A stretch of 64,000 nt of DNA from contig CAWEJX010000004.1 in the NCBI GenBank assembly GCA_963809485.1, positions 96,001 to 160,000 on the forward strand, given 5' to 3'. Position numbers and translations under genes: made by a program. This document shows, piece after piece, positions 1 to 64,000 of this stretch. The notes under the pieces were generated by a model, which worked only from the letters and a program-made list of their open reading frames with translations, ran no database searches and was not told the DNA's origin. Position 1 is the first letter of the stretch; each line of letters starts with the position of its first letter. The stretch comes from an uncultured Acidobacteriota bacterium (lineage in GTDB: Bacteria > Acidobacteriota > UBA6911).

Positions 1-32
1 GAACAACCTGAGAGCCGGGACGCCCCCGACTG

Positions 33-269
33 CTATCTCAGGGCTTTTAGCCTGGCTGAGGCGAAAGCCGATCCAACATCCGGCAATCTGGGATGCGTCG
101 GGCTCTTCCCTCGAATCACCGATCGATATTGGGATTCTCTGCCGAGACACACCAGCAGCATGCATGCGCATTGGACAACAAGGCTGATCAGCAAAAAAAC
201 CAACAGGATCCAGAAGATATCTCTGAGAAGTGCAAGCACCTGCCAAGCATCCAGTGACATGGAGTACAT
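33..269 (-). CDS. small hypothetical membrane protein
   Basis: ATG preceded by GAAGGGGG; one hydrophobic stretch (IFWILLVFLLISLVVQCACMLLVCL); no recognisable family. Confidence 0.35.
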   Translation of the reverse strand: MYSMSLDAWQVLALLRDIFWILLVFLLISLVVQCACMLLVCLGRESQYRSVIRGKSPTHPRLPDVGSAFASARLKALR

Positions 270-644
270 AGGCCGTCCCCCTTCTTGCGGGCTTCCGCTT
301 CGAAAGGAGGTTCGCGACACCCCAGGCGTTGCCGTTCAGCGTTTTAAAGGGTAGGCGCAGGAGCCGGCGGTACATGCCGATTACTGTCGCTTGAGCAGGC
401 AAGCCCACGCTTTTGAATTGAGGCGTCGTATCCTCATGTATTGGTTTTCCGGGCCTGACACGGCTTCATTATAGGATATTTGTCAAGGCTGATGCACCCG
501 AAAAAGGGGAACCGTCAGACTCCCGGCTTTGCCTGAGGATACTGGAATATATTGCGACTCGGGCCTGCATGCAATTCGCCCCTGATTTCAGAAGAGATGC
601 CGTAGAATTATGCTATCCTAATCCCCCAGCGGGGAGCGGACATC

Positions 645-1595
645 ATGGAGTTCAACATCGAAAAACACAGTTCCAATTCCGCTATCAGACAGATCCAGGA
701 ACAAATCAAGCTGGCTGTGACAATGGGAGTACTGCGACGGGGTGATACCTTGCCGTCGATCCGGGATGTTGAAAAACAGACGGGCATCAACCGCGGCCTG
801 GTACACAAGGCATATCTGGGCTTGAGGAAATCCGGCCTGCTTACCTTGGCCAGAGGAAAGGGCACGGTAATTTCCACGGACGCTCCCGCCCCCCCTCCGG
901 TGAGTGAAAAATTCAGGCAGTGGAGCATCGAAATCGTTTCCAAAGCCCGCCGGAAAGGCCTGTCCCCTACAGCCTTTGCAAGATACCTGAGCCATCACGC
1001 CCAGGAGGTCGAACGCATGGCGCCGTTCATCGCATTCATAGAAAACGATGCGGAGGATGCCACGGCGAGGGCGGATGCGATCTCGCAGGCGTGGCAAGTT
1101 CCCGTGGCCGGTTTGACAACCCCGGAGCTGAAAAATGCCGTTCGGGACGGCTTGAGGTTCGGGAAAGTTCTGACGAATTACTTTTTGTACGATCGCGTCA
1201 AATCACTCCTTTCCGGCAGGAAAATTGACGTCATAGCGATTACGACCCGCGGCACCGAACAGACCAACAAAGCGCTGGCAGGGATCCAGGCGAATTCCTC
1301 CGTGCTGATCATAATCCCTCAGGGGATTTACGCCCATGCATCCTTCATTGTCGCTCAGCTGCCCAAATTTTTCGATTCCCGCGGCGTCAAGGTTTCCCAT
1401 ATCTCCGCGCACGATATCTCGAATTTCGAGGAGCTTTTCAATAACGCCCGATATGATCTATATCTCTTGTCGCATGGCACGCATCAGATTGTTCCCAAAA
1501 AGCTGCACGTCAACCCCCGCATTCTCCTGATGCGCATGGAACTGGATCCCGTCTCCGTGGAAGCCGCAAGAATCCGAGCCGGCGTTCTCATCTGA
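645..1595 (+). CDS. GntR-family (YtrA-like) transcriptional regulator
   Basis: N-terminal wHTH QIQEQIKLAVTMGVLRRGDTLPSIRDV...RGKGTVI; GGGGAG RBS. Confidence 0.9.
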   Translation: MEFNIEKHSSNSAIRQIQEQIKLAVTMGVLRRGDTLPSIRDVEKQTGINRGLVHKAYLGLRKSGLLTLARGKGTVISTDAPAPPPVSEKFRQWSIEIVSKARRKGLSPTAFARYLSHHAQEVERMAPFIAFIENDAEDATARADAISQAWQVPVAGLTTPELKNAVRDGLRFGKVLTNYFLYDRVKSLLSGRKIDVIAITTRGTEQTNKALAGIQANSSVLIIIPQGIYAHASFIVAQLPKFFDSRGVKVSHISAHDISNFEELFNNARYDLYLLSHGTHQIVPKKLHVNPRILLMRMELDPVSVEAARIRAGVLI

Positions 1596-1674
1596 AATTC
1601 CGGCAGGACCCTAAAGATTGCTGGCTAGCGATCCCGTCCTTACGGACGGTCTTTCCGAATCCCGTCAAAAGGGA

Positions 1675-1787
1675 TGTCATAGATCGATGACAAAAGTCCA
1701 AATAATCCAAGCCATTCAGGTACAGTTTCCATAAAACCGCCATTTGTGGCCGATTCCAAACATTTTATATGTCATTAAACAATGACA
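1675..1787. promoter_or_regulatory. two palindromic operators TGTCAT-N6-ATGACA (1675-1692, 1770-1787)
   Basis: identical half-sites and spacing at both positions; the second lies just upstream of a -35 box. Confidence 0.65.
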
Positions 1788-1788
1788 A

Positions 1789-1817
1789 TTGACATCATTT
1801 GCAGAAGATGATAAAGT
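1789..1817 (+). promoter_or_regulatory. sigma70 promoter TTGACA-17-TAAAGT
   Basis: perfect -35 box, 17-nt spacer, near-consensus -10. Confidence 0.65.
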
Positions 1818-2148
1818 TCTAATGGTAACGCAGAGTAATCCTCTGGGGGGAGGCAATCCGGCCAGGGATTTTGCCATCCCCCCTTTATTGTGCCCCTGCA
1901 GGTCCCTACAGGGTTGTTTGCGTCACCACCGGAATGCAGGAAGGCAAAATTGCAGGGGGCAAGGAGAAAAAAACAACCAGAATTCCCAGGCCAGAAAATT
2001 CGAGCCAAATTGATTTCCAGTCCATGCGCACGGAACAGGGAGCATGCCCGCCGGGCCTCGCGCAATACCGAATCTGAGCCAAAGGGCGTTTGAAAGGCAC
2101 CGATTCCCTGTCTCGACTTCGCTGGGTTAACCATCAGGAGATATTTTC

Positions 2149-2517
2149 ATGTGTAACAGCAGAGATTGGATGATAATTTTCATGCTTTTGATCCTTTGTG
2201 TTGCCGCACCTACAGCTGCAGTGGCAAAAGGGTCGGATCACGGTTCCGTCAAAGTGACCGTGGCAAACAACGTCTTCGCCGCAGGAACCGAAATCAAATC
2301 CGGACAATATGACATCATGTGGGAATCCAACGCCTCAGAAGCCACTGTAATCTTCATATTGAAGGGAAAAACCGCAGCCAAGGTTCAGGGCAAAATTGTC
2401 GAGGTGGAAAATAAACCTGAGTACAATACCATACAGACCGCAAAAGATTCCTCAGGCCGTGAATCTTTGAAGACACTTCTGCTCGGCGGGAAAAATTTTA
2501 AAATCGTTTTTGAATAA
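2149..2517 (+). CDS. small secreted beta-rich hypothetical protein
   Basis: AGGAG RBS; signal peptide (FMLLILCVAAPTAAVA). Confidence 0.75.
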   Translation: MCNSRDWMIIFMLLILCVAAPTAAVAKGSDHGSVKVTVANNVFAAGTEIKSGQYDIMWESNASEATVIFILKGKTAAKVQGKIVEVENKPEYNTIQTAKDSSGRESLKTLLLGGKNFKIVFE

Positions 2518-2712
2518 GGATTGATTAAAAATCCGCGTCACTGGCGAGCGCCGAAGGCGAAGCACAAATGGGACTCTCTTGCGGCTGAGCCTTCGGCCTC
2601 CAACCATGCCCGCCCGTCCCATCAAATAAAGGCAAAAGCCTGAACCACACCTCTCGGGATATAGCCTGTCAGGTTCTTACAGGATACGGTTTTCCCCGAT
2701 GCCAGGCAGAAA

Positions 2713-3524
2713 TCAGCAGGGTCCGGCCTCAACTCCGTACAGGTCGAGCATGCGGCCCAGCTTCCCGATCTTTTTGTTTCCAAAGTAATAGTCCTCGCCG
2801 ACAAGAACGAGACCCGGAGGTCCGTTCCTCTCTTTCTGAGGCCTGGGAGGAAAACCGGCGAATTCAGGGAGCTGATCCTTCAGCTTTTTCGCCTTCCCTA
2901 TATTCAACATCGGGAAATCGCCGAAGGTAACTCCCATGGAGCCGTAATGCTTCTTCATCTCCTCCGGCAGAGAAGAATTCGGATCCTTCGTGACTATTAC
3001 GATCACATGCGTGGAAAGGAGGTTCCTTTTTTCATCGGGAATTGTCTCCATGAGCCCTGGTGATATTGTCAAGGCTCAGCGCCCTGCCCTTTTCCTGGTC
3101 GTAGTTTTTATGGAATTTATCCATGCTGATGAAGGTCCTGCAGAGGCGCGTCGGAATTGTCTATATACCTGTGGAAAAATTCGAGGCACTTGTCGTAGTC
3201 GTCAAAATAGCTTCCGTTGCTGTTATAACTGGGCAGGGCTCCTCCTTGGGCCGTGGCGATCAGGATGTCCGCCAGATCCTTGCCGTCCTCTTTCCATAGT
3301 GTCGGTTCTCCACCGGTGTAATTCATGTTCCAGTAGGAATCTTTCAGGCTTGCGCAGTCCCGAATCGCGGTCAGAACCTGATCCCATGTCAGGCGGTATC
3401 CGGGGCGGATGATATGATCCTCCGCATCGCCCACGTAAATGTATCCGCAGTGCTCGCAACTAAAATTGCACTTATGAAGCAAGGACACGCCCATGACATG
3501 CGTCGGCATTCTTTGGTCGACCAT
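2713..3524 (-). CDS. radical SAM protein, interrupted by two +1 frameshifts (~3140 and ~3052-3062)
   Basis: CNFSCEHC (CxxxCxxC) and TGGEP motifs; a bridging frame RTFISMDKFHKNYDQEKGRALSLDNI links ORFs 3117..3554 and 2713..3072. Confidence 0.75.
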
Positions 3525-3839
3525 AGTAATCCCCCAGCAGCCGATTTGGCCCAAGTCCGCAAAAAGTGAAATGCATGAAAATGAATATCGGGAGACCGGG
3601 TCATTGTACTTCGATTATTGTGAGTTTCACGGAAAATACACGAAAAAGGGAAGCCTGAGGCAGCCCACAGCCGGCAGCAAAACCGGAGGCCGGCCGATGG
3701 CATTTGGGAATTCCATGTCCGGGTTCTCCCTGACGGAACGATGCGGTTGCCTGGGCCGCAATTTCGAGGGAAAACACCTGGCCGGATGCAAATGGAGAGT
3801 GCTACAATCGCCCAATCAATTACGGCACAGGGAATTATT

Positions 3840-4224
3840 GTCAGGTACCGGAGGCTTGAAGGATTTGAACCCCTCAAAGCGTTGGAGGAGTTACGCCGGT
3901 CTTGAACGCTGACTTACGCGGGCAAAAGCCGATGAGGCGCTTCCGATCCCCGCAGAGGCCAGCGCTCCGCGCTGGACAGTTTTCTGCGGCGGCACTGTGG
4001 CAAGAGCCGTGCGGCAAGGAGATGAAGGGTATGAGAAACCGGGCGTTTGCCACAGTGCCGCCGCAGAAAACTTCATCGGAAGCGCCTCATCGGCTTTTGC
4101 TCGCCGACCCTCGCCGAACAAATCCGCGTTTGTCAGCGCTTTTATCAGCGTTTCTCAGCGTTTCAAAATACGGAGCTGTCAAACTCTTTGAGTCCCCCGG
4201 CAGAGCCGGGGGTTTACCAATGTG
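3840..4224 (-). mobile_element. non-autonomous IS200/IS605-type element (MITE/PATE-like), copy 1
   Basis: near-identical to 10591-10986 and 38901-39298; terminal hairpin CCCCCGGCAGAGCCGGGGG; flanked by ATTA (TAAT on minus). Confidence 0.8.
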
Positions 4225-4286
4225 ATTATCGTCAGAACCGGTATGTCGCACTTTCAATCAAAGCATACATCAGGGGGCATAAGGAT

Positions 4287-5552
4287 ATGAGCAAAGCGCT
4301 TGAGCAGGACAAGACTCCACAGGAACTGCGACGCGAAAGAGAACAAAGAATCACGGACGCCATCAATCTTAGAATTCCGGACAGGGTTCCAGTCGCTTGC
4401 GATCTGGGTTTCTTCGTGGCCAAATACGCCGGCATACCCTGCTCCGCTGCCTACTATGATAGCGATGCATGGTTGGCGGCGTACCGAAAGACACTCCAGG
4501 ATTTCCAGCCCGACATGGCGTTTGTCCGGGCTCCCACTTCAGGAAAAGCTCTGGAATATATGAATCCGAGATTTCAGCGATGGCCCGGTCACGGGGTAGA
4601 TCCCAACCATGGGATGCAGGCGATCGAAATTGATAGCCTGAAGGACGACGAATACGACCTCTTCATCAACCATAATGCGGACTTCGGCATCCGATGCCAT
4701 TTGCCGCGTATCTACGGAAGCCTGGAAGCTCTGTCGATGCTTCCGCAGCTGTCCAACACGAATTGGGTTGAGCCCTGGGCTGCGCAGACGCTAGCCATGC
4801 TTGTTACGGAACCCAAAATCGAGGCCGCGATTGAAAATCTTCAGAAGGCCGGCCGGGAGATGAGGAGCTTCCAGCCTAAGGTGGACGAATTCAATCAGCT
4901 GCTGCTCGACTACGGCATACCGCAGTTGTACCAGGGGGCGGCGATGCCACCCTTCGACGTAATTTCCCACAGCGTGCGCGGCATGAAGGGTACGATGCTG
5001 GACATGTACCGCCAGCCTGACAAGATCCTGGAGGCCTGCGAATTTTTGCTCAGGAAAACGCTGGAAAAGCCGATTGCGCCGCCTAATGAATACGGCAACC
5101 TGAGATATTTCATGACCAATACCAGGGGTTCCGACGACTTCATGTCCATGAAGCAGTTCGAGACCTTCTACTGGCCAACGTTTAAAAAGCTTGTCCTGGC
5201 GCTGGTCGAGCGGGGAGTGACTCCGTGTATTTTCTTCGAAGGCAACTTCACATCACGTCTGGAGCGCCTGCTGGAATTCCCGAAAGGAAAGGTGCTCGTC
5301 CGCCTCGATACCACGGATATATTCAAAGCAAAAGAAATCCTCAAGGATCATCTTTGCATTGAGGGGAACATCCCGTCTTCACTTCTGCAGATAGGATCGG
5401 TCCAGGAGGTTAAAGACTATTGCAAAAAGCTGATCGACACCGTGGGCAAGGGCGGCGGTTACATCCTGGGACCCAGGAGTTCCACCGATGAGGTCAAACC
5501 GGAAAACCTTAAAGCCATGATCGACTATACAAAGGAATACGGTCGGTATTAG
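4287..5552 (+). CDS. uroporphyrinogen decarboxylase / MtaA-CmuA methyltransferase family protein
   Basis: PDRVPV N-terminus; PFDVISHSVRGMKG; FETFYWPTFKK; GNIPSSLL...GGGYIL...EVKPENLKAMID..KEYG C-terminus. Confidence 0.85.
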   Translation: MSKALEQDKTPQELRREREQRITDAINLRIPDRVPVACDLGFFVAKYAGIPCSAAYYDSDAWLAAYRKTLQDFQPDMAFVRAPTSGKALEYMNPRFQRWPGHGVDPNHGMQAIEIDSLKDDEYDLFINHNADFGIRCHLPRIYGSLEALSMLPQLSNTNWVEPWAAQTLAMLVTEPKIEAAIENLQKAGREMRSFQPKVDEFNQLLLDYGIPQLYQGAAMPPFDVISHSVRGMKGTMLDMYRQPDKILEACEFLLRKTLEKPIAPPNEYGNLRYFMTNTRGSDDFMSMKQFETFYWPTFKKLVLALVERGVTPCIFFEGNFTSRLERLLEFPKGKVLVRLDTTDIFKAKEILKDHLCIEGNIPSSLLQIGSVQEVKDYCKKLIDTVGKGGGYILGPRSSTDEVKPENLKAMIDYTKEYGRY

Positions 5553-5854
5553 CCGCTCAGAATCGTTTAACGCTGACATGCGCCGACAAAAGCACTGATG
5601 GACGCTGATAATAGAGTTGGCGGTCCGCGTCCATCAGCGCATGGAGTCGATAGAAGTCACACCAAGGCTTTGAGCAACAATTTATCGTGGTCCGACCCCG
5701 ACTTCCAAGTTCCTGCAATCTACAACTCGCGGCATGGCAATCTCGCCTAAGGGAATTGGATAGGCTTAATAGAAGAAAAGAGCTCAAAATAGTCATGCAG
5801 AGCCCATTTATGCTTTTCTATTGGAGTCAACCGCAAATTAGGCAACAATTTATC

Positions 5855-6934
5855 GTGGTCCGACCCCGACTCTTCACCATACTGGCTCTGATCTGCATGT
5901 TGCTGACTGGATGCGGTTCTCAAAAGGGACCGGATGCCGGAGATCCGGATCCGGTAATACCCACGACTGCCCCGGCCGCGCTGCACGCGCCCTTTTTCCA
6001 GACCGGCTTTGCCTATTCCCACATCGGCGGCAGCTACGACAGCGACGCCTCGTCCCTGGAACTCGAAAAGATTCGCGCCGCCGGCGGCAACACCGTCCAG
6101 CTCCTTGTCTTCGCCTACATCTACAAGCTGAACGAACCAGAGATCGGCATGATGGGACAGGAAGCTTCGGAACGGATCCTCCTTGGAGGCATTTCCCGGG
6201 CAAAGGCGGCGGGGTTGCGAACCATGGTGAAGCTGCAGATGTGGGGGCCCGGGTTTCAAGATGACAAGTTTTCCGCGGACATCGGGATGACCAATGCTGC
6301 AGATTGGCGAGCATTCATGGCCAATTACCGGCTTTACGTGTTGCGCTATGCCCGCCTGGCGGCAGAAAGCAGCGTCGACATTCTATGCATTGGCACGGAA
6401 ATGGCCCAGGCCACGCAGTCCGCATACACCACCGCTGACTGGCGCGCCCTGGCCAAAGAGGTCCGGTCATTTTACCGCGGGCCGCTTACTTATGCTGCCC
6501 ACAGCAGCGAGGTCGAGGGAATCCCATTCTGGGACAGCCTCGACTACATCGGTATCGACGGCTACTACCCGATCGCCCGGCTGACTTCCGCCCTGGAGAA
6601 TCTTGAGCGCCTGTCGCATCGATGGAACAGGCCCGTGCTCTTCACCGAAGCCGGATTCTCTTCCAGCCCTTATGCACTGACGGAGCCCTGGAGGCCGGGG
6701 CCAAGTGCGGCAGCTCCCGGCTCCGTCCGGCTCGAGCTCCAGGCGAAGGGGTGGGAGACTTTGCTGGCAGAGCTGTGGCGCCGCGATTTTATATGGGGAG
6801 TCTATGCCTGGAAATGGCATCCCAATCGCGCATGGGGCGGCCCGAAAAACGCCGACCACACGCCCCAGGGGAAACCCGCGCTGGAGGTTATCCGCCGGTT
6901 CTATACCAGGCCTCCGGCTCGCGCCGGCCAGTAA
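5855..6934 (+). CDS. glycoside hydrolase family 113-like lipoprotein
   Basis: lipobox LTGC; IGTE and LFTEAGF catalytic Glu motifs; FWDSLDYIGIDGYYPI; start position uncertain. Confidence 0.8.
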   Translation: MVRPRLFTILALICMLLTGCGSQKGPDAGDPDPVIPTTAPAALHAPFFQTGFAYSHIGGSYDSDASSLELEKIRAAGGNTVQLLVFAYIYKLNEPEIGMMGQEASERILLGGISRAKAAGLRTMVKLQMWGPGFQDDKFSADIGMTNAADWRAFMANYRLYVLRYARLAAESSVDILCIGTEMAQATQSAYTTADWRALAKEVRSFYRGPLTYAAHSSEVEGIPFWDSLDYIGIDGYYPIARLTSALENLERLSHRWNRPVLFTEAGFSSSPYALTEPWRPGPSAAAPGSVRLELQAKGWETLLAELWRRDFIWGVYAWKWHPNRAWGGPKNADHTPQGKPALEVIRRFYTRPPARAGQ

Positions 6935-7069
6935 ATCCGGGCTTTCAGTTTATTGACCTCGCTCAGGAATCCCAAATAGCCTGATAGCAAAAAATATCGC
7001 CAATCTTCATGCAGATTACTTTTGTTGATTTTCTATTGGAGTTATTGCGAGATTGCGCAACAATTTATT

Positions 7070-7756
7070 ATGGTCTCACCACAAAAAATTATCCGGAAAC
7101 GCAGCCGTCGCGAAATCCTAAGAATGGGCTCCGCCGTCAGCGGCATCGTCGCAAGTGGATCCATACTGCGCACATCCAGTCTTCTGGCCGCACAGGAGCC
7201 GGCCTCAGCCCTTCCCTGGCCCTGGAAGGAAATCGAGCCGGCCAGCATCCAGGAACGCGCGTATCAATCAACATGGTCAAAAAACGCCTGCATGTTCGGC
7301 ATCCTCGAGGCTGTGCTTGGGACATTGGCCGATAAATACGGCGCTCCTTACAGCATCTTTCCGGTGGGCGCCGTTTTATACGGCAGCGGCGGCTTTGCCG
7401 GCACCGAATCACTATGCGGCGCCATCAATGGATGCGGGCTGCTTTTCGGCCTTTTCGCCAGGAAAGAGCGGGACATTTTCGCTCTCTCGAGAGAAATGGC
7501 TCGCTGGTACGAGACTGCGAACCTGCCGGCCTACAAGCCGAAGGATCCCAAATTGGATATCCCCATTGTCCAGTCGGTAGCCGGTTCAACCCTCTGCAGT
7601 ATCTCGTCGAACGTCTGGACCAAGGTCTCCGGCCACAAGCTTCTGAGCATGCAGCATATGGAACGATGCAGCCGTCTTGTCGCCGATGTCGCGATGCAGG
7701 CCGTCACCCTTCTTAACGGTTACGGTACCGGCAAGAGTCCTGTAAAAAAGGGCTAA
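7070..7756 (+). CDS. C-GCAxxG-C-C family redox protein with Tat-like signal
   Basis: SRREILR twin-arginine motif; NACMFG...GGFAGTESLCGAING...STLC...ERCSRL. Confidence 0.8.
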   Translation: MVSPQKIIRKRSRREILRMGSAVSGIVASGSILRTSSLLAAQEPASALPWPWKEIEPASIQERAYQSTWSKNACMFGILEAVLGTLADKYGAPYSIFPVGAVLYGSGGFAGTESLCGAINGCGLLFGLFARKERDIFALSREMARWYETANLPAYKPKDPKLDIPIVQSVAGSTLCSISSNVWTKVSGHKLLSMQHMERCSRLVADVAMQAVTLLNGYGTGKSPVKKG

Positions 7757-7803
7757 AACGGATCCCGGAGTTCTGGCCTTCGTTTACCATAGAGGAGGCA
7801 GCT

Positions 7804-8032
7804 ATGAGCAATACTGTCGAGATCAGAAAAGGCTGGTGCGGTCCTTGCCATGGTAAGAGTGCAGCACGGCTGGTGGTTCCCGGAAAAGCCTGCAGCCGAG
7901 CCCTCTCTTCACGGTATCTGGGAATCCAATTCGAATGCTCTTTGTCCCGTGGAACCCGAATACTGCAATCCTGAGGTGGGAGGCTGGCCGCACACCGCGC
8001 TTTTGTGCAAGGTATATAAAGCCGGCGCCTGA
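7804..8032 (+). pseudogene. molybdopterin oxidoreductase remnant (N- and C-termini joined by an internal deletion)
   Basis: GAGGAGG RBS, then MSNTVEIRKGWCGPCH joined out of frame to VRVQHGWWFPE...IWESNSNAL...LLCKVYKA. Confidence 0.75.
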
Positions 8033-8210
8033 TTCGGAACCGCTCAAAGCGGTTGGAGTAGTTACGCTGGTCTTGAACGCTGACTTACGCCGACCCTCGC
8101 CGAACAAATCGGCGTTTGTCGGCGCTTTTGTCAGCGTATCTCAGCGTTTCAAAATACGGAGCTGTCAAACTCTATGAGTCCCCCGGCAGAGCCGTGGGTT
8201 TACCAATAGT
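8018..8210 (-). mobile_element. IS200/IS605-type MITE copy 2 (internal hairpin deleted)
   Basis: GAACCGCTCAAAGCGGTT...GACTTACGC|CGACCCTCGCCGAAC...GAGTCCCCCGGCAGAGCCG; ATTA flank. Confidence 0.75.
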
Positions 8211-8343
8211 ATTAACCGATGGCATACGCCGCCAGGAGTCAGCGTTCCTTCGCGCTGTATTCAGCCCGTGTCTGCCTTAGCCGATTCCGGATCAAAGCAG
8301 GAGGCCAGCCGGCCGCCTCTGCAGATCATCGGGCGTGTCCCTA

Positions 8344-9849
8344 TTATGACAAATACTTGACGGCGTTCTCTCCTGCAATGCGGCCGGAGTTGAGGGCAAA
8401 GCCGACCAGGTGCCCGGTGAGGCGGTAGCAGTAAGCCTCCGATTCCCAGCACCCGGAGGTCGAGCCCGCTGCGTACAGCCCCGGGATTGGATTGTCCTCA
8501 GTATCGAGCGCCTGCATGCGCTCATCGATCTTGATCCCGCCATACGCGTCGCACAATGCCACGTGACTCTTGACAGCATAGTAGGGAGGAGTCCGCAGAG
8601 GCAGCAGATATCTGCGGTCTTTGGCAAATAAAGGATCGTGCCTGTCGTCGCAGGCGGCATTGTATTCTTCTATCGTAGCCTTCAGGACGGCCGGATCGGA
8701 TCCCATCCAGGCGGCAATTTCGCCCCAGGAGCCGGATATCTTCAAATCGCCCTTATCCGCCTGTTTGCGCATTTCCCTCTCCAGACCGGGCAACGGAGTC
8801 GCCGCTGAAACCGGCAGCCAGTTGGCGCGGGAGGCGGCTCCGGGCCTGATAAGCCCCTCCTTTTCGATGGTCCGCATCGTGTCCCTGTCGAAAAGCGTAT
8901 AGCAGATTCCGTCCGGTTGCAGGCAGACTGCGTTGCCGAAGGCGAAGAAAGCAAGGTTGTAGCCTTCGTCGATGAATCTTCTGCCTCTTTTGTTCACCCA
9001 AAGCATCTGCGGTTCCCAGGCAAGAAACCACAGCGAGATTTTTATGAGCGACCCGTCGGGTCCCTTTGCGTCCATCTTCAACATCTCAGAATCGGACTTG
9101 GGCTTGAGGAATGGCGCGTGCAGGTTCATCGCGCCCATGCCGGCCGTCGCGGCGCCTATTTCAGCGGCCATTATTATACCATCCCCGGTATTGCTGGGCG
9201 GCCCGTCGTAGGAGATCGTGTCATGGAAGTACGGGCAGTATTTCTTCAGCATCTCCTTGTTGTTGCCATATCCGCCGGTAGTCACGATGACGCTTCGCGC
9301 CTCTATTTTAAATTCGCCCTGTTTGGATTCCGCCATAACCCCGCTGATTTTGCCCTTTTCATCCCTCAATATCTTCTTCCCGGGAGTGCGTGTGAGTATT
9401 TGAACTCCCAGGGCCTGACAGTTTTCGCGCAGCGTTTTCATCAGCGCGTTGCCGTGCCCCTTCACCGAATGGCGCACCAGAGGCACCTGGTTGGGGAAAT
9501 ACTGTATGAGCTCGAAGCTCAATCCCTTGCTTTCCAGCCAGCCGATCGTGTCCCCGGACTTGTCGATAAACGCGCGCACAATCCTGGGATTGATTCTCGT
9601 CCAGTGCGCCCATTCCATGGCTATCTTGAAAAGCTCGTCCTTGCGGGCGTCCACGCCCTGCCGTTTCTGAACCGGGCTTTCCGCGCCGAAAATGTCGTGG
9701 GCCATGGCAGTACTGCCGGCCGCAGAGCCTGCTTTTTCAAGCACAATGATGCTCTTGCACCCGTTTTCCGCAGCAGCCAGGGCTGCCGCCAGGCCGGCGC
9801 CGCCTCCGCCGATCACAACCAGGTCTGCCTTTAGGTTTTCAGCCGTCAT
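8344..9849 (-). CDS. FAD-dependent oxidoreductase (flavocytochrome c / fumarate reductase flavoprotein family)
   Basis: GGGGAGLAAA dinucleotide-binding motif; TGGYG; NTGDG; GGIKID; PIPGLYAAG; SGRIAG. Confidence 0.9.
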   Translation of the reverse strand: MTAENLKADLVVIGGGGAGLAAALAAAENGCKSIIVLEKAGSAAGSTAMAHDIFGAESPVQKRQGVDARKDELFKIAMEWAHWTRINPRIVRAFIDKSGDTIGWLESKGLSFELIQYFPNQVPLVRHSVKGHGNALMKTLRENCQALGVQILTRTPGKKILRDEKGKISGVMAESKQGEFKIEARSVIVTTGGYGNNKEMLKKYCPYFHDTISYDGPPSNTGDGIIMAAEIGAATAGMGAMNLHAPFLKPKSDSEMLKMDAKGPDGSLIKISLWFLAWEPQMLWVNKRGRRFIDEGYNLAFFAFGNAVCLQPDGICYTLFDRDTMRTIEKEGLIRPGAASRANWLPVSAATPLPGLEREMRKQADKGDLKISGSWGEIAAWMGSDPAVLKATIEEYNAACDDRHDPLFAKDRRYLLPLRTPPYYAVKSHVALCDAYGGIKIDERMQALDTEDNPIPGLYAAGSTSGCWESEAYCYRLTGHLVGFALNSGRIAGENAVKYLS

Positions 9850-10022
9850 AGCAACACGCCTCCCCTCTGATATGCAGTTCGAAAAATGATGCCACGAATT
9901 ATTTAGAATTATATGAATTCCGGAACGGGTATCACCAAAATTCGCGCAATTTTTCTCAATCCATAGTAATTTTGCTGTTGTTTGGCAGGATCGGACAACG
10001 GCATTCAAAGGAAAAAGCCCCC

Positions 10023-10511
10023 ATGGAACTAACCTACGAAAATATCTCCAAATGGTTTGACGGCTATTTCGAAGCTGTGCGCAAAAATCAGGCGGATCTC
10101 GAGACGGTGCCGAACCTCAGGAAATATTTCGCCCCCGAGCTGGAACTGGCGATGTACACAGCCCCGTCCGGCAAAGTATCGATGTCACGGGATGCGCTCC
10201 TGATGTCCTTCGTGCACCCCGGTCTGTTTGAGGAGATAACGCCTCAGCATTACGTTATCGATCTGAGACAGCTGATTGTTGCGGTTCAGTTTGAAATACG
10301 CTTCAGGGACGAGCCTTCGTCCACAAAATGGGCTCCGCTGCAGGCAAGCGCACATTACCATTTGGCTGTGGATTACAACAAAGAGCTCAAAATCCGGAAG
10401 ATCCAGTATTGGACGGAAACTCTGCCCGCGGATGTATTTGATTTCTGGTCCAGGCACAGGGATGAAGCGCTGACGAAACTGGCGATCAGGCATATGAACG
10501 CGAAAGCTTAA
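10023..10511 (+). CDS. SnoaL/NTF2-like protein
   Basis: size and alpha+beta pattern (YFAPEL...IRKIQYW); AAGGA RBS. Confidence 0.6.
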   Translation: MELTYENISKWFDGYFEAVRKNQADLETVPNLRKYFAPELELAMYTAPSGKVSMSRDALLMSFVHPGLFEEITPQHYVIDLRQLIVAVQFEIRFRDEPSSTKWAPLQASAHYHLAVDYNKELKIRKIQYWTETLPADVFDFWSRHRDEALTKLAIRHMNAKA

Positions 10512-10590
10512 GCCGCATCTGATGCGGCGCCAAAATGCCGTTTATGGGAAAGGATACATGGATCGGAATCGCTGCCGGCGTCTCGAATGA

Positions 10591-10986
10591 TTCAGTTACC
10601 TCCGGCAAAGCCGGAGGCTTGAAAGATTGGAACCGCTCAAGGCGGTTGGACTAGTTACGCCGGTCTTGAACGCTGACTTACGCGGGCAAAAGCCGATGAG
10701 GCGCTTCCGATCCCCGCGGGGGCCAGCGCTCCGCGCTGGACAGTTTTCTGCGGCGGCACTGTGGCAAGCGCCGTGCGGCAAGGAGATGAAGGGTATGAGA
10801 AACCGGGCGCTTGCCACAGTGCCGCCGCAGAAAACTCCATCGGAAGCACCTCATCGGCTTTTGCTCGCCGACCCTCGCCGAACAAATCGTTTGTCAGCGC
10901 TTTTATCAGCGTTTCTCAGCGTTTCAAAATACAGAGCTGTCAAACTCCTTGAGTCCCCCGGCAGAGCCGGGGGGTTTACCAATGTA
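10591..10986 (-). mobile_element. IS200/IS605-type MITE copy 3 (full length)
   Basis: both end hairpins CCTCCGGCAAAGCCGGAGG and CCCCCGGCAGAGCCGGGGG; internal long inverted repeat. Confidence 0.85.
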
Positions 10987-11047
10987 ATTACGCCGGCGGC
11001 GATTCCGGTTTTCCCTGCACTGGTTTGTCTCTACGGCAGAGGAGCTT

Positions 11048-12727
11048 CTACCTCCACTTGTCGACCTCGACGCTCTGCAGATACATCAGTCCGCCGATGC
11101 TGTAGTAATTGTTGTTGGTTCCGCCGGTGACGATGATTTCCATCGCATTGGGCTGGAACCAGGGCTCCTGCCCTGCCGGCGCTTCCATCAGGTATTTCTT
11201 GAAATCATCAATCGTATTGTAACCGGCATTCTTGACAAAATTGGCGATCGGCGGGCTGAGGACCGCCGTGGCGCCGAAAAGGAACGGGGCCTGTGTGATA
11301 AAGATATCCTTGATGATCTTGGGGAAATTCATCTCTTTGCCCCAGACGTTGGCCCTCCAGTTTTTCGCCGATAGAACGCCCCATCCTTCAAACAGGCTCA
11401 CGATGTTCTGGTTCGGCTTGAAGCCCTTTCGAACTGAAAATGGCTGCCACGGGGAATCGCGCTCGTTCTCGGCAATGACGATGTTGATCAGGTTCATGGG
11501 ATTCCCCACGGTGCCCATGTAGGTCGTCCCCACTTTGCCGCAGTTGCCCAGGTTGATGGCGATCAGGCTCCACGCTCTTCCAATGGTGGTATTGGCATGG
11601 GCATACGGCCCCAGCGCGCCGATCTCATAGTTCAGCCCGATCTCGTCGCGGATCGCGCCGTTGATTACCAGGGCGCCCACAAAGCCGTTGTCGGACACCG
11701 AGATGGCTTCCTTTCCGGTGGACGCCACCGCAAGCAGCAGCGGCAGATATTCCGGTTTGCAGCCGGCCATGACTGCATTCACGGCAACGTCTTTGACCGT
11801 GAAGGTCCAGTACTCAAAATAGCCGCCGGTGTTGGTGGGCGACATCTTGCCGACAATTTCATCGGGATCGTGGCTGGTTCCCTTCAGCATGTCGGCGACC
11901 TTCTCCTCGGTCGGCAGAACCACCGGCAGGAAATCGGTCCACCGCTTTTCCAGAAACATCTTCTGAAGATTATCGGGAGTATCCGTAAATGTAGCCGGGC
12001 CTTTGTCCCGGACCAATTCGCCGGTCCTCTTTTCTTCAGCCGTCAACGGCTTGGTCAGATGCTCGACGATTTCCTGCATGACGTTCTTTTTGCTGATCGG
12101 ACTGATGCCGTTGACGACATCCCGGCGCAACTGTTCGCGGGTTTTTCCCCAAACCGGACCGCGAACCCACTCGATGCGCAGGCCGGGCATGCCTTTGAGA
12201 AGGGCGGCCTCTGTTTCCTGTTTGTAGAATTCGGAAAGGACCAGCGGAACGGCGGGAATACCCATGCTTGCTTCGAAATTGATGGAGTGGCCGACAACTG
12301 CCGGCGCACATTGGCTTCAATGGCCCATCCCGATGATTACGGCAGCGGCATTCTGCTTGATTTCGGCCCACAACTGCGGATCTTCAGCCTCAAAGCCCAT
12401 GCCGCCTTTTCTCTTGAACACAACCTTGGTCTTGGGCATGTTCTGTGTAAACCAGTCCACCATTTCGAGCAGAAGGTTGTCTCCTCCCACAAAGCCGTCG
12501 TCGACAATGTAGATTGTTTTGCCGTCGAGGGAGGCCGGACGCGGCGCCATTGATTTCAGTTTTACAGGGGGAGGATTCCCCAGCGGATTAAGCACCGTTA
12601 TCCTGGTCTCAGCGGAGGCTGCCGCCTTATTCCCCTGTGCCATAGCCTGATTGTCCAAAGCCGGGAAGCCGCAAAACAGGCCCAGGCAGAGCGCCGTAAT
12701 GACGGCCGTCGATATAAAGCCCTTCAT
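11048..12727 (-). CDS. exported UGSC-like selenoprotein (559 aa, Sec137, GMGH-U-SQC)
   Basis: ORFs 12317..12727 and 11048..12265 are in frame across a TGA at 12319-12317; signal peptide; SECIS-like hairpin; colinear with the uninterrupted paralog 25619-27379. Confidence 0.88.
12290..12305 (-). promoter_or_regulatory. bacterial SECIS-like hairpin GCCGGC-AGTT-GTCGGC
   Basis: starts 11 nt after the UGA; G in the apical loop; same geometry in three paralogs. Confidence 0.75.
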
Positions 12728-13059
12728 TGATTCATTACTCCTTTGATTTGGATTGGGATGGAATGCTTCCCCGGACCGCCCGCCAGGAGTGAGTAAGAAA
12801 ACCGCATGCGGGCGCGAGGCTTACATGGTCAATTCCCAATATTCCGTTACATTTTAAATCGTCCATCCCAACCTGCAGCCAACCGGCAGCAGGTTTGTCT
12901 GCATCCAATATGCGACGCAGACCATAACTGGGTTACATTAAACCATCAGCCGATCATCCTTATGACGGAGATCGCCTTCACTGTAGGCAGACGCTCCAGC
13001 ATCTGTCAAGGGCAAGGCAAATGACAGATGCGGCGCCGGACTAATTGGGCAGCCTGAAA

Positions 13060-13294
13060 GTCAGGTACCTCCGGCAAAGCGGAGGCTTGAAAGATTTGAA
13101 CCGCTCAAAGCGGTTGGACTAGTTCCGCCGGTCTTGAGCGCTGACTTACGCGGGCAAAAGCCGATGAGGCGCTTCCGATCCCCGCCGAACAAATCGGCGT
13201 TTGTCAGCGCTTTTATCAGCGTTTCTCAGCGTTTCAAAATACGGAGCTGTCAAACTCTTTGAGTCCCCCGGCAGAGCCGGGGTTTACCAATGTA
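13060..13294 (-). mobile_element. IS200/IS605-type MITE copy 4 (internal deletion)
   Basis: both ends present; deletion junction TTCCGATCCCC|GCCGAACAAATC. Confidence 0.8.
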
Positions 13295-13390
13295 ATTATG
13301 CTGCCGGCGTCGGAATCCTGCCCGAATTGTCGTAATATGCCGCATAATAGCCGACTATTGATGTCGTCGAACACAAAGGAGGTTCGCATC

Positions 13391-14803
13391 ATGAATGCAA
13401 GTTCAGCGAGAAAGACAATCCTGGAGCCGGCAAGGGATATAGAAATCTGCCGGGAGGCCGACGTCGTTGTTGTGGGCGGCGGGCCGGGAGGTATCGGATC
13501 GGCTCTGGCCGCGGCGCGCAGCGGCGCAGACACGGTGCTGGTGGAGAGGTACGGCCACCTCGGAGGCATGGCTACCGGCGGCCTGGTCACCATCATTCCG
13601 AACTTGAGCACCATAGACGGGAAGCAGCAGATAGCCGGCCTGTGCCAGGAACTGATTGACAGGCTGGACGCCAAAGGAGCAACGCACTATCCGAAGAAAG
13701 AGGACTGGGGCACCACGGACGAAAAGCTGGTCAAGTATTACATCGATGCAAACCTGGCCTGGTTCTACATACGCGACGACCTGAATATCGGCCGCAAAAG
13801 AGTGCTCTACACCGCCCTTTTCGATCCCGAAATCATGAAATGCGAGTTGAACACCATGATGGAGGAAGCCGGCGTAAAGCTGTATCTTCACTCGTGGGGC
13901 ACGCGGCCCATAATGGAGGGGAATACGGTTAAGGGCGTCTTTATCGAAAACAAGTCGGGAAGACGGGCGATCCTGGCAAAAGTGGTCATAGATTCCACCG
14001 GGGACGGCGACCTGCTGCAGCCTGCCGGCGCCGAGTGCGATACCCGGATGATCCCCGGCCTGAGAATTGCGGCCTTCGCATTTCCCTTCTGGATCGGCAA
14101 CATTAATATGAAGAAGGTCGAGGAATTCCGGCAAACCCAGCCCGACAAATACGCCGAATTGATGCAGGATCTTCGCCGGCAGGGCGGCGCCGCATTTTAT
14201 ATGAAGGACCTGGTGAAATATCACGACGGCGTCGTCTGGTACCACCCTTTCTTCCCATCAATGAAACAAGCAGATAATGATGAGATCAATCGGGTAGAAA
14301 TCGAAGGCCGCAAGAAAATGCTTCTCTCGTATGAGTTCTACCGGAAAAACGTGCCCGGTTTTGAGAACAGCTACGTCGCCCTCAGTTCACCGCAGCTTGG
14401 CCTCCAGGGTGGACAGAGAGTGGTCGGGGAGTACGTCTGCACGGCGAAAGACATGACGTCCGACGAAGTATTTCCCGACACCATTGCCATTTTCCCTGAC
14501 AACGACAACGGCGAGATCTCGGCCAAACACCCCAGTGTCTATGTCCCTTACCGAGCCCTGGTGCCGAAGAAAATCGACGGCTTGCTTGTCGCCTGCCGGG
14601 CGTTTTCCTCGGAATGGCAATATAACGAATACTTCAACCTGATCCCGCACTGCATCGCGATGGGGCAGGCGGCGGGAACAGCCGCAGCCTTGGCAGCAAG
14701 CGCAGGCATTCAACCCAGGCAGATTGATTGCGGCGCGCTGCAGAAGCGCCTGTTGCGCCAGGGAGTGATACTGCCCGACGAGATAGCGGGAAAGCGCGCG
14801 TAA
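13391..14803 (+). CDS. FAD-dependent oxidoreductase (FAD_oxidored family)
   Basis: VVVVGGGPGG; LGGMATGG; IDSTGDGD; VPYRALVPKKIDGLLVACR; MGQAAGTAAA. Confidence 0.9.
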   Translation: MNASSARKTILEPARDIEICREADVVVVGGGPGGIGSALAAARSGADTVLVERYGHLGGMATGGLVTIIPNLSTIDGKQQIAGLCQELIDRLDAKGATHYPKKEDWGTTDEKLVKYYIDANLAWFYIRDDLNIGRKRVLYTALFDPEIMKCELNTMMEEAGVKLYLHSWGTRPIMEGNTVKGVFIENKSGRRAILAKVVIDSTGDGDLLQPAGAECDTRMIPGLRIAAFAFPFWIGNINMKKVEEFRQTQPDKYAELMQDLRRQGGAAFYMKDLVKYHDGVVWYHPFFPSMKQADNDEINRVEIEGRKKMLLSYEFYRKNVPGFENSYVALSSPQLGLQGGQRVVGEYVCTAKDMTSDEVFPDTIAIFPDNDNGEISAKHPSVYVPYRALVPKKIDGLLVACRAFSSEWQYNEYFNLIPHCIAMGQAAGTAAALAASAGIQPRQIDCGALQKRLLRQGVILPDEIAGKRA

Positions 14804-14930
14804 TTCCGGGATCCTATCATCCGCGTATTTCTTTGTATTATTTAATCTTATGACGGATTCACTCCCGGCCATTTCCACGCAAAAGCAGCTATAGCTTTAA
14901 AATGTATTGGAAAATTTGTGCGCTCTGCGC

Positions 14931-14970
14931 CGAATGAGGACGATAATTATTATGTCCTCATTCGTTTTCT
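14931..14970 (+). terminator. intrinsic terminator
   Basis: CGAATGAGGAC/GTCCTCATTCG 11-bp stem followed by TTTTCT. Confidence 0.65.
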
Positions 14971-15104
14971 GTCTATTAAAATGGGGAGGGGATGCCTGCT
15001 CCCTCAGCATCCTGCATTCTTCATAGGAATGCGACAGCTCGGCATTTAGGCTGAGCGGAGCGCAACGGTTGTTTTATAGCGTTCCTACTTTATCGGGAGG
15101 CTCT

Positions 15105-15797
15105 ATGCGGCATTCTTGTGCATTTCTGTTCTTCATCCTGTTGCTCGGCTCATCGGCATTTGCCCAGGGCAGGGGGATCATTCAATGCGACCCGGGCTCC
15201 AAAATTCCGGTGCCGTCCTGGATCGCGCCTGGCAGACCTCATGTAATCGAGCAGCTGTCCTGCGGTCAAATGGTCAGTGTCGTCGGCATGGAGCGTGGAT
15301 ACGTGAAAATACAGATTGCCGACAAGCCCGCGTACATCGATGCCAAATACGTCCGCATCCTGGATGCCTCGGAACGAATACCGGTGGATGCCGGTGCCGG
15401 CAATAATGTCGCAGCCAAAAAGCCGGTCCCCATAGAGGACGAGGAACAGAACAAATGGAAGGTGCTCACCAAAGAGAACGTGGAAATCCGCGACGAGAAG
15501 CTCCTGAACCCGACGCATAAAAATGGGCCGAGAACCTTTTCAGCTACTATCCGCAATAAAAGCTCCTTTCCCGTCTCCCATCTCCAGCTGTTGGGAAGGC
15601 TGTACGACTGCGCCGGAACACCGGAAAAGGACAATTCCAATTGCGAGATCATCGGCGAAGTGAAGCCTGTAGTTCCTATATCTGTTCCACCCGGCCAGAC
15701 GCGGCGTTTGGCGGCCTCAATGATGTTTGAGTCCACTCCCCGCGCTAAAGGCACTTTTGCCTGGAGCTACAAAATTCTGGGTGTCCGCGTGGAATAA
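15105..15797 (+). CDS. secreted protein with SH3-like N-domain and Ig-like (FxLYD-like) C-domain
   Basis: GGAGG RBS; signal peptide ending SAFA; VSVVGMERGYVKIQ...AYIDAKYV; GRLYDC...VPPGQTR. Confidence 0.65.
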   Translation: MRHSCAFLFFILLLGSSAFAQGRGIIQCDPGSKIPVPSWIAPGRPHVIEQLSCGQMVSVVGMERGYVKIQIADKPAYIDAKYVRILDASERIPVDAGAGNNVAAKKPVPIEDEEQNKWKVLTKENVEIRDEKLLNPTHKNGPRTFSATIRNKSSFPVSHLQLLGRLYDCAGTPEKDNSNCEIIGEVKPVVPISVPPGQTRRLAASMMFESTPRAKGTFAWSYKILGVRVE

Positions 15798-15956
15798 ATT
15801 CGACCTCGCAAACCAACGGATACGATTTTTGCCGGCATCCTTCCGCGCTTGTCGGTATAAGCCGGCGTGTCATCAAAGTCTGCCGGCGCTGCACAGGCGT
15901 GTGAATTGCCGGCATCTCCGCTGACTCTGGTTTAAGGGCAATTTGCCGAAATCACT

Positions 15957-16898
15957 TCAATAGGCAACCTTCTGCTCAGCGAGCTCGCCGGCTGTAAATG
16001 GAACAGTCGCAAGAACTTCATCAGCAAAACCATCCTGAATGACAAAGAGGGCTGCGCCCAGCACCTGAGCCACCAGATCCGGATCGTCTATCTGAATGCC
16101 CTGCAAGGCTGCCATCCCCTGCAGGTAATAGACGAGGTTATTAAAAACCTCCTCCGGGTTGGTTCCTGTAAACAGATTGCCGTAAGAAATCATGCCCGCT
16201 CGGAACATGAACTCGCTGCCGGTGATGATGCTGGCAGCTTCAGGCTGGTTGAGCCGAATCTTGTTCCGATTGGAAAATGCCACCAGGTTACCGGCGTACG
16301 CCTTTGTCAGGAGTGCGGGAAAATCCTTGTTGCATCCGGCCGCAGAATCCGACAGCAGTTTCCCGGATGCCGGATCGAGATACGCATAGACAAAAAAGTC
16401 CCCGGCGAATTCAATGACTTCGTGGGACAGCTCCGCGCGCAGAGCGGCGTACTGCTCGCCATCCAGGCCCAGCTGCTGCCAGGCGTCCCCGAGCATCGCG
16501 TTCAGAATTGCCGCTTTCTGAATTACATATCCGCTCCCGGGATCGAGCGTAATCGATCCGGAATGCGCCGTGTAATCTTCCTCGTTGTGGGCTACAAAAC
16601 CGAATGCCACGGCCTGCTCCAGCTGGTGAGCGGGGCCGCCTCGCGCCATTTTCCAGACTCTGACGTAATCGACGTGAGTGCGGTCCATCAGGTACATTTG
16701 ATAATGCGACCCGAACATGTAGTTGGCAAAATCCGGAGCGGTGCTGCCGTAGATCGCGTTTTGGCGGCTCGATTCGCTCCCGCTCGCAATTTGGTTGGTG
16801 ATAAAGGCATGTGTCAGCGATCCCCAGGCAAAGGCTCCCTGGGAACCCGGCAGAAAAGCCAAAACAAAAGCAAGTGCGATTGTTGATTTCCGGCTCAT
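15957..16898 (-). CDS. secreted zinc-dependent phospholipase C-like protein
   Basis: AFA-WGSLTH mature N-terminus; GSTAPD; GFVAHNEEDYTAH; HEVIE. Confidence 0.7.
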   Translation of the reverse strand: MSRKSTIALAFVLAFLPGSQGAFAWGSLTHAFITNQIASGSESSRQNAIYGSTAPDFANYMFGSHYQMYLMDRTHVDYVRVWKMARGGPAHQLEQAVAFGFVAHNEEDYTAHSGSITLDPGSGYVIQKAAILNAMLGDAWQQLGLDGEQYAALRAELSHEVIEFAGDFFVYAYLDPASGKLLSDSAAGCNKDFPALLTKAYAGNLVAFSNRNKIRLNQPEAASIITGSEFMFRAGMISYGNLFTGTNPEEVFNNLVYYLQGMAALQGIQIDDPDLVAQVLGAALFVIQDGFADEVLATVPFTAGELAEQKVAY

Positions 16899-17387
16899 AC
16901 GTACCTCCACAAAATTGTGATTGCGGACGCTATAGGTTGGATTCCCGCTATTGGCTGCGATCAATAATGGATGAGAGGTCGCAAAAAATAATACTATACA
17001 TTTTCATCACGTGCACGACAAAAGGGCTTTAGCTCAGGAGGTGTTTGGCGCCTTTGCGGCTCGGCCAGCATCGGTATGTTCAAATGTTTCAAGGCCTTAC
17101 ATGGTTCTCCATGCATTTCGCCCGGAGTGTCTGTAGGCCCATCAGAAGGACAATAGACTATCCGCAGGCCGTTTCTGTGGTAGGATCATTTGTTACCTTA
17201 AAATACCGATCGACGCGCTGTCGACTGCGTGTCGAAGACAAGAAACTGAAACCAAAAGAATGCCTGCTCAGCCTTCGTCATCTGCAGTGAAATCCACAGG
17301 CCGCTCCCCGGGTCAGCATTCCCTTTTTCCGGCGTCAGGCATCACAAACGAGGAATTCAGCCTCAAACAACGACAGGAGCAATAAGC

Positions 17388-17969
17388 ATGCAGCCCGATT
17401 GGGTCAAGCAACTCTCCCACATGAAACTGGCCCCGTATATATGCAAGGCCAGGGCTCTCATCGGCGTTCCGAGAATCGGGGGCGAAAACATGTTCAGGCA
17501 CCAGATGATGACCCTTACGATTTTGCTGGATTACCTGGTGATCGATTCCGTCCTGCTCAAGGCCGCCACTATTCACGATGTCGCCGAAGATGCTCTCGGG
17601 ATGCCCGGGTTGAGCCGCAACGAGATGCTGGAGATCGACGACGAAGGCGGGCAGGTGTATGACCTGATGATCGAAGTCACCCGGCGCGTCGACGAGAATG
17701 GGAAAAAGGAACCAAAATCCCGGTACCTGCGGCGCATCATGGAATCGGGCAGCAATCGCGCCAAGGTCCTGAAGCTTGCCGACAGAATCAGCAATCTGGC
17801 TTCTCTGGGATGGGTTCACGACCGGCATTTTGTGGACAGAATAGTCGCTGAGACACGGGAATTTATTCTCCCGTACGCGCATGACATCAACGCCGATATG
17901 GAACGCGAGTTGCGGGATCTCATTGCTTCGAGAGAACGCAGACCTCATTCTGTCGATGCCGCAAGGTGA
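17388..17969 (+). CDS. HD-domain small alarmone hydrolase-like ((p)ppGpp hydrolase family)
   Basis: FRH...IHDVAED...EVTR...LKLADRISN. Confidence 0.75.
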   Translation: MQPDWVKQLSHMKLAPYICKARALIGVPRIGGENMFRHQMMTLTILLDYLVIDSVLLKAATIHDVAEDALGMPGLSRNEMLEIDDEGGQVYDLMIEVTRRVDENGKKEPKSRYLRRIMESGSNRAKVLKLADRISNLASLGWVHDRHFVDRIVAETREFILPYAHDINADMERELRDLIASRERRPHSVDAAR

Positions 17970-18162
17970 TCGGACCACCGATACGTCCGCAGCATGGGTC
18001 CGGCCTCCATACTCCCAGTGAGAATCGAAGGATTCCTGTGAGCGTTGCATTCCTTCTGCCGATATACGCTGCCCTGTTGCGAAATCCTGCAAGCAATGCC
18101 GGCCGCTGTGGTCTAAAATAGTCCGATAAGACAACCGGGCAACCTATGGGGGATGATGCCAA

Positions 18163-18600
18163 ATGACCGAATCAAAGTATGGAAAGTATGTGGTAACCGA
18201 TCTGATAATTCCCGAAGAAAAAAAGAAAATCGCCGCCGATTATGCCAAATACGCCACGCGCATTCTCTGGATGGATGAAGACGTCGTCAAAGGCGCTTTT
18301 CACATGAACACGGCGTGGTACCTGAAAGCCGCCGCTACGCTTGAAAATACGCCCCACGTCCACGATACGGACGAAATTATAGGGTTTTTCGGGAACGATG
18401 CCGCAAATCCGCACGACCTGGGAGGAGAAATAGAAATCTGGCTCGAGGATGAAAAGCAGGTCATCACCAAAAGCGCGCTGCTTTTTGTCCCGGCCGGGAT
18501 GAAACACTGCCCCCTTGTGCTCAAGCGGGTCGACAGGCCCATATTTCATTTCACTATCGTGCCCGGCGGCCGCTACATCAAGGACGAAAATCCAAAATAG
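18163..18600 (+). CDS. cupin-like protein
   Basis: PHVHDTDEIIGFFG...LGGEIEIWL...FVPAGMKHCP. Confidence 0.75.
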   Translation: MTESKYGKYVVTDLIIPEEKKKIAADYAKYATRILWMDEDVVKGAFHMNTAWYLKAAATLENTPHVHDTDEIIGFFGNDAANPHDLGGEIEIWLEDEKQVITKSALLFVPAGMKHCPLVLKRVDRPIFHFTIVPGGRYIKDENPK

Positions 18601-18654
18601 CCATGCACGGGCAGGGGATTCCCGCGGCCGACAAAAGAGTTTCGTGCACAATAG

Positions 18655-18746
18655 GTTTTTAAAGCTTTTTGAACCGCAGAATGTTGAATATGGAATGATG
18701 CATTTCGAAGTTCTGCGATTCGAAATTCGACATTCGATATTCAGCG
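18655..18746. repeat. short-period (about 7-mer GAAT/ATTC) palindromic intergenic repeat, copy A
   Basis: TTTAAAGCTTTTTGAACCGC-GAATGT... followed by ATTCGAA/ATTCGAC/ATTCGAT units; similar to 33836-33933. Confidence 0.6.
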
Positions 18747-18918
18747 AAATTTCTTTTATCCGGCCAGGAACAGAAAACATGCAACGAGGAGCGCCGCAAA
18801 CATGCAGAAAAAGCTTTCCCTCATGTTTTCCTTCCTGTGCCGGGTAAACCCGGCCAAGGCCTCCAGCTTTTGGTGCAAGCTTTTGCCTTCTTCCATAGCC
18901 GGGCGTTCCCAAATGCCT

Positions 18919-20841
18919 TCATTCGAGGCATTTTATTGAAACGAGTTCCACCTGATTGGGCGGCCATCCAAGCCAGTCGGATGGCTGGGGCGCAAACTGC
19001 ACCCGGTCCCATATCCTGCCCGGCGGCGGCGACGGACCAAAAATTTCGATGAATTGGCCGGGGCCGGCCAATGAAACGTCTGTTGAGAAAATCCGGGATA
19101 TTTCAATCGGCACAAGCGCTGACCGAAAGACAGCGGCGTTTCCCCTTGAAAACGCCACCTCGAGTCCCGCGGGCCGCCCGAGGATGCGGGCAGCAGGGTA
19201 CCGGATCTTCAAATCAAAACGGACCGTGCTGCATGCAGCCGGTTCGTCCAGAATTGCTTCCACCCCTTTATCTCGTGCATGGTCTGTCCGGAACCTGAGT
19301 TCGCGGATGCGGAGATCCTTCGGGTGCGGTCTTTTCCGGAGAAGATAAAATCCTGCCCCGGATTTCTGGCCGGGAACCAATTCAAAGCTGCGCCAGAGAT
19401 ATTCAAATACGAGGGGTGTTCGGGTGATGGACTGAACCGAATCAATTGGGCTCGACCCGATTGTGTCCACCGCATAAATGACCTCGGCATCCGGCCCGGC
19501 CCGATCCAGCATTTCCACGTAATATCTTTGCAGGGCTTCCGTACCGGCATTTATGGCCAACAACACTGGCGCCACAAGAGGCCGGCCCAGGGCAACGCTG
19601 ATAGAATTCTGATATGGGAAAACCAGGACAGGTCTATTGCGAGCGTTCTCCACTGCCAGGTGAAGCTCAGGCGGGACCGCTTCCTCGATTTTCGAGGAAG
19701 CCGATAAAATCCGCTTCACTTTAGCCGGCAGCGACGCCGTCCCGTCTAAGACACTCCTGAAGTGAAGGAAGGCGCTTGCGCCGGCCCAGGGCCAGGCGAG
19801 CAGCAGAGCGGCGAAAAGAGTCATCCAAAGGGTTTTTATCGCCCGCGGAATGGGCCAGCCAAAACCCAGAACAAGAAAAAGAACAACGGCCGGACTCAGT
19901 CCCTGGGTGATATGTCCAAGATCGCTGCGAATCAGCGCGGATTTGAGTGATGCTGCCGCGCAAATGGCCAGGCTCATCAACAAGGCGTAATCGGAAACGT
20001 TCAATCGGCGCAGCAGATACACCGCAGCCCCGAAGACATAAATGCCGGCAAGAACCAGCGCCAATGTGGGCCAGAGGCCCAAAGCCCAATTGCTTCCCAT
20101 ACCATAGGTATAGCCGCGCATCATCTCGATGGCATAAAAGTGATAGGCGAAAACGGGCCGGGAGGCAAAACCGATGATGAGATTGCCGGCTGTGAAGAGG
20201 CCCAGCGCGATCCAAAGACTTTCGGTCATGGAACGCCTGTCCACTTTGAACAAAAGCAGAAGGAACGAGGCGGCAATGATAAAAACTGCATATGCGCCCA
20301 GTTCGACGGTTATCAGCTGCGCAACGAGGCATAGAAGCCCAGTTACCGAAGCCCAGGCGCGGCGCTGTTTAACGTTCCCGGCGGCGACCGTCCTGACGAC
20401 GGCTGCCGCGCAGAGCATGAGTGTCAAAACGCGAAAACTCGTAGGCTCAGAGAAGAGGTTCAGAAAAGTCGCCACGACATAAATGAAGAGGGTATGGAGC
20501 CAGCTTAACCGGCGGATCCACAGCAGAAATATTGCGAGCAGGACGATACACGCCAGGTGGAAAGAAAGCAGGATCAGGGGCAGGCTGTCATAAGCCGAAT
20601 GGCTTTGGTGCATCCACTGGCCGAACCGCGCCAGCATCTGGGAAACACTGCCATAGGTAAAATAGAAATCCCGACCGCTGATCTTGCCCTGCTCCCACAT
20701 GGCGGCAAGGCTCAGAGCCCACGATCCGTCGGGGCCTACTTCCCAATAAGTTCCTGTTCCGGGAGGAACCCTCATGATGGAGACCACAATCCACATGAGG
20801 CTGAACAGGATCACAATCGAGTACTTGGCGTATGTCTGCAT
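18919..20841 (-). CDS. polytopic membrane protein (GT-C glycosyltransferase-like)
   Basis: about 11-12 TM segments; GPDGSW...GRDFYFTYG loop; soluble C-terminal domain. Confidence 0.65.
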   Translation of the reverse strand: MQTYAKYSIVILFSLMWIVVSIMRVPPGTGTYWEVGPDGSWALSLAAMWEQGKISGRDFYFTYGSVSQMLARFGQWMHQSHSAYDSLPLILLSFHLACIVLLAIFLLWIRRLSWLHTLFIYVVATFLNLFSEPTSFRVLTLMLCAAAVVRTVAAGNVKQRRAWASVTGLLCLVAQLITVELGAYAVFIIAASFLLLLFKVDRRSMTESLWIALGLFTAGNLIIGFASRPVFAYHFYAIEMMRGYTYGMGSNWALGLWPTLALVLAGIYVFGAAVYLLRRLNVSDYALLMSLAICAAASLKSALIRSDLGHITQGLSPAVVLFLVLGFGWPIPRAIKTLWMTLFAALLLAWPWAGASAFLHFRSVLDGTASLPAKVKRILSASSKIEEAVPPELHLAVENARNRPVLVFPYQNSISVALGRPLVAPVLLAINAGTEALQRYYVEMLDRAGPDAEVIYAVDTIGSSPIDSVQSITRTPLVFEYLWRSFELVPGQKSGAGFYLLRKRPHPKDLRIRELRFRTDHARDKGVEAILDEPAACSTVRFDLKIRYPAARILGRPAGLEVAFSRGNAAVFRSALVPIEISRIFSTDVSLAGPGQFIEIFGPSPPPGRIWDRVQFAPQPSDWLGWPPNQVELVSIKCLE

Positions 20842-20949
20842 GGGCGCATCGACCCGCGACGGAAAATTCCGTGACGCTTTTTATCTCAGTTGGCCAACTT
20901 TTTCAAGGTAACCCTCTTACCCTATGACCCTTTGCCCATCCTGCATCAA

Positions 20950-21032
20950 TAAATGTCAGCGTTCATCGGCGCTTTTGTCAGCGTATATCTGCGTTACCAA
21001 ATCCGGGAACTGTTAAGCTTCATGCCCCCGGA
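20950..21032 (-). repeat. degenerate remnant of the MITE end
   Basis: TCGGCGCTTTTGTCAGCGTATATCTGCGTT...CTGTTAAGCTTCATGCCCCCGG resembles the element's CCCCCGG-hairpin end. Confidence 0.5.
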
Positions 21033-21124
21033 TGACCTTCTATCGAGTTTATGTGATCCGAGACCCATTGCAGAGTTGTGATGGAGTATCGATTCTTATA
21101 TCCTTGGATTCGAGGTGAGGATAT

Positions 21125-22138
21125 ATGAAGCGAATCGTGCTCGGAAATACAGGCATTGAAACCGTCAGGCTGGGATTCGGCGGCATCCCGATTCAAAGAG
21201 TCAGCGAAGCCCAGGCCATTGAAGTTATCCTGCACGCTCTGGAGAAGGGCATGGATTTTATCGATACCTCCAGGGTTTATACCAACAGCGAAACCAGGAT
21301 CGGCAAGGCGCTTAAAGAGACGGACAAAAAGGCCGTGATCGCAACAAAATCATTCAGCCGCTCGGCAGATGGGATCCGGAAAGACGTGGAAATCAGCCTC
21401 AAGGAGCTTCAGCTCGACTATATCGACCTGTATCAATGTCACGGCATCAGTGACCAGGAAGATTACGGGCGTATCACGTCACCGGGCGGCGCCCTGGCCG
21501 GGTTGCTCAAAGCCAGGGAACAGGGTCTGATTGGCCATATCGGGATTACGAGTCACAGCCTTGATTTGCTGGAAAGGGTGCTGGATGACGGCTTGTTTGA
21601 AACCATCATGATTTGCTTCAGTTTTCTCGAGCCCGCCGCCAGGGAAAAAGTAATTCCCATAGCCCATGATAAGAAGGTCGGGATCATTGCCATGAAGCCC
21701 TTTTCAGGCGGGGTTATCGAGGCACCCGAGGTAGCCCTGAAGTGGGCTTTGTCCTATCCCGATATCCTGGTGCTCACGGGCGTCGAGGAAAAGGCATACA
21801 TCGATCAAAACTGGAAGGTTTTTCAGGGCAGCTGTGAGATGACGGACGATGAGCGGCGGATTCTGGCGGTGATAAGCAAGGAGTATGACGGGAAATTCTG
21901 CCGACGCTGCGACTATTGCCTGCCCTGCCCTGAAGGGATCCCCATTCAGTTTGTTCTCGGCGTACGTTCCATGTTGAGGAGGATGGGTCCCGCCATAAAG
22001 CAAACGCCCATGTGGGGTAGCATGCGTGAAAAAGCCGCCGGCTGCACGGAATGCGGTGATTGTATGGGGAGATGCCCCTATAACCTTCCCATACCCGATT
22101 TGATCAAAGCCAATCTCGACTGGATCAATTCCGTCTAG
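21125..22138 (+). CDS. aldo/keto reductase with C-terminal 4Fe-4S domain
   Basis: LGFGGIPIQR; IDTSRVY; YIDLYQCH; CRRCDYCLPCP...CTECGDCMGRCP. Confidence 0.9.
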   Translation: MKRIVLGNTGIETVRLGFGGIPIQRVSEAQAIEVILHALEKGMDFIDTSRVYTNSETRIGKALKETDKKAVIATKSFSRSADGIRKDVEISLKELQLDYIDLYQCHGISDQEDYGRITSPGGALAGLLKAREQGLIGHIGITSHSLDLLERVLDDGLFETIMICFSFLEPAAREKVIPIAHDKKVGIIAMKPFSGGVIEAPEVALKWALSYPDILVLTGVEEKAYIDQNWKVFQGSCEMTDDERRILAVISKEYDGKFCRRCDYCLPCPEGIPIQFVLGVRSMLRRMGPAIKQTPMWGSMREKAAGCTECGDCMGRCPYNLPIPDLIKANLDWINSV

Positions 22139-22323
22139 CCCCATGTCTGCCCGGTATTTCGGGGCACGGCGTAACGGGCATGGATGCAACCGGCTATAGC
22201 CCGCAGGCTCCAGGCAAAAGAGAGTTGGCTGCGGCCAAAAGCAGGAGTTGGCAATCGTGCCAACGGGGCGCAGGCGGCATGCTTGCAACGATTCCGTGAA
22301 TAAACGGCATTCAAGGAGGACGT

Positions 22324-23187
22324 ATGATGCGGGCAATCACACTGTTTGCGCTGCTTGGCTGCACCTTGTCTTTGCGGGCGGAGACCGTCCCGATTAGCGC
22401 CGAGAAAGCCGCATGCACACGAGCGGGGCTCCAGCAGACCGTAAACCTATATCTGGATGCCCTGAAAAAAGGCAATCCCTCGCTTATGCCGCTTGCCGAG
22501 GGGGCGAGATACATCGAAAACAGGAAAGTGGTTCCGTTCGGCCAGGGCATCTGGCAAAGCCCCCTGGAGATTGATTTTCACCGCAGCCTGCTCGATGTCG
22601 AAACGTGCGAGACATTCACGGAGATAATCCACGCGAGCGGCAGTCACCCTTACGTTCTCGGTACACGCCTGAAAATACTAGACGACAAGATCGCTGAGGT
22701 TGAAGCCCTCGTCACCGACCAGGACGACTGGCTTTTCAACGCTTCAAACTACCTGAAATACTCCTCTCAGGAGAAGTGGGACATACTCCCCCCGGCACGG
22801 CGCAGCGATCGGGAGACTTTGCTTAAGGCGGCCAACGCCTATTTCGACGTGTTTTCGAATCCGGCATCCTCCTCCAATGTGCCGTGGGGCATCCCATGCG
22901 CCCGCCTTGAAGGAGGCGCATACACCAATCCCAAAGGCGAGCCCGATGCTTCCTGTACGGGCGGCCCGCCGCTGGAAGGCAGCGTCAAAATCGTCAACCG
23001 GCGCTTTATGGTCGACCTGGATATGGGAACCGTCGTCGGCCTGGTGGACTTTGGAGAAGAGAACGGCTGGCCCGATTCCCACATATTCCGCCTGGAAGAC
23101 GGGAAAATCCGATACGTTCACACACTGACCGTATGCCCCAATGGCTGCGCACTTCCTTCACCGAAGGAGTCAGCGAAACCTCAATAG
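22324..23187 (+). CDS. secreted protein with tandem SnoaL-like fold
   Basis: AAGGAGG RBS; signal peptide; YIEN...GQGIW; AANAYFD; CARLEGG; SHIFRLEDGKIRYVH. Confidence 0.7.
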   Translation: MMRAITLFALLGCTLSLRAETVPISAEKAACTRAGLQQTVNLYLDALKKGNPSLMPLAEGARYIENRKVVPFGQGIWQSPLEIDFHRSLLDVETCETFTEIIHASGSHPYVLGTRLKILDDKIAEVEALVTDQDDWLFNASNYLKYSSQEKWDILPPARRSDRETLLKAANAYFDVFSNPASSSNVPWGIPCARLEGGAYTNPKGEPDASCTGGPPLEGSVKIVNRRFMVDLDMGTVVGLVDFGEENGWPDSHIFRLEDGKIRYVHTLTVCPNGCALPSPKESAKPQ

Positions 23188-23235
23188 CCTTTTGCTGCTG
23201 CGCTCGACGTCGGGTTGTGTGTTTTTGCTGGAATA

Positions 23236-24057
23236 TCAGAACAGGATCATGCCCGCCAGAAAAACGGCAATGGCCACAGCGACTCCGAGAACTGCGTCCG
23301 CCGCATAGTGATAACGACCCAGCACCACTCCGATCGCAATGCTGACCGATATCCACATAAAGACCGCTCCAACCGGCGGTAAGAGGTAAAGCAGCACGAG
23401 CGAGACGGAAAATGCCGTTGCCACATGCGCGCTGGGGAAGGTGTTAACATGGATGCTTCCGTGGCGGAGTATCCAGAGATTAAGCTGGCGTATTCTTGTT
23501 GGCGGCAGGATCGATGGTTCGCCGTTGGTCAATATCCGTGGCGGTATAGTCCGGGCAAATGGCAAGGCCGCATTGCACAGATATGCCGCCGGCAGCACGA
23601 TGGCCCAAAACTCATCCGCGTGGCGTGCCATATGCGCGATATAGAGCACGCCCAAACCAAAAGGCAGAAGGGGATAGCAGAGCAGATAGGTCAGCTCAAA
23701 ATAGGCTGCCATCCATGAAGAAGCGCGTGCGCCCGGACGATATTTCCCGAACCACCCAAGAATTCTATGATCGAGCCGGATGAGACGGTTCTGGAGTACC
23801 CCGCTTGGAGTGGTGAAAAACAGACCTGACGCCCAATAGGCCACAAGGAAAAGGGGGGCAGGCAGCCAATCGCGGATCACGGAAGCCGGCAGGGGATGAA
23901 CAAGCCGGTCCAGGAACTGAACGCTCGAAAAAAGTGCAATCACTCCCAGCCCGAGGGCCGTAATTTTGGCCCGCCGATCGGGACGCAAGGGGCGCAGCCA
24001 GGCCAGCGCAATCAGAAACGCAAAAAAAAGGACATTGATCCATTCAGCTGCACGCAT
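23236..24057 (-). CDS. PAP2-family membrane phosphatase
   Basis: NTFPSAHVA and GRYHYAADAVLG motifs; multiple TM segments. Confidence 0.85.
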   Translation of the reverse strand: MRAAEWINVLFFAFLIALAWLRPLRPDRRAKITALGLGVIALFSSVQFLDRLVHPLPASVIRDWLPAPLFLVAYWASGLFFTTPSGVLQNRLIRLDHRILGWFGKYRPGARASSWMAAYFELTYLLCYPLLPFGLGVLYIAHMARHADEFWAIVLPAAYLCNAALPFARTIPPRILTNGEPSILPPTRIRQLNLWILRHGSIHVNTFPSAHVATAFSVSLVLLYLLPPVGAVFMWISVSIAIGVVLGRYHYAADAVLGVAVAIAVFLAGMILF

Positions 24058-24159
24058 GGCTCAATCCATACGCCGCCATGGGAAATGAATGCGGGCCGGG
24101 CAAAGTGTTTGACCGCATGGTATGTCTTCATGCGCCGCATCGGCGCAAAATGCCCTTGG

Positions 24160-25215
24160 CTATTTTTCGGGCGGATTCAGAGTGTATTTGCGCGTCATTC
24201 CCAGCGTAAACAGGATATACGGCCGGTCGATGCGATTGAATTGTATAGGACAATGCTTGAGGTTCGGCGGTACCCATATCAGGCTGCTTTGGGTGATAAG
24301 ATACTTCTCGCCGTTGAGCCAGAATTCGAGCTCTCCGCCCAGGTCGCCCGTGTTTCCCTTCCCCCCGGTACCGATAAATCCGAAAACTTCACCCCACGCG
24401 TGGCTGTGCTCCGGGTGGTTGGGGCCCTTTTCGGATCCTTTCCACATATATACAAAATCTATATACGGCGCCCCCTCGATGGAATCGAGGTCCAGAAGGC
24501 GGTCTCCTTCAGTGGTGGAGCTGTTCTTCTTTCCCATTTCAGCCCACTTCTTCAAGGTCTCAGGTGAGACTTTGTCGGGGTTGACTCCGTAAGAAATATA
24601 TTTGGCAAAGTTCCTTTCCTCGGCTTTGTCGGGTTTGAATTCGGTTGCGGTCCTGGAGTACTGGGTTGCCATTCCGCCGGTAAAGAAGAGAACGGGCGAG
24701 TCTATCCGGGTGAATCGGATCGGGCAGTGCCTCACTCCCTTCGGAACATAGATGAGGCAGCACTTGTTTATCATGTATTTCTCTCCGCCGAGCCACACCT
24801 CGATTTCCGAGCCCAGGTTCCGGAAATCCTTTTGCCCTTTGACCCCTATGAATCCAATGAATTCGTCGAAGTCATGGATATGCTCCTGTTCAGCGTAACC
24901 CTTGGCGGCACCCTCCCAAAGCCAATGGAAATCAAGATACGGAGCCCCTTCGGTCCGTGTCGTGTCCAGATTCAGAATCTGAGTCGATGGAACCATCGAC
25001 TGCTGAACCTTTTGTTCCTTGCGGATTTTCTCCAGCATCTCCGGAGAAATATCCAGAGGCTTGACGTCGGTGAAAATATACTTGGCATATTTCCTCTCCG
25101 CGCTTCGGTCCTGCGCAACCGCATTGTCTGACGGCCAAAGAACCAGGGCTGCGGAAACGGAGGTCAGGAGAATAAGCAAAACGGCCAATCCGATATATCG
25201 ATATGCTCTGCGCAT
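24160..25215 (-). CDS. exported tandem cupin-like protein
   Basis: signal/anchor sequence; two repeats (EHIHDFDE...HCPI and EHSHAWGE...HCPI), each homologous to 18163-18600. Confidence 0.75.
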   Translation of the reverse strand: MRRAYRYIGLAVLLILLTSVSAALVLWPSDNAVAQDRSAERKYAKYIFTDVKPLDISPEMLEKIRKEQKVQQSMVPSTQILNLDTTRTEGAPYLDFHWLWEGAAKGYAEQEHIHDFDEFIGFIGVKGQKDFRNLGSEIEVWLGGEKYMINKCCLIYVPKGVRHCPIRFTRIDSPVLFFTGGMATQYSRTATEFKPDKAEERNFAKYISYGVNPDKVSPETLKKWAEMGKKNSSTTEGDRLLDLDSIEGAPYIDFVYMWKGSEKGPNHPEHSHAWGEVFGFIGTGGKGNTGDLGGELEFWLNGEKYLITQSSLIWVPPNLKHCPIQFNRIDRPYILFTLGMTRKYTLNPPEK

Positions 25216-25618
25216 GGGGGATCCCTCCTCAAGAAAAATTAGCCTGTTTCTGGAGCCGTCCTGTGACGCATGGACCTTTCCGAGCAAGCATAATAAAAGG
25301 ACACTAAACCGATGTCCGTGCATCAATAGGCAATCGGACAGAAACAACAATGCTCTTTGAGGCATTTTTATCACGAATGCGCATCCTGCCGCAACACGGG
25401 AGACAGATAACCGGATTTGCAGGTCTACACCCGAAGCTGCTAGCCGATTTCCATGCGTCAGGCCCAGCGGGTTCTCGAGACTCCACGGTCCGGGGAAACA
25501 TAGTCAAAAAAATCGGCAGCGTCGTGAGATAATGCGCAGATACCGCTTGCTGTCCGCATCAAGGAGGCAAGAAGTGAAAAACGCCAGGAATCCCGGCTCA
25601 AGCTTGGAGGGTAATTCA

Positions 25619-27379
25619 ATGAAAGAGAAAGTTGCGTTCACATGCCTGAATCCTCAGGGTGCAGTCGATATCGCCGCTCCTGCGGGTCTGACCGCTCCCC
25701 GCGTCAAAGACCTGGCCGGCAAGAGAGTCGGCATTTTCTGGGATGGCAAAAAGGGCGGCGACAACTTCTGCATCGCGCTGGAAGAGGCTCTGAAAAGGAA
25801 ATATCCCACAGCCCGGTTCATCCGCCTCGTATGGGGAGACGTCGAGGCGGCGGAGAAAAGCAAAAACGAAGTGGACACATTTGTCTTTGGTGTCGGCGAT
25901 GCGGGAATGGGGGGATGGGGCCAGTGCCGGAATGTAATGGACCTGGAAAAACTCGGCAAACCCGGAATTTTTGTAGTGGGAGAGAATGCCATTCACACGG
26001 CAAGAATGTCGGCGCGCGACTCGGGAATGCCCGGATTGCGGATCGTGAGCCTGCCTTCCATAGATTATTACCCCAACCGCTCGACGGCAGACGGACTGAG
26101 ACCTGTGGTAGAGGCACGCATAAGCCTCATTATCGACGCCTTAACCAAACCCCTGACGCCCGAGGAGAAGAATCCATCTTTGATGCCGCAAAGAGAGTTT
26201 CCGGCAAAAGTCAGGATTTCCGCCGAGAGCTATGAATTCGCACTGGATGAGTTCAACCGGGTATACCTCGAAAACCATTGGGGGGACGGCTTACCCCTTA
26301 TTCCTCCCACAAAAAAAGCCGTCAAGCGGATGCTTTCGGGGACCAAACGTTCCCCGGACGAGATTCTGGGCAAGATCCCCTTCCGCAACGGAATTGCCAC
26401 GATCGGGAAGGTGGCTGTGAACGCAGTGATGGCGGGCGCCAGGCCGGAGTACCTGCCCGTGATCATCGCCGCTATCGAATGCCTTGCCGAGGAGGGCTCC
26501 TTTTCTCACATGATGAGTTCGGAGGGCTCGTTCACCCTGATGATCATGGTCAGCGGGCCTATCTGCAGCGAGATCAACATGAATTCCGGCGTGGGACTGT
26601 TGGGCCATGGATGGCAGGCCAACAATACCATCGGTCGTGCCGTAAGATTGTGCATGACGAACCTGGGATATCTATGGCCCGGAGAAATCGATATGGCCCT
26701 GATCGGCCGCCCTTCCTCGCACACTTTCTATACCTTCGCCGAAAACATGGAGCAGAGCCCCTGGGAATCATTCAACGCGGGCCTGGGTTACGGGCCTGAG
26801 GACAGCTGCGTAACGCTTTCCACGGTTGGCGGCGCCGGTGGATTGGGCATGAAGATATACGGCGGAGGCGTGGTGGAACCCTGGGATGCTGCGGAGGTCC
26901 TTCAAAGCATGGCTGAGGAAGTGGCCGGCGATAGGGCGATATTTGCGGCTTACAAACTGGGAGTCGCCAATTATTTCGCTCATTTCCGCAAGCACATCAT
27001 GATCATTCATCCCGAACTGGCGATCATGCTGCAGCGTCTCGGATACAAAACCAAACGCAGTTTGCGCGACTACTTTTACGAGAGCTCAAGAGTGCCGTTT
27101 GAAGAACTCACCCTGGATGAGGTCAAGGGCTTAAGAGACAGGATGAACACAAAGCCGGGCGGAGTGTTCTTTGCGAACGATTCGATTGCCGCAAGCCAGC
27201 TTCCGCTTTTTAAGGCAGCTCTCAAACCGGGCGGCAAAGTCCCGGTAGTGAACCCCGACGACATCCACCTGATTGTCTCCGGCAGCATACCGGGATATTC
27301 GTTCGGCATGTCGTATATGCGTTCGGCGCACAAAACAAAACGCATCCAGGGGGCCAAGTTAACACGGTCCGGCCGCTGA
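25619..27379 (+). CDS. UGSC-like protein lacking Sec/Cys (GVGD-A-GMG), cytoplasmic
   Basis: colinear with the three selenoproteins (LNP.G...APR...L.GK; W.DGLP.IPPT; VAVNAVMAGA.PEY.P; ANNTIGRA); GGAGG RBS; no signal peptide. Confidence 0.85.
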   Translation: MKEKVAFTCLNPQGAVDIAAPAGLTAPRVKDLAGKRVGIFWDGKKGGDNFCIALEEALKRKYPTARFIRLVWGDVEAAEKSKNEVDTFVFGVGDAGMGGWGQCRNVMDLEKLGKPGIFVVGENAIHTARMSARDSGMPGLRIVSLPSIDYYPNRSTADGLRPVVEARISLIIDALTKPLTPEEKNPSLMPQREFPAKVRISAESYEFALDEFNRVYLENHWGDGLPLIPPTKKAVKRMLSGTKRSPDEILGKIPFRNGIATIGKVAVNAVMAGARPEYLPVIIAAIECLAEEGSFSHMMSSEGSFTLMIMVSGPICSEINMNSGVGLLGHGWQANNTIGRAVRLCMTNLGYLWPGEIDMALIGRPSSHTFYTFAENMEQSPWESFNAGLGYGPEDSCVTLSTVGGAGGLGMKIYGGGVVEPWDAAEVLQSMAEEVAGDRAIFAAYKLGVANYFAHFRKHIMIIHPELAIMLQRLGYKTKRSLRDYFYESSRVPFEELTLDEVKGLRDRMNTKPGGVFFANDSIAASQLPLFKAALKPGGKVPVVNPDDIHLIVSGSIPGYSFGMSYMRSAHKTKRIQGAKLTRSGR

Positions 27380-27617
27380 CCGGAATTCCCTGTGGACTGT
27401 CGATGGGATGGGGGAAAACAGGTTTCCGCAACTGCTTCGAAATCCGAAACTGGACGGCTGGCTGCGGATCGGTGGGCGCCGGCGCCTTGTCCGCAGGCTT
27501 TAGCAGCATAATCGGGGTCGCATTCGTTTTCGGTATCGCTGCTGCTTCTCGTTTCCCGTTTTCGACCGCGACCCCAACTCCGAACGATTTGGGCGCTGGC
27601 AGCGCCCAAAATTCCAA

Positions 27618-27722
27618 GTCAGGCACCTCCGGCCTTGCCGGAGGCTTGAAAGATTTGAACCGCTCAAAGCGGTTGGACTAGTTACCCCGGTCTTGAACGC
27701 TGACTTACGCGGGCAAAAGCCG
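27618..27722 (-). mobile_element. IS200/IS605-type MITE copy 5 (one end only)
   Basis: GTCAGGCACCTCCGGCCTTGCCGGAGGCTTGAAAGATTTGAACCGCTCAAAGCGG...GGGCAAAAGCCG. Confidence 0.7.
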
Positions 27723-27739
27723 GAGGATTTTTGAGCAAA

Positions 27740-29545
27740 TCAGTCCGGAAGATGCGCTGCCTTGCCGGGAATCACGGGTATCGCCGTGAATTGATCCTGA
27801 TTTTGGAAAACGCCTATTGCCGTAAAGCTTCCGCCGCCTTGAGCCCGTATCACAATCGATCCTTTGTAGCGAAACTCGGAGTCATTGAGATCTTCATGGA
27901 GATAGCGGGCGACCTGCTGTCCGGGGGCAAGGCGAATCGTAATTCTGTCTTTGTCCAGCTTGCCCATCTGGTCGACGAGCCCGATCTTTATCGTGACGTT
28001 TCGCGACGTTGGGTTCGACAGTGCATACGAGGTTAATTGGCGCTGGCTGTAGTCGTCATAAACGGGAATCGTGGCATACTGCATCAGCGCGGATGGGAGC
28101 ACTCCGACGGCGCTGGTCAACACTTCGTCGATCACAAGTTTATACATCGATACGGCATAAACGGATCCTCCGGAACTCAGAATTTCGGCGGACCCCACCT
28201 TGACAGGATCCTCGGGATTCAGGGCTTCGGCAATCACAAAACCGACGCTTCCAGGGGCCAAATCAAAAGAGAACTCGGAATCGATCACGCTTACGGGATC
28301 GCTGCCGGGAAGGCTCCAGGTGGCATTGACTGCGAAGGGATTTCCCAGCTGATCAAAAAGCCTGAGGGTGGCCGAGGTGGTGTCCGCACCATTGTTACCA
28401 ATGGTGATCACCGTGGCGTACCCTCCGCCTGCAGCGAACTGCGAGAAAAATGTGGCGACGCCCAGCGCTCCCGACACCTTCCGTACCCTGTGATTTCCGG
28501 TGTCCGCAATGAGCAGATTACCCAAAACATCGGCGACGACTCCTACCGGGCCGTTGAGCCGGGCTGATGTTGCGGGGCCGCCATCCCCGGTGAAACCGAT
28601 TGCGCCCATGCCCGCAATAGTGGTGATGACACCCTCTGGCGTTACCTGGCGAACTGCGTTGTTATATGTGTCCGCGACGAGCACATTGCCCCACGCATCA
28701 AGCTTGACGCTGGATGGCGAATTCATTTCTGCGGAAATTGCGGGCCCCCCGTCGCCGCCGTAACCGAAGGAGGAACTGCCGGCAATGGTCGTGATAATTC
28801 CAGCCGGACTGACTTTGCGGATTCGATTGTTGAAGGTATCCGCAATATAAATGCTGCCGTCCGGACCAATTTCGACCCCAAAGGGAGCGTTGAGAAGAGC
28901 CGAGGTGGCCGGGCCTCCGTCTCCGTCGAAACCGCTGAGTGTACCTCCGGCCACGGTGCTTATAATTCCCGTGCGCGTCACTTTGCGAATGCGATTATTG
29001 AAGGTATCCGCTATATAGAGGTTGCCCTGCACATCGATATCTATACCGAAAGGATTGTTGAGCTGGGCTGATGTGGCGAGCCCTCCATCGCCGCTGAAAC
29101 CCGGTGTCCCCTTGCCGGCGACGGTTGTGATGATTCCCGACTGCGATATTTTGCGGATGCGGTTATTATAGCGGTCCGCCAAATAAAGGTTGCCGTCCGG
29201 GTCAAAGGCCAATCCGGAAGGAGCCGATAGTGCCGCCGACGTGGCCTGGCCTCCATCCCCGCTGAAACCCTGCATCCAGATGCCGGCTATGGTGCTGATC
29301 TTCCCGTCTGCCGTAAGCTTGCGGATGCGATGATTGAAGGTGTCCGCCAGATAGATATTTCCCGCGGGATCAACCTCAAGGCTCAACGGGCTGTTCAGCT
29401 CCGCAGAAAGGGCCGGAATGCCGTCGCCGTTATAGCCTTGCGCCCCGTTGCCGGCAATCGTGTTGATAACGGATGCTGCAAATACAGATGCACCGGCTAA
29501 CGCGATGCATAAAGCGGCTGCGCCGATTCTAAAAAATGTCTTCAT
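27740..29545 (-). CDS. secreted NHL-repeat (teneurin-like) beta-propeller protein
   Basis: about 6 repeats of GFSGDGGPATSA.LN.P.G...D..GN.YIADT.N.RIRKV; signal peptide; acidobacterial-type C-domain (FSQFAAGGGYAT). Confidence 0.9.
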   Translation of the reverse strand: MKTFFRIGAAALCIALAGASVFAASVINTIAGNGAQGYNGDGIPALSAELNSPLSLEVDPAGNIYLADTFNHRIRKLTADGKISTIAGIWMQGFSGDGGQATSAALSAPSGLAFDPDGNLYLADRYNNRIRKISQSGIITTVAGKGTPGFSGDGGLATSAQLNNPFGIDIDVQGNLYIADTFNNRIRKVTRTGIISTVAGGTLSGFDGDGGPATSALLNAPFGVEIGPDGSIYIADTFNNRIRKVSPAGIITTIAGSSSFGYGGDGGPAISAEMNSPSSVKLDAWGNVLVADTYNNAVRQVTPEGVITTIAGMGAIGFTGDGGPATSARLNGPVGVVADVLGNLLIADTGNHRVRKVSGALGVATFFSQFAAGGGYATVITIGNNGADTTSATLRLFDQLGNPFAVNATWSLPGSDPVSVIDSEFSFDLAPGSVGFVIAEALNPEDPVKVGSAEILSSGGSVYAVSMYKLVIDEVLTSAVGVLPSALMQYATIPVYDDYSQRQLTSYALSNPTSRNVTIKIGLVDQMGKLDKDRITIRLAPGQQVARYLHEDLNDSEFRYKGSIVIRAQGGGSFTAIGVFQNQDQFTAIPVIPGKAAHLPD

Positions 29546-30120
29546 CGAAAAAACTCCTTGCCTTGGGAACTCGGGGGATGAACGGTTGACAATTTCCACC
29601 CATGACTTCGCGTTTATAATACTTGTTTATGTTTTGGACGCAAGCAAGAACGGCTTATGCGCCAGTTTCTCTTCAGGCGGAGAGCAAGGGAAGCTGTCAG
29701 GAAGCAAAGGCTTTTCGCCCCGATAACGCATCAGCAAAACTCCGGTCTTGACGGGAGACTTCATAGAGTTTGGCTGCTTCGGGACCATGGGATCAGGAAA
29801 TCAGACATACGCTGAAAATAATGATGATGAACGTTCAGGACTTCATTTCAGTCAAGATAAGGATCAGCAGCCAAAGGACTCGAATCAGAGATGCATATTT
29901 TCTGCGACAGATGAATATTTTTTAAATGCACCTAATAAGTTCTTTATTATCAATGATATAATAATTTATCATCAAAAACTGATCCTCGATTGCCCTCCAA
30001 GTGTATATTGAATGCATACACCTGAAGCAAAACAGTAAACGGTTTATTCAACCCAAATAATCGTATAAATACTTTAATAATAATAACTTAGCCGTAATGG
30101 TCGAGCCTTTTGGAATGATT

Positions 30121-30136
30121 TGGCACGCAAAGTGCA
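30121..30136 (+). promoter_or_regulatory. sigma54 promoter (-24/-12) TGGCACGCAAAGTGCA
   Basis: GG-N10-GC spacing; AT-rich upstream region. Confidence 0.7.
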
Positions 30137-30199
30137 TTAATCAAGGACGTCATGAAAGAAGCAATAAATAAAATAAAAAATTCCTGGGAGGAAAAAGCG

Positions 30200-31381
30200 A
30201 TGTCACAGACACTATCAAAAACCGATGGGCTTAACGTGCTGGTGGTGGACGATGAAGAGGTTTTATGCCAGAGCGTGGAGAAAATCCTGAAAAGAAAAGG
30301 GCACAAGGTTGATATGGTAACCACTGTTGCCGATGCCTTGAAGCGCCTGGACGCCGGCAGCCGTTACGACCTTATCATTGCCGATCTGATGATGCCGCAA
30401 GCGGGCGGCTTGGATCTTCTGGCGGCTGTTCAGACAAGCTGGCCTGAACTTCCGGTGCTGATCATCACGGGCTTCTCTTCCATCGCGTCGGCAGTTGAGG
30501 CAACCAAGCTGGGTGCTGCCGGATACCTTCCCAAGCCGTTCACGCCAGATGAACTGGAACAGGCGGTCAGCGAGGTGCTTTTTCGGAACCCGGTGAAGTC
30601 CGAAGATCCGGAAACCGAATCCGATGAGATTCTTGACGTCGATATGCCGTTCAGCGTCAAAGAGCTTGAAAAGGCGACTTCCGCGAGCTATGTCGAGCGC
30701 CTGTCGAGATCGGATATGCCGATTGTCGCGGCCAAGCCGATGCCGGCCGAGGATTTCTGTTCGCTGGGCCAGCGCGCCTGCAAGAAGTTCCTGAAAAAGG
30801 GCGTCTGCCAGCAGGATGAATGCCCAATCGTTACCGCGGAAAGGAAGAAAGGGCGCGCCGCTGCGGCCACCGAGTACGTTTTCGATCCGATCGATGTGGA
30901 CATGCCTTTCAGCATCGCCGAATTGACAGCCCTCACCAGCGAAGCTTATGTCGCCGCGCTTGGGCGTTCCGACATGCCGATTGCAGGACATTGGGGACAG
31001 TTTGCTCCTTCGGCCCACAAGGTCCTCGTAGTGGACGACGAAGCCGTCGTGGTCAACAGCATCCGGAAGATTCTCACGAGAAAGGGTTTCGCCATTCAGG
31101 AGGCTTTCAGCTGCAAGGATGCGCTGGCCCAGGTTTTCGCGCAGGATTACGACCTCGTCCTGCTGGATATGAAGATGTCTGACGGCAACGGCCTCGATGT
31201 TCTGCAGAGAATAAAGGCCAAGAGACCCGATCTGCGCGTGGTCATCGTGACAGGGTACGCATCCATCGACACGGCCGTGGAAGCAATTCAGAAGGGTGCA
31301 AGCGACTACATGGCTAAGCCCTTCACCCCGGATGAGCTGTACACCGTGACCAACCGCGTACTTGGGACTGCCGCCGCATAA
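30200..31381 (+). CDS. response regulator with two receiver domains and a repeated/Cys-rich linker
   Basis: VLVVDDE...DLMMP...KPF twice; internal 31-aa repeat; CSLGQRAC...CQQDEC. Confidence 0.85.
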   Translation: MSQTLSKTDGLNVLVVDDEEVLCQSVEKILKRKGHKVDMVTTVADALKRLDAGSRYDLIIADLMMPQAGGLDLLAAVQTSWPELPVLIITGFSSIASAVEATKLGAAGYLPKPFTPDELEQAVSEVLFRNPVKSEDPETESDEILDVDMPFSVKELEKATSASYVERLSRSDMPIVAAKPMPAEDFCSLGQRACKKFLKKGVCQQDECPIVTAERKKGRAAAATEYVFDPIDVDMPFSIAELTALTSEAYVAALGRSDMPIAGHWGQFAPSAHKVLVVDDEAVVVNSIRKILTRKGFAIQEAFSCKDALAQVFAQDYDLVLLDMKMSDGNGLDVLQRIKAKRPDLRVVIVTGYASIDTAVEAIQKGASDYMAKPFTPDELYTVTNRVLGTAAA

Positions 31382-31402
31382 GGCATCATCGCAACGGCTC
31401 CG

Positions 31403-31453
31403 AAAACAGCCGCAGATCGCCAAAATCGCGCGATCTGCGGCTGTTTTTGTTTT
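31403..31453 (+). terminator. intrinsic terminator
   Basis: AAAACAGCCGCAGATCGC/GCGATCTGCGGCTGTTTT stem followed by a T-tract. Confidence 0.8.
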
Positions 31454-31765
31454 GGGACCCGTTCGTCAGCACTTATGTCAACGCAGGTCCGCCTTTTCGA
31501 CCATGGCGTTGTCAAACTCCATCCGTCCCCCGGCAAGGCCCGTGGTTCGCCGGTGGAATATCCTGTCCGCGGCAGGCACTGAGGATTGGACTGTCCAAGT
31601 CTGCGTCTGTCGACTATAATCGCGACAGGTTCGAGCTTTGGACGTTGCAGTGCGTGCATCGCCGGTGGAGAGAATCTCTGCAATCGGCAAAAGCATCCCG
31701 CACTGCCTGGCATAACAGGTAGGGGAATTGCCGAAATGGCGAGATTTGAAAGGGGAGAATTGGCG

Positions 31766-33250
31766 ATGATCAATGGGAATCAGAAAAAAGCCCATGTCGG
31801 AAGACGAGATTTTATAAAAACAACCACTATGGCGAGTATGGCTGCGACCATTCCGGGGACAAGCCTTCTAGGCCGGGACGCCGCCGGCTTTCCGAAGCCG
31901 CAAGCTGCAGGGAAAAAGAGAAATGTACTTTTCGTGGGCAACCCCCGTCCGGAACATGAGCGGCTGATCGAGTCCATTAAGTCCCTCAAGGAATTTGAAT
32001 TCGCTGTGTCCCCCATCCAGGTCAATAGCAAGAATCCTCAGGAGACCATCCATTCGATTCAGGCCCGGGATGCCGATATTCTTTTCATGTGCAGCATGCC
32101 GCGTACGGGAATATCCTCCGGGAACATCGCTGCAGCCATAGGCAATCTGGATATCCCTGTAATACTTTTCCCTCAGGACCTTGACCTGATCATGGTGGAA
32201 GCGGACCTGGTGGCGGCGTTTCGGATGAGAGGCACCCCGGCCATGCTTGCCAATTCCGACACACACGCAATGGAGCTTTTAAAAATTGCCGCGACTCCCA
32301 GGATACTGGAAGGCAAGCGCGCCGTCATTTTCGGCAGGCCCTTCGACTCGTCCAGCGTGCCGGCCCTTAACCTCAATGAAGACTATGTCTACCGGCACAC
32401 GGGCGTCCGGATCAAGTACCGCCCGATAGAGGAATTGGCGCCACTTCTGCAGACCGTCGACGAAGCAAGCGCCCGGAAGGAAATGGAACGGTGGAAAAGG
32501 GAAGCTTCAAACATCGTGGAGGCCTCGGACCAGGCGATAATGGACGCATCCCGTCTGTATGTGCTGTTACGCTCCATTGTCGACAAGGAGGGATTGTCCG
32601 CAATCTCGATCGATTGCCTGAGCTTCTCCTTTGACGCCAAGCCCACCCTCCCTTATCCCTGCCTCTCGTTTACCAGATTGCGGGACGAAGGGATTGCCGC
32701 TCCCTGCGAAGCCGACGTATGCGGGCTTTTGACTTCCATGCTTCTACAGGAGATCAGCCGGAAGCCATCCTATTTTCATAACGTATCCTCGGTGGATGCG
32801 AAGAATTCCAGTATTGTGCTCCGCCATTGTGTCGCTCCGCTGAAGCTTCTGGGATCCGATGTCCCGCCACTGCCGTATGTCCTGCGGGACTATCACGGGA
32901 TGGGAAGAGGCGTGACGCCGGAAATCGAATACCCGGCGGGAGTCGAGGTCACCATGGGCGGATTCAGCAAAGACCTGAGAAGCTTCGTCTGGTGGCCGGG
33001 AATGATCAAGGCAGGAGTCAACGATAAGGCCCGTCCCTCTTTCCCCAATATGGCCTCTTCTAAAATGCGCCGGTACTGTTCCAACAGGGCGGAAGTGAAA
33101 ATAAAGGATACCGATCATTTTATTCAAAAGATCTCCGGGATCCATCAGGTGATGGTCGCCGGAAGCTATGTGGGTTCTCTGCACGACGCAATGCTTAGGA
33201 TGAATGTAGACCTTATCGGGCCTTCCGATCCCAAACCGCCCGAAGTGTAG
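31766..33250 (+). CDS. Tat-signal L-fucose/L-arabinose isomerase-like protein
   Basis: GRRDFIK; AISIDCL...PCL...GIAAPCEAD...LRHC...LRDYH...CSNRAEV...GIHQVMVAG. Confidence 0.7.
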   Translation: MINGNQKKAHVGRRDFIKTTTMASMAATIPGTSLLGRDAAGFPKPQAAGKKRNVLFVGNPRPEHERLIESIKSLKEFEFAVSPIQVNSKNPQETIHSIQARDADILFMCSMPRTGISSGNIAAAIGNLDIPVILFPQDLDLIMVEADLVAAFRMRGTPAMLANSDTHAMELLKIAATPRILEGKRAVIFGRPFDSSSVPALNLNEDYVYRHTGVRIKYRPIEELAPLLQTVDEASARKEMERWKREASNIVEASDQAIMDASRLYVLLRSIVDKEGLSAISIDCLSFSFDAKPTLPYPCLSFTRLRDEGIAAPCEADVCGLLTSMLLQEISRKPSYFHNVSSVDAKNSSIVLRHCVAPLKLLGSDVPPLPYVLRDYHGMGRGVTPEIEYPAGVEVTMGGFSKDLRSFVWWPGMIKAGVNDKARPSFPNMASSKMRRYCSNRAEVKIKDTDHFIQKISGIHQVMVAGSYVGSLHDAMLRMNVDLIGPSDPKPPEV

Positions 33251-33371
33251 GAGGTTCGTGGAAGCGGAAAACATGGGAGTGTTCCCAATTCAGTGGCCCT
33301 TGCGAGGGAATCTCGGGCAATCCGCAAGAGAAACCCATGGGAATACATTACTTGGAGCCGTTTTCACGAGG

Positions 33372-33620
33372 AATCCGGCGGGATGACTCGATCGCTGCAT
33401 GCCATTTCGCACGGAGAATTGGCCGCCGCTTTACAGTACCACTTTGTTCGGACCGGTAGTATTCATTGGAATGCTGCTATATCCTGTGATCTGCACGGCC
33501 GAAGCTATCCGCGGAAAACAATCCACTCCGGGAATCGGCGCAAAAACGACAAAACGGGCTGTCGCAATTCTCGCTCTTGTCTGGCTCGCGTACTGGGTAG
33601 CCCGGCTGTTCCTGGAGTAG
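33372..33620 (+). pseudogene. 5'-truncated DUF2752-like membrane protein fragment with +1 frameshift (33443-33445)
   Basis: GGMTRSLHAISHGELAAALQYH then (L)FGPVVFIGMLL...LVWLAYWVARLF in the adjacent frame. Confidence 0.55.
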
Positions 33621-33835
33621 CAGCGGGCTTCGAAGAACAGAGCGAAACGGTCATTCACACGATGGCGGCCGGCTTCACTCTTATACGGGTCCGATTGGCA
33701 CGTCGGCTCCGGGCCGTTAGCCTGAATTTGGCAAATATCCTCCGAGATAGCCGGAAGTTTTATGGTGGGTGTACACTCACAGAGGCTTAATCGCAACCAA
33801 TGAAAAATAATGGAAGTTTCATGCGCCGTGGATAG

Positions 33836-33933
33836 CTTTAAAGCTTTTTGAACCGCGGAATGTCGAATGATGAATATCGAATTTCGAATGTCCTTCTGCG
33901 GTTCGACATTCGAAATTCGATATTCATCATTCT
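33836..33933. repeat. short-period palindromic intergenic repeat, copy B
   Basis: TTTAAAGCTTTTTGAACCGCGGAATGTCGAATGATGAATATCGAATTTCGAATGTC...GACATTCGAAATTCGATATTCATCATTC long hairpin. Confidence 0.65.
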
Positions 33934-34026
33934 CTTTTCTGTTTCTTCAGGACGCACCCCGGAACGGTAGAACCTTTTCAAGTCACGCCGCATTAGGCGG
34001 CGGTTTGCCCTAATGCGAATGACAAA

Positions 34027-35241
34027 TTAGGCCAGAAGCTCCTGGGCACGGATCAGGCGTTCCTGCACTCGGACTCCGTTCGGGCACCGGATGGCGCAGG
34101 AAGAGCACTCGCTGCAACGCACGCTGCGGATGCTCCTGGGCAGATCCATGAAATTTAGGCGCGCCTGCTCGAGGCTGCCGCCGAAATCGTTGTAGGCCAG
34201 AAAACGCAGCTCGTCCGTGACCGGCACGCCCTTCGGGCACTCTCCCTTGCACTGGTAACACATGCGGCAGTAGAGTGGGCGGTTCTGCTCATTGCGAACA
34301 TATAGCAGCTTCTCGTCGGCCGGGGTGAACGATCCCGTCATGGCCCGGATGTTCATATCCACTTCTTCGACGCTCTCATGATGCGGAACCGTGGTGCCTA
34401 TCGCGGGATTCCTCAAAACCCATCGGATTGCCGCCACAGGAGTTTCTTCAGCCTTCAGGACGGGCTGTTGGGAAAAATCCTTGGGCGGTTCGGTCAACCC
34501 GAATTCCTCCAGGCGCTTGGGAGGCCACTTCTCCGGTTCTGCCGTAAATTGCCCGGGCGCGGTGGTCAAACCTATGACGACCTTCATTGCCACTACGCCA
34601 ATGCCGGCGTCGCGCAGCTTTTTAATCGCCGCATCCCTGAAAGGAGCGCCAATCGCATAGCTGTAGGAGGTCTGTACGACGTCCAACCCGCATTTGATTA
34701 TGTGGTCCACCATATTGTTCGGGTCATGGGTGCTGCATCCTGCGAAGCGGATTTTCCCCTGCTTCTTGAGCATTTCCATGGCCTCCATCGCTTCTTCTGG
34801 TATTCTTTCCGGCGCATCCCGGGCGGCCAGCAGATAGACGTCCACGTGATCCGTGCCGATTGTCTGCAGGCTGGCGTCGATGTCCTTGAAGATTGCCGCT
34901 TTGGTCGCCCCACCGGTCTTGGTTGATATCAGGATTTTGTCCCTCTTGCCTTTGATGGCTGTGCCAAAGACCTTTTCACTGCGTCCTTCCCCGTAGTGCC
35001 GCGCGGTATCGAAGTAATTGATTCCCCGGTCGATGCAGTGCGCAATGACATCGGTGAGGGGATAGTTGCCCAGGCCGTATCCGACACCCGAAACCTTCAG
35101 GCCGGTCTTGCCCAGCGTTCTATAGGCGATCCCGGCTGGCGCCTGGGATGCCGCTTCAAGGCTGCGTGAAGAGATCAGCTCGGCAGCGGGCAGCATAAGT
35201 CCTGCTTGCAGGAATGTCCTGCGTGATGACCTACATTTCAT
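34027..35241 (-). CDS. Tat-signal aldo/keto reductase with Fe-S C-terminus
   Basis: SRRTFLQ; YRTLGKTGLKVS; NYFDTARHY; CRMCYQCKGECP...CSECSSCAIRCP. Confidence 0.9.
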   Translation of the reverse strand: MKCRSSRRTFLQAGLMLPAAELISSRSLEAASQAPAGIAYRTLGKTGLKVSGVGYGLGNYPLTDVIAHCIDRGINYFDTARHYGEGRSEKVFGTAIKGKRDKILISTKTGGATKAAIFKDIDASLQTIGTDHVDVYLLAARDAPERIPEEAMEAMEMLKKQGKIRFAGCSTHDPNNMVDHIIKCGLDVVQTSYSYAIGAPFRDAAIKKLRDAGIGVVAMKVVIGLTTAPGQFTAEPEKWPPKRLEEFGLTEPPKDFSQQPVLKAEETPVAAIRWVLRNPAIGTTVPHHESVEEVDMNIRAMTGSFTPADEKLLYVRNEQNRPLYCRMCYQCKGECPKGVPVTDELRFLAYNDFGGSLEQARLNFMDLPRSIRSVRCSECSSCAIRCPNGVRVQERLIRAQELLA

Positions 35242-35494
35242 AGAGCCTCCTCCCGGCAGGGTTTTCAAAATTCGGGATCTAAAATAAGGCTTCCTGAAAA
35301 TCTATTGATTTACACGTTTCCTGCATTGTTGCACGATAACGGCAGGATTTTCAATCCAGTCGGCATTTTTGCAGGCAAGGCGGAAAAGGGCGTGCCCCAA
35401 CCCATGCGTTCTCCTTCGGAGCCCTCTTGTAAAAGTATCCTCCGGCAGAGCCGACGGATTTCCCAATGGATTGCGTGTCTCTGTCCTGCCGGCC

Positions 35495-35618
35495 AGTGGA
35501 AAAATCAGCACTGTTGTTGATTTTTCAACACCTGCTTTGGCTGGGAAATAAATACCCAATAAATAAATCATTCATAAGCAATTACTTATAGGAATGCATC
35601 CTCTGGCTCGCTTATTGC
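35495..35618 (+). promoter_or_regulatory. enhancer palindrome TGTTGA-N4-TCAACA (35515-35530) plus sigma54 promoter TGGCTCGCTTATTGC (35604-35618)
   Basis: canonical -24/-12 spacing; palindrome about 75 bp upstream with a weaker adjacent copy; AT-rich IHF-like stretch between. Confidence 0.7.
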
Positions 35619-35664
35619 GATTCCTGAAATGGCTTGATTCATCAAAGCCTGAAAGGAGCTGCAA

Positions 35665-36171
35665 ATGAGAAAATCGTATATAAACCTGGCCGCAGTACTC
35701 TTTATGGCCGCCGCTTCCGGTATTGCCGGCGTGAAAGTATCACCTGCCGAACAATTGCTTGGTCAGTATTTCCTGATTCATAAAAGCCTCGCATCGGACT
35801 CAATCGAGGGCGTTTCGGCCGCCGCGGCCAGGATAGCCGACATCAGCCGCCGCACTGCTGCAGCGGAGGTGAACGGCAAAACGCAGTTGATTGCGCTTTC
35901 CGCTGCAGCGGCAAAACTTCGGGCAACCGACCTGAAGTCAGCTCGAAACGGATTTGGCGAATTGAGCAAAAATCTGATTGCATTTTTGCAGGCAAATCAA
36001 GCAAAGACGAATCCCCCCTATCAGTTCTATTGTCCCATGGTCAAAAAACACTGGCTGCAGCCTGCCAAAGAGGTCCGCAATCCCTACTTTGGCAGCTCCA
36101 TGCTCAAGTGCGGTGAATTGGTTCAATCCGGCCAAGCCGCAGGGCAATCCGGCGGACACAATAAACATTGA
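35665..36171 (+). CDS. DUF3347-type periplasmic heavy-metal-binding protein
   Basis: signal peptide; FYCPM...WLQ...VRNPYFGSSMLKCGE. Confidence 0.85.
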   Translation: MRKSYINLAAVLFMAAASGIAGVKVSPAEQLLGQYFLIHKSLASDSIEGVSAAAARIADISRRTAAAEVNGKTQLIALSAAAAKLRATDLKSARNGFGELSKNLIAFLQANQAKTNPPYQFYCPMVKKHWLQPAKEVRNPYFGSSMLKCGELVQSGQAAGQSGGHNKH

Positions 36172-36207
36172 TCCGCAGGCTTCGAATCCGCCTGCAATGG
36201 AAGAACT

Positions 36208-37548
36208 ATGGTTGAGCGAGCCAGATTCAGATCATTCTCTCGTTGGGTTGCTGTGCTGATACTGCCCCTCATCCTGATGCCGCCATTTGCGGAGGCCCAA
36301 GCAGGCAATCCGCAAGACACCATCGAATTTCAGGCGAAGGAAGCTGATGCAGAATTACCGCCTGTGAATCTTGAGCATCTGATAAGGCAGATGCTTTGGG
36401 GGAATCCTGAACTTCAGGCTGCCCGCAAACGCTGGGAAGCAGCCCAAAAACGTCCCGGGCAGGAAAGAGCGCTCCCCGATCCCACGGTCCGCTTCGGCTG
36501 GTCAAGCGCCGGAGCTCCCTATCCGGGAGCAGGATTGGGCAGCGCACCCACAGCGAACCTTGGAATAGAGTTTTCCCAGAGGATCCCCTTCCCCGGCAAG
36601 CGCGGATTGAAAGGCAGCATGGCCCAGCAGGATGCCCGGGTCGAGTCGTTTATGTTTGAGGGCTCCGAATTGAACCTCGTCGCCAGGCTCAAATCCGCCT
36701 TTTACGCACTGCAGTTCGCCTACGACGCGATCGACGTGCTAAACCGAAACCAGATTCTCCTGGAGCGGCTGGCAAAATTGGCTGAAAACCGCTACTCCGC
36801 AGGCCAGGCAACCCAGCAGGACCTCATCAAATCCCAGGTCGAGCTTTCCCTGATTGAAACGCGGCTGCTTGAAGCTGAGCGCGAAAAGCGAAGCATGGTT
36901 GCGGAAATCAATTCGCTGCTGAACCAGGACGTCGGCGCCGGTCTTGGCCGGCCGGATCCCATCGAAATTCCGGCGCTTCCATCCCTTGAATCCATACAGA
37001 AGTCAGCCATGGAATCATCGCCGACACTTCGCGCCCAACGCGCAACCATCGACAGCCGGCGGTTTGGCCTCGAGCTGTCCCGACGCGAACACTATCCGGA
37101 TTTCGAAGTCATGGGCGGCTATTTCAACCAGGGCTCGATGAAGGATATGTGGGAGTTCCGCATCCAGATGAACATCCCGTTTTTTTTCACCCATAAACGG
37201 AGGCTGGCGGTAGAAGAAGCGGTCGCGCGGTTGAGTGAGGCGCAAAAAACCTATGGGGCCGGAGAACAGATGATTAGTTACCGGATCAAGGACCAATACC
37301 TGGCAGCCGAAAATTATCGCCGTTTGATGGATCTCTATCAGAAGCTGATCGTTCCACAGGCGAACCTCGCGCTGGAATCCTCGCTATTCAGTTATGGCAC
37401 GGGGAAGATCGACTTCCTCTCCGTCCTGTCCAATTTTTCCTCGATCCTGGAAAACGAAATGAAGTTCTACGAAAACCGAGCCCGGTTCCTTCAGTCGCTT
37501 GCCGTCTTGTCGGAACTGGCCGGAGAAAGCGCAGGCATCCAATCATGA
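36208..37548 (+). CDS. TolC/CusC-type outer membrane efflux protein
   Basis: NPELQAAR; ALPDP; RYSAGQATQQDLIK; YGTGKIDFLSVL. Confidence 0.88.
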   Translation: MVERARFRSFSRWVAVLILPLILMPPFAEAQAGNPQDTIEFQAKEADAELPPVNLEHLIRQMLWGNPELQAARKRWEAAQKRPGQERALPDPTVRFGWSSAGAPYPGAGLGSAPTANLGIEFSQRIPFPGKRGLKGSMAQQDARVESFMFEGSELNLVARLKSAFYALQFAYDAIDVLNRNQILLERLAKLAENRYSAGQATQQDLIKSQVELSLIETRLLEAEREKRSMVAEINSLLNQDVGAGLGRPDPIEIPALPSLESIQKSAMESSPTLRAQRATIDSRRFGLELSRREHYPDFEVMGGYFNQGSMKDMWEFRIQMNIPFFFTHKRRLAVEEAVARLSEAQKTYGAGEQMISYRIKDQYLAAENYRRLMDLYQKLIVPQANLALESSLFSYGTGKIDFLSVLSNFSSILENEMKFYENRARFLQSLAVLSELAGESAGIQS

Positions 37549-38876
37549 AGAATTTTGTTCTTGGATTCTTTCTCGCCGTCATCGTCCTGACTGGCGGTTA
37601 TTTCGCTTACTTCCGACTGAGCGGCGACACGGCCGGAGGAACTGCGCAACCTGCGAGGATCCTGTATCACTGCCCCATGCATCCTACCTATGTTTCCGAT
37701 AAACCAGGAAACTGCCCGATCTGCGGCATGGAACTGGTTCCTATCGAGCCCTCCCCTTCCTCCAATTCGCACGCCGGCCGGGAATCAAACGTGACGGGCG
37801 CTGACTCAGGCCAGGCAAGTGTTGTCGAACCGGCTGTCCCCGGGTATGCGCCCGTCATAATTCCTCAGGACCGGATCCAGAGCATGGGAATCACGTTTGC
37901 CGAAGCCCGCCGCATGGAGTTGGACCAGAGTTTCCGGACCTATGGAAGGATCACCTACGACGAAACCAGGATCCATCACGTCCATACGAAGTTTGAAGGA
38001 TATATTGAGACTCTGTACGCAAATTATGTCGGGGAGTTCATAAAAAAAAGCCGGCCTTTGTTCAGCATCTACTCGCCGGAGCTCTTTGCCACCCAAAATG
38101 AATACCTGTTGGCCCTCCGCGCCCGGGAGCAGATGCCTCAGCTCGGCGGCGACGATACCTTCGCCGTAGCCGGGAATGTGGATCTTGTCGCCGCGGCGCG
38201 CCAGCGCCTCGCCCTTTGGGATATCGGCGACCGGGAGATCCGGGAGATCGAGAAAACCCGCAAACCTATACGGGCGCTGACCATTTATTCGCCGGTGGCG
38301 GGCTATGTTACGGGGAAAACAGCCGTTCAGGGACTGAAGGTAACCCCAGGCGATAACCTGTACGATATCGTCGACCTCTCGGTTGTCTGGGTGCTCGCAG
38401 ACGTCTACGAGGTGAATCTCCCCTTCGTTAACGTGGGCCGGCCCGCCAGCATGACTTTGGCTTACCGGCCAGGAAAAACCTGGCATGGGCGGGTAGATTT
38501 CATTAATCCGACCGTTGATCCGGCAACGCGAACCGTCAAAGCCCGCCTTGAATTTGCGAATCCGGGCAATGAACTGAAGCCGGATATGTATGCCGATGTT
38601 GTCATCAGCGGAACCAGGGGGACGGGTGTTGCTGTGCCGGAGAGTGCCGTGATTGCTACCGGGGAGCGAGATATCGTTTTCGTTTCTAAGGGAAATGGGG
38701 TGTTCGAGCCGCGCGAAGTTATCCTGGGAGTCCGAGTGCGGAATTTATGCGAAATCAAACAAGGCGTCTCGGAAGGCGAAAAAGTGGTGACGGGGGCGAA
38801 CTTCCTCCTCGATTCGGAATCAAAGCTCAAGGCCTCTGTCTTAACCGGGGCCGGAGAGCATGGACATGGCCAATGA
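37545..38876 (+). CDS. cusB: CusB-type efflux periplasmic adaptor with heavy-metal-binding domain
   Basis: YHCPMHP...PGNCPICGMELVP; YSPEL; LKPDMYA; FLLDSESKL; His-rich tail. Confidence 0.9.
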   Translation: MKNFVLGFFLAVIVLTGGYFAYFRLSGDTAGGTAQPARILYHCPMHPTYVSDKPGNCPICGMELVPIEPSPSSNSHAGRESNVTGADSGQASVVEPAVPGYAPVIIPQDRIQSMGITFAEARRMELDQSFRTYGRITYDETRIHHVHTKFEGYIETLYANYVGEFIKKSRPLFSIYSPELFATQNEYLLALRAREQMPQLGGDDTFAVAGNVDLVAAARQRLALWDIGDREIREIEKTRKPIRALTIYSPVAGYVTGKTAVQGLKVTPGDNLYDIVDLSVVWVLADVYEVNLPFVNVGRPASMTLAYRPGKTWHGRVDFINPTVDPATRTVKARLEFANPGNELKPDMYADVVISGTRGTGVAVPESAVIATGERDIVFVSKGNGVFEPREVILGVRVRNLCEIKQGVSEGEKVVTGANFLLDSESKLKASVLTGAGEHGHGQ

Positions 38877-38900
38877 TGCGTCTGCCGGCGAGGCTGATGA

Positions 38901-39298
38901 GTCAGGCACCTCCGGCAAAGCCGGAGGCTTGAAAGATTTGAACCGCTCAAAGCGGTTGGACTAGTTACGCCGGTCTTGAACGCTGACTTACGCGGGCAAA
39001 AGCCGATGAGGCGCTTCCGATCCCCGCAGGGGCCAGCGCTCCGCGCTGGACAGTTTTCTGCGGCGGCACTGTGGCAAGCGCCGTGCGGCAAGGAGATGAA
39101 GGGTATGAGGAACCGGGCGTTTGCCACAGTACCGCCGCAGAAAACTCCATCGGAAGCGCCTCATCGGCTTTTGCTCGCCGACCCTCGCCGAACAAATCGG
39201 CGTTTGTCAGCGCTTTTGTCAGCGTATCTCAGCGTTTCAAAATACGGAGCTGTCAAACTCCATAAGTCCCCCGGCAGAGCCGGGGGTTTACCAATAGA
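38901..39298 (-). mobile_element. IS200/IS605-type MITE copy 6 (full length), between cusB and cusA
   Basis: both end hairpins; the ATTA flank overlaps the cusA ATG. Confidence 0.85.
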
Positions 39299-39301
39299 AT
39301 T

Positions 39302-42300
39302 ATGATAGAAAAAATCATTGACTGGTGCGCCCGGCAGAAGTTCGTGGTGCTGGTGTTCGCGGCTGCGGTCGTGGCAATTGGCATATGGAGTCTGCAAAAT
39401 CAGCCGGTTGACGCCATCCCCGACCTCTCGGATATACAGGTCATCGTTTACTCCCGTTGGGACCGGTCTCCGGATATCCTCGAGGACCAGGTGACCTATC
39501 CGATCACGACCGCCTTGCTCGGGGCGCCAAAAGTCAAAGCCATCCGCGGCTATTCGGATTTCGGCTTTTCCTATGTCTACATCATCTTCGAAGACGGCAC
39601 GGATATCTATTGGGCTCGAAGCCGCGTGCTCGAGTATCTAAGCAAGGTGATTCCCACGCTGCCGCCCGAGGTGAGGACCGAGATCGGGCCCGATGCAACC
39701 GGAGTTGGATGGGTGTACCAGTATGCGCTCGTGGATGAAAGCGGCACGCACAGTCTGGCCGACTTGAGGTCGTTTCAGGATTGGAATCTCCGCTATGCCC
39801 TGCAGTCGGTTCCCGGAGTGGCGGAGGTGGCGACCGTTGGCGGTTTTCAGAATCAGTACCAGGTCACGGTCGACCGTGAAAAACTGAATGCCTACAACAT
39901 CTCCGTCACGGAAGTGGCCAATGCTGTGCGCAACGCCAACGTTGAATCCGGAGGCCGGTTAATCGAGTTTTCCGGCCGGGAGTATATGGTTCGCGGCCGT
40001 GGTTACCTAAAATCCGAAGGCGACCTCGAACAGGTTGTTATAAAAACCGATAACCGGGGCACCCCGGTTCTGCTTCGTGATGTCGCCCGGATTGAGCGAG
40101 GCCCGGAGATCAGGCGCGGCGTGGCCGACCTGGATGGCAAGGGCGATGCCGTGGGCGGCATCATTGTCATGCGCCACAGTGAGAACGCCGACAAAGTCAT
40201 CAAACGGGTAAAGGCGAAGCTTGCGGAACTTGAGCCTTCCCTTCCAAAGGGTGTAAGGGTCATTAATACCTACGACCGCTCCGAGCTGATCGAAGCCTCG
40301 ATCGACACGCTGAAGCATGAGCTGATTGTGGAAATGATCATTGTCAGCGCTGTGATCCTGGTTTTCCTCTGGCACATCCCGTCGGCGCTGATCCCGATTG
40401 TGACCATCCCGGTTGCCGTGCTTCTCTCATTCATTCCCATGCGCATGATGGGGCTCAACTCCAACATCATGTCGCTGGCCGGGATTGCCATTTCTATTGG
40501 CGTTTTGGTCGACGGAGCAATTGTCGAGGTCGAAAATGCCTATAAGAAACTGGAGCTTTGGACGGAGGGCGGGCGCCAGGGTGATTTTCACGAAGTCCGG
40601 CTCCAGGCTCTCAAAGAAGTGGGTCCCTCGGTTTTTTTCTCGCTTCTGGTCATCGCCATAGCCTTCCTTCCGATTTTCACGCTGGTTGACCAGGAAGGCC
40701 GACTCTTCAAGCCGCTCGCCTTCACCAAAAATTTCGCTATGGCCATCGCAGCTATCCTTGCCATCACGCTCGATCCGGCGATGCGCATGCTTTTTGCCAG
40801 GATGGATTATTTTCAATTCCGGCCAAAACCGTTGGCCTGGATTACGAACCAGTTGCTCGTGGGAAAATATTATAAGGAGGAGAAGCATCCTATCAGCCGC
40901 ATCCTCTTCCGGATTTACGAGCCCCCTGCACGATGGGTTCTTCGCCATCCCAAAACAACTATTGCGATTGCGCTGGTTCTCGTCTCGACCACGGTTCCAA
41001 TCTATTTCCGGTTAGGCAGTGAGTTTATGCCTCCGCTGAACGAAGGCACGATTCTTTACATGCCGACAACTCTTCCTGGAATCTCAGTCGCCGAAGCCCA
41101 GCGCGTATTGCAGCTCCAGGACCAGCTGATCAAGAGCATTCCCGAAGTGGAAAGGGTTTTTGGAAAGGCCGGGCGCGCAGAAACCTCCACCGATCCGGCG
41201 CCGTTCTCGATGATGGAAACGACGATCCTCCTGAAACCCAAAGCAGAGTGGCGGCATAGAATGCAGTGGTACTCGAGGTGGTCTCCCGAATGGCTAAAGA
41301 ATTTGGTTTTCAGGCGAATCTGGCCGGACCGGATTACGTGGGATGAATTGATCGATGAAATGGATGCAACGGTCCGGATTCCGGGCATTACCAATGCCTG
41401 GACCATGCCGATCCGGGCCCGCATCGATATGTTGACAACGGGCGTAAGGACCCCGATCGGCATCAAGATCTTTGGCCCCGACCTGAAAGAGATAGAGAAG
41501 ATCGGCGCCCATCTTGAGGCAATTATGAAGGATGTTCCGGGTACACGCTCTGTTTATGCCGAGCGGGTAGCCGGTGGTTACTTCGTCGATTTTGACCTGA
41601 AGCGCAGCGAATTGGCCCGGTATGGCTTGTCGGTGGCCGACGCTCAAAACGTGATCACGTCGGCCATCGGCGGTGAAAACGTGACAACAACCATCGAAGG
41701 GCGCGCAAGATATCCGGTCAACGTGCGCTATCCCAGAGAATTGAGGGACAACTTTGAGCGTTTGAGCCAGGTTCTGGTGTCGACTCCTTCCGGAGCTCAA
41801 ATACCAATCTCGCAGATCGCCGATATCAAGCGCGTAAGTGGGCCGTCCATGATTCGCAACGAGAACGGCATGCTCGCCGGTTACGTTTTCGTGGACCTTG
41901 CCTCAAAGGACATTGGCGGATACGTCGAATATGCGAAGAAAGTCGTTCGGGAAAAGCTTTCGCTTCCTGCCGGTTATTCTCTGGTCTGGAGCGGCCAGTA
42001 TGAAAACATGCTCCGGGTCAGAGAACGTCTCAAGATCGTTGTTCCCATCACGCTGTTTCTCATCTTCACCCTTCTGTATATGAACACCAAGTCGGTCGTG
42101 AAGGCCTCCATCGTCATGCTCGCCGTACCATTTTCCCTGATCGGCGCTGTCTGGATAATGTGGATCCTCAACTACAACATATCGATTGCCGCCTGGGTCG
42201 GCATGATTGCGCTGATGGGGCTCGATGCCGAGACGGGCGTTTTTATGCTTCTGTTCCTGGATCTGTCCTATGAGGATGCGAAGCGAAAAGGGCAGCTGAG

Positions 42301-42583
42301 AAGCAACGCGGAACTGATTGAGGCAATCATCCATGGCGCCGTCAAACGGGTTCGTCCGAAAATGATGACTGTGTCGGCCGCATTTATGGGTTTGATGCCC
42401 ATCATGTGGTCGGTCGGCGCCGGCTCGGACATGATGAAAAGGGTGGTCGCCCCCATGGTGGGCGGGCTGGCCACATCATTTGCGATGGAGTTGCTGGTCT
42501 ATCCGGCCATTTATTACCTCTGGAAATGGCATTCTGATGTGAAGCATCAGGCCCTCACTTCTCCGAGAGGAGCATTGCTATGA
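39302..42583 (+). CDS. cusA: CusA/CzcA heavy-metal RND efflux pump (Cu/Ag type)
   Basis: DAIPDLSDIQVIV; GPDATGVGWVYQY; EFMPPLNEG; DPAPFSMMET; RVRPKMMT. Confidence 0.95.
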   Translation: MIEKIIDWCARQKFVVLVFAAAVVAIGIWSLQNQPVDAIPDLSDIQVIVYSRWDRSPDILEDQVTYPITTALLGAPKVKAIRGYSDFGFSYVYIIFEDGTDIYWARSRVLEYLSKVIPTLPPEVRTEIGPDATGVGWVYQYALVDESGTHSLADLRSFQDWNLRYALQSVPGVAEVATVGGFQNQYQVTVDREKLNAYNISVTEVANAVRNANVESGGRLIEFSGREYMVRGRGYLKSEGDLEQVVIKTDNRGTPVLLRDVARIERGPEIRRGVADLDGKGDAVGGIIVMRHSENADKVIKRVKAKLAELEPSLPKGVRVINTYDRSELIEASIDTLKHELIVEMIIVSAVILVFLWHIPSALIPIVTIPVAVLLSFIPMRMMGLNSNIMSLAGIAISIGVLVDGAIVEVENAYKKLELWTEGGRQGDFHEVRLQALKEVGPSVFFSLLVIAIAFLPIFTLVDQEGRLFKPLAFTKNFAMAIAAILAITLDPAMRMLFARMDYFQFRPKPLAWITNQLLVGKYYKEEKHPISRILFRIYEPPARWVLRHPKTTIAIALVLVSTTVPIYFRLGSEFMPPLNEGTILYMPTTLPGISVAEAQRVLQLQDQLIKSIPEVERVFGKAGRAETSTDPAPFSMMETTILLKPKAEWRHRMQWYSRWSPEWLKNLVFRRIWPDRITWDELIDEMDATVRIPGITNAWTMPIRARIDMLTTGVRTPIGIKIFGPDLKEIEKIGAHLEAIMKDVPGTRSVYAERVAGGYFVDFDLKRSELARYGLSVADAQNVITSAIGGENVTTTIEGRARYPVNVRYPRELRDNFERLSQVLVSTPSGAQIPISQIADIKRVSGPSMIRNENGMLAGYVFVDLASKDIGGYVEYAKKVVREKLSLPAGYSLVWSGQYENMLRVRERLKIVVPITLFLIFTLLYMNTKSVVKASIVMLAVPFSLIGAVWIMWILNYNISIAAWVGMIALMGLDAETGVFMLLFLDLSYEDAKRKGQLRSNAELIEAIIHGAVKRVRPKMMTVSAAFMGLMPIMWSVGAGSDMMKRVVAPMVGGLATSFAMELLVYPAIYYLWKWHSDVKHQALTSPRGALL

Positions 42584-43269
42584 AACGATTGACGGTTACT
42601 CTGCTTGCCTGTTTCTTTCTCCTTGCAGGGAATGTATGGGGAGAAACTTTTCAGGTTGAACATGACCATTTCTGGCGCGGCTGCAAGGGGAAGCTGGTGT
42701 TCGGAGAAAGCACGGTCGAGTTTATCGCGGCGAAGAAGGAACACTCGCAGCTTTGGAAATACGAAGACATCCAGCAGGTGGCGATTGCTCCCGGCCGGAT
42801 CTTGATCCTCACCTATGACGCCAGGAAAATCGACCTCGGCGCCGATCATCTTTTCAACTTCAAGCTGCTGTCCGGAACGTTGAGCGATCAGTTTCGAAGG
42901 GAGATCGAAAAGAAGCTGTCTCGTCCCCTCGTTTCCGCCATTTTGCCCGAGCGGAATAAGCCGCGGTTTTCCATTCCCGCGCGCCACCGGCTGTTTCTGA
43001 ACGACTCTCAGGGCGTCCTGGAATTTGGGGAGGAATACGTGGTATATCGATCCCAGACTTCCAAGGATTCGCGCGTCTGGCGCTACGACGAGCTGATGGA
43101 TGTTGGCAGCACGGGCCCGTTCCAGCTCCGCATCGGAGCGCTCCAGAAAACGGGTGGAGAATACGGAGAGGAAAAAAACTACGTCTTTGACCTTAAGCGG
43201 CGGATTACACCGTCGGAATATGATTTTATCTGGGAAAAAATCAACCGGCGCCTGATCAGCGGAAAGTGA
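42580..43269 (+). CDS. secreted hypothetical protein with two internal repeats
   Basis: overlaps the cusA stop; signal peptide; H..F...G.L.FGE..V....W.Y..I/L pattern twice. Confidence 0.7.
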   Translation: MKRLTVTLLACFFLLAGNVWGETFQVEHDHFWRGCKGKLVFGESTVEFIAAKKEHSQLWKYEDIQQVAIAPGRILILTYDARKIDLGADHLFNFKLLSGTLSDQFRREIEKKLSRPLVSAILPERNKPRFSIPARHRLFLNDSQGVLEFGEEYVVYRSQTSKDSRVWRYDELMDVGSTGPFQLRIGALQKTGGEYGEEKNYVFDLKRRITPSEYDFIWEKINRRLISGK

Positions 43270-43440
43270 ATCGCAGCAACCTCCTGCTTGACAATTTCAC
43301 TGAGACGGCAGGTCCCGGATTCAAAGTTGCGGCTTGACCCCAAAAAGCCCGGAACCTGAACCTGAGACCCGGGGCTTTGGCTAAAAAGAGCGACAGCATG
43401 AACCACCGGGTTTATTATTAACAGTTGAGGGATTGGAAAT

Positions 43441-44898
43441 ATGACAGCCCCTACAATACTTATTGCCGACGACGACTCCAGCTTTCGCCGGGTTCTGGAA
43501 TACCAGCTGAAGCAGGCCGGTTATGTCGTCCTGAAAGCCGAAGATGGGAGGAAAGCCCTCGAGATTTTTTCACAAAATCGCTGTCATGCGGTATTGACGG
43601 ACCTGGACATGCCTGAGCTTTCGGGGAATGAACTTCTGAAGGCTATCAAGCAGCAATCTCCCGACACCCCGGTCATTGTCATTACGGCCTATGGCACGAT
43701 CGATTCTGCCGTGGATGCCATGAAGGCCGGGGCATTCCATTATGTGACAAAGCCCGTAAACCGGGACGCGCTGCTCCACACGCTGGATCAAGCTCTTAAA
43801 TTCGCCGGATTGATAACGGAAAACCGCAATTTGCGCGAAGCAGTGTCCACGGCATTCAGATTTGAGGGGGTCGTGGGCCATACGAAAGCCATGCAGCGCG
43901 TTATCGATCAGGCGACACGGCTTGCGCATGTGGACACCACGGTTCTGATCGAGGGCGAAAGCGGGACGGGCAAGGAAATTCTGGCCAAGGCGATTCACTT
44001 CAACAGCGCGCGTAAAGGGATGCTGTTCCTCGTAATCAACTGCAGCGCAATTCCGGATACGCTATTCGAATCCGAGCTTTTCGGATATCGCAAGGGAGCT
44101 TTTACAGGCGCCATCGCGAACAAGCCGGGCAAATTCGAGGCGGCGGACGGGGGCACGGTCTTTCTGGATGAAATCGGCGAGCTTCCTGCGCAGCTTCAGG
44201 CTAAGGTCCTGAGGGTCGTGCAGGAGAATGAGATCGACGTAATCGGTGAAACCAGGCCCCGCAAGATTGATGTTCGAATTATTGCGGCCACAAACCGGGA
44301 TCTCCGGCAGATGAGCGCAGAGGGTCAATTCCGGCAGGATTTGTATTACAGGTTGAGCGTAGCCACTCTGCAGGTCCCGCCGCTGCGCAATCGCAGGGAG
44401 GATATCCCTCTCCTGGTACGCTCGTTTTCGGAAAGCATAAGCAGGCACCTGGGAAAACATCCGGTTACCATCGGTAACGACATCCTGCGCAGGCTGGAAA
44501 TGCACTCCTGGCCCGGGAATGTCCGGGAACTGGAGAATGCGGTTGAAAGATTGATCGTGTTTTCCCAAGAGAGCGTCGCCCGTTTGGAGGATCTGCCGGA
44601 TGAAATACTCCGGCCCCGCCTGACCGTCGGAAAAGCCTTGCTCAGTGTTCCGCCGGAAGGGGTCTCGATGGCAGAACTTGAAAAAGAGCTGGTGATTACG
44701 GCTCTCGAGCGGACTTCCTGGAATCAGACCCGGGCAGCCGATTTCCTGCATATCTCCCGGAACGTGCTCATTTATCGGATGCAGAGGTATCGCCTCGGAC
44801 CCTACAAGGACCTGCCTTCAGATGCGGCAACACTCCCGCCCGAGGAAGAGGGCAATGACGCCGCAGCCAAGGAACCCATACAAACGGAACGACAATGA
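43441..44898 (+). CDS. sigma54-dependent NtrC-family response regulator
   Basis: REC domain, [31 protein letters not shown], Fis-type HTH. Confidence 0.95.
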
Positions 44899-46016
44899 AT
44901 CCCGACGCACCGAAAAACCCGGCGCACGTGAATCTGAAGGCCGGGATTGTTGCTGCTTTCGTTTTGATAATCACCGTTCTGCATTTCTCAACCAGCACCG
45001 AACACCTGTATCTTCATCAGATTTATCAACGAAGCTATTACATACCGATCGTGCTGGCCAGTTTCTGGTTCCAGATACGGGGAGGCTTGGCTACAGCGGC
45101 TGTTTTAAGTTCGCTGTACGTCATTCACATCTGGCGTGATTGGTCGCACCATCCCGACTATTCGTTTCAGCAGTACGCCGAGATTGCCATGTATCTGCTC
45201 ATAGCCGTGCTGCTGGGATATCTGTCGCAGGTTCAACGCAAGACTCGGGAGCAGCTGGAACAGGCAGGGTCTCAACTAAAAGCAGCCTACCAAAAACTCA
45301 GTGAGACCTACGATCAGTTGCGGCACTCAGAACGTCTGGCGTCATTGGGTCAGCTATCCGCCGGCATTGCTCATGAGATTCGAAATCCGTTGGGTTCCAT
45401 ACAGGGAGCCGTTGAGATTCTCGCGCAGGATCTACCGGCGGAGGATCCAAAATCCGAATTTGCCCAAATCGCCAGGAAGGAAGTATCCAGGCTCGAAAAA
45501 CTGACGAGTGAAATACTGCAGTTTTCAAAACCAGCTCCACCCAGGCAACTGCCGACCGAATGGCGGGAAATTGCAGATGCCGCCAGAAGGCTGTGTGCCG
45601 ATCGGGCTGTACGAAAGGGGATTGAGATTGTCGATCAGGTCGGTTCCTCCGGCAGACCGATTTTTGTGGACCCCGAACAGGTGAAACAAGTGCTGATTAA
45701 TATCCTGATAAACGCTATACAGGCTTTGCCCGAAGGAGGGAGCCTTGCAATTCGGGATTATCAGGAGAAAAACGAATCGATTTTGTCCATCCGGGATAGC
45801 GGTCCGGGAATCGATCCTGCACAGCTGGACCACATTTTTGATCCATTCTTCACAACCAAGCGTGAAGGCACCGGTCTGGGACTATCGATTTCGTTTCAGC
45901 TTGTGAAAAACAACGGAGGCCGGATCTGGGTGACCTCCGAACCTGGGAAGGGCGCGTGTTTTCATGTAGGTTTTCCCGTTCATCCAACCACTGCAAAACC
46001 TTTAAATGAAAACTGA
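44895..46016 (+). CDS. membrane sensor histidine kinase
   Basis: His-rich TM sensor (HFSTSTEHLYLHQ); AHEIRNPL; N, G1, F and G2 boxes. Confidence 0.92.
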   Translation: MNPDAPKNPAHVNLKAGIVAAFVLIITVLHFSTSTEHLYLHQIYQRSYYIPIVLASFWFQIRGGLATAAVLSSLYVIHIWRDWSHHPDYSFQQYAEIAMYLLIAVLLGYLSQVQRKTREQLEQAGSQLKAAYQKLSETYDQLRHSERLASLGQLSAGIAHEIRNPLGSIQGAVEILAQDLPAEDPKSEFAQIARKEVSRLEKLTSEILQFSKPAPPRQLPTEWREIADAARRLCADRAVRKGIEIVDQVGSSGRPIFVDPEQVKQVLINILINAIQALPEGGSLAIRDYQEKNESILSIRDSGPGIDPAQLDHIFDPFFTTKREGTGLGLSISFQLVKNNGGRIWVTSEPGKGACFHVGFPVHPTTAKPLNEN

Positions 46017-46020
46017 TCGT

Positions 46021-47181
46021 CTAACCCGCGGCAATTTCGTTCAACGCCGTTGCCGCCTGACGGACATCCTCCTTTGTTGAGAGAATTCCGACGCTGAACC
46101 GCACCACACCTTGAGGAAATGATCCAAGGTGTTTGTGCGCGTAGGGAGCGCAGTGCAATCCGGCGCGGACCGCTATTCCATACCGTTCATCCAGTATCGC
46201 CGCGAGTTCCGTAGGCTCGAATTCCGAAAAATTGATTCCCACAAGGCCGATCCGTCCTTCCCCCCGGCGTTCGGCAATAGCCCTGTCAGCGCCGTACCAG
46301 TTAAACAATTCAGGGGCTTTGAAGGCGCGGTAAAATTCGGCGATCAGGGCTCTTTCGTGAGCCAGGATACTTTGTACCCCACGGTCCAGCAGAAGCTTTA
46401 CGCCCTCCCGCAGGCCGGCAATTCCAAAAACATTGGGAGTCCCTCCTTCGAGGCGATGAGGCAACTCTGATGGTTGAACCGGCGACGATGAGTCTCCCCC
46501 GGTCCCTCCCTCGCGCCACGGAGACACCTCAACACGTTCTCCGACCAGTAGTCCGCCGGTCCCCGTGGGGCCGAGCAGCGCCTTGTGCCCTGTAAATGCC
46601 AGCAGATCGATGCAATCACTATCGAAATCAATCGGCACCACACCTGCGCTCTGCGACGTATCGACAAGGAAGACCGAGTTGCGTTCGCGCACAATCCTGC
46701 CTATCGTGCCGATAGCCTGGATTGTGCCGGTCACATTCGAGGCATGGGTCAGGGCAACCAGGCGTGTGGATGGCTTGAAAGCTTTTGCCACCTCATCAGG
46801 ATCGATGACGTGATCGCTGCCGGCCTGCAATCGAGTCAGCGTAATGACGCCATGCCGCTCCATCTGATTCAGCGGGCGTGAAACCGAATTGTGCTCCAAT
46901 ACGGAAGTAATCGCGTGATCTCCCGAACGGAGCACCCCCTTGATCGCCATGTTGAGCGCGTCGGTTGCATTCAACGTAAAAACCACGCGCTCCGGGCGCC
47001 TGAATCCCATAAGACGGGCAATCAACCTCCTGGTCTCATCCACCATCGCCTCCGCCTCAACGGCCAGGCGGTGGCCGCTGCGTCCCGGATTGGCTGCAGC
47101 CGACCGGATGAAGGCATCCATGCCTCGATAGACCTGCTCCGGTTTGGGAAACGATGTCGCTGCATTATCCAGGTAAATCAT
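46021..47181 (-). CDS. cysteine desulfurase/selenocysteine lyase-family class V aminotransferase
   Basis: MIYLDNAATSFPKP; FTGHK PLP-lysine; RAGLHCAP. Confidence 0.9.
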   Translation of the reverse strand: MIYLDNAATSFPKPEQVYRGMDAFIRSAAANPGRSGHRLAVEAEAMVDETRRLIARLMGFRRPERVVFTLNATDALNMAIKGVLRSGDHAITSVLEHNSVSRPLNQMERHGVITLTRLQAGSDHVIDPDEVAKAFKPSTRLVALTHASNVTGTIQAIGTIGRIVRERNSVFLVDTSQSAGVVPIDFDSDCIDLLAFTGHKALLGPTGTGGLLVGERVEVSPWREGGTGGDSSSPVQPSELPHRLEGGTPNVFGIAGLREGVKLLLDRGVQSILAHERALIAEFYRAFKAPELFNWYGADRAIAERRGEGRIGLVGINFSEFEPTELAAILDERYGIAVRAGLHCAPYAHKHLGSFPQGVVRFSVGILSTKEDVRQAATALNEIAAG

Positions 47182-47198
47182 ACTGTGCCTCCCGAGCC

Positions 47199-48245
47199 TC
47201 AGTTGCCGACATAACGAGCATAGAGGGATTTGGCAACCGCTACATCGTATGTGCCGTTGATAATGGCCCGTCCGTCAGGAAAAACGGTCAACTGATAGCC
47301 GTCAATGGTTGCTTTCAGTAGAAACCGGTTGCGTTTCAGATGGGCGAGCGGGCCGAGTCTTTGGGCCAACTCTTCCAGGTCGATCCGGGTGTCTTCACGC
47401 CGTCTGATTTGCACCGAGTTACGACCGCAGAGTGTCGTCACATCGGCGCCCAATCGTCCATCAAGATAGGCAAAATCCTTAAGCCCGCAGCACGGACAAT
47501 CGCGTTTCCGGTGAGGAGCGCCGATCGCTTCGTGGCGGTTGTCCCAAAGATCTGTGGATATTATTTTGCGGTTTACGGCTTCCCTTCTGCCTGCCAGAAT
47601 TTTAAGCGCTTCTGCCACCTGAGTCGCAGCAATGACTGAAACGATCGGGCCGATCACGCCGGCAGTGTCGCAGGAGGGCGATACGCCGGGCGGGGACGCA
47701 TCCTCGAACACGCAACGCAGGCAGGGGGTTTCTCCCGGCAGCACTGGAAATGTCAGCCCATAGGATCCCACACACGCCCCATAGATCCAGGGGACATTAT
47801 TTTTTACCGCATAGTCGTTGATCAGAAAGCGCGCCTCAAAATTATCGGTGGCGTCCATAATCAGGTCAAAGCCGCCAAGAAGATGGTCTGCGGACGCGGC
47901 ATTCAGGTCCTCAACCAGCCCTTCAACCTTGATCAGCGAATTTGCGCAGCAAAGCTTTCTCTCGGCTGCTATGGCTTTGGGCATAACAGCCTTGACGTCT
48001 TCCTCGTCGAACAGTATCTGCCGCTGCAGGTTGCTCTCCTCTACAAAATCCCGGTCGACAATGCGCAACGTGCCGACACCTGCACGCGCAAGCAGCGAAG
48101 CCTGCACCGTGCCAAGGGCTCCGCAGCCGACAATGACGACGCGCGAGGCGATGATTCGCGCTTGCCCCTCCTGACCGATTCCCTGGAATAGAACCTGCCT
48201 TGAATAGCGCGAATGCACCGGGGTAATAGTGCCTGATGTCGTCAT
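47199..48245 (-). CDS. ThiF/MoeB-family adenylyltransferase
   Basis: RYSRQ; GCGALG; DRDFVEESNLQRQ; CLRC...SCDTAG...CPCC. Confidence 0.9.
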   Translation of the reverse strand: MTTSGTITPVHSRYSRQVLFQGIGQEGQARIIASRVVIVGCGALGTVQASLLARAGVGTLRIVDRDFVEESNLQRQILFDEEDVKAVMPKAIAAERKLCCANSLIKVEGLVEDLNAASADHLLGGFDLIMDATDNFEARFLINDYAVKNNVPWIYGACVGSYGLTFPVLPGETPCLRCVFEDASPPGVSPSCDTAGVIGPIVSVIAATQVAEALKILAGRREAVNRKIISTDLWDNRHEAIGAPHRKRDCPCCGLKDFAYLDGRLGADVTTLCGRNSVQIRRREDTRIDLEELAQRLGPLAHLKRNRFLLKATIDGYQLTVFPDGRAIINGTYDVAVAKSLYARYVGN

Positions 48246-48325
48246 GGATACCTCCCGGGGCCAATGATTCCTCCATCAGCCCAGCAGCCACGATAGCCGT
48301 AACCGGCCGGCATCATGGCCAATCT

Positions 48326-49295
48326 TCATACAGGTATGTTTTGAAACAGTATTGACGAATGATACCTATCCGCGGAATCGGGCAGTATCACGACTATGAG
48401 TTTTCCCTCGTTTTCCGGCCGTGCGGCAACTTTCACGGCAGCTGCCGTCGCCGCTCCGGAAGAGATGCCCGCCGTGATGCCCTCTTCTTTGTGGAGGCGA
48501 TGGGTCATTTCAATCGCCTCGTCGCTGGTCACTCTCTGCACCTCATCCACGATGCTGAGATCAAGGACCTCCGGCTTGAAGCCGGCGCCTATGCCCTGGA
48601 TCTTGTGCGGACCTGGTTTTGGAGGTTCGCCATGGATGACAGCGGTCAGCACAGCTGATTCGGAGGGCTCAACTGCGACGCTCCACAGGGATTTGTGCAT
48701 TGCCCGCTCAATATACCGGCTCACACCCGTGATGGTTCCTCCGGTTCCTACTCCCGCAACCAGAATGTCGATCCCGCCGTCTGTATCATTCCAGATCTCC
48801 GGCCCCGTGGTCTGATAGTGGATTTCCGGGTTGGCCGGATTTTTAAACTGCTGCGGCATCCAGTACTTCTTCGGGTCCGAAGCAACAATTTCTTCGGCCC
48901 TGGCAATGGCACCCGACATCCCCTTGGCGCCCTCAGTCAGGATTACGTCCGCCCCGAACGCCTTCAGCATTCGCCTTCTTTCGAGCGACATGGTTTCCGG
49001 CATCGTCAGCACCAGCGGATAGCCCCGGGACGCTGCGACGAATGCCAGGGCTATGCCCGTATTGCCGCTTGTGGGTTCGACAATGGTTACGTCGCTGGAC
49101 CCAGGCTTCAGGATTCCGTCACGTTCCGCCGCCCAGATCATGGATGCCCCAATCCGGCATTTGACCGAATAGGATGGATTGCGGCCTTCAATTTTTGCCA
49201 CCACAACGGCGGGCAAGCCGGCGGTGATACGGTTCAGTTTGACAAGCGGGCGTATTACCGATGGAAAGCGAGTTGTCGTCATATATTTTTGCCAT
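48326..49295 (-). CDS. cysK: cysteine synthase A (+1 frameshift at 49248-49250)
   Basis: true start [15 protein letters not shown] after GGAG is one base out of frame with PLVKLNR...SVKCRIG...PTSGNTG...HKIQGIG. Confidence 0.9.
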
Positions 49296-49379
49296 ATTCT
49301 TCTCCTGATTCGCATTTCTCCCGAAATCGAAATCAACCTCCACGATCCGACGCTCAACCGAAAAGCGGGCCCCCCGTCT

Positions 49380-49827
49380 CTAGATCGAGTATGTCAGAGC
49401 CGTAGCTTTCTGCCTCCTGGCCTCATCATCGACCAGGTCCTGGAAACTGGTCCGGTCATACACATCCGAAACCGCTTTTGCCGCGCGCTTCCACATGTCG
49501 AGGAAAACACAGTTGCCGGAAAGAGTGCAGCTTCTAGCAGACATGCCGGTCATGCATTCAACCGGGACCAGAGGGCCCTCGACGAATTGCACAATCTCTC
49601 CAACCGATAATTGCGCGGGGTTGCCGGGCCAGAAAATATCCTCCCTCCGCTCCGCGCCGCGACTGGACGAATCCTGCCTGCCTTAGCTGGCCCAGGATGA
49701 CTTCGAGGAAGCGCAAAGGGATCGCCTGAGTGTCTGCAATATCACCGATCCTGATCGGGCCCTCGCCGTGCCTCCGGGCCAGTTCAAACACCGCTCGAAT
49801 TGCATACTGGCATTTCTGGGAAACCAT
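49380..49827 (-). CDS. Rrf2-family regulator (CymR/IscR-like; +1 frameshift at 49617-49620)
   Basis: [10 protein letters not shown]...[10 protein letters not shown]...[11 protein letters not shown] continues as [13 protein letters not shown]...C...C...C in the adjacent frame. Confidence 0.85.
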
Positions 49828-49899
49828 TTTACTCCGCGATGCGCTAATCGAGTGGCGCCTTGGATCACGCTATTCATGCCCGGGTCCCTGTGCATCAGT

Positions 49900-51738
49900 T
49901 TATTGCCTACTGATGACAAAAACGGCCATGTCGGCAAGCAGGTTTATGTCATCCTCGACCACACGCCCCTCCTCCGTATCCAGGGCGATGCATTCGTGAA
50001 TTTGTATTCCCCGTTTCCGGCAGAACTCCTCAAAATCGGAAATTGACAGGAAACGGATATTGGGCGTGTTGTACCATTCATGGCGCAGCAGCCCTGACGC
50101 TACAGGAGATCTTCCTTCGTCGTGGAGCATGGCGCGCAGCTTGTGATAGGCAAAATTCGGAAAACTTACGATAGATTTCCGGCCCACTCTCAACATGTCG
50201 GCGATCAGGCGCTCCACATCATGGACGGCCTGAAGGGTGTGAGACAGAACCACATAGTCAAACTGCGCATCCGCGAACGCAGCCAGGCCCAGGTTGAGAT
50301 CCGCCTGGACGACATCGAAACCCCGCTGGAGGCTGGAAAGGACATCCTCCTGGTTGAGTTCAAGCCCCAGGAGCTTCCGCTCGCCATGCAAGTGGAGCTT
50401 CGCCAGAAGCGATCCTCGGCCGCAGCCGAGATCCAGCACGCTGGCTTCCGGCTTTATCAGCTTCACGATTTGATCATAGTCAAGCCTGGGCGAGCGTTGC
50501 GCCCCGAAGATGCTCGCCGGTGCATAGATATAGACGTCGTCCTCTTCGAAGCTCCTGGGTGTCCCTTGGTGGACATTATCCAGGAAAGCGCGTACAAGCT
50601 CCCCATAAATGGGCAGATCGTCCGGCAGCAGAAAGGCATCATGGCCGCACTTGCTGGCAATGTTGCAGTAGCTGACCGGTTTCCCGAGAGCGATAAGCGA
50701 ATGCGTCAGCTCGAGGGACTGCTCCGGCGGAAACAGCCAGTCGCTGGTAAAGCTTGCTATGAGCCAGCGGCATTGTGATCGGATTAGGTTTGCCTTGAGC
50801 TCCTCCGCGGTTCGCCCGAGATCGAACAGGTCCATGGCCAGGGACAGCTTGATGTAGCTGTTGGCATCGAACCGTTCAACAAACTTGTCTCCCTGGTAGG
50901 CCAGATAGGAGCCGACGCTGAATTTCTTTTCGAACTCGGTTTCGATTTCGCGCGGCCGCAGCCGGTCTGCGCCAAACTTCTCCCGCATGGATTCCGGAGA
51001 GAGGTAGGTGATGTGGCCCAGCATGCGGGCCAGCGCAAGGCCGGCCGCAGGAACCGCGCCGTTATCGACATATTGGCCGCCGTTGAAGTTGGCGTCGCGC
51101 CGTATAGCATTGCGCCCGACCACATCAAAGGCCAGGGCTTGCGTCGTCAAGCGGGCTGAAGTGGCAAGCGCAACCGCTCCGGCCACCTCGCCGGGATATT
51201 GTATGGCCCACGTCAGGACCTGCTGGCCGCCCATGGATCCGCCGATCACCGCAAGAAGGCGGCGAACCCCAAGGTGCTGCACAAGCCTTCGTTGTGTATT
51301 GACGATATCGTGAGTTGTGATGGTCGGGAAGTCGGCTCCATACCTGCGTCCCGTTTCCGGATTCAGGCTGTTCGGCCCGGTAGTTCCGCGGCAGCCGCCC
51401 AGGGCATTCGGGCAAATAAGGAAATACCGGTCCGTATTGATCGCTTTTCCGGGTCCGACCATGATGTCCCACCAGCCGGGATCATCGGCTGCATCATGGC
51501 GAGCTACGTGGGAATCGCCGCTCAATGCATGGCAGATCAGAATGGCGTTGTCCCTGGCCTCGTTCAGCCGGCCGTAGGTCTCGTATGCCACCGCTATATC
51601 CCGGATCTGCCCGCCCAGTTCAAGCTCGAGCGGGTCCCGGAATTGGCAGCTTTGGACATGCCTGAGAGGGCGGGAGGAGCGAACGCTGTCACTGCTTTGA
51701 AATGTTTCGGCCATTTTGGCTTCACGATCCGGCTGCAT
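49900..51738 (-). CDS. metX: homoserine O-acetyltransferase fused to MetW-like methyltransferase domain
   Basis: ICHALSGDSH; GGSMGG; GHDAFL; then VLDLGCGRG...WYNTPNIR. Confidence 0.9.
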   Translation of the reverse strand: MQPDREAKMAETFQSSDSVRSSRPLRHVQSCQFRDPLELELGGQIRDIAVAYETYGRLNEARDNAILICHALSGDSHVARHDAADDPGWWDIMVGPGKAINTDRYFLICPNALGGCRGTTGPNSLNPETGRRYGADFPTITTHDIVNTQRRLVQHLGVRRLLAVIGGSMGGQQVLTWAIQYPGEVAGAVALATSARLTTQALAFDVVGRNAIRRDANFNGGQYVDNGAVPAAGLALARMLGHITYLSPESMREKFGADRLRPREIETEFEKKFSVGSYLAYQGDKFVERFDANSYIKLSLAMDLFDLGRTAEELKANLIRSQCRWLIASFTSDWLFPPEQSLELTHSLIALGKPVSYCNIASKCGHDAFLLPDDLPIYGELVRAFLDNVHQGTPRSFEEDDVYIYAPASIFGAQRSPRLDYDQIVKLIKPEASVLDLGCGRGSLLAKLHLHGERKLLGLELNQEDVLSSLQRGFDVVQADLNLGLAAFADAQFDYVVLSHTLQAVHDVERLIADMLRVGRKSIVSFPNFAYHKLRAMLHDEGRSPVASGLLRHEWYNTPNIRFLSISDFEEFCRKRGIQIHECIALDTEEGRVVEDDINLLADMAVFVISRQ

Positions 51739-51741
51739 GGG

Positions 51742-53049
51742 TTATATCTGCGATGCAGTCAAAGCCTGATCGAAGTCCTCGCGGATGTCCTCGATGTCCT
51801 CGATGCCGACTGAGACCCGTATATACTCTTGATTGACCCCGGCTTTCCGCTGCTCCTCCTCGGTCAGTTGGGAGTGGGTGGTGGAAGCAGGGTGAATGAC
51901 CAGTGTTCTGGCATCCCCGATATTCGCAAGGTGACTGGCGAGTCGGACATTGTTGATAAACTTTATCCCTGATTCCCTGCCGCCTCGAATGCCGAAACCC
52001 AGGATGGCGCCGGCGCCTTTCGCCAGGTAGCGCTGCGCAAGCTCGTAGTGCTTGTGGCCCGGCAGGCCGGGATAATTGACCCAGGTGACCGCGGGGTGTT
52101 TTTCAAGCCATTGAGCCAGCGTTAGTGCATTGGCAACATGCCGCTCCAGGCGGACATGCAGTGTTTCCAGCCCAAGCAGGAAAAGAAAGGCTGCAAAGGG
52201 ACTCATGCATGCGCCCGTGTCCCGGAGCCAATGAGTGCGGATGTGAAGGATGTAAGCCAGATTCCCCAAAGCCTTGGTCGCTTCCGTAAAAACCAGGCCA
52301 TGATAGGCTTCATCCGGCGCTGCGAATTCGGGCCATTTTTCAGGATTTTGCGCCCACGGGAACTTTCCGCTGTCGACAATTGCCCCGCCGATGTGCACGC
52401 CGTGGCCGCCGATGAATTTGGTCGTCGAATACACGACAATGTCTACTCCGTGGTCGATGGGACGGAAAAGCGCCGGAGTCAGGACGGTATTGTCAACAAT
52501 CAGGGGAAGCCCGCGCTGATGGGCGAGATCGGAGATTTTTCGGAAATCAGGAATGTCGTTTTTGGGATTGCCCACCGACTCGAGATAGACAAGCCGTGTC
52601 TTGTCATCGGCCAACCGGCTGATCTCTTCCGGATGATCAGGATCGAAGAAGCGCGCCTCGACGCCCAATTTCCTGAAGGTCTGGGAAAAAAGCGTCCATG
52701 TTCCGCCATATAAACTGGTTGAGGAGATGAAATTCTGCCCGGAATGGGCAATCGTCAGAATTGCGGCCGTAATAGCCGCCTGGCCGCTCGAGAATGCCAG
52801 GCCGCCGATTCCACCATCAAGGGCCGCCAGGCGTTTTTCGAGTACATCGCAGGTGGGATTCATCAGCCGCGAGTAAATATTGCCGGATTCCTTCAGCGCA
52901 AAAAGGTTGGCGGCATGCTCGGGACTTTGGAAAACGTAGCTGCTGGTTGCATAGATCGGGACGGCGCAGGCCCTTGTCGCCGGATCCGGTTCCTGTCCTG
53001 CATGCAGCGCCAAAGTTGCCAAACGGTGCCTGTTGCTTCCTTCGCTCAT
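51742..53049 (-). CDS. metY: O-acetylhomoserine sulfhydrylase
   Basis: PIYATSSY; IYSRLMNPT; STTKFIGGHG; LANIGDARTLVIHPASTTHSQL. Confidence 0.95.
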   Translation of the reverse strand: MSEGSNRHRLATLALHAGQEPDPATRACAVPIYATSSYVFQSPEHAANLFALKESGNIYSRLMNPTCDVLEKRLAALDGGIGGLAFSSGQAAITAAILTIAHSGQNFISSTSLYGGTWTLFSQTFRKLGVEARFFDPDHPEEISRLADDKTRLVYLESVGNPKNDIPDFRKISDLAHQRGLPLIVDNTVLTPALFRPIDHGVDIVVYSTTKFIGGHGVHIGGAIVDSGKFPWAQNPEKWPEFAAPDEAYHGLVFTEATKALGNLAYILHIRTHWLRDTGACMSPFAAFLFLLGLETLHVRLERHVANALTLAQWLEKHPAVTWVNYPGLPGHKHYELAQRYLAKGAGAILGFGIRGGRESGIKFINNVRLASHLANIGDARTLVIHPASTTHSQLTEEEQRKAGVNQEYIRVSVGIEDIEDIREDFDQALTASQI

Positions 53050-53097
53050 TCCTCCTCCTCTTTCCCAGCAAAGTATTTTATGAATCCGAATTTCTTA

Positions 53098-53127
53098 ATA
53101 GTTCACTAAAACGATCGGGATTGTCAA
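53098..53127 (-). promoter_or_regulatory. TTGACA box overlapping a 25-bp Rrf2-type operator-like sequence
   Basis: minus strand reads TTGACAATCCCGATCGTTTTAGTGAACTAT upstream of the rrf2-containing operon; resembles IscR type-1 boxes. Confidence 0.5.
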
Positions 53128-53197
53128 GTTATAATTCCAGAATGTTTCTTTTATGGGTATGGGTGAATACAAATGCAGCCGGATAAACTACTAAGGA

Positions 53198-54002
53198 TCA
53201 GCGTTGGTCAGCGTTATAGCTTGGGGGATGGACTTTGGTAAATTCAAGCATCAGAGGCAAAACCTTGTCGATTGAAGTCAGTTCCTGTGTGTGATCAAGT
53301 CCCTCCACAACCTGTACCTGAACACTGGATCCCTCGAGCAGCGCCCCATATTCCGCGATTCCGGCCATTGCCCCATCATTGTCCGAGCCGGCCAGCCAGA
53401 GCGTCGGGCAACGGATATCTCCGGGCTCAATCCTGCCCCATTCCAGCATGCTGCTTGCCTGAGCGACAATCAGCGGCATGTTGCGCCTCAACAGTTGTTC
53501 CTGATCCTGCGGGGAAAGCGATTCAAGGTTCAGCGTTCCATCCCGTTGGGCGTTCAGAATGGGCAGCCAGTGGTCGCGGAAGTCCGATCGTGAGCAGGCG
53601 GAAATCACCCGATGCCCCCAAACCAAAGCTGATGCCTATCATGATGAAACTGGCGACACGGGCTGATTGTGCAGCCAGGTAACGCGCGATATTCCCGCCC
53701 AGGGAATATCCCCAAAGCGCAAAGCGTTCGATGCCGCAGGCATCCGCCACTGCAAGGACATCCTGGCAGTGCTTCTCAATGGCGTAATCCGATACCGCCA
53801 GGGGCTTGTCACTTTCGCCGTTGCCCCGGATATCGACGGCAATCACCTTGTAGTCGTTCTTGAGCCGGTCCACGTAACCTGCGTCGTGCCAGACCTGCCG
53901 GCTCTGAAGGCCGCCGTGCAGCAAAAGGATGGGCGGTCCGGTCCCGTTGACATCATAGGTAATCCGGACCCCATCGGATGAAACAGCGAAGCCTGCGCTC
54001 AT
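53198..54002 (-). CDS. alpha/beta hydrolase (+1 frameshift near 53585)
   Basis: LLLHG; DIRGNGES; GYSLGG nucleophile; PTLWLAGSDN...GLDH in the adjacent frame. Confidence 0.8.
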
Positions 54003-54058
54003 AGTCACACCCGTGAAAGTAGGTGGAAGAACACAATTGGGGCCGCATTATCCGGGCT

Positions 54059-54443
54059 TTATCTTTGCGGATTCTTCGACGTTGGCCTGAGTGTCGCATC
54101 GTTGCCGGCGAGTCCGTTCTTGATTTGGTCATAAAGACCCGGGTATTTCGCCTGCAGGTCCTTATCTTTGAGCTTCTTCGCCAGGGTTTTGCCGTCTTTG
54201 GTTTTTACCGTATAGACCGTTCCCTGCGAACTCCGGAGTATGGTGACGGTTCTGTCCCTGCTTTCGAGGTAGCCGATGACAAGATCTTTTCCGGCTGAAG
54301 CCTTCGCCGTTTGTTCCTGCTTGTTTGCCGCTGACCTGGCAGGATCGATGGCGCCCTGGGCAAAAGAGGGATCAGACACCGGCACGGCGAAGCAGGAAGC
54401 AAGAATGCCAAGGGAGAGGAATGCTGCTCTTTGTAGGTTTCAT
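54059..54443 (-). CDS. small secreted hypothetical protein (+1 frameshift at 54430-54432)
   Basis: ATG AAA CCT ACA is one base off the signal-peptide frame AAFLSLGILASCFAVPVSDPSFAQ. Confidence 0.55.
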
Positions 54444-54654
54444 TAGGCACCCCCGTGGTCAGCATTTATAAAGTCGTCCTCGATCCAGCTCGAGGATTGG
54501 ATCATCAGGTATCCGTATTATCTCTCCGGACAGCCCAGGCTGCAACATTGGAGGCCGGCAAAACAATTTGATCCGGCAGGGTTTCGGGACTTGGAGTCCT
54601 GCAGCCAATAAGATCACTGCCAAAGACTCAATGGCGCGGCCAGGCAGAAGTCCC

Positions 54655-55107
54655 TCATCGTCTGCCGATGCCTTCAGCCCCCGTTATCTCGGACGACGGA
54701 GCGAAATACATTCTGCTCACAACAGCGAAGAGAACTCCGGTGGACCAGCCGCACATCAGTATTCCCGTCAGCGCCTCCGCCGCCGCGAAGATACGCCACT
54801 GATCGGGCAGGACGAGGTCGCCATAGCCAACGGTGGTGTATGTGACGGCGCTGAAGTAGAAAGATGTCCTGAAATCGGGGAAAATCTTCCACCAGGTCAA
54901 AACAGATGCCCAGCTGGCGATTTCCGACAGATGAGCCGATAGCATGCCTGCGGCAACCAGGATCAGGATTGAGACGGCATGCCAGAAGTGAAGGACCTTT
55001 GGCCTGGGAATCCGGCTCAGGCGGCGGAGCATCACCGTCATCGCGAGTGCATGAACTACAACACACACGGCAAGCAGAACAGCGGGCATCACCAGACGTA
55101 TAAGCAT
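54655..55107 (-). CDS. potassium channel family protein (pore-only)
   Basis: FYFSAVTYTTVGYGD selectivity filter. Confidence 0.88.
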   Translation of the reverse strand: MLIRLVMPAVLLAVCVVVHALAMTVMLRRLSRIPRPKVLHFWHAVSILILVAAGMLSAHLSEIASWASVLTWWKIFPDFRTSFYFSAVTYTTVGYGDLVLPDQWRIFAAAEALTGILMCGWSTGVLFAVVSRMYFAPSSEITGAEGIGRR

Positions 55108-55393
55108 CGCTCAGCGTCCTTGCGGTTTCCGGATCAACGAATTGAAAACCGGGACCGAGGTTTGAATTCGTGCCTGAAAAATGACGGATGAAGGTGATCA
55201 TAGTCCGTTGCTTGTCTTGCGTCCATATATTTGTCCGCTTCTCCCGGCCGGGCTCAAAAACCCCTTGCGCGAAGCCCCGGCCTGGGGCATAAATTATGGG
55301 CCCTGAACAAAGCCTCGAAGCTGAATGTTCGCCTGGAGCGTTCCGGGACATCAAGAGGGTTTAAATTCGCGTTCAGGTCAAGGAGTGAAAAAT

Positions 55394-55699
55394 ATGAAAG
55401 GCATTTGCATTCTGACTGCGGTTGTGCTTTTTGCCGCAGCCCCGATATTGTTGTGGGCCGCAGAGGATGGGGCGGCTCTTTATGAAAGCAGGTGTTCCAT
55501 GTGCCACGGCGCCCAGGGGGAAGGCAATCCTGATGGAGGGCTGCCCGCACTCAAGGGAACCTCGTTGACTGCAGAGAAAATCATCGCCCTGCTCATGAAG
55601 GGCGAAAAAGATAAGACAATCCACGCGGATCCGATCAGCGACCTGAAAGAAGAGCAAGCTAAAGCTATCACGGATCACGTGACAAAAATGAAAAAGTAG
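55394..55699 (+). CDS. small periplasmic monoheme cytochrome c
   Basis: AGGAG RBS; signal peptide; DGAALYESRCSMCHG. Confidence 0.85.
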   Translation: MKGICILTAVVLFAAAPILLWAAEDGAALYESRCSMCHGAQGEGNPDGGLPALKGTSLTAEKIIALLMKGEKDKTIHADPISDLKEEQAKAITDHVTKMKK

Positions 55700-55715
55700 C
55701 AGGCGAGAAACCACG

Positions 55716-55742
55716 CAGGGGTGCCCTGCCGGGCACCCTGTA
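55716..55742 (+). terminator. hairpin / possible terminator
   Basis: GGGTGCCC-TGCC-GGGCACCC; weak T-tract. Confidence 0.45.
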
Positions 55743-55988
55743 TGCCTTTGGCTGCATCGGATGATGCAGCGCCTCTTGTGAACCTCCCTTTCGGTAAGGT
55801 CTATTTTATATGGTCGCGTTAATATATTCACGCAATCAAAGGGCATGGCCTGCCCCGCCGCGTTCCACACAATGAACTGCATACATCCTCGGCTCTTGAA
55901 TCCGCCTGCAATTCCCATTTCTCTATCCAATCCACTTTCGTTACAATAAACACTACATCTGACAATCCATACAACAGCCGAGGAATAT

Positions 55989-56859
55989 ATGCTCGCTCAA
56001 ATCGTCCTAACTCCCGCAGAATCAAAAAAGCTCATCGCAAAGGCTGTGGCCAGGTTAGAGGCCGTGCAGCAGGCAGTAAAGAAAGGGATCGTCGCACTCC
56101 ATCCCAGCAGCAGCACCTACTTCATCGTGGAAGAAATCACCGGATCAAAACCGAAGACTAATTACTGGGTATGCGGCGTGGTCACGCCGAGGGGAATGTG
56201 CGTGGAAATGGCAATGGTGCTCGGCAGTGGGCTGACTCCCCGCGAAGACAAGGCCGATCCCGGCGATCTTCAGGGGACATGGGTGATAGAAAAGGGCCAA
56301 TTGGGAGGCGAAGAGAAGCTATCCAGCCTGCTCTACCGAATGACAGCCTCCGACGTCTACGTCAAAGGCGTCAATGCGCTGGATCCGGAAGGGAATGTCG
56401 GCATTCTCTTCGGTCTTGAGGGATCGATGGGATATATCCAGGCCGCGAGAAGGAAAAGAAACTTTACCATCATCTATCCGGCCGGACTGGAAAAGCTCAT
56501 TCCTATCCCGGTGAAGGAAGCGGCGAAAGAGGCAAAGTTCACCCGATATGAGTCGGGTATGGGAATGCCTGTTGGGCTTTTTCCTTGTCCAGCAGGTGTC
56601 ACGGTCAACGAAGTGACGGGCAATCCAGATACTGAGCGGCGCTTCGGCAATACCCGTCGCGTCGGGCGGCCTGGGAGGCGCGGAAGGGGCGATCACGCTT
56701 GTCCTGAAAGGGAAGCCTGATGAGGTAAAGAAGGCGCTCGATTTCGTTGAACAGTCGAAAGGAGCCAGGCTTCCGGATCTCCGTCTCTGCAACTGCAACG
56801 ATTGTCCGGTGCCAAATTGCAGGTTCCCGATGGCGGGTAAACGGTGGGCTTCGCTGTAA
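55989..56859 (+). CDS. conserved hypothetical protein with Cys-rich C-terminus (+1 frameshift at 56618-56620)
   Basis: LTPAESKKLIAKAV...YVKGVNALD...PAGLEKLIP continues as AIQILSG...ASGGLGGAEG...CNCNDCPVPNC. Confidence 0.75.
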
Positions 56860-57098
56860 CATTCCGCTCCACAATTTACCGGCCCTTCCCGTCCGCAGTT
56901 TCCTCCTGATCAAAAACTGAAGAAAAGCGATATGCCGGAAGTCCCGGCCAGGCCCCAGACCTTCCGCTTTACTGATTTCCAGATGCTCTGGCTTTGTTCG
57001 CCAGAGTCGTCTATCGCGCTTCTCGCGCCGGGAGGTGAAGCTCCATGGGTTTATGGAGCTTCACCTCTCAAAACAGCTCTCTAATTCCGGGGCGCAGC

Positions 57099-60000
57099 CT
57101 AAAACTGGAACCGGGCGACTATGATCCCCGCTCGAGGTGCAACGGCCACGGTAGTCGTATTGATGTATCCGAAGCCGGAAATCGTCTGGCCGGTGGCCGG
57201 GTTTCTGGTTTGCGTGGCTTGGGCGTTCGTCGATGTGGGACTATTCATCTCGGTGCGGTTGAAAATGTTTGAGAAATCCGCCCGTATATTGATCGAGATC
57301 CCCTCCTTGATCGGGAAATTGCGCGCGAGACTCATGCTTTCACCGGGCCGGCGCTGCTGCCGGTAATCGTTGTAATACGCGGCTCCGGTGCCGAATTGCC
57401 CGGCAGGCGGATCGACCCAGGCGTTCTTATTCAGAACAAATTCCTGGTTCGGGTCGATGCAATGACAGTTGAGATCCTTGGTGTAGAGGTCCTCCCCCGG
57501 TACCCGGTTGGCATAGGTGTTCTGGAAGAGCACCGAGCTGAGCTGATTTTGCGCGACCGGAGCCAGAATCGGCATGCCGCTTGCGTACTGCAAGGTTGCG
57601 CCGATCGTCCAATCCCGGAGTATCCAGGACGCAATCTTGTTGGCATTCCATGTCGGCACGGTGTAATTCGCCGCAATCACGAAAACAAGGGGCCGGGAGA
57701 GCATGGAAAGGTACTTGTTCACGCGCCGGTCGAAAACATTGTTTATCGCTGCGCCGCTTACTCCCATAGCATTCCCCTGCTGCTCCGCACCCATGGTCAG
57801 CTCTTTCTGCCAGGTAAAAGCAGCGGTGAAATCAAGCCCATAGGAATAGCGTTTGGTAACCTTTGCCTGCAAGGAGTCATACCAGGTTCTGCCAAGGGGC
57901 GCCCACATATATCGGATCGCGGGCGTACCGGTGGTCGTGCCTGCAAACTGCGGAAACGGGCGCAACGACTGGGCTACGGTAGACGACATCGGAAAGCCCT
58001 CATAGGGCGGTATGTTGAATCCGCGTTGCGCCGCCAGCGACGAATTCAGCGGAGAGGTCAGCAGCTTCCGGTCATCCGCGTTGTTGACGTTGAGCCCAAA
58101 AGAGGCAATACGCTCGGCTGACAACGCATTGACATTGATCAGGTCGTTGGCTTCCCACCAGGCGCCGCGGTTGCCGACATAGGAGATCTCCACGACCAGG
58201 TTCCTTAAGATCTCGTGCTGAATGCCAATGCTCCATTGGAACTGCCTCGGCGGCCGGCCGGCGTTGCCATCGATTGCGACCGGGGGCGCGCTGAGCGTGC
58301 CTGCAAGAGGATACAAACCGGCATCCAAGACAGGCCATGGCCTCGGAGCAGGCATGCCGTTGCGCAAGAGGCCCGCCGGATTGCCGTATGCGGGCGAGTA
58401 ATACGGGTTGCTGGAGCCGACCTTCCAGGATGCCTGATTTTCGTTGGCTGTTTGGCCGTAAGAGACGCCCAATCCCATACGCAGGACGGTTTTGGGCGTA
58501 ATCTGATATGCGGCTCCCAACCGCGGACCGAATGCATAGGGGTATACCTCCGCGAAGTCACAGTTGCACTGACCCGGTCCGGAGCCTTCATAAATCACGG
58601 CCCCCAACAGGCCGCCCGCGGATGGATTCGGGGTTGTGGGCGAGAAACTCGCGATCCGGCCGTGCGGATCCTTGAAGTACTCCTGGTAATCCCATCTAAG
58701 TCCGTAGTCGAGCGTAAATCTACGGGTAACCTTCCAGGTATCCTGGGCGTATGCCGACCATGCGGATTTACCCAGCCGGGGGTCGCTGGGAACCCCGCTG
58801 TTGCCGTCAGCAATAAGCCCCAGGAGAAAACTCGCGTAGGGGAATCCAATGGTGCCACCCTGCAAAGGCTGCCCCAGAATCGAGGGAAGACCGGTCTGCT
58901 CCACGCCGAAGTTGTAATAACCGTAGGAGGGGGCATAGAGTGTGGTGGGATATTTCTCCTGGCGCAATTCCGCGCCGAACTTCAAGGTGTGGTTATCCTT
59001 CACCCATGTAAGGCTGGCGCTTCCGGAAGGTTTGAACATAACCGATTTGGTTTGCATATAGGGGCCCATGTTGCCGGTCGCCATGCTGACCGCTCGCGCC
59101 GACATGCCGCCGCGAGCCGCCGAGAGTCCAGAAATGAATGGGAAGACGGTGTACAGAGATCCCGGAAGACCGAGTTCTTTGAGCTGGTCAAAATTGGTAT
59201 CGTATGCGGGATCCAGGAACTGCAGATTCTGGACACCGGCAGCCAAATGAAGCACCATGGTCGGCGTGACGGTATAATCAAAGGCCATCTGCGCTATATA
59301 AGACTCCTGGTCCGTATTCCTTTCGGTGGAGACCGGAGAAGGAATGCCGTCTCCCCCCGGAGGCCCGGGCGCGTGCTGGTTCAGGATATCTGTCGATGAC
59401 CAGAAGAACGAAAGCTTGGTGCGGTTGCTCAGGTTGTGGTTGATTTTGAAGGCCGGGATGGTTCGAATGTTGGGGCTGTCCCAGGGATTCAGATAGTTAA
59501 GTGTCACAGCCGCGCTCGTGGGTTCCGGAATGAGATTTTGGATCTTAACCGCGACCGGATCGAATCGGTCCTGCGGAATTGTGTTATTGGTAAACGGATC
59601 TCGAACGCGCAGTCCGTTAACGAGGCGTTCGGTCTGCGGATCGTATATCGTGCCTTCCATAATTGGACGGCCAAGGGGATCGCAATTGGGATTCGCCGTT
59701 GGACAAAGATTCTTCCCTGTCAGAGCTTGGCGGAAATCGCCGCTGCGATAAGCGAGAGTGGGCATCGTATATGTGGTATTAAACTTGGTCACCTCGCGGT
59801 ACTCCTCGAAGCTGAAAAAGAAGAACGTCTTATCGTGGCCGTCGTAAACCTTTGGGATGTAGACCGGCCCGCTGAAGGTGAAACCATAGTTGTTCCTGCG
59901 TACGCGGCTCTTCCTGTTTATAAAGGGCGTACTTGCGTTTAGCGCTTCATTGGACCAGTAGTCGTATGCGCTTCCGTGGTAGGAGTTGGTGCCGGATTTC

Positions 60001-60716
60001 ATGGTGATATTGAAATAGCCGCCGCCGGCCTGTCCGAACTCGGCGGCGTAGTTGCTGGTCTGAATCGCGTATTCCTCAATTGCGGCCATGCTTTGCTGGC
60101 TCATCCCCGTGCTCTGCTGCAGCATTCCGTTTGTGGCCTCCATTCCGTCGACCCGGATGCTCATCGAGGCGGAAGGGGCGCCATTGACGCGAAACCAGGC
60201 TCTGTTCTGGTAGAGCGTGCCCGGAAGCAGCGTCATCACCGCATAGGGATCTCGAATGATATTGGAAAATCCTAAAATGGGCAGGTTATCCACGCGCGTG
60301 CCGGTGACATTATGGCTGAGTTCGCCGCTTTCTGTTTTCAGGAGCGGCGCATCGGCGCTGACCGAAACAGTTTCGGTGATGGTGCCGACCTCCATCGCGA
60401 TATCAATGCGCAATGTCTGCGCAACCATGACCGTGATTCCGGTTCGTAAATACTGCTTGAATCCGGCCTGGGTTGCCGTGATCTGATAGACTCCGACCGG
60501 CAGTTGGGCCAGGGTGTAATTGCCAGTCGCCGAACTGACAGTCTGATAAACGGCCCCCGTTTGTGTGTTTTTGGCTTCAATCTGGGCTTTCGGGATCATG
60601 GCGCCGGCCGGGTCCGAAATGGTCCCGGTTATGGTGCCCCGGTCGCTTTGAGCCGAAGCCGGGGCTGCTGCGAAGATTAGACAAGCAACTGCAATCAAAC
60701 ATGCAACTGAACGCAT
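57099..60716 (-). CDS. TonB-dependent receptor (Oar-like, carboxypeptidase-regulatory-like N-domain)
   Basis: signal peptide; GTITGTISDPAGA; TSNYAAEFG..GGG; KSGTNSYHGS; QDTWKV..TLDYGLRWD; C-terminal RFQF. Confidence 0.93.
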   Translation of the reverse strand: MRSVACLIAVACLIFAAAPASAQSDRGTITGTISDPAGAMIPKAQIEAKNTQTGAVYQTVSSATGNYTLAQLPVGVYQITATQAGFKQYLRTGITVMVAQTLRIDIAMEVGTITETVSVSADAPLLKTESGELSHNVTGTRVDNLPILGFSNIIRDPYAVMTLLPGTLYQNRAWFRVNGAPSASMSIRVDGMEATNGMLQQSTGMSQQSMAAIEEYAIQTSNYAAEFGQAGGGYFNITMKSGTNSYHGSAYDYWSNEALNASTPFINRKSRVRRNNYGFTFSGPVYIPKVYDGHDKTFFFFSFEEYREVTKFNTTYTMPTLAYRSGDFRQALTGKNLCPTANPNCDPLGRPIMEGTIYDPQTERLVNGLRVRDPFTNNTIPQDRFDPVAVKIQNLIPEPTSAAVTLNYLNPWDSPNIRTIPAFKINHNLSNRTKLSFFWSSTDILNQHAPGPPGGDGIPSPVSTERNTDQESYIAQMAFDYTVTPTMVLHLAAGVQNLQFLDPAYDTNFDQLKELGLPGSLYTVFPFISGLSAARGGMSARAVSMATGNMGPYMQTKSVMFKPSGSASLTWVKDNHTLKFGAELRQEKYPTTLYAPSYGYYNFGVEQTGLPSILGQPLQGGTIGFPYASFLLGLIADGNSGVPSDPRLGKSAWSAYAQDTWKVTRRFTLDYGLRWDYQEYFKDPHGRIASFSPTTPNPSAGGLLGAVIYEGSGPGQCNCDFAEVYPYAFGPRLGAAYQITPKTVLRMGLGVSYGQTANENQASWKVGSSNPYYSPAYGNPAGLLRNGMPAPRPWPVLDAGLYPLAGTLSAPPVAIDGNAGRPPRQFQWSIGIQHEILRNLVVEISYVGNRGAWWEANDLINVNALSAERIASFGLNVNNADDRKLLTSPLNSSLAAQRGFNIPPYEGFPMSSTVAQSLRPFPQFAGTTTGTPAIRYMWAPLGRTWYDSLQAKVTKRYSYGLDFTAAFTWQKELTMGAEQQGNAMGVSGAAINNVFDRRVNKYLSMLSRPLVFVIAANYTVPTWNANKIASWILRDWTIGATLQYASGMPILAPVAQNQLSSVLFQNTYANRVPGEDLYTKDLNCHCIDPNQEFVLNKNAWVDPPAGQFGTGAAYYNDYRQQRRPGESMSLARNFPIKEGISINIRADFSNIFNRTEMNSPTSTNAQATQTRNPATGQTISGFGYINTTTVAVAPRAGIIVARFQF

Positions 60717-61038
60717 CGGGTGTATCCTCCTATCGCCTGCAATTTTATTGGCGCACAGAAACACGCACCGCTTATGGCTCCCTTGCCAACTTTTCGACTA
60801 TTGCATCCCCTCTCAACCTATTGCCGCATCGCATAGCTCGCTCAGATTGGCGGCGGTGACAGCGCGCCCTTCTCGGGCAACAACGTCAAGGAACGGCAGG
60901 GGCGTTATCGGGCTCCACTGAAAATCTGTTTCTGTTTGACAATATTATCTGCGGCGGTGTCCATTTGCGTGAGTTGTACGCGCCGCTACTAATGGTGATT
61001 TTAAGCTAGTCGATTTGTCAACTCGTTGTCAAGAAAAT

Positions 61039-61058
61039 ATGTCACAAATATGTGACAT
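61039..61058. promoter_or_regulatory. perfect palindrome ATGTCACA-AATA-TGTGACAT
   Basis: 8-bp inverted repeat in the divergent promoter region. Confidence 0.55.
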
Positions 61059-61373
61059 GGAAGTGACCCGGGCGGCAAAACTATGCTATAGTTGTCGCGT
61101 CGTGGGGAATCTCCAGACCAGGCGCTTTTATCTAACATATTGCCTAATACCAGACGCGGCCGGGAATCCGTGGAGGGAGATCTCCGTTCTATGCAGGCGG
61201 CCTGTGAATCATGTTTTGGACAAAGCGGCGGCAGGCTGCCGCATCCCAAACCATCTATAATTTTTTTATAATTTTTTTCGGAGGTTGTGATTCCCGATGT
61301 GGTTGAAGAAAGCCTGACGCACTAAAAACACAGCTATGGACCAACAGGATCAAAAATCAGGAAAGGGCGGCTT

Positions 61374-63161
61374 ATGAAAAACAGAGCAAGTTGTTTGCTG
61401 ATAGGGATCTTTTGGGTGACGGCCCTTTTGTCGGAATCGCTTTGGGCCGCGGATATTACAAAGATCACGGTGCTGAATCCGCGAGGCGTTCAGCCCCCGA
61501 TACGCTTGATACCCATGGCTCCCCGCCTCGATACATTGGATGGGAAGACGATCTACGTCGTGGATACCAAGTATCCGTTGACAAGGCCATTCGTACAGGA
61601 AGTCTTCAATGTGCTCAAGGAGAGGTATCCAAAAACAAACTGGATATTCCGGGACAAAATCGGCAGCTATTTTGATGATGATCCCAAGCTTTGGGCCGAG
61701 ATCAAGGAGAAAGGCCACGGCATGGTTATGGCCGTCGGGCATTGAAGCACCTGCTCGCCGGCGGTCGCCGGCCATTGTATCTCGGTTGAGAAGTTGGGTG
61801 TGCCAAGTGCCCCCATCATTACCGAAAGGTTTCAGGACCTTGTCCGGACCATTTCATGGAAGAAGGGGGTGCCGAACATGCGCTTTACATTTGTTCCGCA
61901 TCCCGTTGCAGGCAAAGCCGCCGACATTTGCCGTCGATACTTGCTGGGCAACGATCCGCTGACAGGAAAGCCGGTTGTGGACGAACTTGTGGCGGCCTTG
62001 ACGCGACCGCTGTCCGCGGACGACATGAAGAAGGGATTTCTGACAAGAGATCCGCGGCCGAGAATGCTGAAACCTGATACCGCAGCAAACCTGGAAAAGC
62101 TATTCAATGACAGTCTGTGGACGGACGGGCTTCCTATTGTGCTTCCGACAGAAGACAAAGTCGCCGAGATGCTCAGGGCCACCAGTCACAAGGCGGATGA
62201 GACCGTAGGCACGATGCGTCCGTCGCCTCCGCACGAAGCGTGGGAATACACGGTCGAAATGGTTGCGGCCAACGCGGTGATGGCGGGAGCAAAGCCCGAA
62301 TATTTTCCGGTTATCCTGGCCCTGGCCTCAACGGGAGTGACCTCGCTTTTCACATCTACGACGTCTTTTGCCCGGATGATGGTGCTGAACGGGCCGATCA
62401 TCCAGCAGATCAATATGAACACAGGCATTGGAGCCATGGGACCTTTCAATCAGGCTAATGCCACGATTGGAAGAGCCTGGACGCTAATATCCAAGAACCT
62501 GGGCGGAGGAGGGGTTCCCGGCGAAACCTATTTGGGCAGCCAGGGCAGCAATCTCAATTACAACAATCTGTGTTATCCGGAAACGGAAGATGGCTTGCCT
62601 GCCGGGTGGAACCCTCTCCACGTGCAAAAGGGTTTCAAAAAGAACGACAGCGTCGTGAGCACCTTCACGGGCTGGAGCATCAGCAACTATGGCGGCTACA
62701 TAAGCCTGCCGCACAACGAAATCATGAAGTGGCAGCTGCAAAACTTTTTCACGAGCGGGACCGGAAGCAATGGGTCGGCTACTCTCCTGTTGGATCCCGT
62801 GGTCGCCAGAGACCTGAAGGATAGGTTTGACACAAAAGAAAAACTGGTCGAATGGCTCGCTCAAAATGCCACGACGCCGGCCTGGCATTACTGGGCTCGG
62901 GGAGAAGATCAGCTGAAACAGGCAAAATCGGGGGTCGAACCTTTTGCGTCCTATCTGAAATTGGGGGAGATTGCGTCATTGCCCGTTTCGCCCTTCCTCC
63001 GGAGGCCTATGGCTGCGAAGACTCCATCTCAAGGCAAGCCGCCCGACGGCCCTCCGCGCTCCCCGATCGAGATCATTGTGGTGGGAGGAGGCACGAATGC
63101 CTTCTGGGTTGCGGGAGACTTCAGCTATGTCTCCAGTGCTTCCGTCGACAAGTGGAGGTAA
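61374..63161 (+). CDS. exported UGSC-like selenoprotein (595 aa, Sec124, AVGH-U-STC)
   Basis: ORFs 61374..61745 and 61794..63161 are in frame across TGA 61743-61745; signal peptide ending SLWA; SECIS-like hairpin. Confidence 0.9.
61757..61772 (+). promoter_or_regulatory. bacterial SECIS-like hairpin GCCGGC-GGTC-GCCGGC
   Basis: 11 nt after the UGA; perfect 6-bp stem; loop starts with G. Confidence 0.78.
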
Positions 63162-63281
63162 CGCGCCGCAGCGAAATTCGCCCACGGAATATCCTGTGGT
63201 TTTGAGTTTCCCTATGGAGTCGCAGTGCTGACGGTAATGCACGCGGTTCATGTCCATTTTTCGTTCAAAGGAGATCAGATC

Positions 63282-64000
63282 ATGAAAAAGAGGATCGGTT
63301 GGCCGGCATTCGCAGTTTGTCTCCTTGCCTGCCTTGTTATTTCGTGCACCCAAAATCCGGAACAGCGGACGCTTACGGTCTTGAATCCTGTCGGCTCGGC
63401 TTCTCCGACTCCGCTGATCCCGATGGCGCCTCGCCTGGATACGCTGGAAGGAAAGACCATCTATATCGTGGATGTGATGTATCCGCTCACTCATCAGCTA
63501 TTCGAAGAAATGCAGAAAGTGCTGTCCGAAAAATACCCCAAGACGAACTGGGTGGTCAAAAGCAAGGCGGGCACCTACTTTGATAATGACCCTAAACTGT
63601 GGGAAGAAGTCAAGGCGCAAGCCCAGGGAATGATCATAGGCGTCGGCCATTGAAGCAGCTGCACGCCGGCGGTCGCCAGCCATGCTATTACGGTCGAGAA
63701 ACTTGGAGTGCCCACAGCCCCCATCGTCACCAGTCGATTTCAGGATGTCTCAGAAGCCACTGCCGCCAGCAAGGGCATGCCCCGGGCACGATTCACTTAT
63801 ATCCATCACCCGGTTTCGAACAAGCCTGCGGCGGAGTGCCGAAAATACATCGAGGGCAACGATCCTTTGACCGGCAAACCGGTGGTTGAGGAGATTGTAG
63901 CCGCTCTAACCAAACCATTATCGGATGAGGATAAAAAGACCGGGTTCGTGGAAAAACCTCGGGAAAGGCTGCTAAAACCCGATACAGCGCAGAATCTGGA
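63282..64000 (+). CDS. lipoprotein UGSC-like selenoprotein (Sec124, GVGH-U-SSC), runs off the window
   Basis: lipobox-like LVISC; TGA 63651-63653; the frame stays open (SSCTPAVASHAITVEKLGVP...KPDTAQNL) and aligns with the upstream paralog. Confidence 0.88.
63665..63680 (+). promoter_or_regulatory. bacterial SECIS-like hairpin GCCGGC-GGTC-GCCAGC
   Basis: 11 nt after the UGA; same loop as the 61757 hairpin; one C-A mismatch. Confidence 0.7.

Follow-up and report, generated by a model that had tools for sequence, protein, structure and literature searches.

Introduction

UGSC-containing proteins have been known as a selenoprotein family since 2007-2008 (PMC2398784, PMC1976440), and in the available text of the reports that treat them their function is given as not known and their fold is thought to be thioredoxin-like (PMC2398784, PMC13188914, PMC1976440). 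According to one of these reports, as far as its accessible text goes, they are among the most abundant selenoprotein families of aquatic metagenomes, and a 'UGSC/Unknown_1 fusion', with fused domains that carry a conserved Cys, was mentioned there by Zhang and Gladyshev in 2008 (PMC2398784). A selenocysteine (Sec) enzyme that bears an N-terminal lipid and lies at the periplasmic face of the membrane has also been described in the accessible part of a report on the [NiFeSe] hydrogenase of Desulfovibrio vulgaris Hildenborough (PMC7349357). The UGSC family, a UGSC fusion and a lipidated selenoenzyme were all known before the present work. For the Acidobacteria, three selenoprotein families have been listed (PMC1794560).

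Two published patterns are used throughout. The bSECIS model, in the available description, has a loop of 3-9 nt with a G in its first two positions, located 16-37 nt from the UGA, on an upper stem of at least 4 bp, with an MFE of -7.5 kcal/mol or lower (PMC13188914). The standard lipobox consensus, as given in the accessible text of its source, is [LV][ASTVI][GAS]C (PMC8048626).

Here we describe a gene, p3, at the 3′ end of a 64-kb stretch of DNA from an uncultured Acidobacteriota bacterium (the whole stretch analysed is called the window). We consider it likely that p3 is the beginning of a gene of 586 codons whose product is an exported selenoprotein of the UGSC type, probably anchored by a lipid.

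Results

The features of the locus are collected in Table 1. The translation of p3, read directly from the window, begins MKKRIGWPAFAVCLLACLVISCTQNPEQ, and the frame from position 63282 contains one TGA only and is otherwise open for 239 codons to the window end. The choice of start codon is backed by the orthologue L002, in which the frame opens just 3 nt 5′ of the homologous start. The original prediction held that the TGA is codon 124 in the context GVGH-U-SSC, that the frame beyond it stays open to the window end and aligns with paralogue 2 (p2), and that this continuation is missing from the ORF track. All of this was borne out: the alignment with p2 has 55% identity over residues 1-239, and the continuation is absent from the standard ORF list because the table-11 list splits the gene at the TGA and enters it as two pieces, 63225..63653, which ends at the TGA, and 63708..63998, which is open at its 3′ end.

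Table 1. Positions of the p3 gene, its elements and its paralogues in the window
Feature	Position	Strand	Basis or remark
Paralogue 1 (p1), 559 aa, predicted U137 (GMGH-U-SQC), hairpin 12290-12305 with AGUU loop	11048..12727	-	TGA at codon 137
Paralogue 4 (p4), 615 aa, motif without Sec or Cys (GVGDAGMGG), no leader, no hairpin	25532..27379	+	
Paralogue 2 (p2), 595 aa, predicted U124 (AVGH-U-STC), SPI-type leader, perfect hairpin 61757-61772	61374..63161	+	TGA at codon 124
Terminator-like hairpin with T-run	63182..63199	+	Between p2 and p3; consensus match only
Shine-Dalgarno-like GGAG	63270..63273	+	8 nt 5′ of ATG; direct read
p3 gene, first 239 of 586 codons	63282..64000	+	Remainder past window end; P0272 and orthologues L001 166..1926, L002 6001..7761
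Predicted signal peptide, residues 1-21 (n-region KKR, hydrophobic core)	63282..63344	+	Translation
Lipobox V19-I20-S21-C22, C22 predicted lipidated first mature residue	63336..63347	+	Match to standard consensus
UGSC domain PF24696, residues 33-189, spanning the TGA	63378..63848	+	E 5.5e-32, 111.7 bits against a cut-off of 25
In-frame TGA, codon 124, predicted to be read as Sec	63651..63653	+	Homologous position in relatives; alignment to UGSC Sec
U-S-S-C putative redox motif (UxxC)	63651..63662	+	Translation; CxxC homologues
SECIS-like hairpin GCCGGC-GGUC-GCCAGC, C·A mismatch at third pair	63665..63680	+	17 nt from UGA to loop

The C-terminus that lies past the window end is supplied by P0272, a database protein of 444 aa marked as encoded by the window, whose residues 1-97 are identical to the ORF 63708..63998; the total length is therefore 586 aa. 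Three orthologues of 586 codons each agree on this length, and the window holds the first 41% of the gene. P0272 ends in ...YLASASIDKWK without an early stop, so that where a C-terminus like ...DKWR had been anticipated, ...DKWK was found. L001 and L002 are 97% and 84% orthologues of p3, respectively.

Is the TGA read through? It stands at the homologous codon in all 12 related genes that were read as DNA, and dN/dS lies between 0.03 and 0.15 both upstream and downstream of it (for p3 against L002, 0.084 upstream and 0.062 downstream). Since purifying selection acts on the coding sequence on either side of the codon and a single Pfam domain runs across it, decoding of UGA124, with continuation of the polypeptide, is strongly supported by these comparisons. 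BLASTP aligned GVGH-U-SSC to GLAD-U-GSC of the L008 UGSC protein, with U124 opposite its Sec, and Cys occupies the U position in 20 of the 52 representatives that cover the motif, as CxxC in 18 of those. From these alignments, homology of the TGA codon to the Sec or Cys of the UGSC UxxC/CxxC motif is likewise strongly supported. The marks by which bacterial selenoproteins are recognised, an in-frame UGA with conserved coding on both sides and Cys homologues aligned to the UGA, are found in p3, as is the mark of this family, Sec or Cys in UxxC at the homologous position.

Were the TGA a true stop, the locus would instead encode two products, a secreted lipoprotein of 123 aa and, from GTG 63708, a second protein of 444 aa, or else it would be a pseudogene. 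This is how the gene appears in table-11 ORF lists and in all close database entries, which split at the TGA: of the 120 matches listed, 17 share 77% identity or more with the orthologue, and every one of these is a fragment of 421-446 aa. Matches of the p2 type are split in the same way, and 118 of the best 120 N-terminal-fragment clusters, available as protein only with their DNA not read, end in ...GH, the two residues that precede the TGA in the genes of the window and in the loci read as DNA. We nevertheless regard a true stop as highly improbable. The single Pfam domain crosses the codon, the 18 codons from the TGA to GTG 63708 are kept in frame with synonymous changes (p3 against L003), and each homologue without Sec is one continuous chain of about 590 aa, in which Leu, Met or Cys takes this position. 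All 12 genes use TGA, although TAA and TAG together account for about half of normal stops. Furthermore, a GGAG abuts GTG 63708 with zero spacer, and the second product would have no leader of its own, unlike the exported domain that it is partnered with.

Insertion of Trp, Cys or Gly rather than Sec, through near-cognate decoding or a variant code, would also give a continuous protein, and W is indeed found at the position in two database relatives, P0164 and P0177, for which the gene caller's choice of code is the simplest cause. We consider this reading extremely improbable, given that this residue corresponds to the redox Cys/Sec in a family already recognised as selenoproteins, that a conserved hairpin lies 3′ of the TGA, and that TGA serves as an ordinary stop in the window, where it ends 13 of the 29 tabulated ORFs, relatives of p3 included (the 29 comprise 27 Pfam-supported ORFs plus p1 and p2; one was mis-specified and reads TAA). 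In the 64-kb window, ARAGORN found no tRNA or tRNA-Sec, and there is no selA, selB or selD gene.

The hairpin that follows the TGA is shared by all 12 genes, with pairing in 68 of 72 cells. Its loop is GGUC in 11 of them and AGUU in the remaining one; the non-Sec paralogue p4 has no hairpin. Among the invariant 4-fold codons inside the hairpin (n = 3), the third base is the same in 10, 9 and 9 of 10 sequences, as against 0 of 21 such codons outside it that reach 9/10 identity (mean 5.5). Compared with the bSECIS model, the p3 hairpin fits in its 17-nt spacing, its GGUC loop and the position of the G. Its stem, however, consists of 3 bp, a C·A mismatch and 2 bp, and at -6.6 kcal/mol it lies above the model limit, if that limit is taken to hold for the minimal hairpin alone. 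The p3 hairpin is weak. The C·A mismatch is common to p3, L001 and L002, each at -6.6 kcal/mol; about 7-8 of the 9 other sequences lie at -8.2 to -12.8 kcal/mol, and L005 is at -6.7 kcal/mol with just five pairs.

A covariation test of the hairpin was uninformative rather than negative, with compensatory change in 0 of 6 pairs and counts not above those of shuffles, so that the support at the RNA level consists of conservation. With Rfam, the whole window matched no family at gathering thresholds, and permissive settings around the hairpin returned matches at chance level (E 6-9).

These observations bear on the possibility that p3 is poorly decoded or decaying, a Gly-to-Ser change (GGC to AGC) having broken the SECIS stem so that most ribosomes stop at UGA124. 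The difference in stability from the p2 hairpin (-6.6 against -12.8 kcal/mol) would agree with such a history, and so would the RNAfold results, in which the hairpin is not picked from 45-70 nt and the structure of the 70 nt after the p3 TGA is no better than that of shuffles (z = +2.10). Yet the mismatch is shared with the 97% and 84% orthologues, the hairpin still has its GGUC loop and its top three pairs, and the 462 downstream codons are intact, with a dN/dS of 0.026 (L001 against L002) at a dS of about 2.3. We therefore think a decaying copy very unlikely; strong purifying selection on those downstream codons despite the mismatch would not be expected of a dead gene. The claim of a hidden selenoprotein in the original prediction agrees with four observations: PF24696 extends across the TGA, U124 corresponds to the UGSC Sec, purifying selection acts on both sides, and a SECIS-like hairpin lies downstream.

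A lipoprotein-type leader had also been proposed, and the N-terminus of p3 has the corresponding pattern: K2 K3 R4, uncharged residues 5-18 that include a hydrophobic core, and V19 I20 S21 C22. An equivalent of C22 is present in L001, L002 and L003 and in 71 of 112 related leaders (the 120 fragments minus 8 that lack the full leader), and the Cys is conserved in a large clade. In a quick tree of the N-terminal fragments (93 columns), the Cys label is clustered, with 5 changes against 33.4 in shuffles; since 5 changes are needed, there is no single clean lipobox clade, and an AU test in which grouping 69 rows together was not rejected (p = 0.098) does not show one. On the basis of the leader pattern and its conservation, cleavage by signal peptidase II (SPII) and a lipid anchor are probable for the p3 product. 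Structural modelling of the 97% orthologue places residues 7-23 in a helix of low confidence, with a pLDDT of 55-65 in the blocks of residues 1-30 and below 50 at residues 23-25.

The same leaders allow for an exported selenoprotein that is not lipidated, being cut by signal peptidase I (SPI) or held by a membrane anchor, with the conserved Cys in another role. Leaders of p1, p2 and 41 of the 112 relatives are plainly SPI-type and have no Cys; in the Cys-bearing leaders, F is the commonest residue at -3 (54 of 71) and T or V stands at -1 in 10 of 71 (A, S or G in the other 61), both departures from the standard lipobox; and L004 is a Tat-signal form of the family, so that its export routes are flexible. 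On the other hand, the p3 leader matches the standard lipobox exactly and has no A-x-A-type site upstream of residue 22, the Cys lies at a fixed distance from the mature domain in 71 sequences with a polar tether after it, and the neighbouring partner protein turns lipobox-type at just those loci (3 of 3). We hold the non-lipidated form to be unlikely and retain the lipid-anchored one. Literature searches for selenocysteine with lipobox gave nothing relevant among the titles listed, and one combining selenoprotein, bacterial lipoprotein and hydrogenase gave no match.

The PF24696 domain is also present in p2 (92.2 bits) and p4 (54.4 bits). The equivalog cut-off of 125 of the NCBIfam model NF041046 is not reached by the p3 fragment (79 bits), the full-length orthologue (75.6), p2 (62.4), p1 (50.9) or p4 (42.4), whereas the control L008 exceeds it at 128.8; p3 is therefore a UGSC relative at the level of the domain and not a member of the standalone equivalog. 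The C-terminal domain of about 350 aa has no match to a Pfam family or PDB fold and contains one nearly invariant Cys, C399. Neither Cys nor Sec is found at the motif in 32 of the 52 representatives, with Leu in most Dehalococcoidales forms, and the function of the C-terminal domain is thus not strictly dependent on the redox motif.

The predicted full-length structure (pLDDT 88.4, pTM 0.86) places U124 between a strand at 116-122 and a helix at 127-140, in an N-terminal domain modelled as Rossmann/flavodoxin-like alpha/beta. Foldseek of this model against the PDB gave 0 matches at E <= 0.001 (best TM 0.14-0.18), its top matches, all outside that threshold, being flavodoxin-like and periplasmic-binding folds, and a profile search of PDB sequences with the family alignment gave 0 matches at E <= 1. 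In the ESM Atlas, the clusters nearest to the C-terminal domain are unnamed, standalone hypothetical proteins of 357-371 aa, and the named clusters, with PF24696 excluded, offered nothing usable for this domain.

Within 64 kb, the window contains three Sec paralogues and one non-Sec paralogue, and a related contig carries at least four copies of the fusion family, three of them read with a Sec codon. In relatives, the gene immediately 3′ of the selenoprotein gene encodes a small beta-sandwich protein that is secreted. Where the selenoprotein gene is of the lipobox type (3 of 3), this small protein has a lipobox too, and where it is of the SPI or Tat type (5 of 5), the small protein has an SPI leader; this agreement in the type of export signal makes it a probable functional partner of the selenoprotein. 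A complex prediction of P0272 residues 90-444 with residues 40-188 of the L001 small protein, which covered the C-terminal domain without the N-terminal UGSC domain, scored 0.00 against a mark of 0.32 and speaks neither for nor against binding. A Tat-exported FAD_binding_2 flavoprotein was considered as a constant neighbour and rejected: it is present at L002 and L004, and the FAD protein beside p1 in the window is 28% identical and has no Tat leader.

Discussion

How might the p3 product be made and work? We propose that SelB and Sec-tRNA(Sec) would decode UGA124 under the direction of the hairpin with its GGUC loop, and that the pre-protein would be exported via the Sec translocon. C22 would then be lipidated by Lgt and the leader cut before this residue by signal peptidase II, so that TQNPEQRT, a short polar tether, would suspend the mature protein in the periplasm from its membrane anchor. 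Here U124 and C127, at the strand-to-helix junction of the Rossmann-like alpha/beta domain, may cycle between the selenol/thiol and selenenylsulfide forms. This redox centre could serve the fused C-terminal domain of about 350 aa (apparently a new fold by these searches, with C399) or a substrate bound there, and the beta-sandwich protein encoded directly 3′ in relatives would be the probable partner. Judged by its motif and leader, the protein may be a periplasm-facing UxxC redox protein.

The window reveals an expanded, exported branch of the UGSC family in Acidobacteriota. None of the 17 closest p3 relatives among the 120 matches listed is a full-length entry, and as public gene calling systematically splits this branch, selenoproteome counts for this soil phylum are too low. 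Domain-based annotation, for its part, overlooks the domain of about 350 aa that has no fold match. Moreover, a canonical lipobox on a selenoprotein gives biochemists an easy entry point to a first study of what the family does. We suggest tentatively, as something possible rather than probable, that the Sec-bearing UGSC fusions of Acidobacteriota and Thermodesulfobacteriota constitute an unrecognised periplasmic selenoenzyme system with three export routes (SPI, SPII with lipid anchor, and Tat), each paired with a signal-matched small MPT63-like beta-sandwich protein, and with a catalytic C-terminal domain representing a fold and enzyme class without a solved or curated relative. If this is true, soil Acidobacteriota would have several-fold more selenoproteins than annotated, and these would act in extracytoplasmic redox chemistry.

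Among described systems, the DsbA-like, DsbG-like and Prx/Trx-like selenoproteins share with p3 a UxxC or CxxU motif at a strand-helix junction and the occurrence of Cys homologues, and DsbA-like selenoproteins are exported. Comparison of p3 with thioredoxin-fold proteins gave no match by sequence (Pfam, PDB profile search) or by fold (Foldseek).

The [NiFeSe] hydrogenase resembles the predicted p3 product in being a lipid-anchored selenoenzyme. The original prediction had called a membrane-anchored, lipidated selenoprotein unusual; this is a fair description, but such a protein is not unprecedented, as the enzyme of Desulfovibrio vulgaris, in the available account of it, is an example. The hydrogenase differs from p3 in being a metalloenzyme of unrelated sequence, and p3 itself carries a UxxC motif and a leader that is textbook for a Sec-exported lipoprotein. 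The hydrogenase studied by Valente in 2007 was reported to have no typical signal peptide of a lipoprotein.

The closest relative is the UGSC family itself (PF24696, NF041046): the N-terminal domain of p3 scores above the PF24696 cut-off, its Sec is aligned, and it has the UxxC motif. Canonical UGSC proteins are standalone (the NF041046 profile has 147 positions, and the L008 stretch is 170 aa) with U-G-S-C, whereas p3 has U-S-S-C, an export signal, a fusion to a domain of about 350 aa and a Rossmann/flavodoxin-like predicted fold. With the UGSC/Unknown_1 fusion, p3 shares a conserved Cys in the fused domain, C399 agreeing with the one described, although the available text of that report mentions no signal peptide or lipobox, and the two C-terminal domains are likened here by description only (PMC2398784).

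Reading frame and full length of p3

The p3 gene, a predicted seleno-lipoprotein gene, starts at an ATG with GGAG 8 nt before it, and its product begins MKKRIGWPAFAVCLLACLVISCTQNPEQ... (see table). As the original prediction had held, codon 124 is a TGA, the only one in frame (63651-63653, context GVGH-U-SSC); beyond it the frame runs on uninterrupted to the last window base, giving 239 codons in all. The continuation is indeed missing from the ORF track, the standard-code list giving instead 63225..63653 and a 3'-open ORF from GTG 63708, and the proposed alignment with the paralogue p2 was borne out at 55% identity over 239 residues. The earlier description of p3 is therefore accurate.

The remainder of the gene was recovered from a database protein. 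P0272 (444 aa), the window's own protein, came up when the 97% orthologue was used as query; its longest contig has 470,668 bases, and its N-terminal 97 residues match the 63708..63998 ORF exactly. Because P0272 continues this ORF to ...GDFRYLASASIDKWK, the p3 gene has 586 codons; the anticipated C-terminus is thus in hand, and no early stop occurs past the window. A genome scan revealed orthologues in an Acidobacteriota MAG (L001, 97% identity), in an Acidobacteriota chromosome (L002, 84%) and at a third locus (L003, 71%), each of 586 codons with a single in-frame TGA at codon 124.

Coordinates of the UGSC-fusion genes in the window and of the adjacent ~188-aa genes at related loci
Feature	Sequence	Position	Strand	Remark
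p1	window	11048..12727	-	U137
p2	window	61374..63161	+	U124; TGA at codon 124
p3	window	63282-64000, continuing past window	+	U124
p4	window	25532..27379	+	neither Sec nor Cys at motif (GVGDAGMGG); no leader
~188-aa gene	L001	1940-2506
~188-aa gene	L002	7766-8338
~188-aa gene	L003	6239-6805
~188-aa gene	L007	7718-8335

Evidence for and against selenocysteine at the TGA

A TGA was found at the homologous codon in all 12 genes read as DNA, namely three window genes, seven loci and two further copies from L004, another contig of the MAG holding L001. Between p3 and L002, dN/dS was 0.084 upstream and 0.062 downstream of the TGA, and between L001 and L002 it was 0.026 over the 462 downstream codons; purifying selection therefore acts on both sides of the TGA. 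Among the 150 matches listed, 52 representatives cover the motif, and Cys occupies the U position in 20 of them (CxxC in 18); another 30 show either an alignment gap (2 rows) or one of the residues S, T, M, L, A, P, H and K. Trp is found there in two of the 52, P0164 and P0177, public relatives that are most simply explained as contigs apparently translated under a TGA=Trp code. In the window, TGA serves as an ordinary stop in 13 of 29 tabulated ORFs (27 Pfam-supported ORFs, p1 and p2), and no Sec machinery was found within these 64 kb.

All 12 genes also share a hairpin, GCCGGC-GGUC-GYCRGC, which starts 12 nt past the UGA codon and has a UGA-to-loop distance of 17 nt, a 4-nt loop and G in the first loop positions. 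The SECIS of E. coli fdhF likewise has a GGUC loop at about the same distance. In spacing, loop and G position, the hairpin fits the consensus bacterial SECIS model in the form quoted in PMC13188914. An identical 4-fold-degenerate residue is present in all 10 aligned sequences at 24 columns, 3 inside the hairpin and 21 outside; the third base is identical in 10, 9 and 9 of the 10 sequences at the former, whereas none of the latter reaches 9/10 (mean 5.5). This shows an RNA-level constraint on the hairpin, visible at synonymous sites. In p4, the non-Sec paralogue, the corresponding place lacks a hairpin.

A Gly-to-Ser codon change has left a C·A stem mismatch in p3, L001 and L002. The minimal hairpin with this mismatch has an energy of -6.6 kcal/mol, compared with -8.2 to -12.8 kcal/mol in eight of the other nine sequences; L005, a related locus that keeps only 5 pairs, gave -6.7 kcal/mol. 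The hairpin was not selected in longer p3 folds, no compensatory change was seen at any of its pairs, and neither the whole window nor the hairpin region matched Rfam. The mismatch is old, because it is common to copies at 84% protein identity with dS > 1. Since the 462 downstream codons are intact and constrained despite it, UGA decoding in the mismatch-bearing copies must still be functional.

Three probable export routes

The lipoprotein-type signal seen in the original prediction is sound: K2 K3 R4 and an uncharged hydrophobic stretch lead to V19-I20-S21-C22, a standard lipobox ([LV][ASTVI][GAS]C, as given in PMC8048626). The polar tether TQNPEQRT follows directly, and the structure model has low confidence to residue 30 and a folded domain from about residue 31. 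We infer from the leader that p3 is probably processed by SPII.

With the 123-residue N-terminal piece as query, 322 proteins were retrieved at E <= 1e-10. In the best 120 of these 322, 118 terminate at ...GH, the two residues immediately preceding the TGA in genes read as DNA, and 112 retain a full leader; a Cys lies 10-16 residues ahead of a conserved NP motif in 71 of these leaders, and the other 41 are SPI-like without Cys. The Cys leaders have A (43), S (16), T (8), G (2) or V (2) at position -1, F (54), L (8) or others (9) at -3, and T at +2 in 45 cases. A stricter, PROSITE-type pattern matches 56 of the same 120. On a quick tree the leaders with the Cys group strongly together, their distribution requiring 5 changes where shuffled labels require 33.4; the Cys-leader group is not one clean clade, and its monophyly is not rejected (AU test, p = 0.098).

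The leaders of p1 and p2 are of SPI type, and one L004 copy combines a twin-arginine leader (SRRAFI) with GH-U-STC. Together with the p3 lipobox, these leaders indicate one selenoprotein family with three export routes.

Family membership, structure and possible function

The p3 N-terminal domain matches the Pfam UGSC family PF24696 at residues 33-189 (111.7 bits, cut-off 25), and so spans the TGA; at domain level, p3 is a member of this known family. With the NCBIfam equivalog NF041046 it scores 79, below the cut-off of 125. The standalone UGSC gene L008 (motif LAD-U-GSC), which the genome scan also picked up, passes this cut-off at 128.8, and its Sec pairs with p3 U124 in the BLASTP alignment. 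A ~350-aa C-terminal domain common to p1, p2, p3 and p4 matched no Pfam or NCBIfam family. The family is large: 4122 cluster representatives match it at E <= 0.001, and 310 still do so at E <= 1e-30. We regard p4, which adjoins a cupin-domain gene, as this genome's cytoplasmic, non-redox representative of the family.

AlphaFold2 modelling of the L001 orthologue (73-row alignment) gave a pLDDT of 88.4 and a pTM of 0.86, and placed U124 where strand 116-122 gives way to helix 127-140 in an alternating beta/alpha domain, the usual site for a redox-active CxxC. Cys or Sec occurs at only four positions of the mature p3-type protein, U124, C127, C186 and C399; C399 is present in 70 of the 73 family members aligned, among them forms that lack the redox motif. 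No relative of the C-domain emerged from Foldseek against the PDB (nothing at E <= 0.001) or from a sequence-profile search of the PDB, and the closest Atlas clusters hold unnamed standalone proteins 357-371 aa long. We read p3 as a probable selenol/thiol oxidoreductase module that faces the periplasm and serves, or is served by, the C-domain. Many cytoplasmic Dehalococcoidales homologues carry Leu at the Sec position, so the C-domain's activity cannot depend absolutely on the motif.

Gene neighbourhood

A conserved ~188-aa secreted-protein gene lies directly 3' of the fusion gene in L001, L002, L003 and L007, and beside four fusion copies in L004; none was seen in L005, and L006 ends too early to show it. 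In p3's own genome it would lie just past the window end. Where the adjoining fusion gene is of lipobox type (three cases), the protein carries a lipobox too; in the remaining five it has an SPI leader. Its model is a beta-sandwich (pLDDT 80.1) resembling MPT63, YxkC and YcdA (Foldseek E 1.3e-4 to 6.6e-4), and five of eight members match DUF4352 weakly. L004 (1-12681) holds at least four UGSC-fusion copies in 12.7 kb, interleaved with four genes for the small beta-sandwich protein and one for a Tat-signal FAD_binding_2 flavoprotein.

Upstream of the p2-p3 pair, a TonB-dependent-receptor-like outer-membrane protein (57099..60764) is divergently transcribed. A terminator-like hairpin and T-run (63182-63199, a consensus match only) lie in the 120 nt that separate p2 from p3, and the two Sec paralogues may thus be transcribed separately. 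Direct repeats (10612-11001 and 13080-13309, 96-98% identity) flank p1 and recur at 4127, 8113 and 39201, with a 45-nt core occurring 5 times on the + strand against 0 expected by chance; they resemble an intergenic repetitive element that itself contains inverted repeats. Elsewhere in the window are a CusCBA-like RND efflux operon (36208-46013; OEP, a membrane-fusion protein with a heavy-metal-binding domain, and an AcrB-type pump), followed by a sigma-54 response regulator and histidine kinase, and sulfur-amino-acid genes on the - strand (46024-53049; class-V aminotransferase, ThiF/MoeB-like, PALP enzyme, MetX-MetW-like fusion and Cys/Met PLP enzyme). A C_GCAxxG_C_C family protein (PF09719, 7022-7753) has no in-frame TGA in its ORF as called; its family is counted among the prokaryotic selenoprotein families in the review PMC13188914.

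Comparison with known selenoproteins

We conclude that p3 is genuine and was read correctly. Four aspects are new: a canonical lipoprotein leader on a UGSC-type selenoprotein, the expansion of UGSC fusions in Acidobacteriota with their routing along three export paths, a beta-sandwich neighbour matched to the selenoprotein's signal type, and the systematic mis-annotation of UGSC-fusion genes. The papers covered by our literature search showed no relevant link between selenocysteine and the lipobox. UGSC-containing proteins are themselves an established selenoprotein family of unknown function (excerpts of PMC1976440, PMC2398784, PMC9312934 and PMC13188914; table in PMC5029168), a 'UGSC/Unknown_1' fusion is mentioned in PMC2398784, and a lipid-anchored selenoenzyme is already known in the [NiFeSe] hydrogenase (excerpt of PMC7349357).
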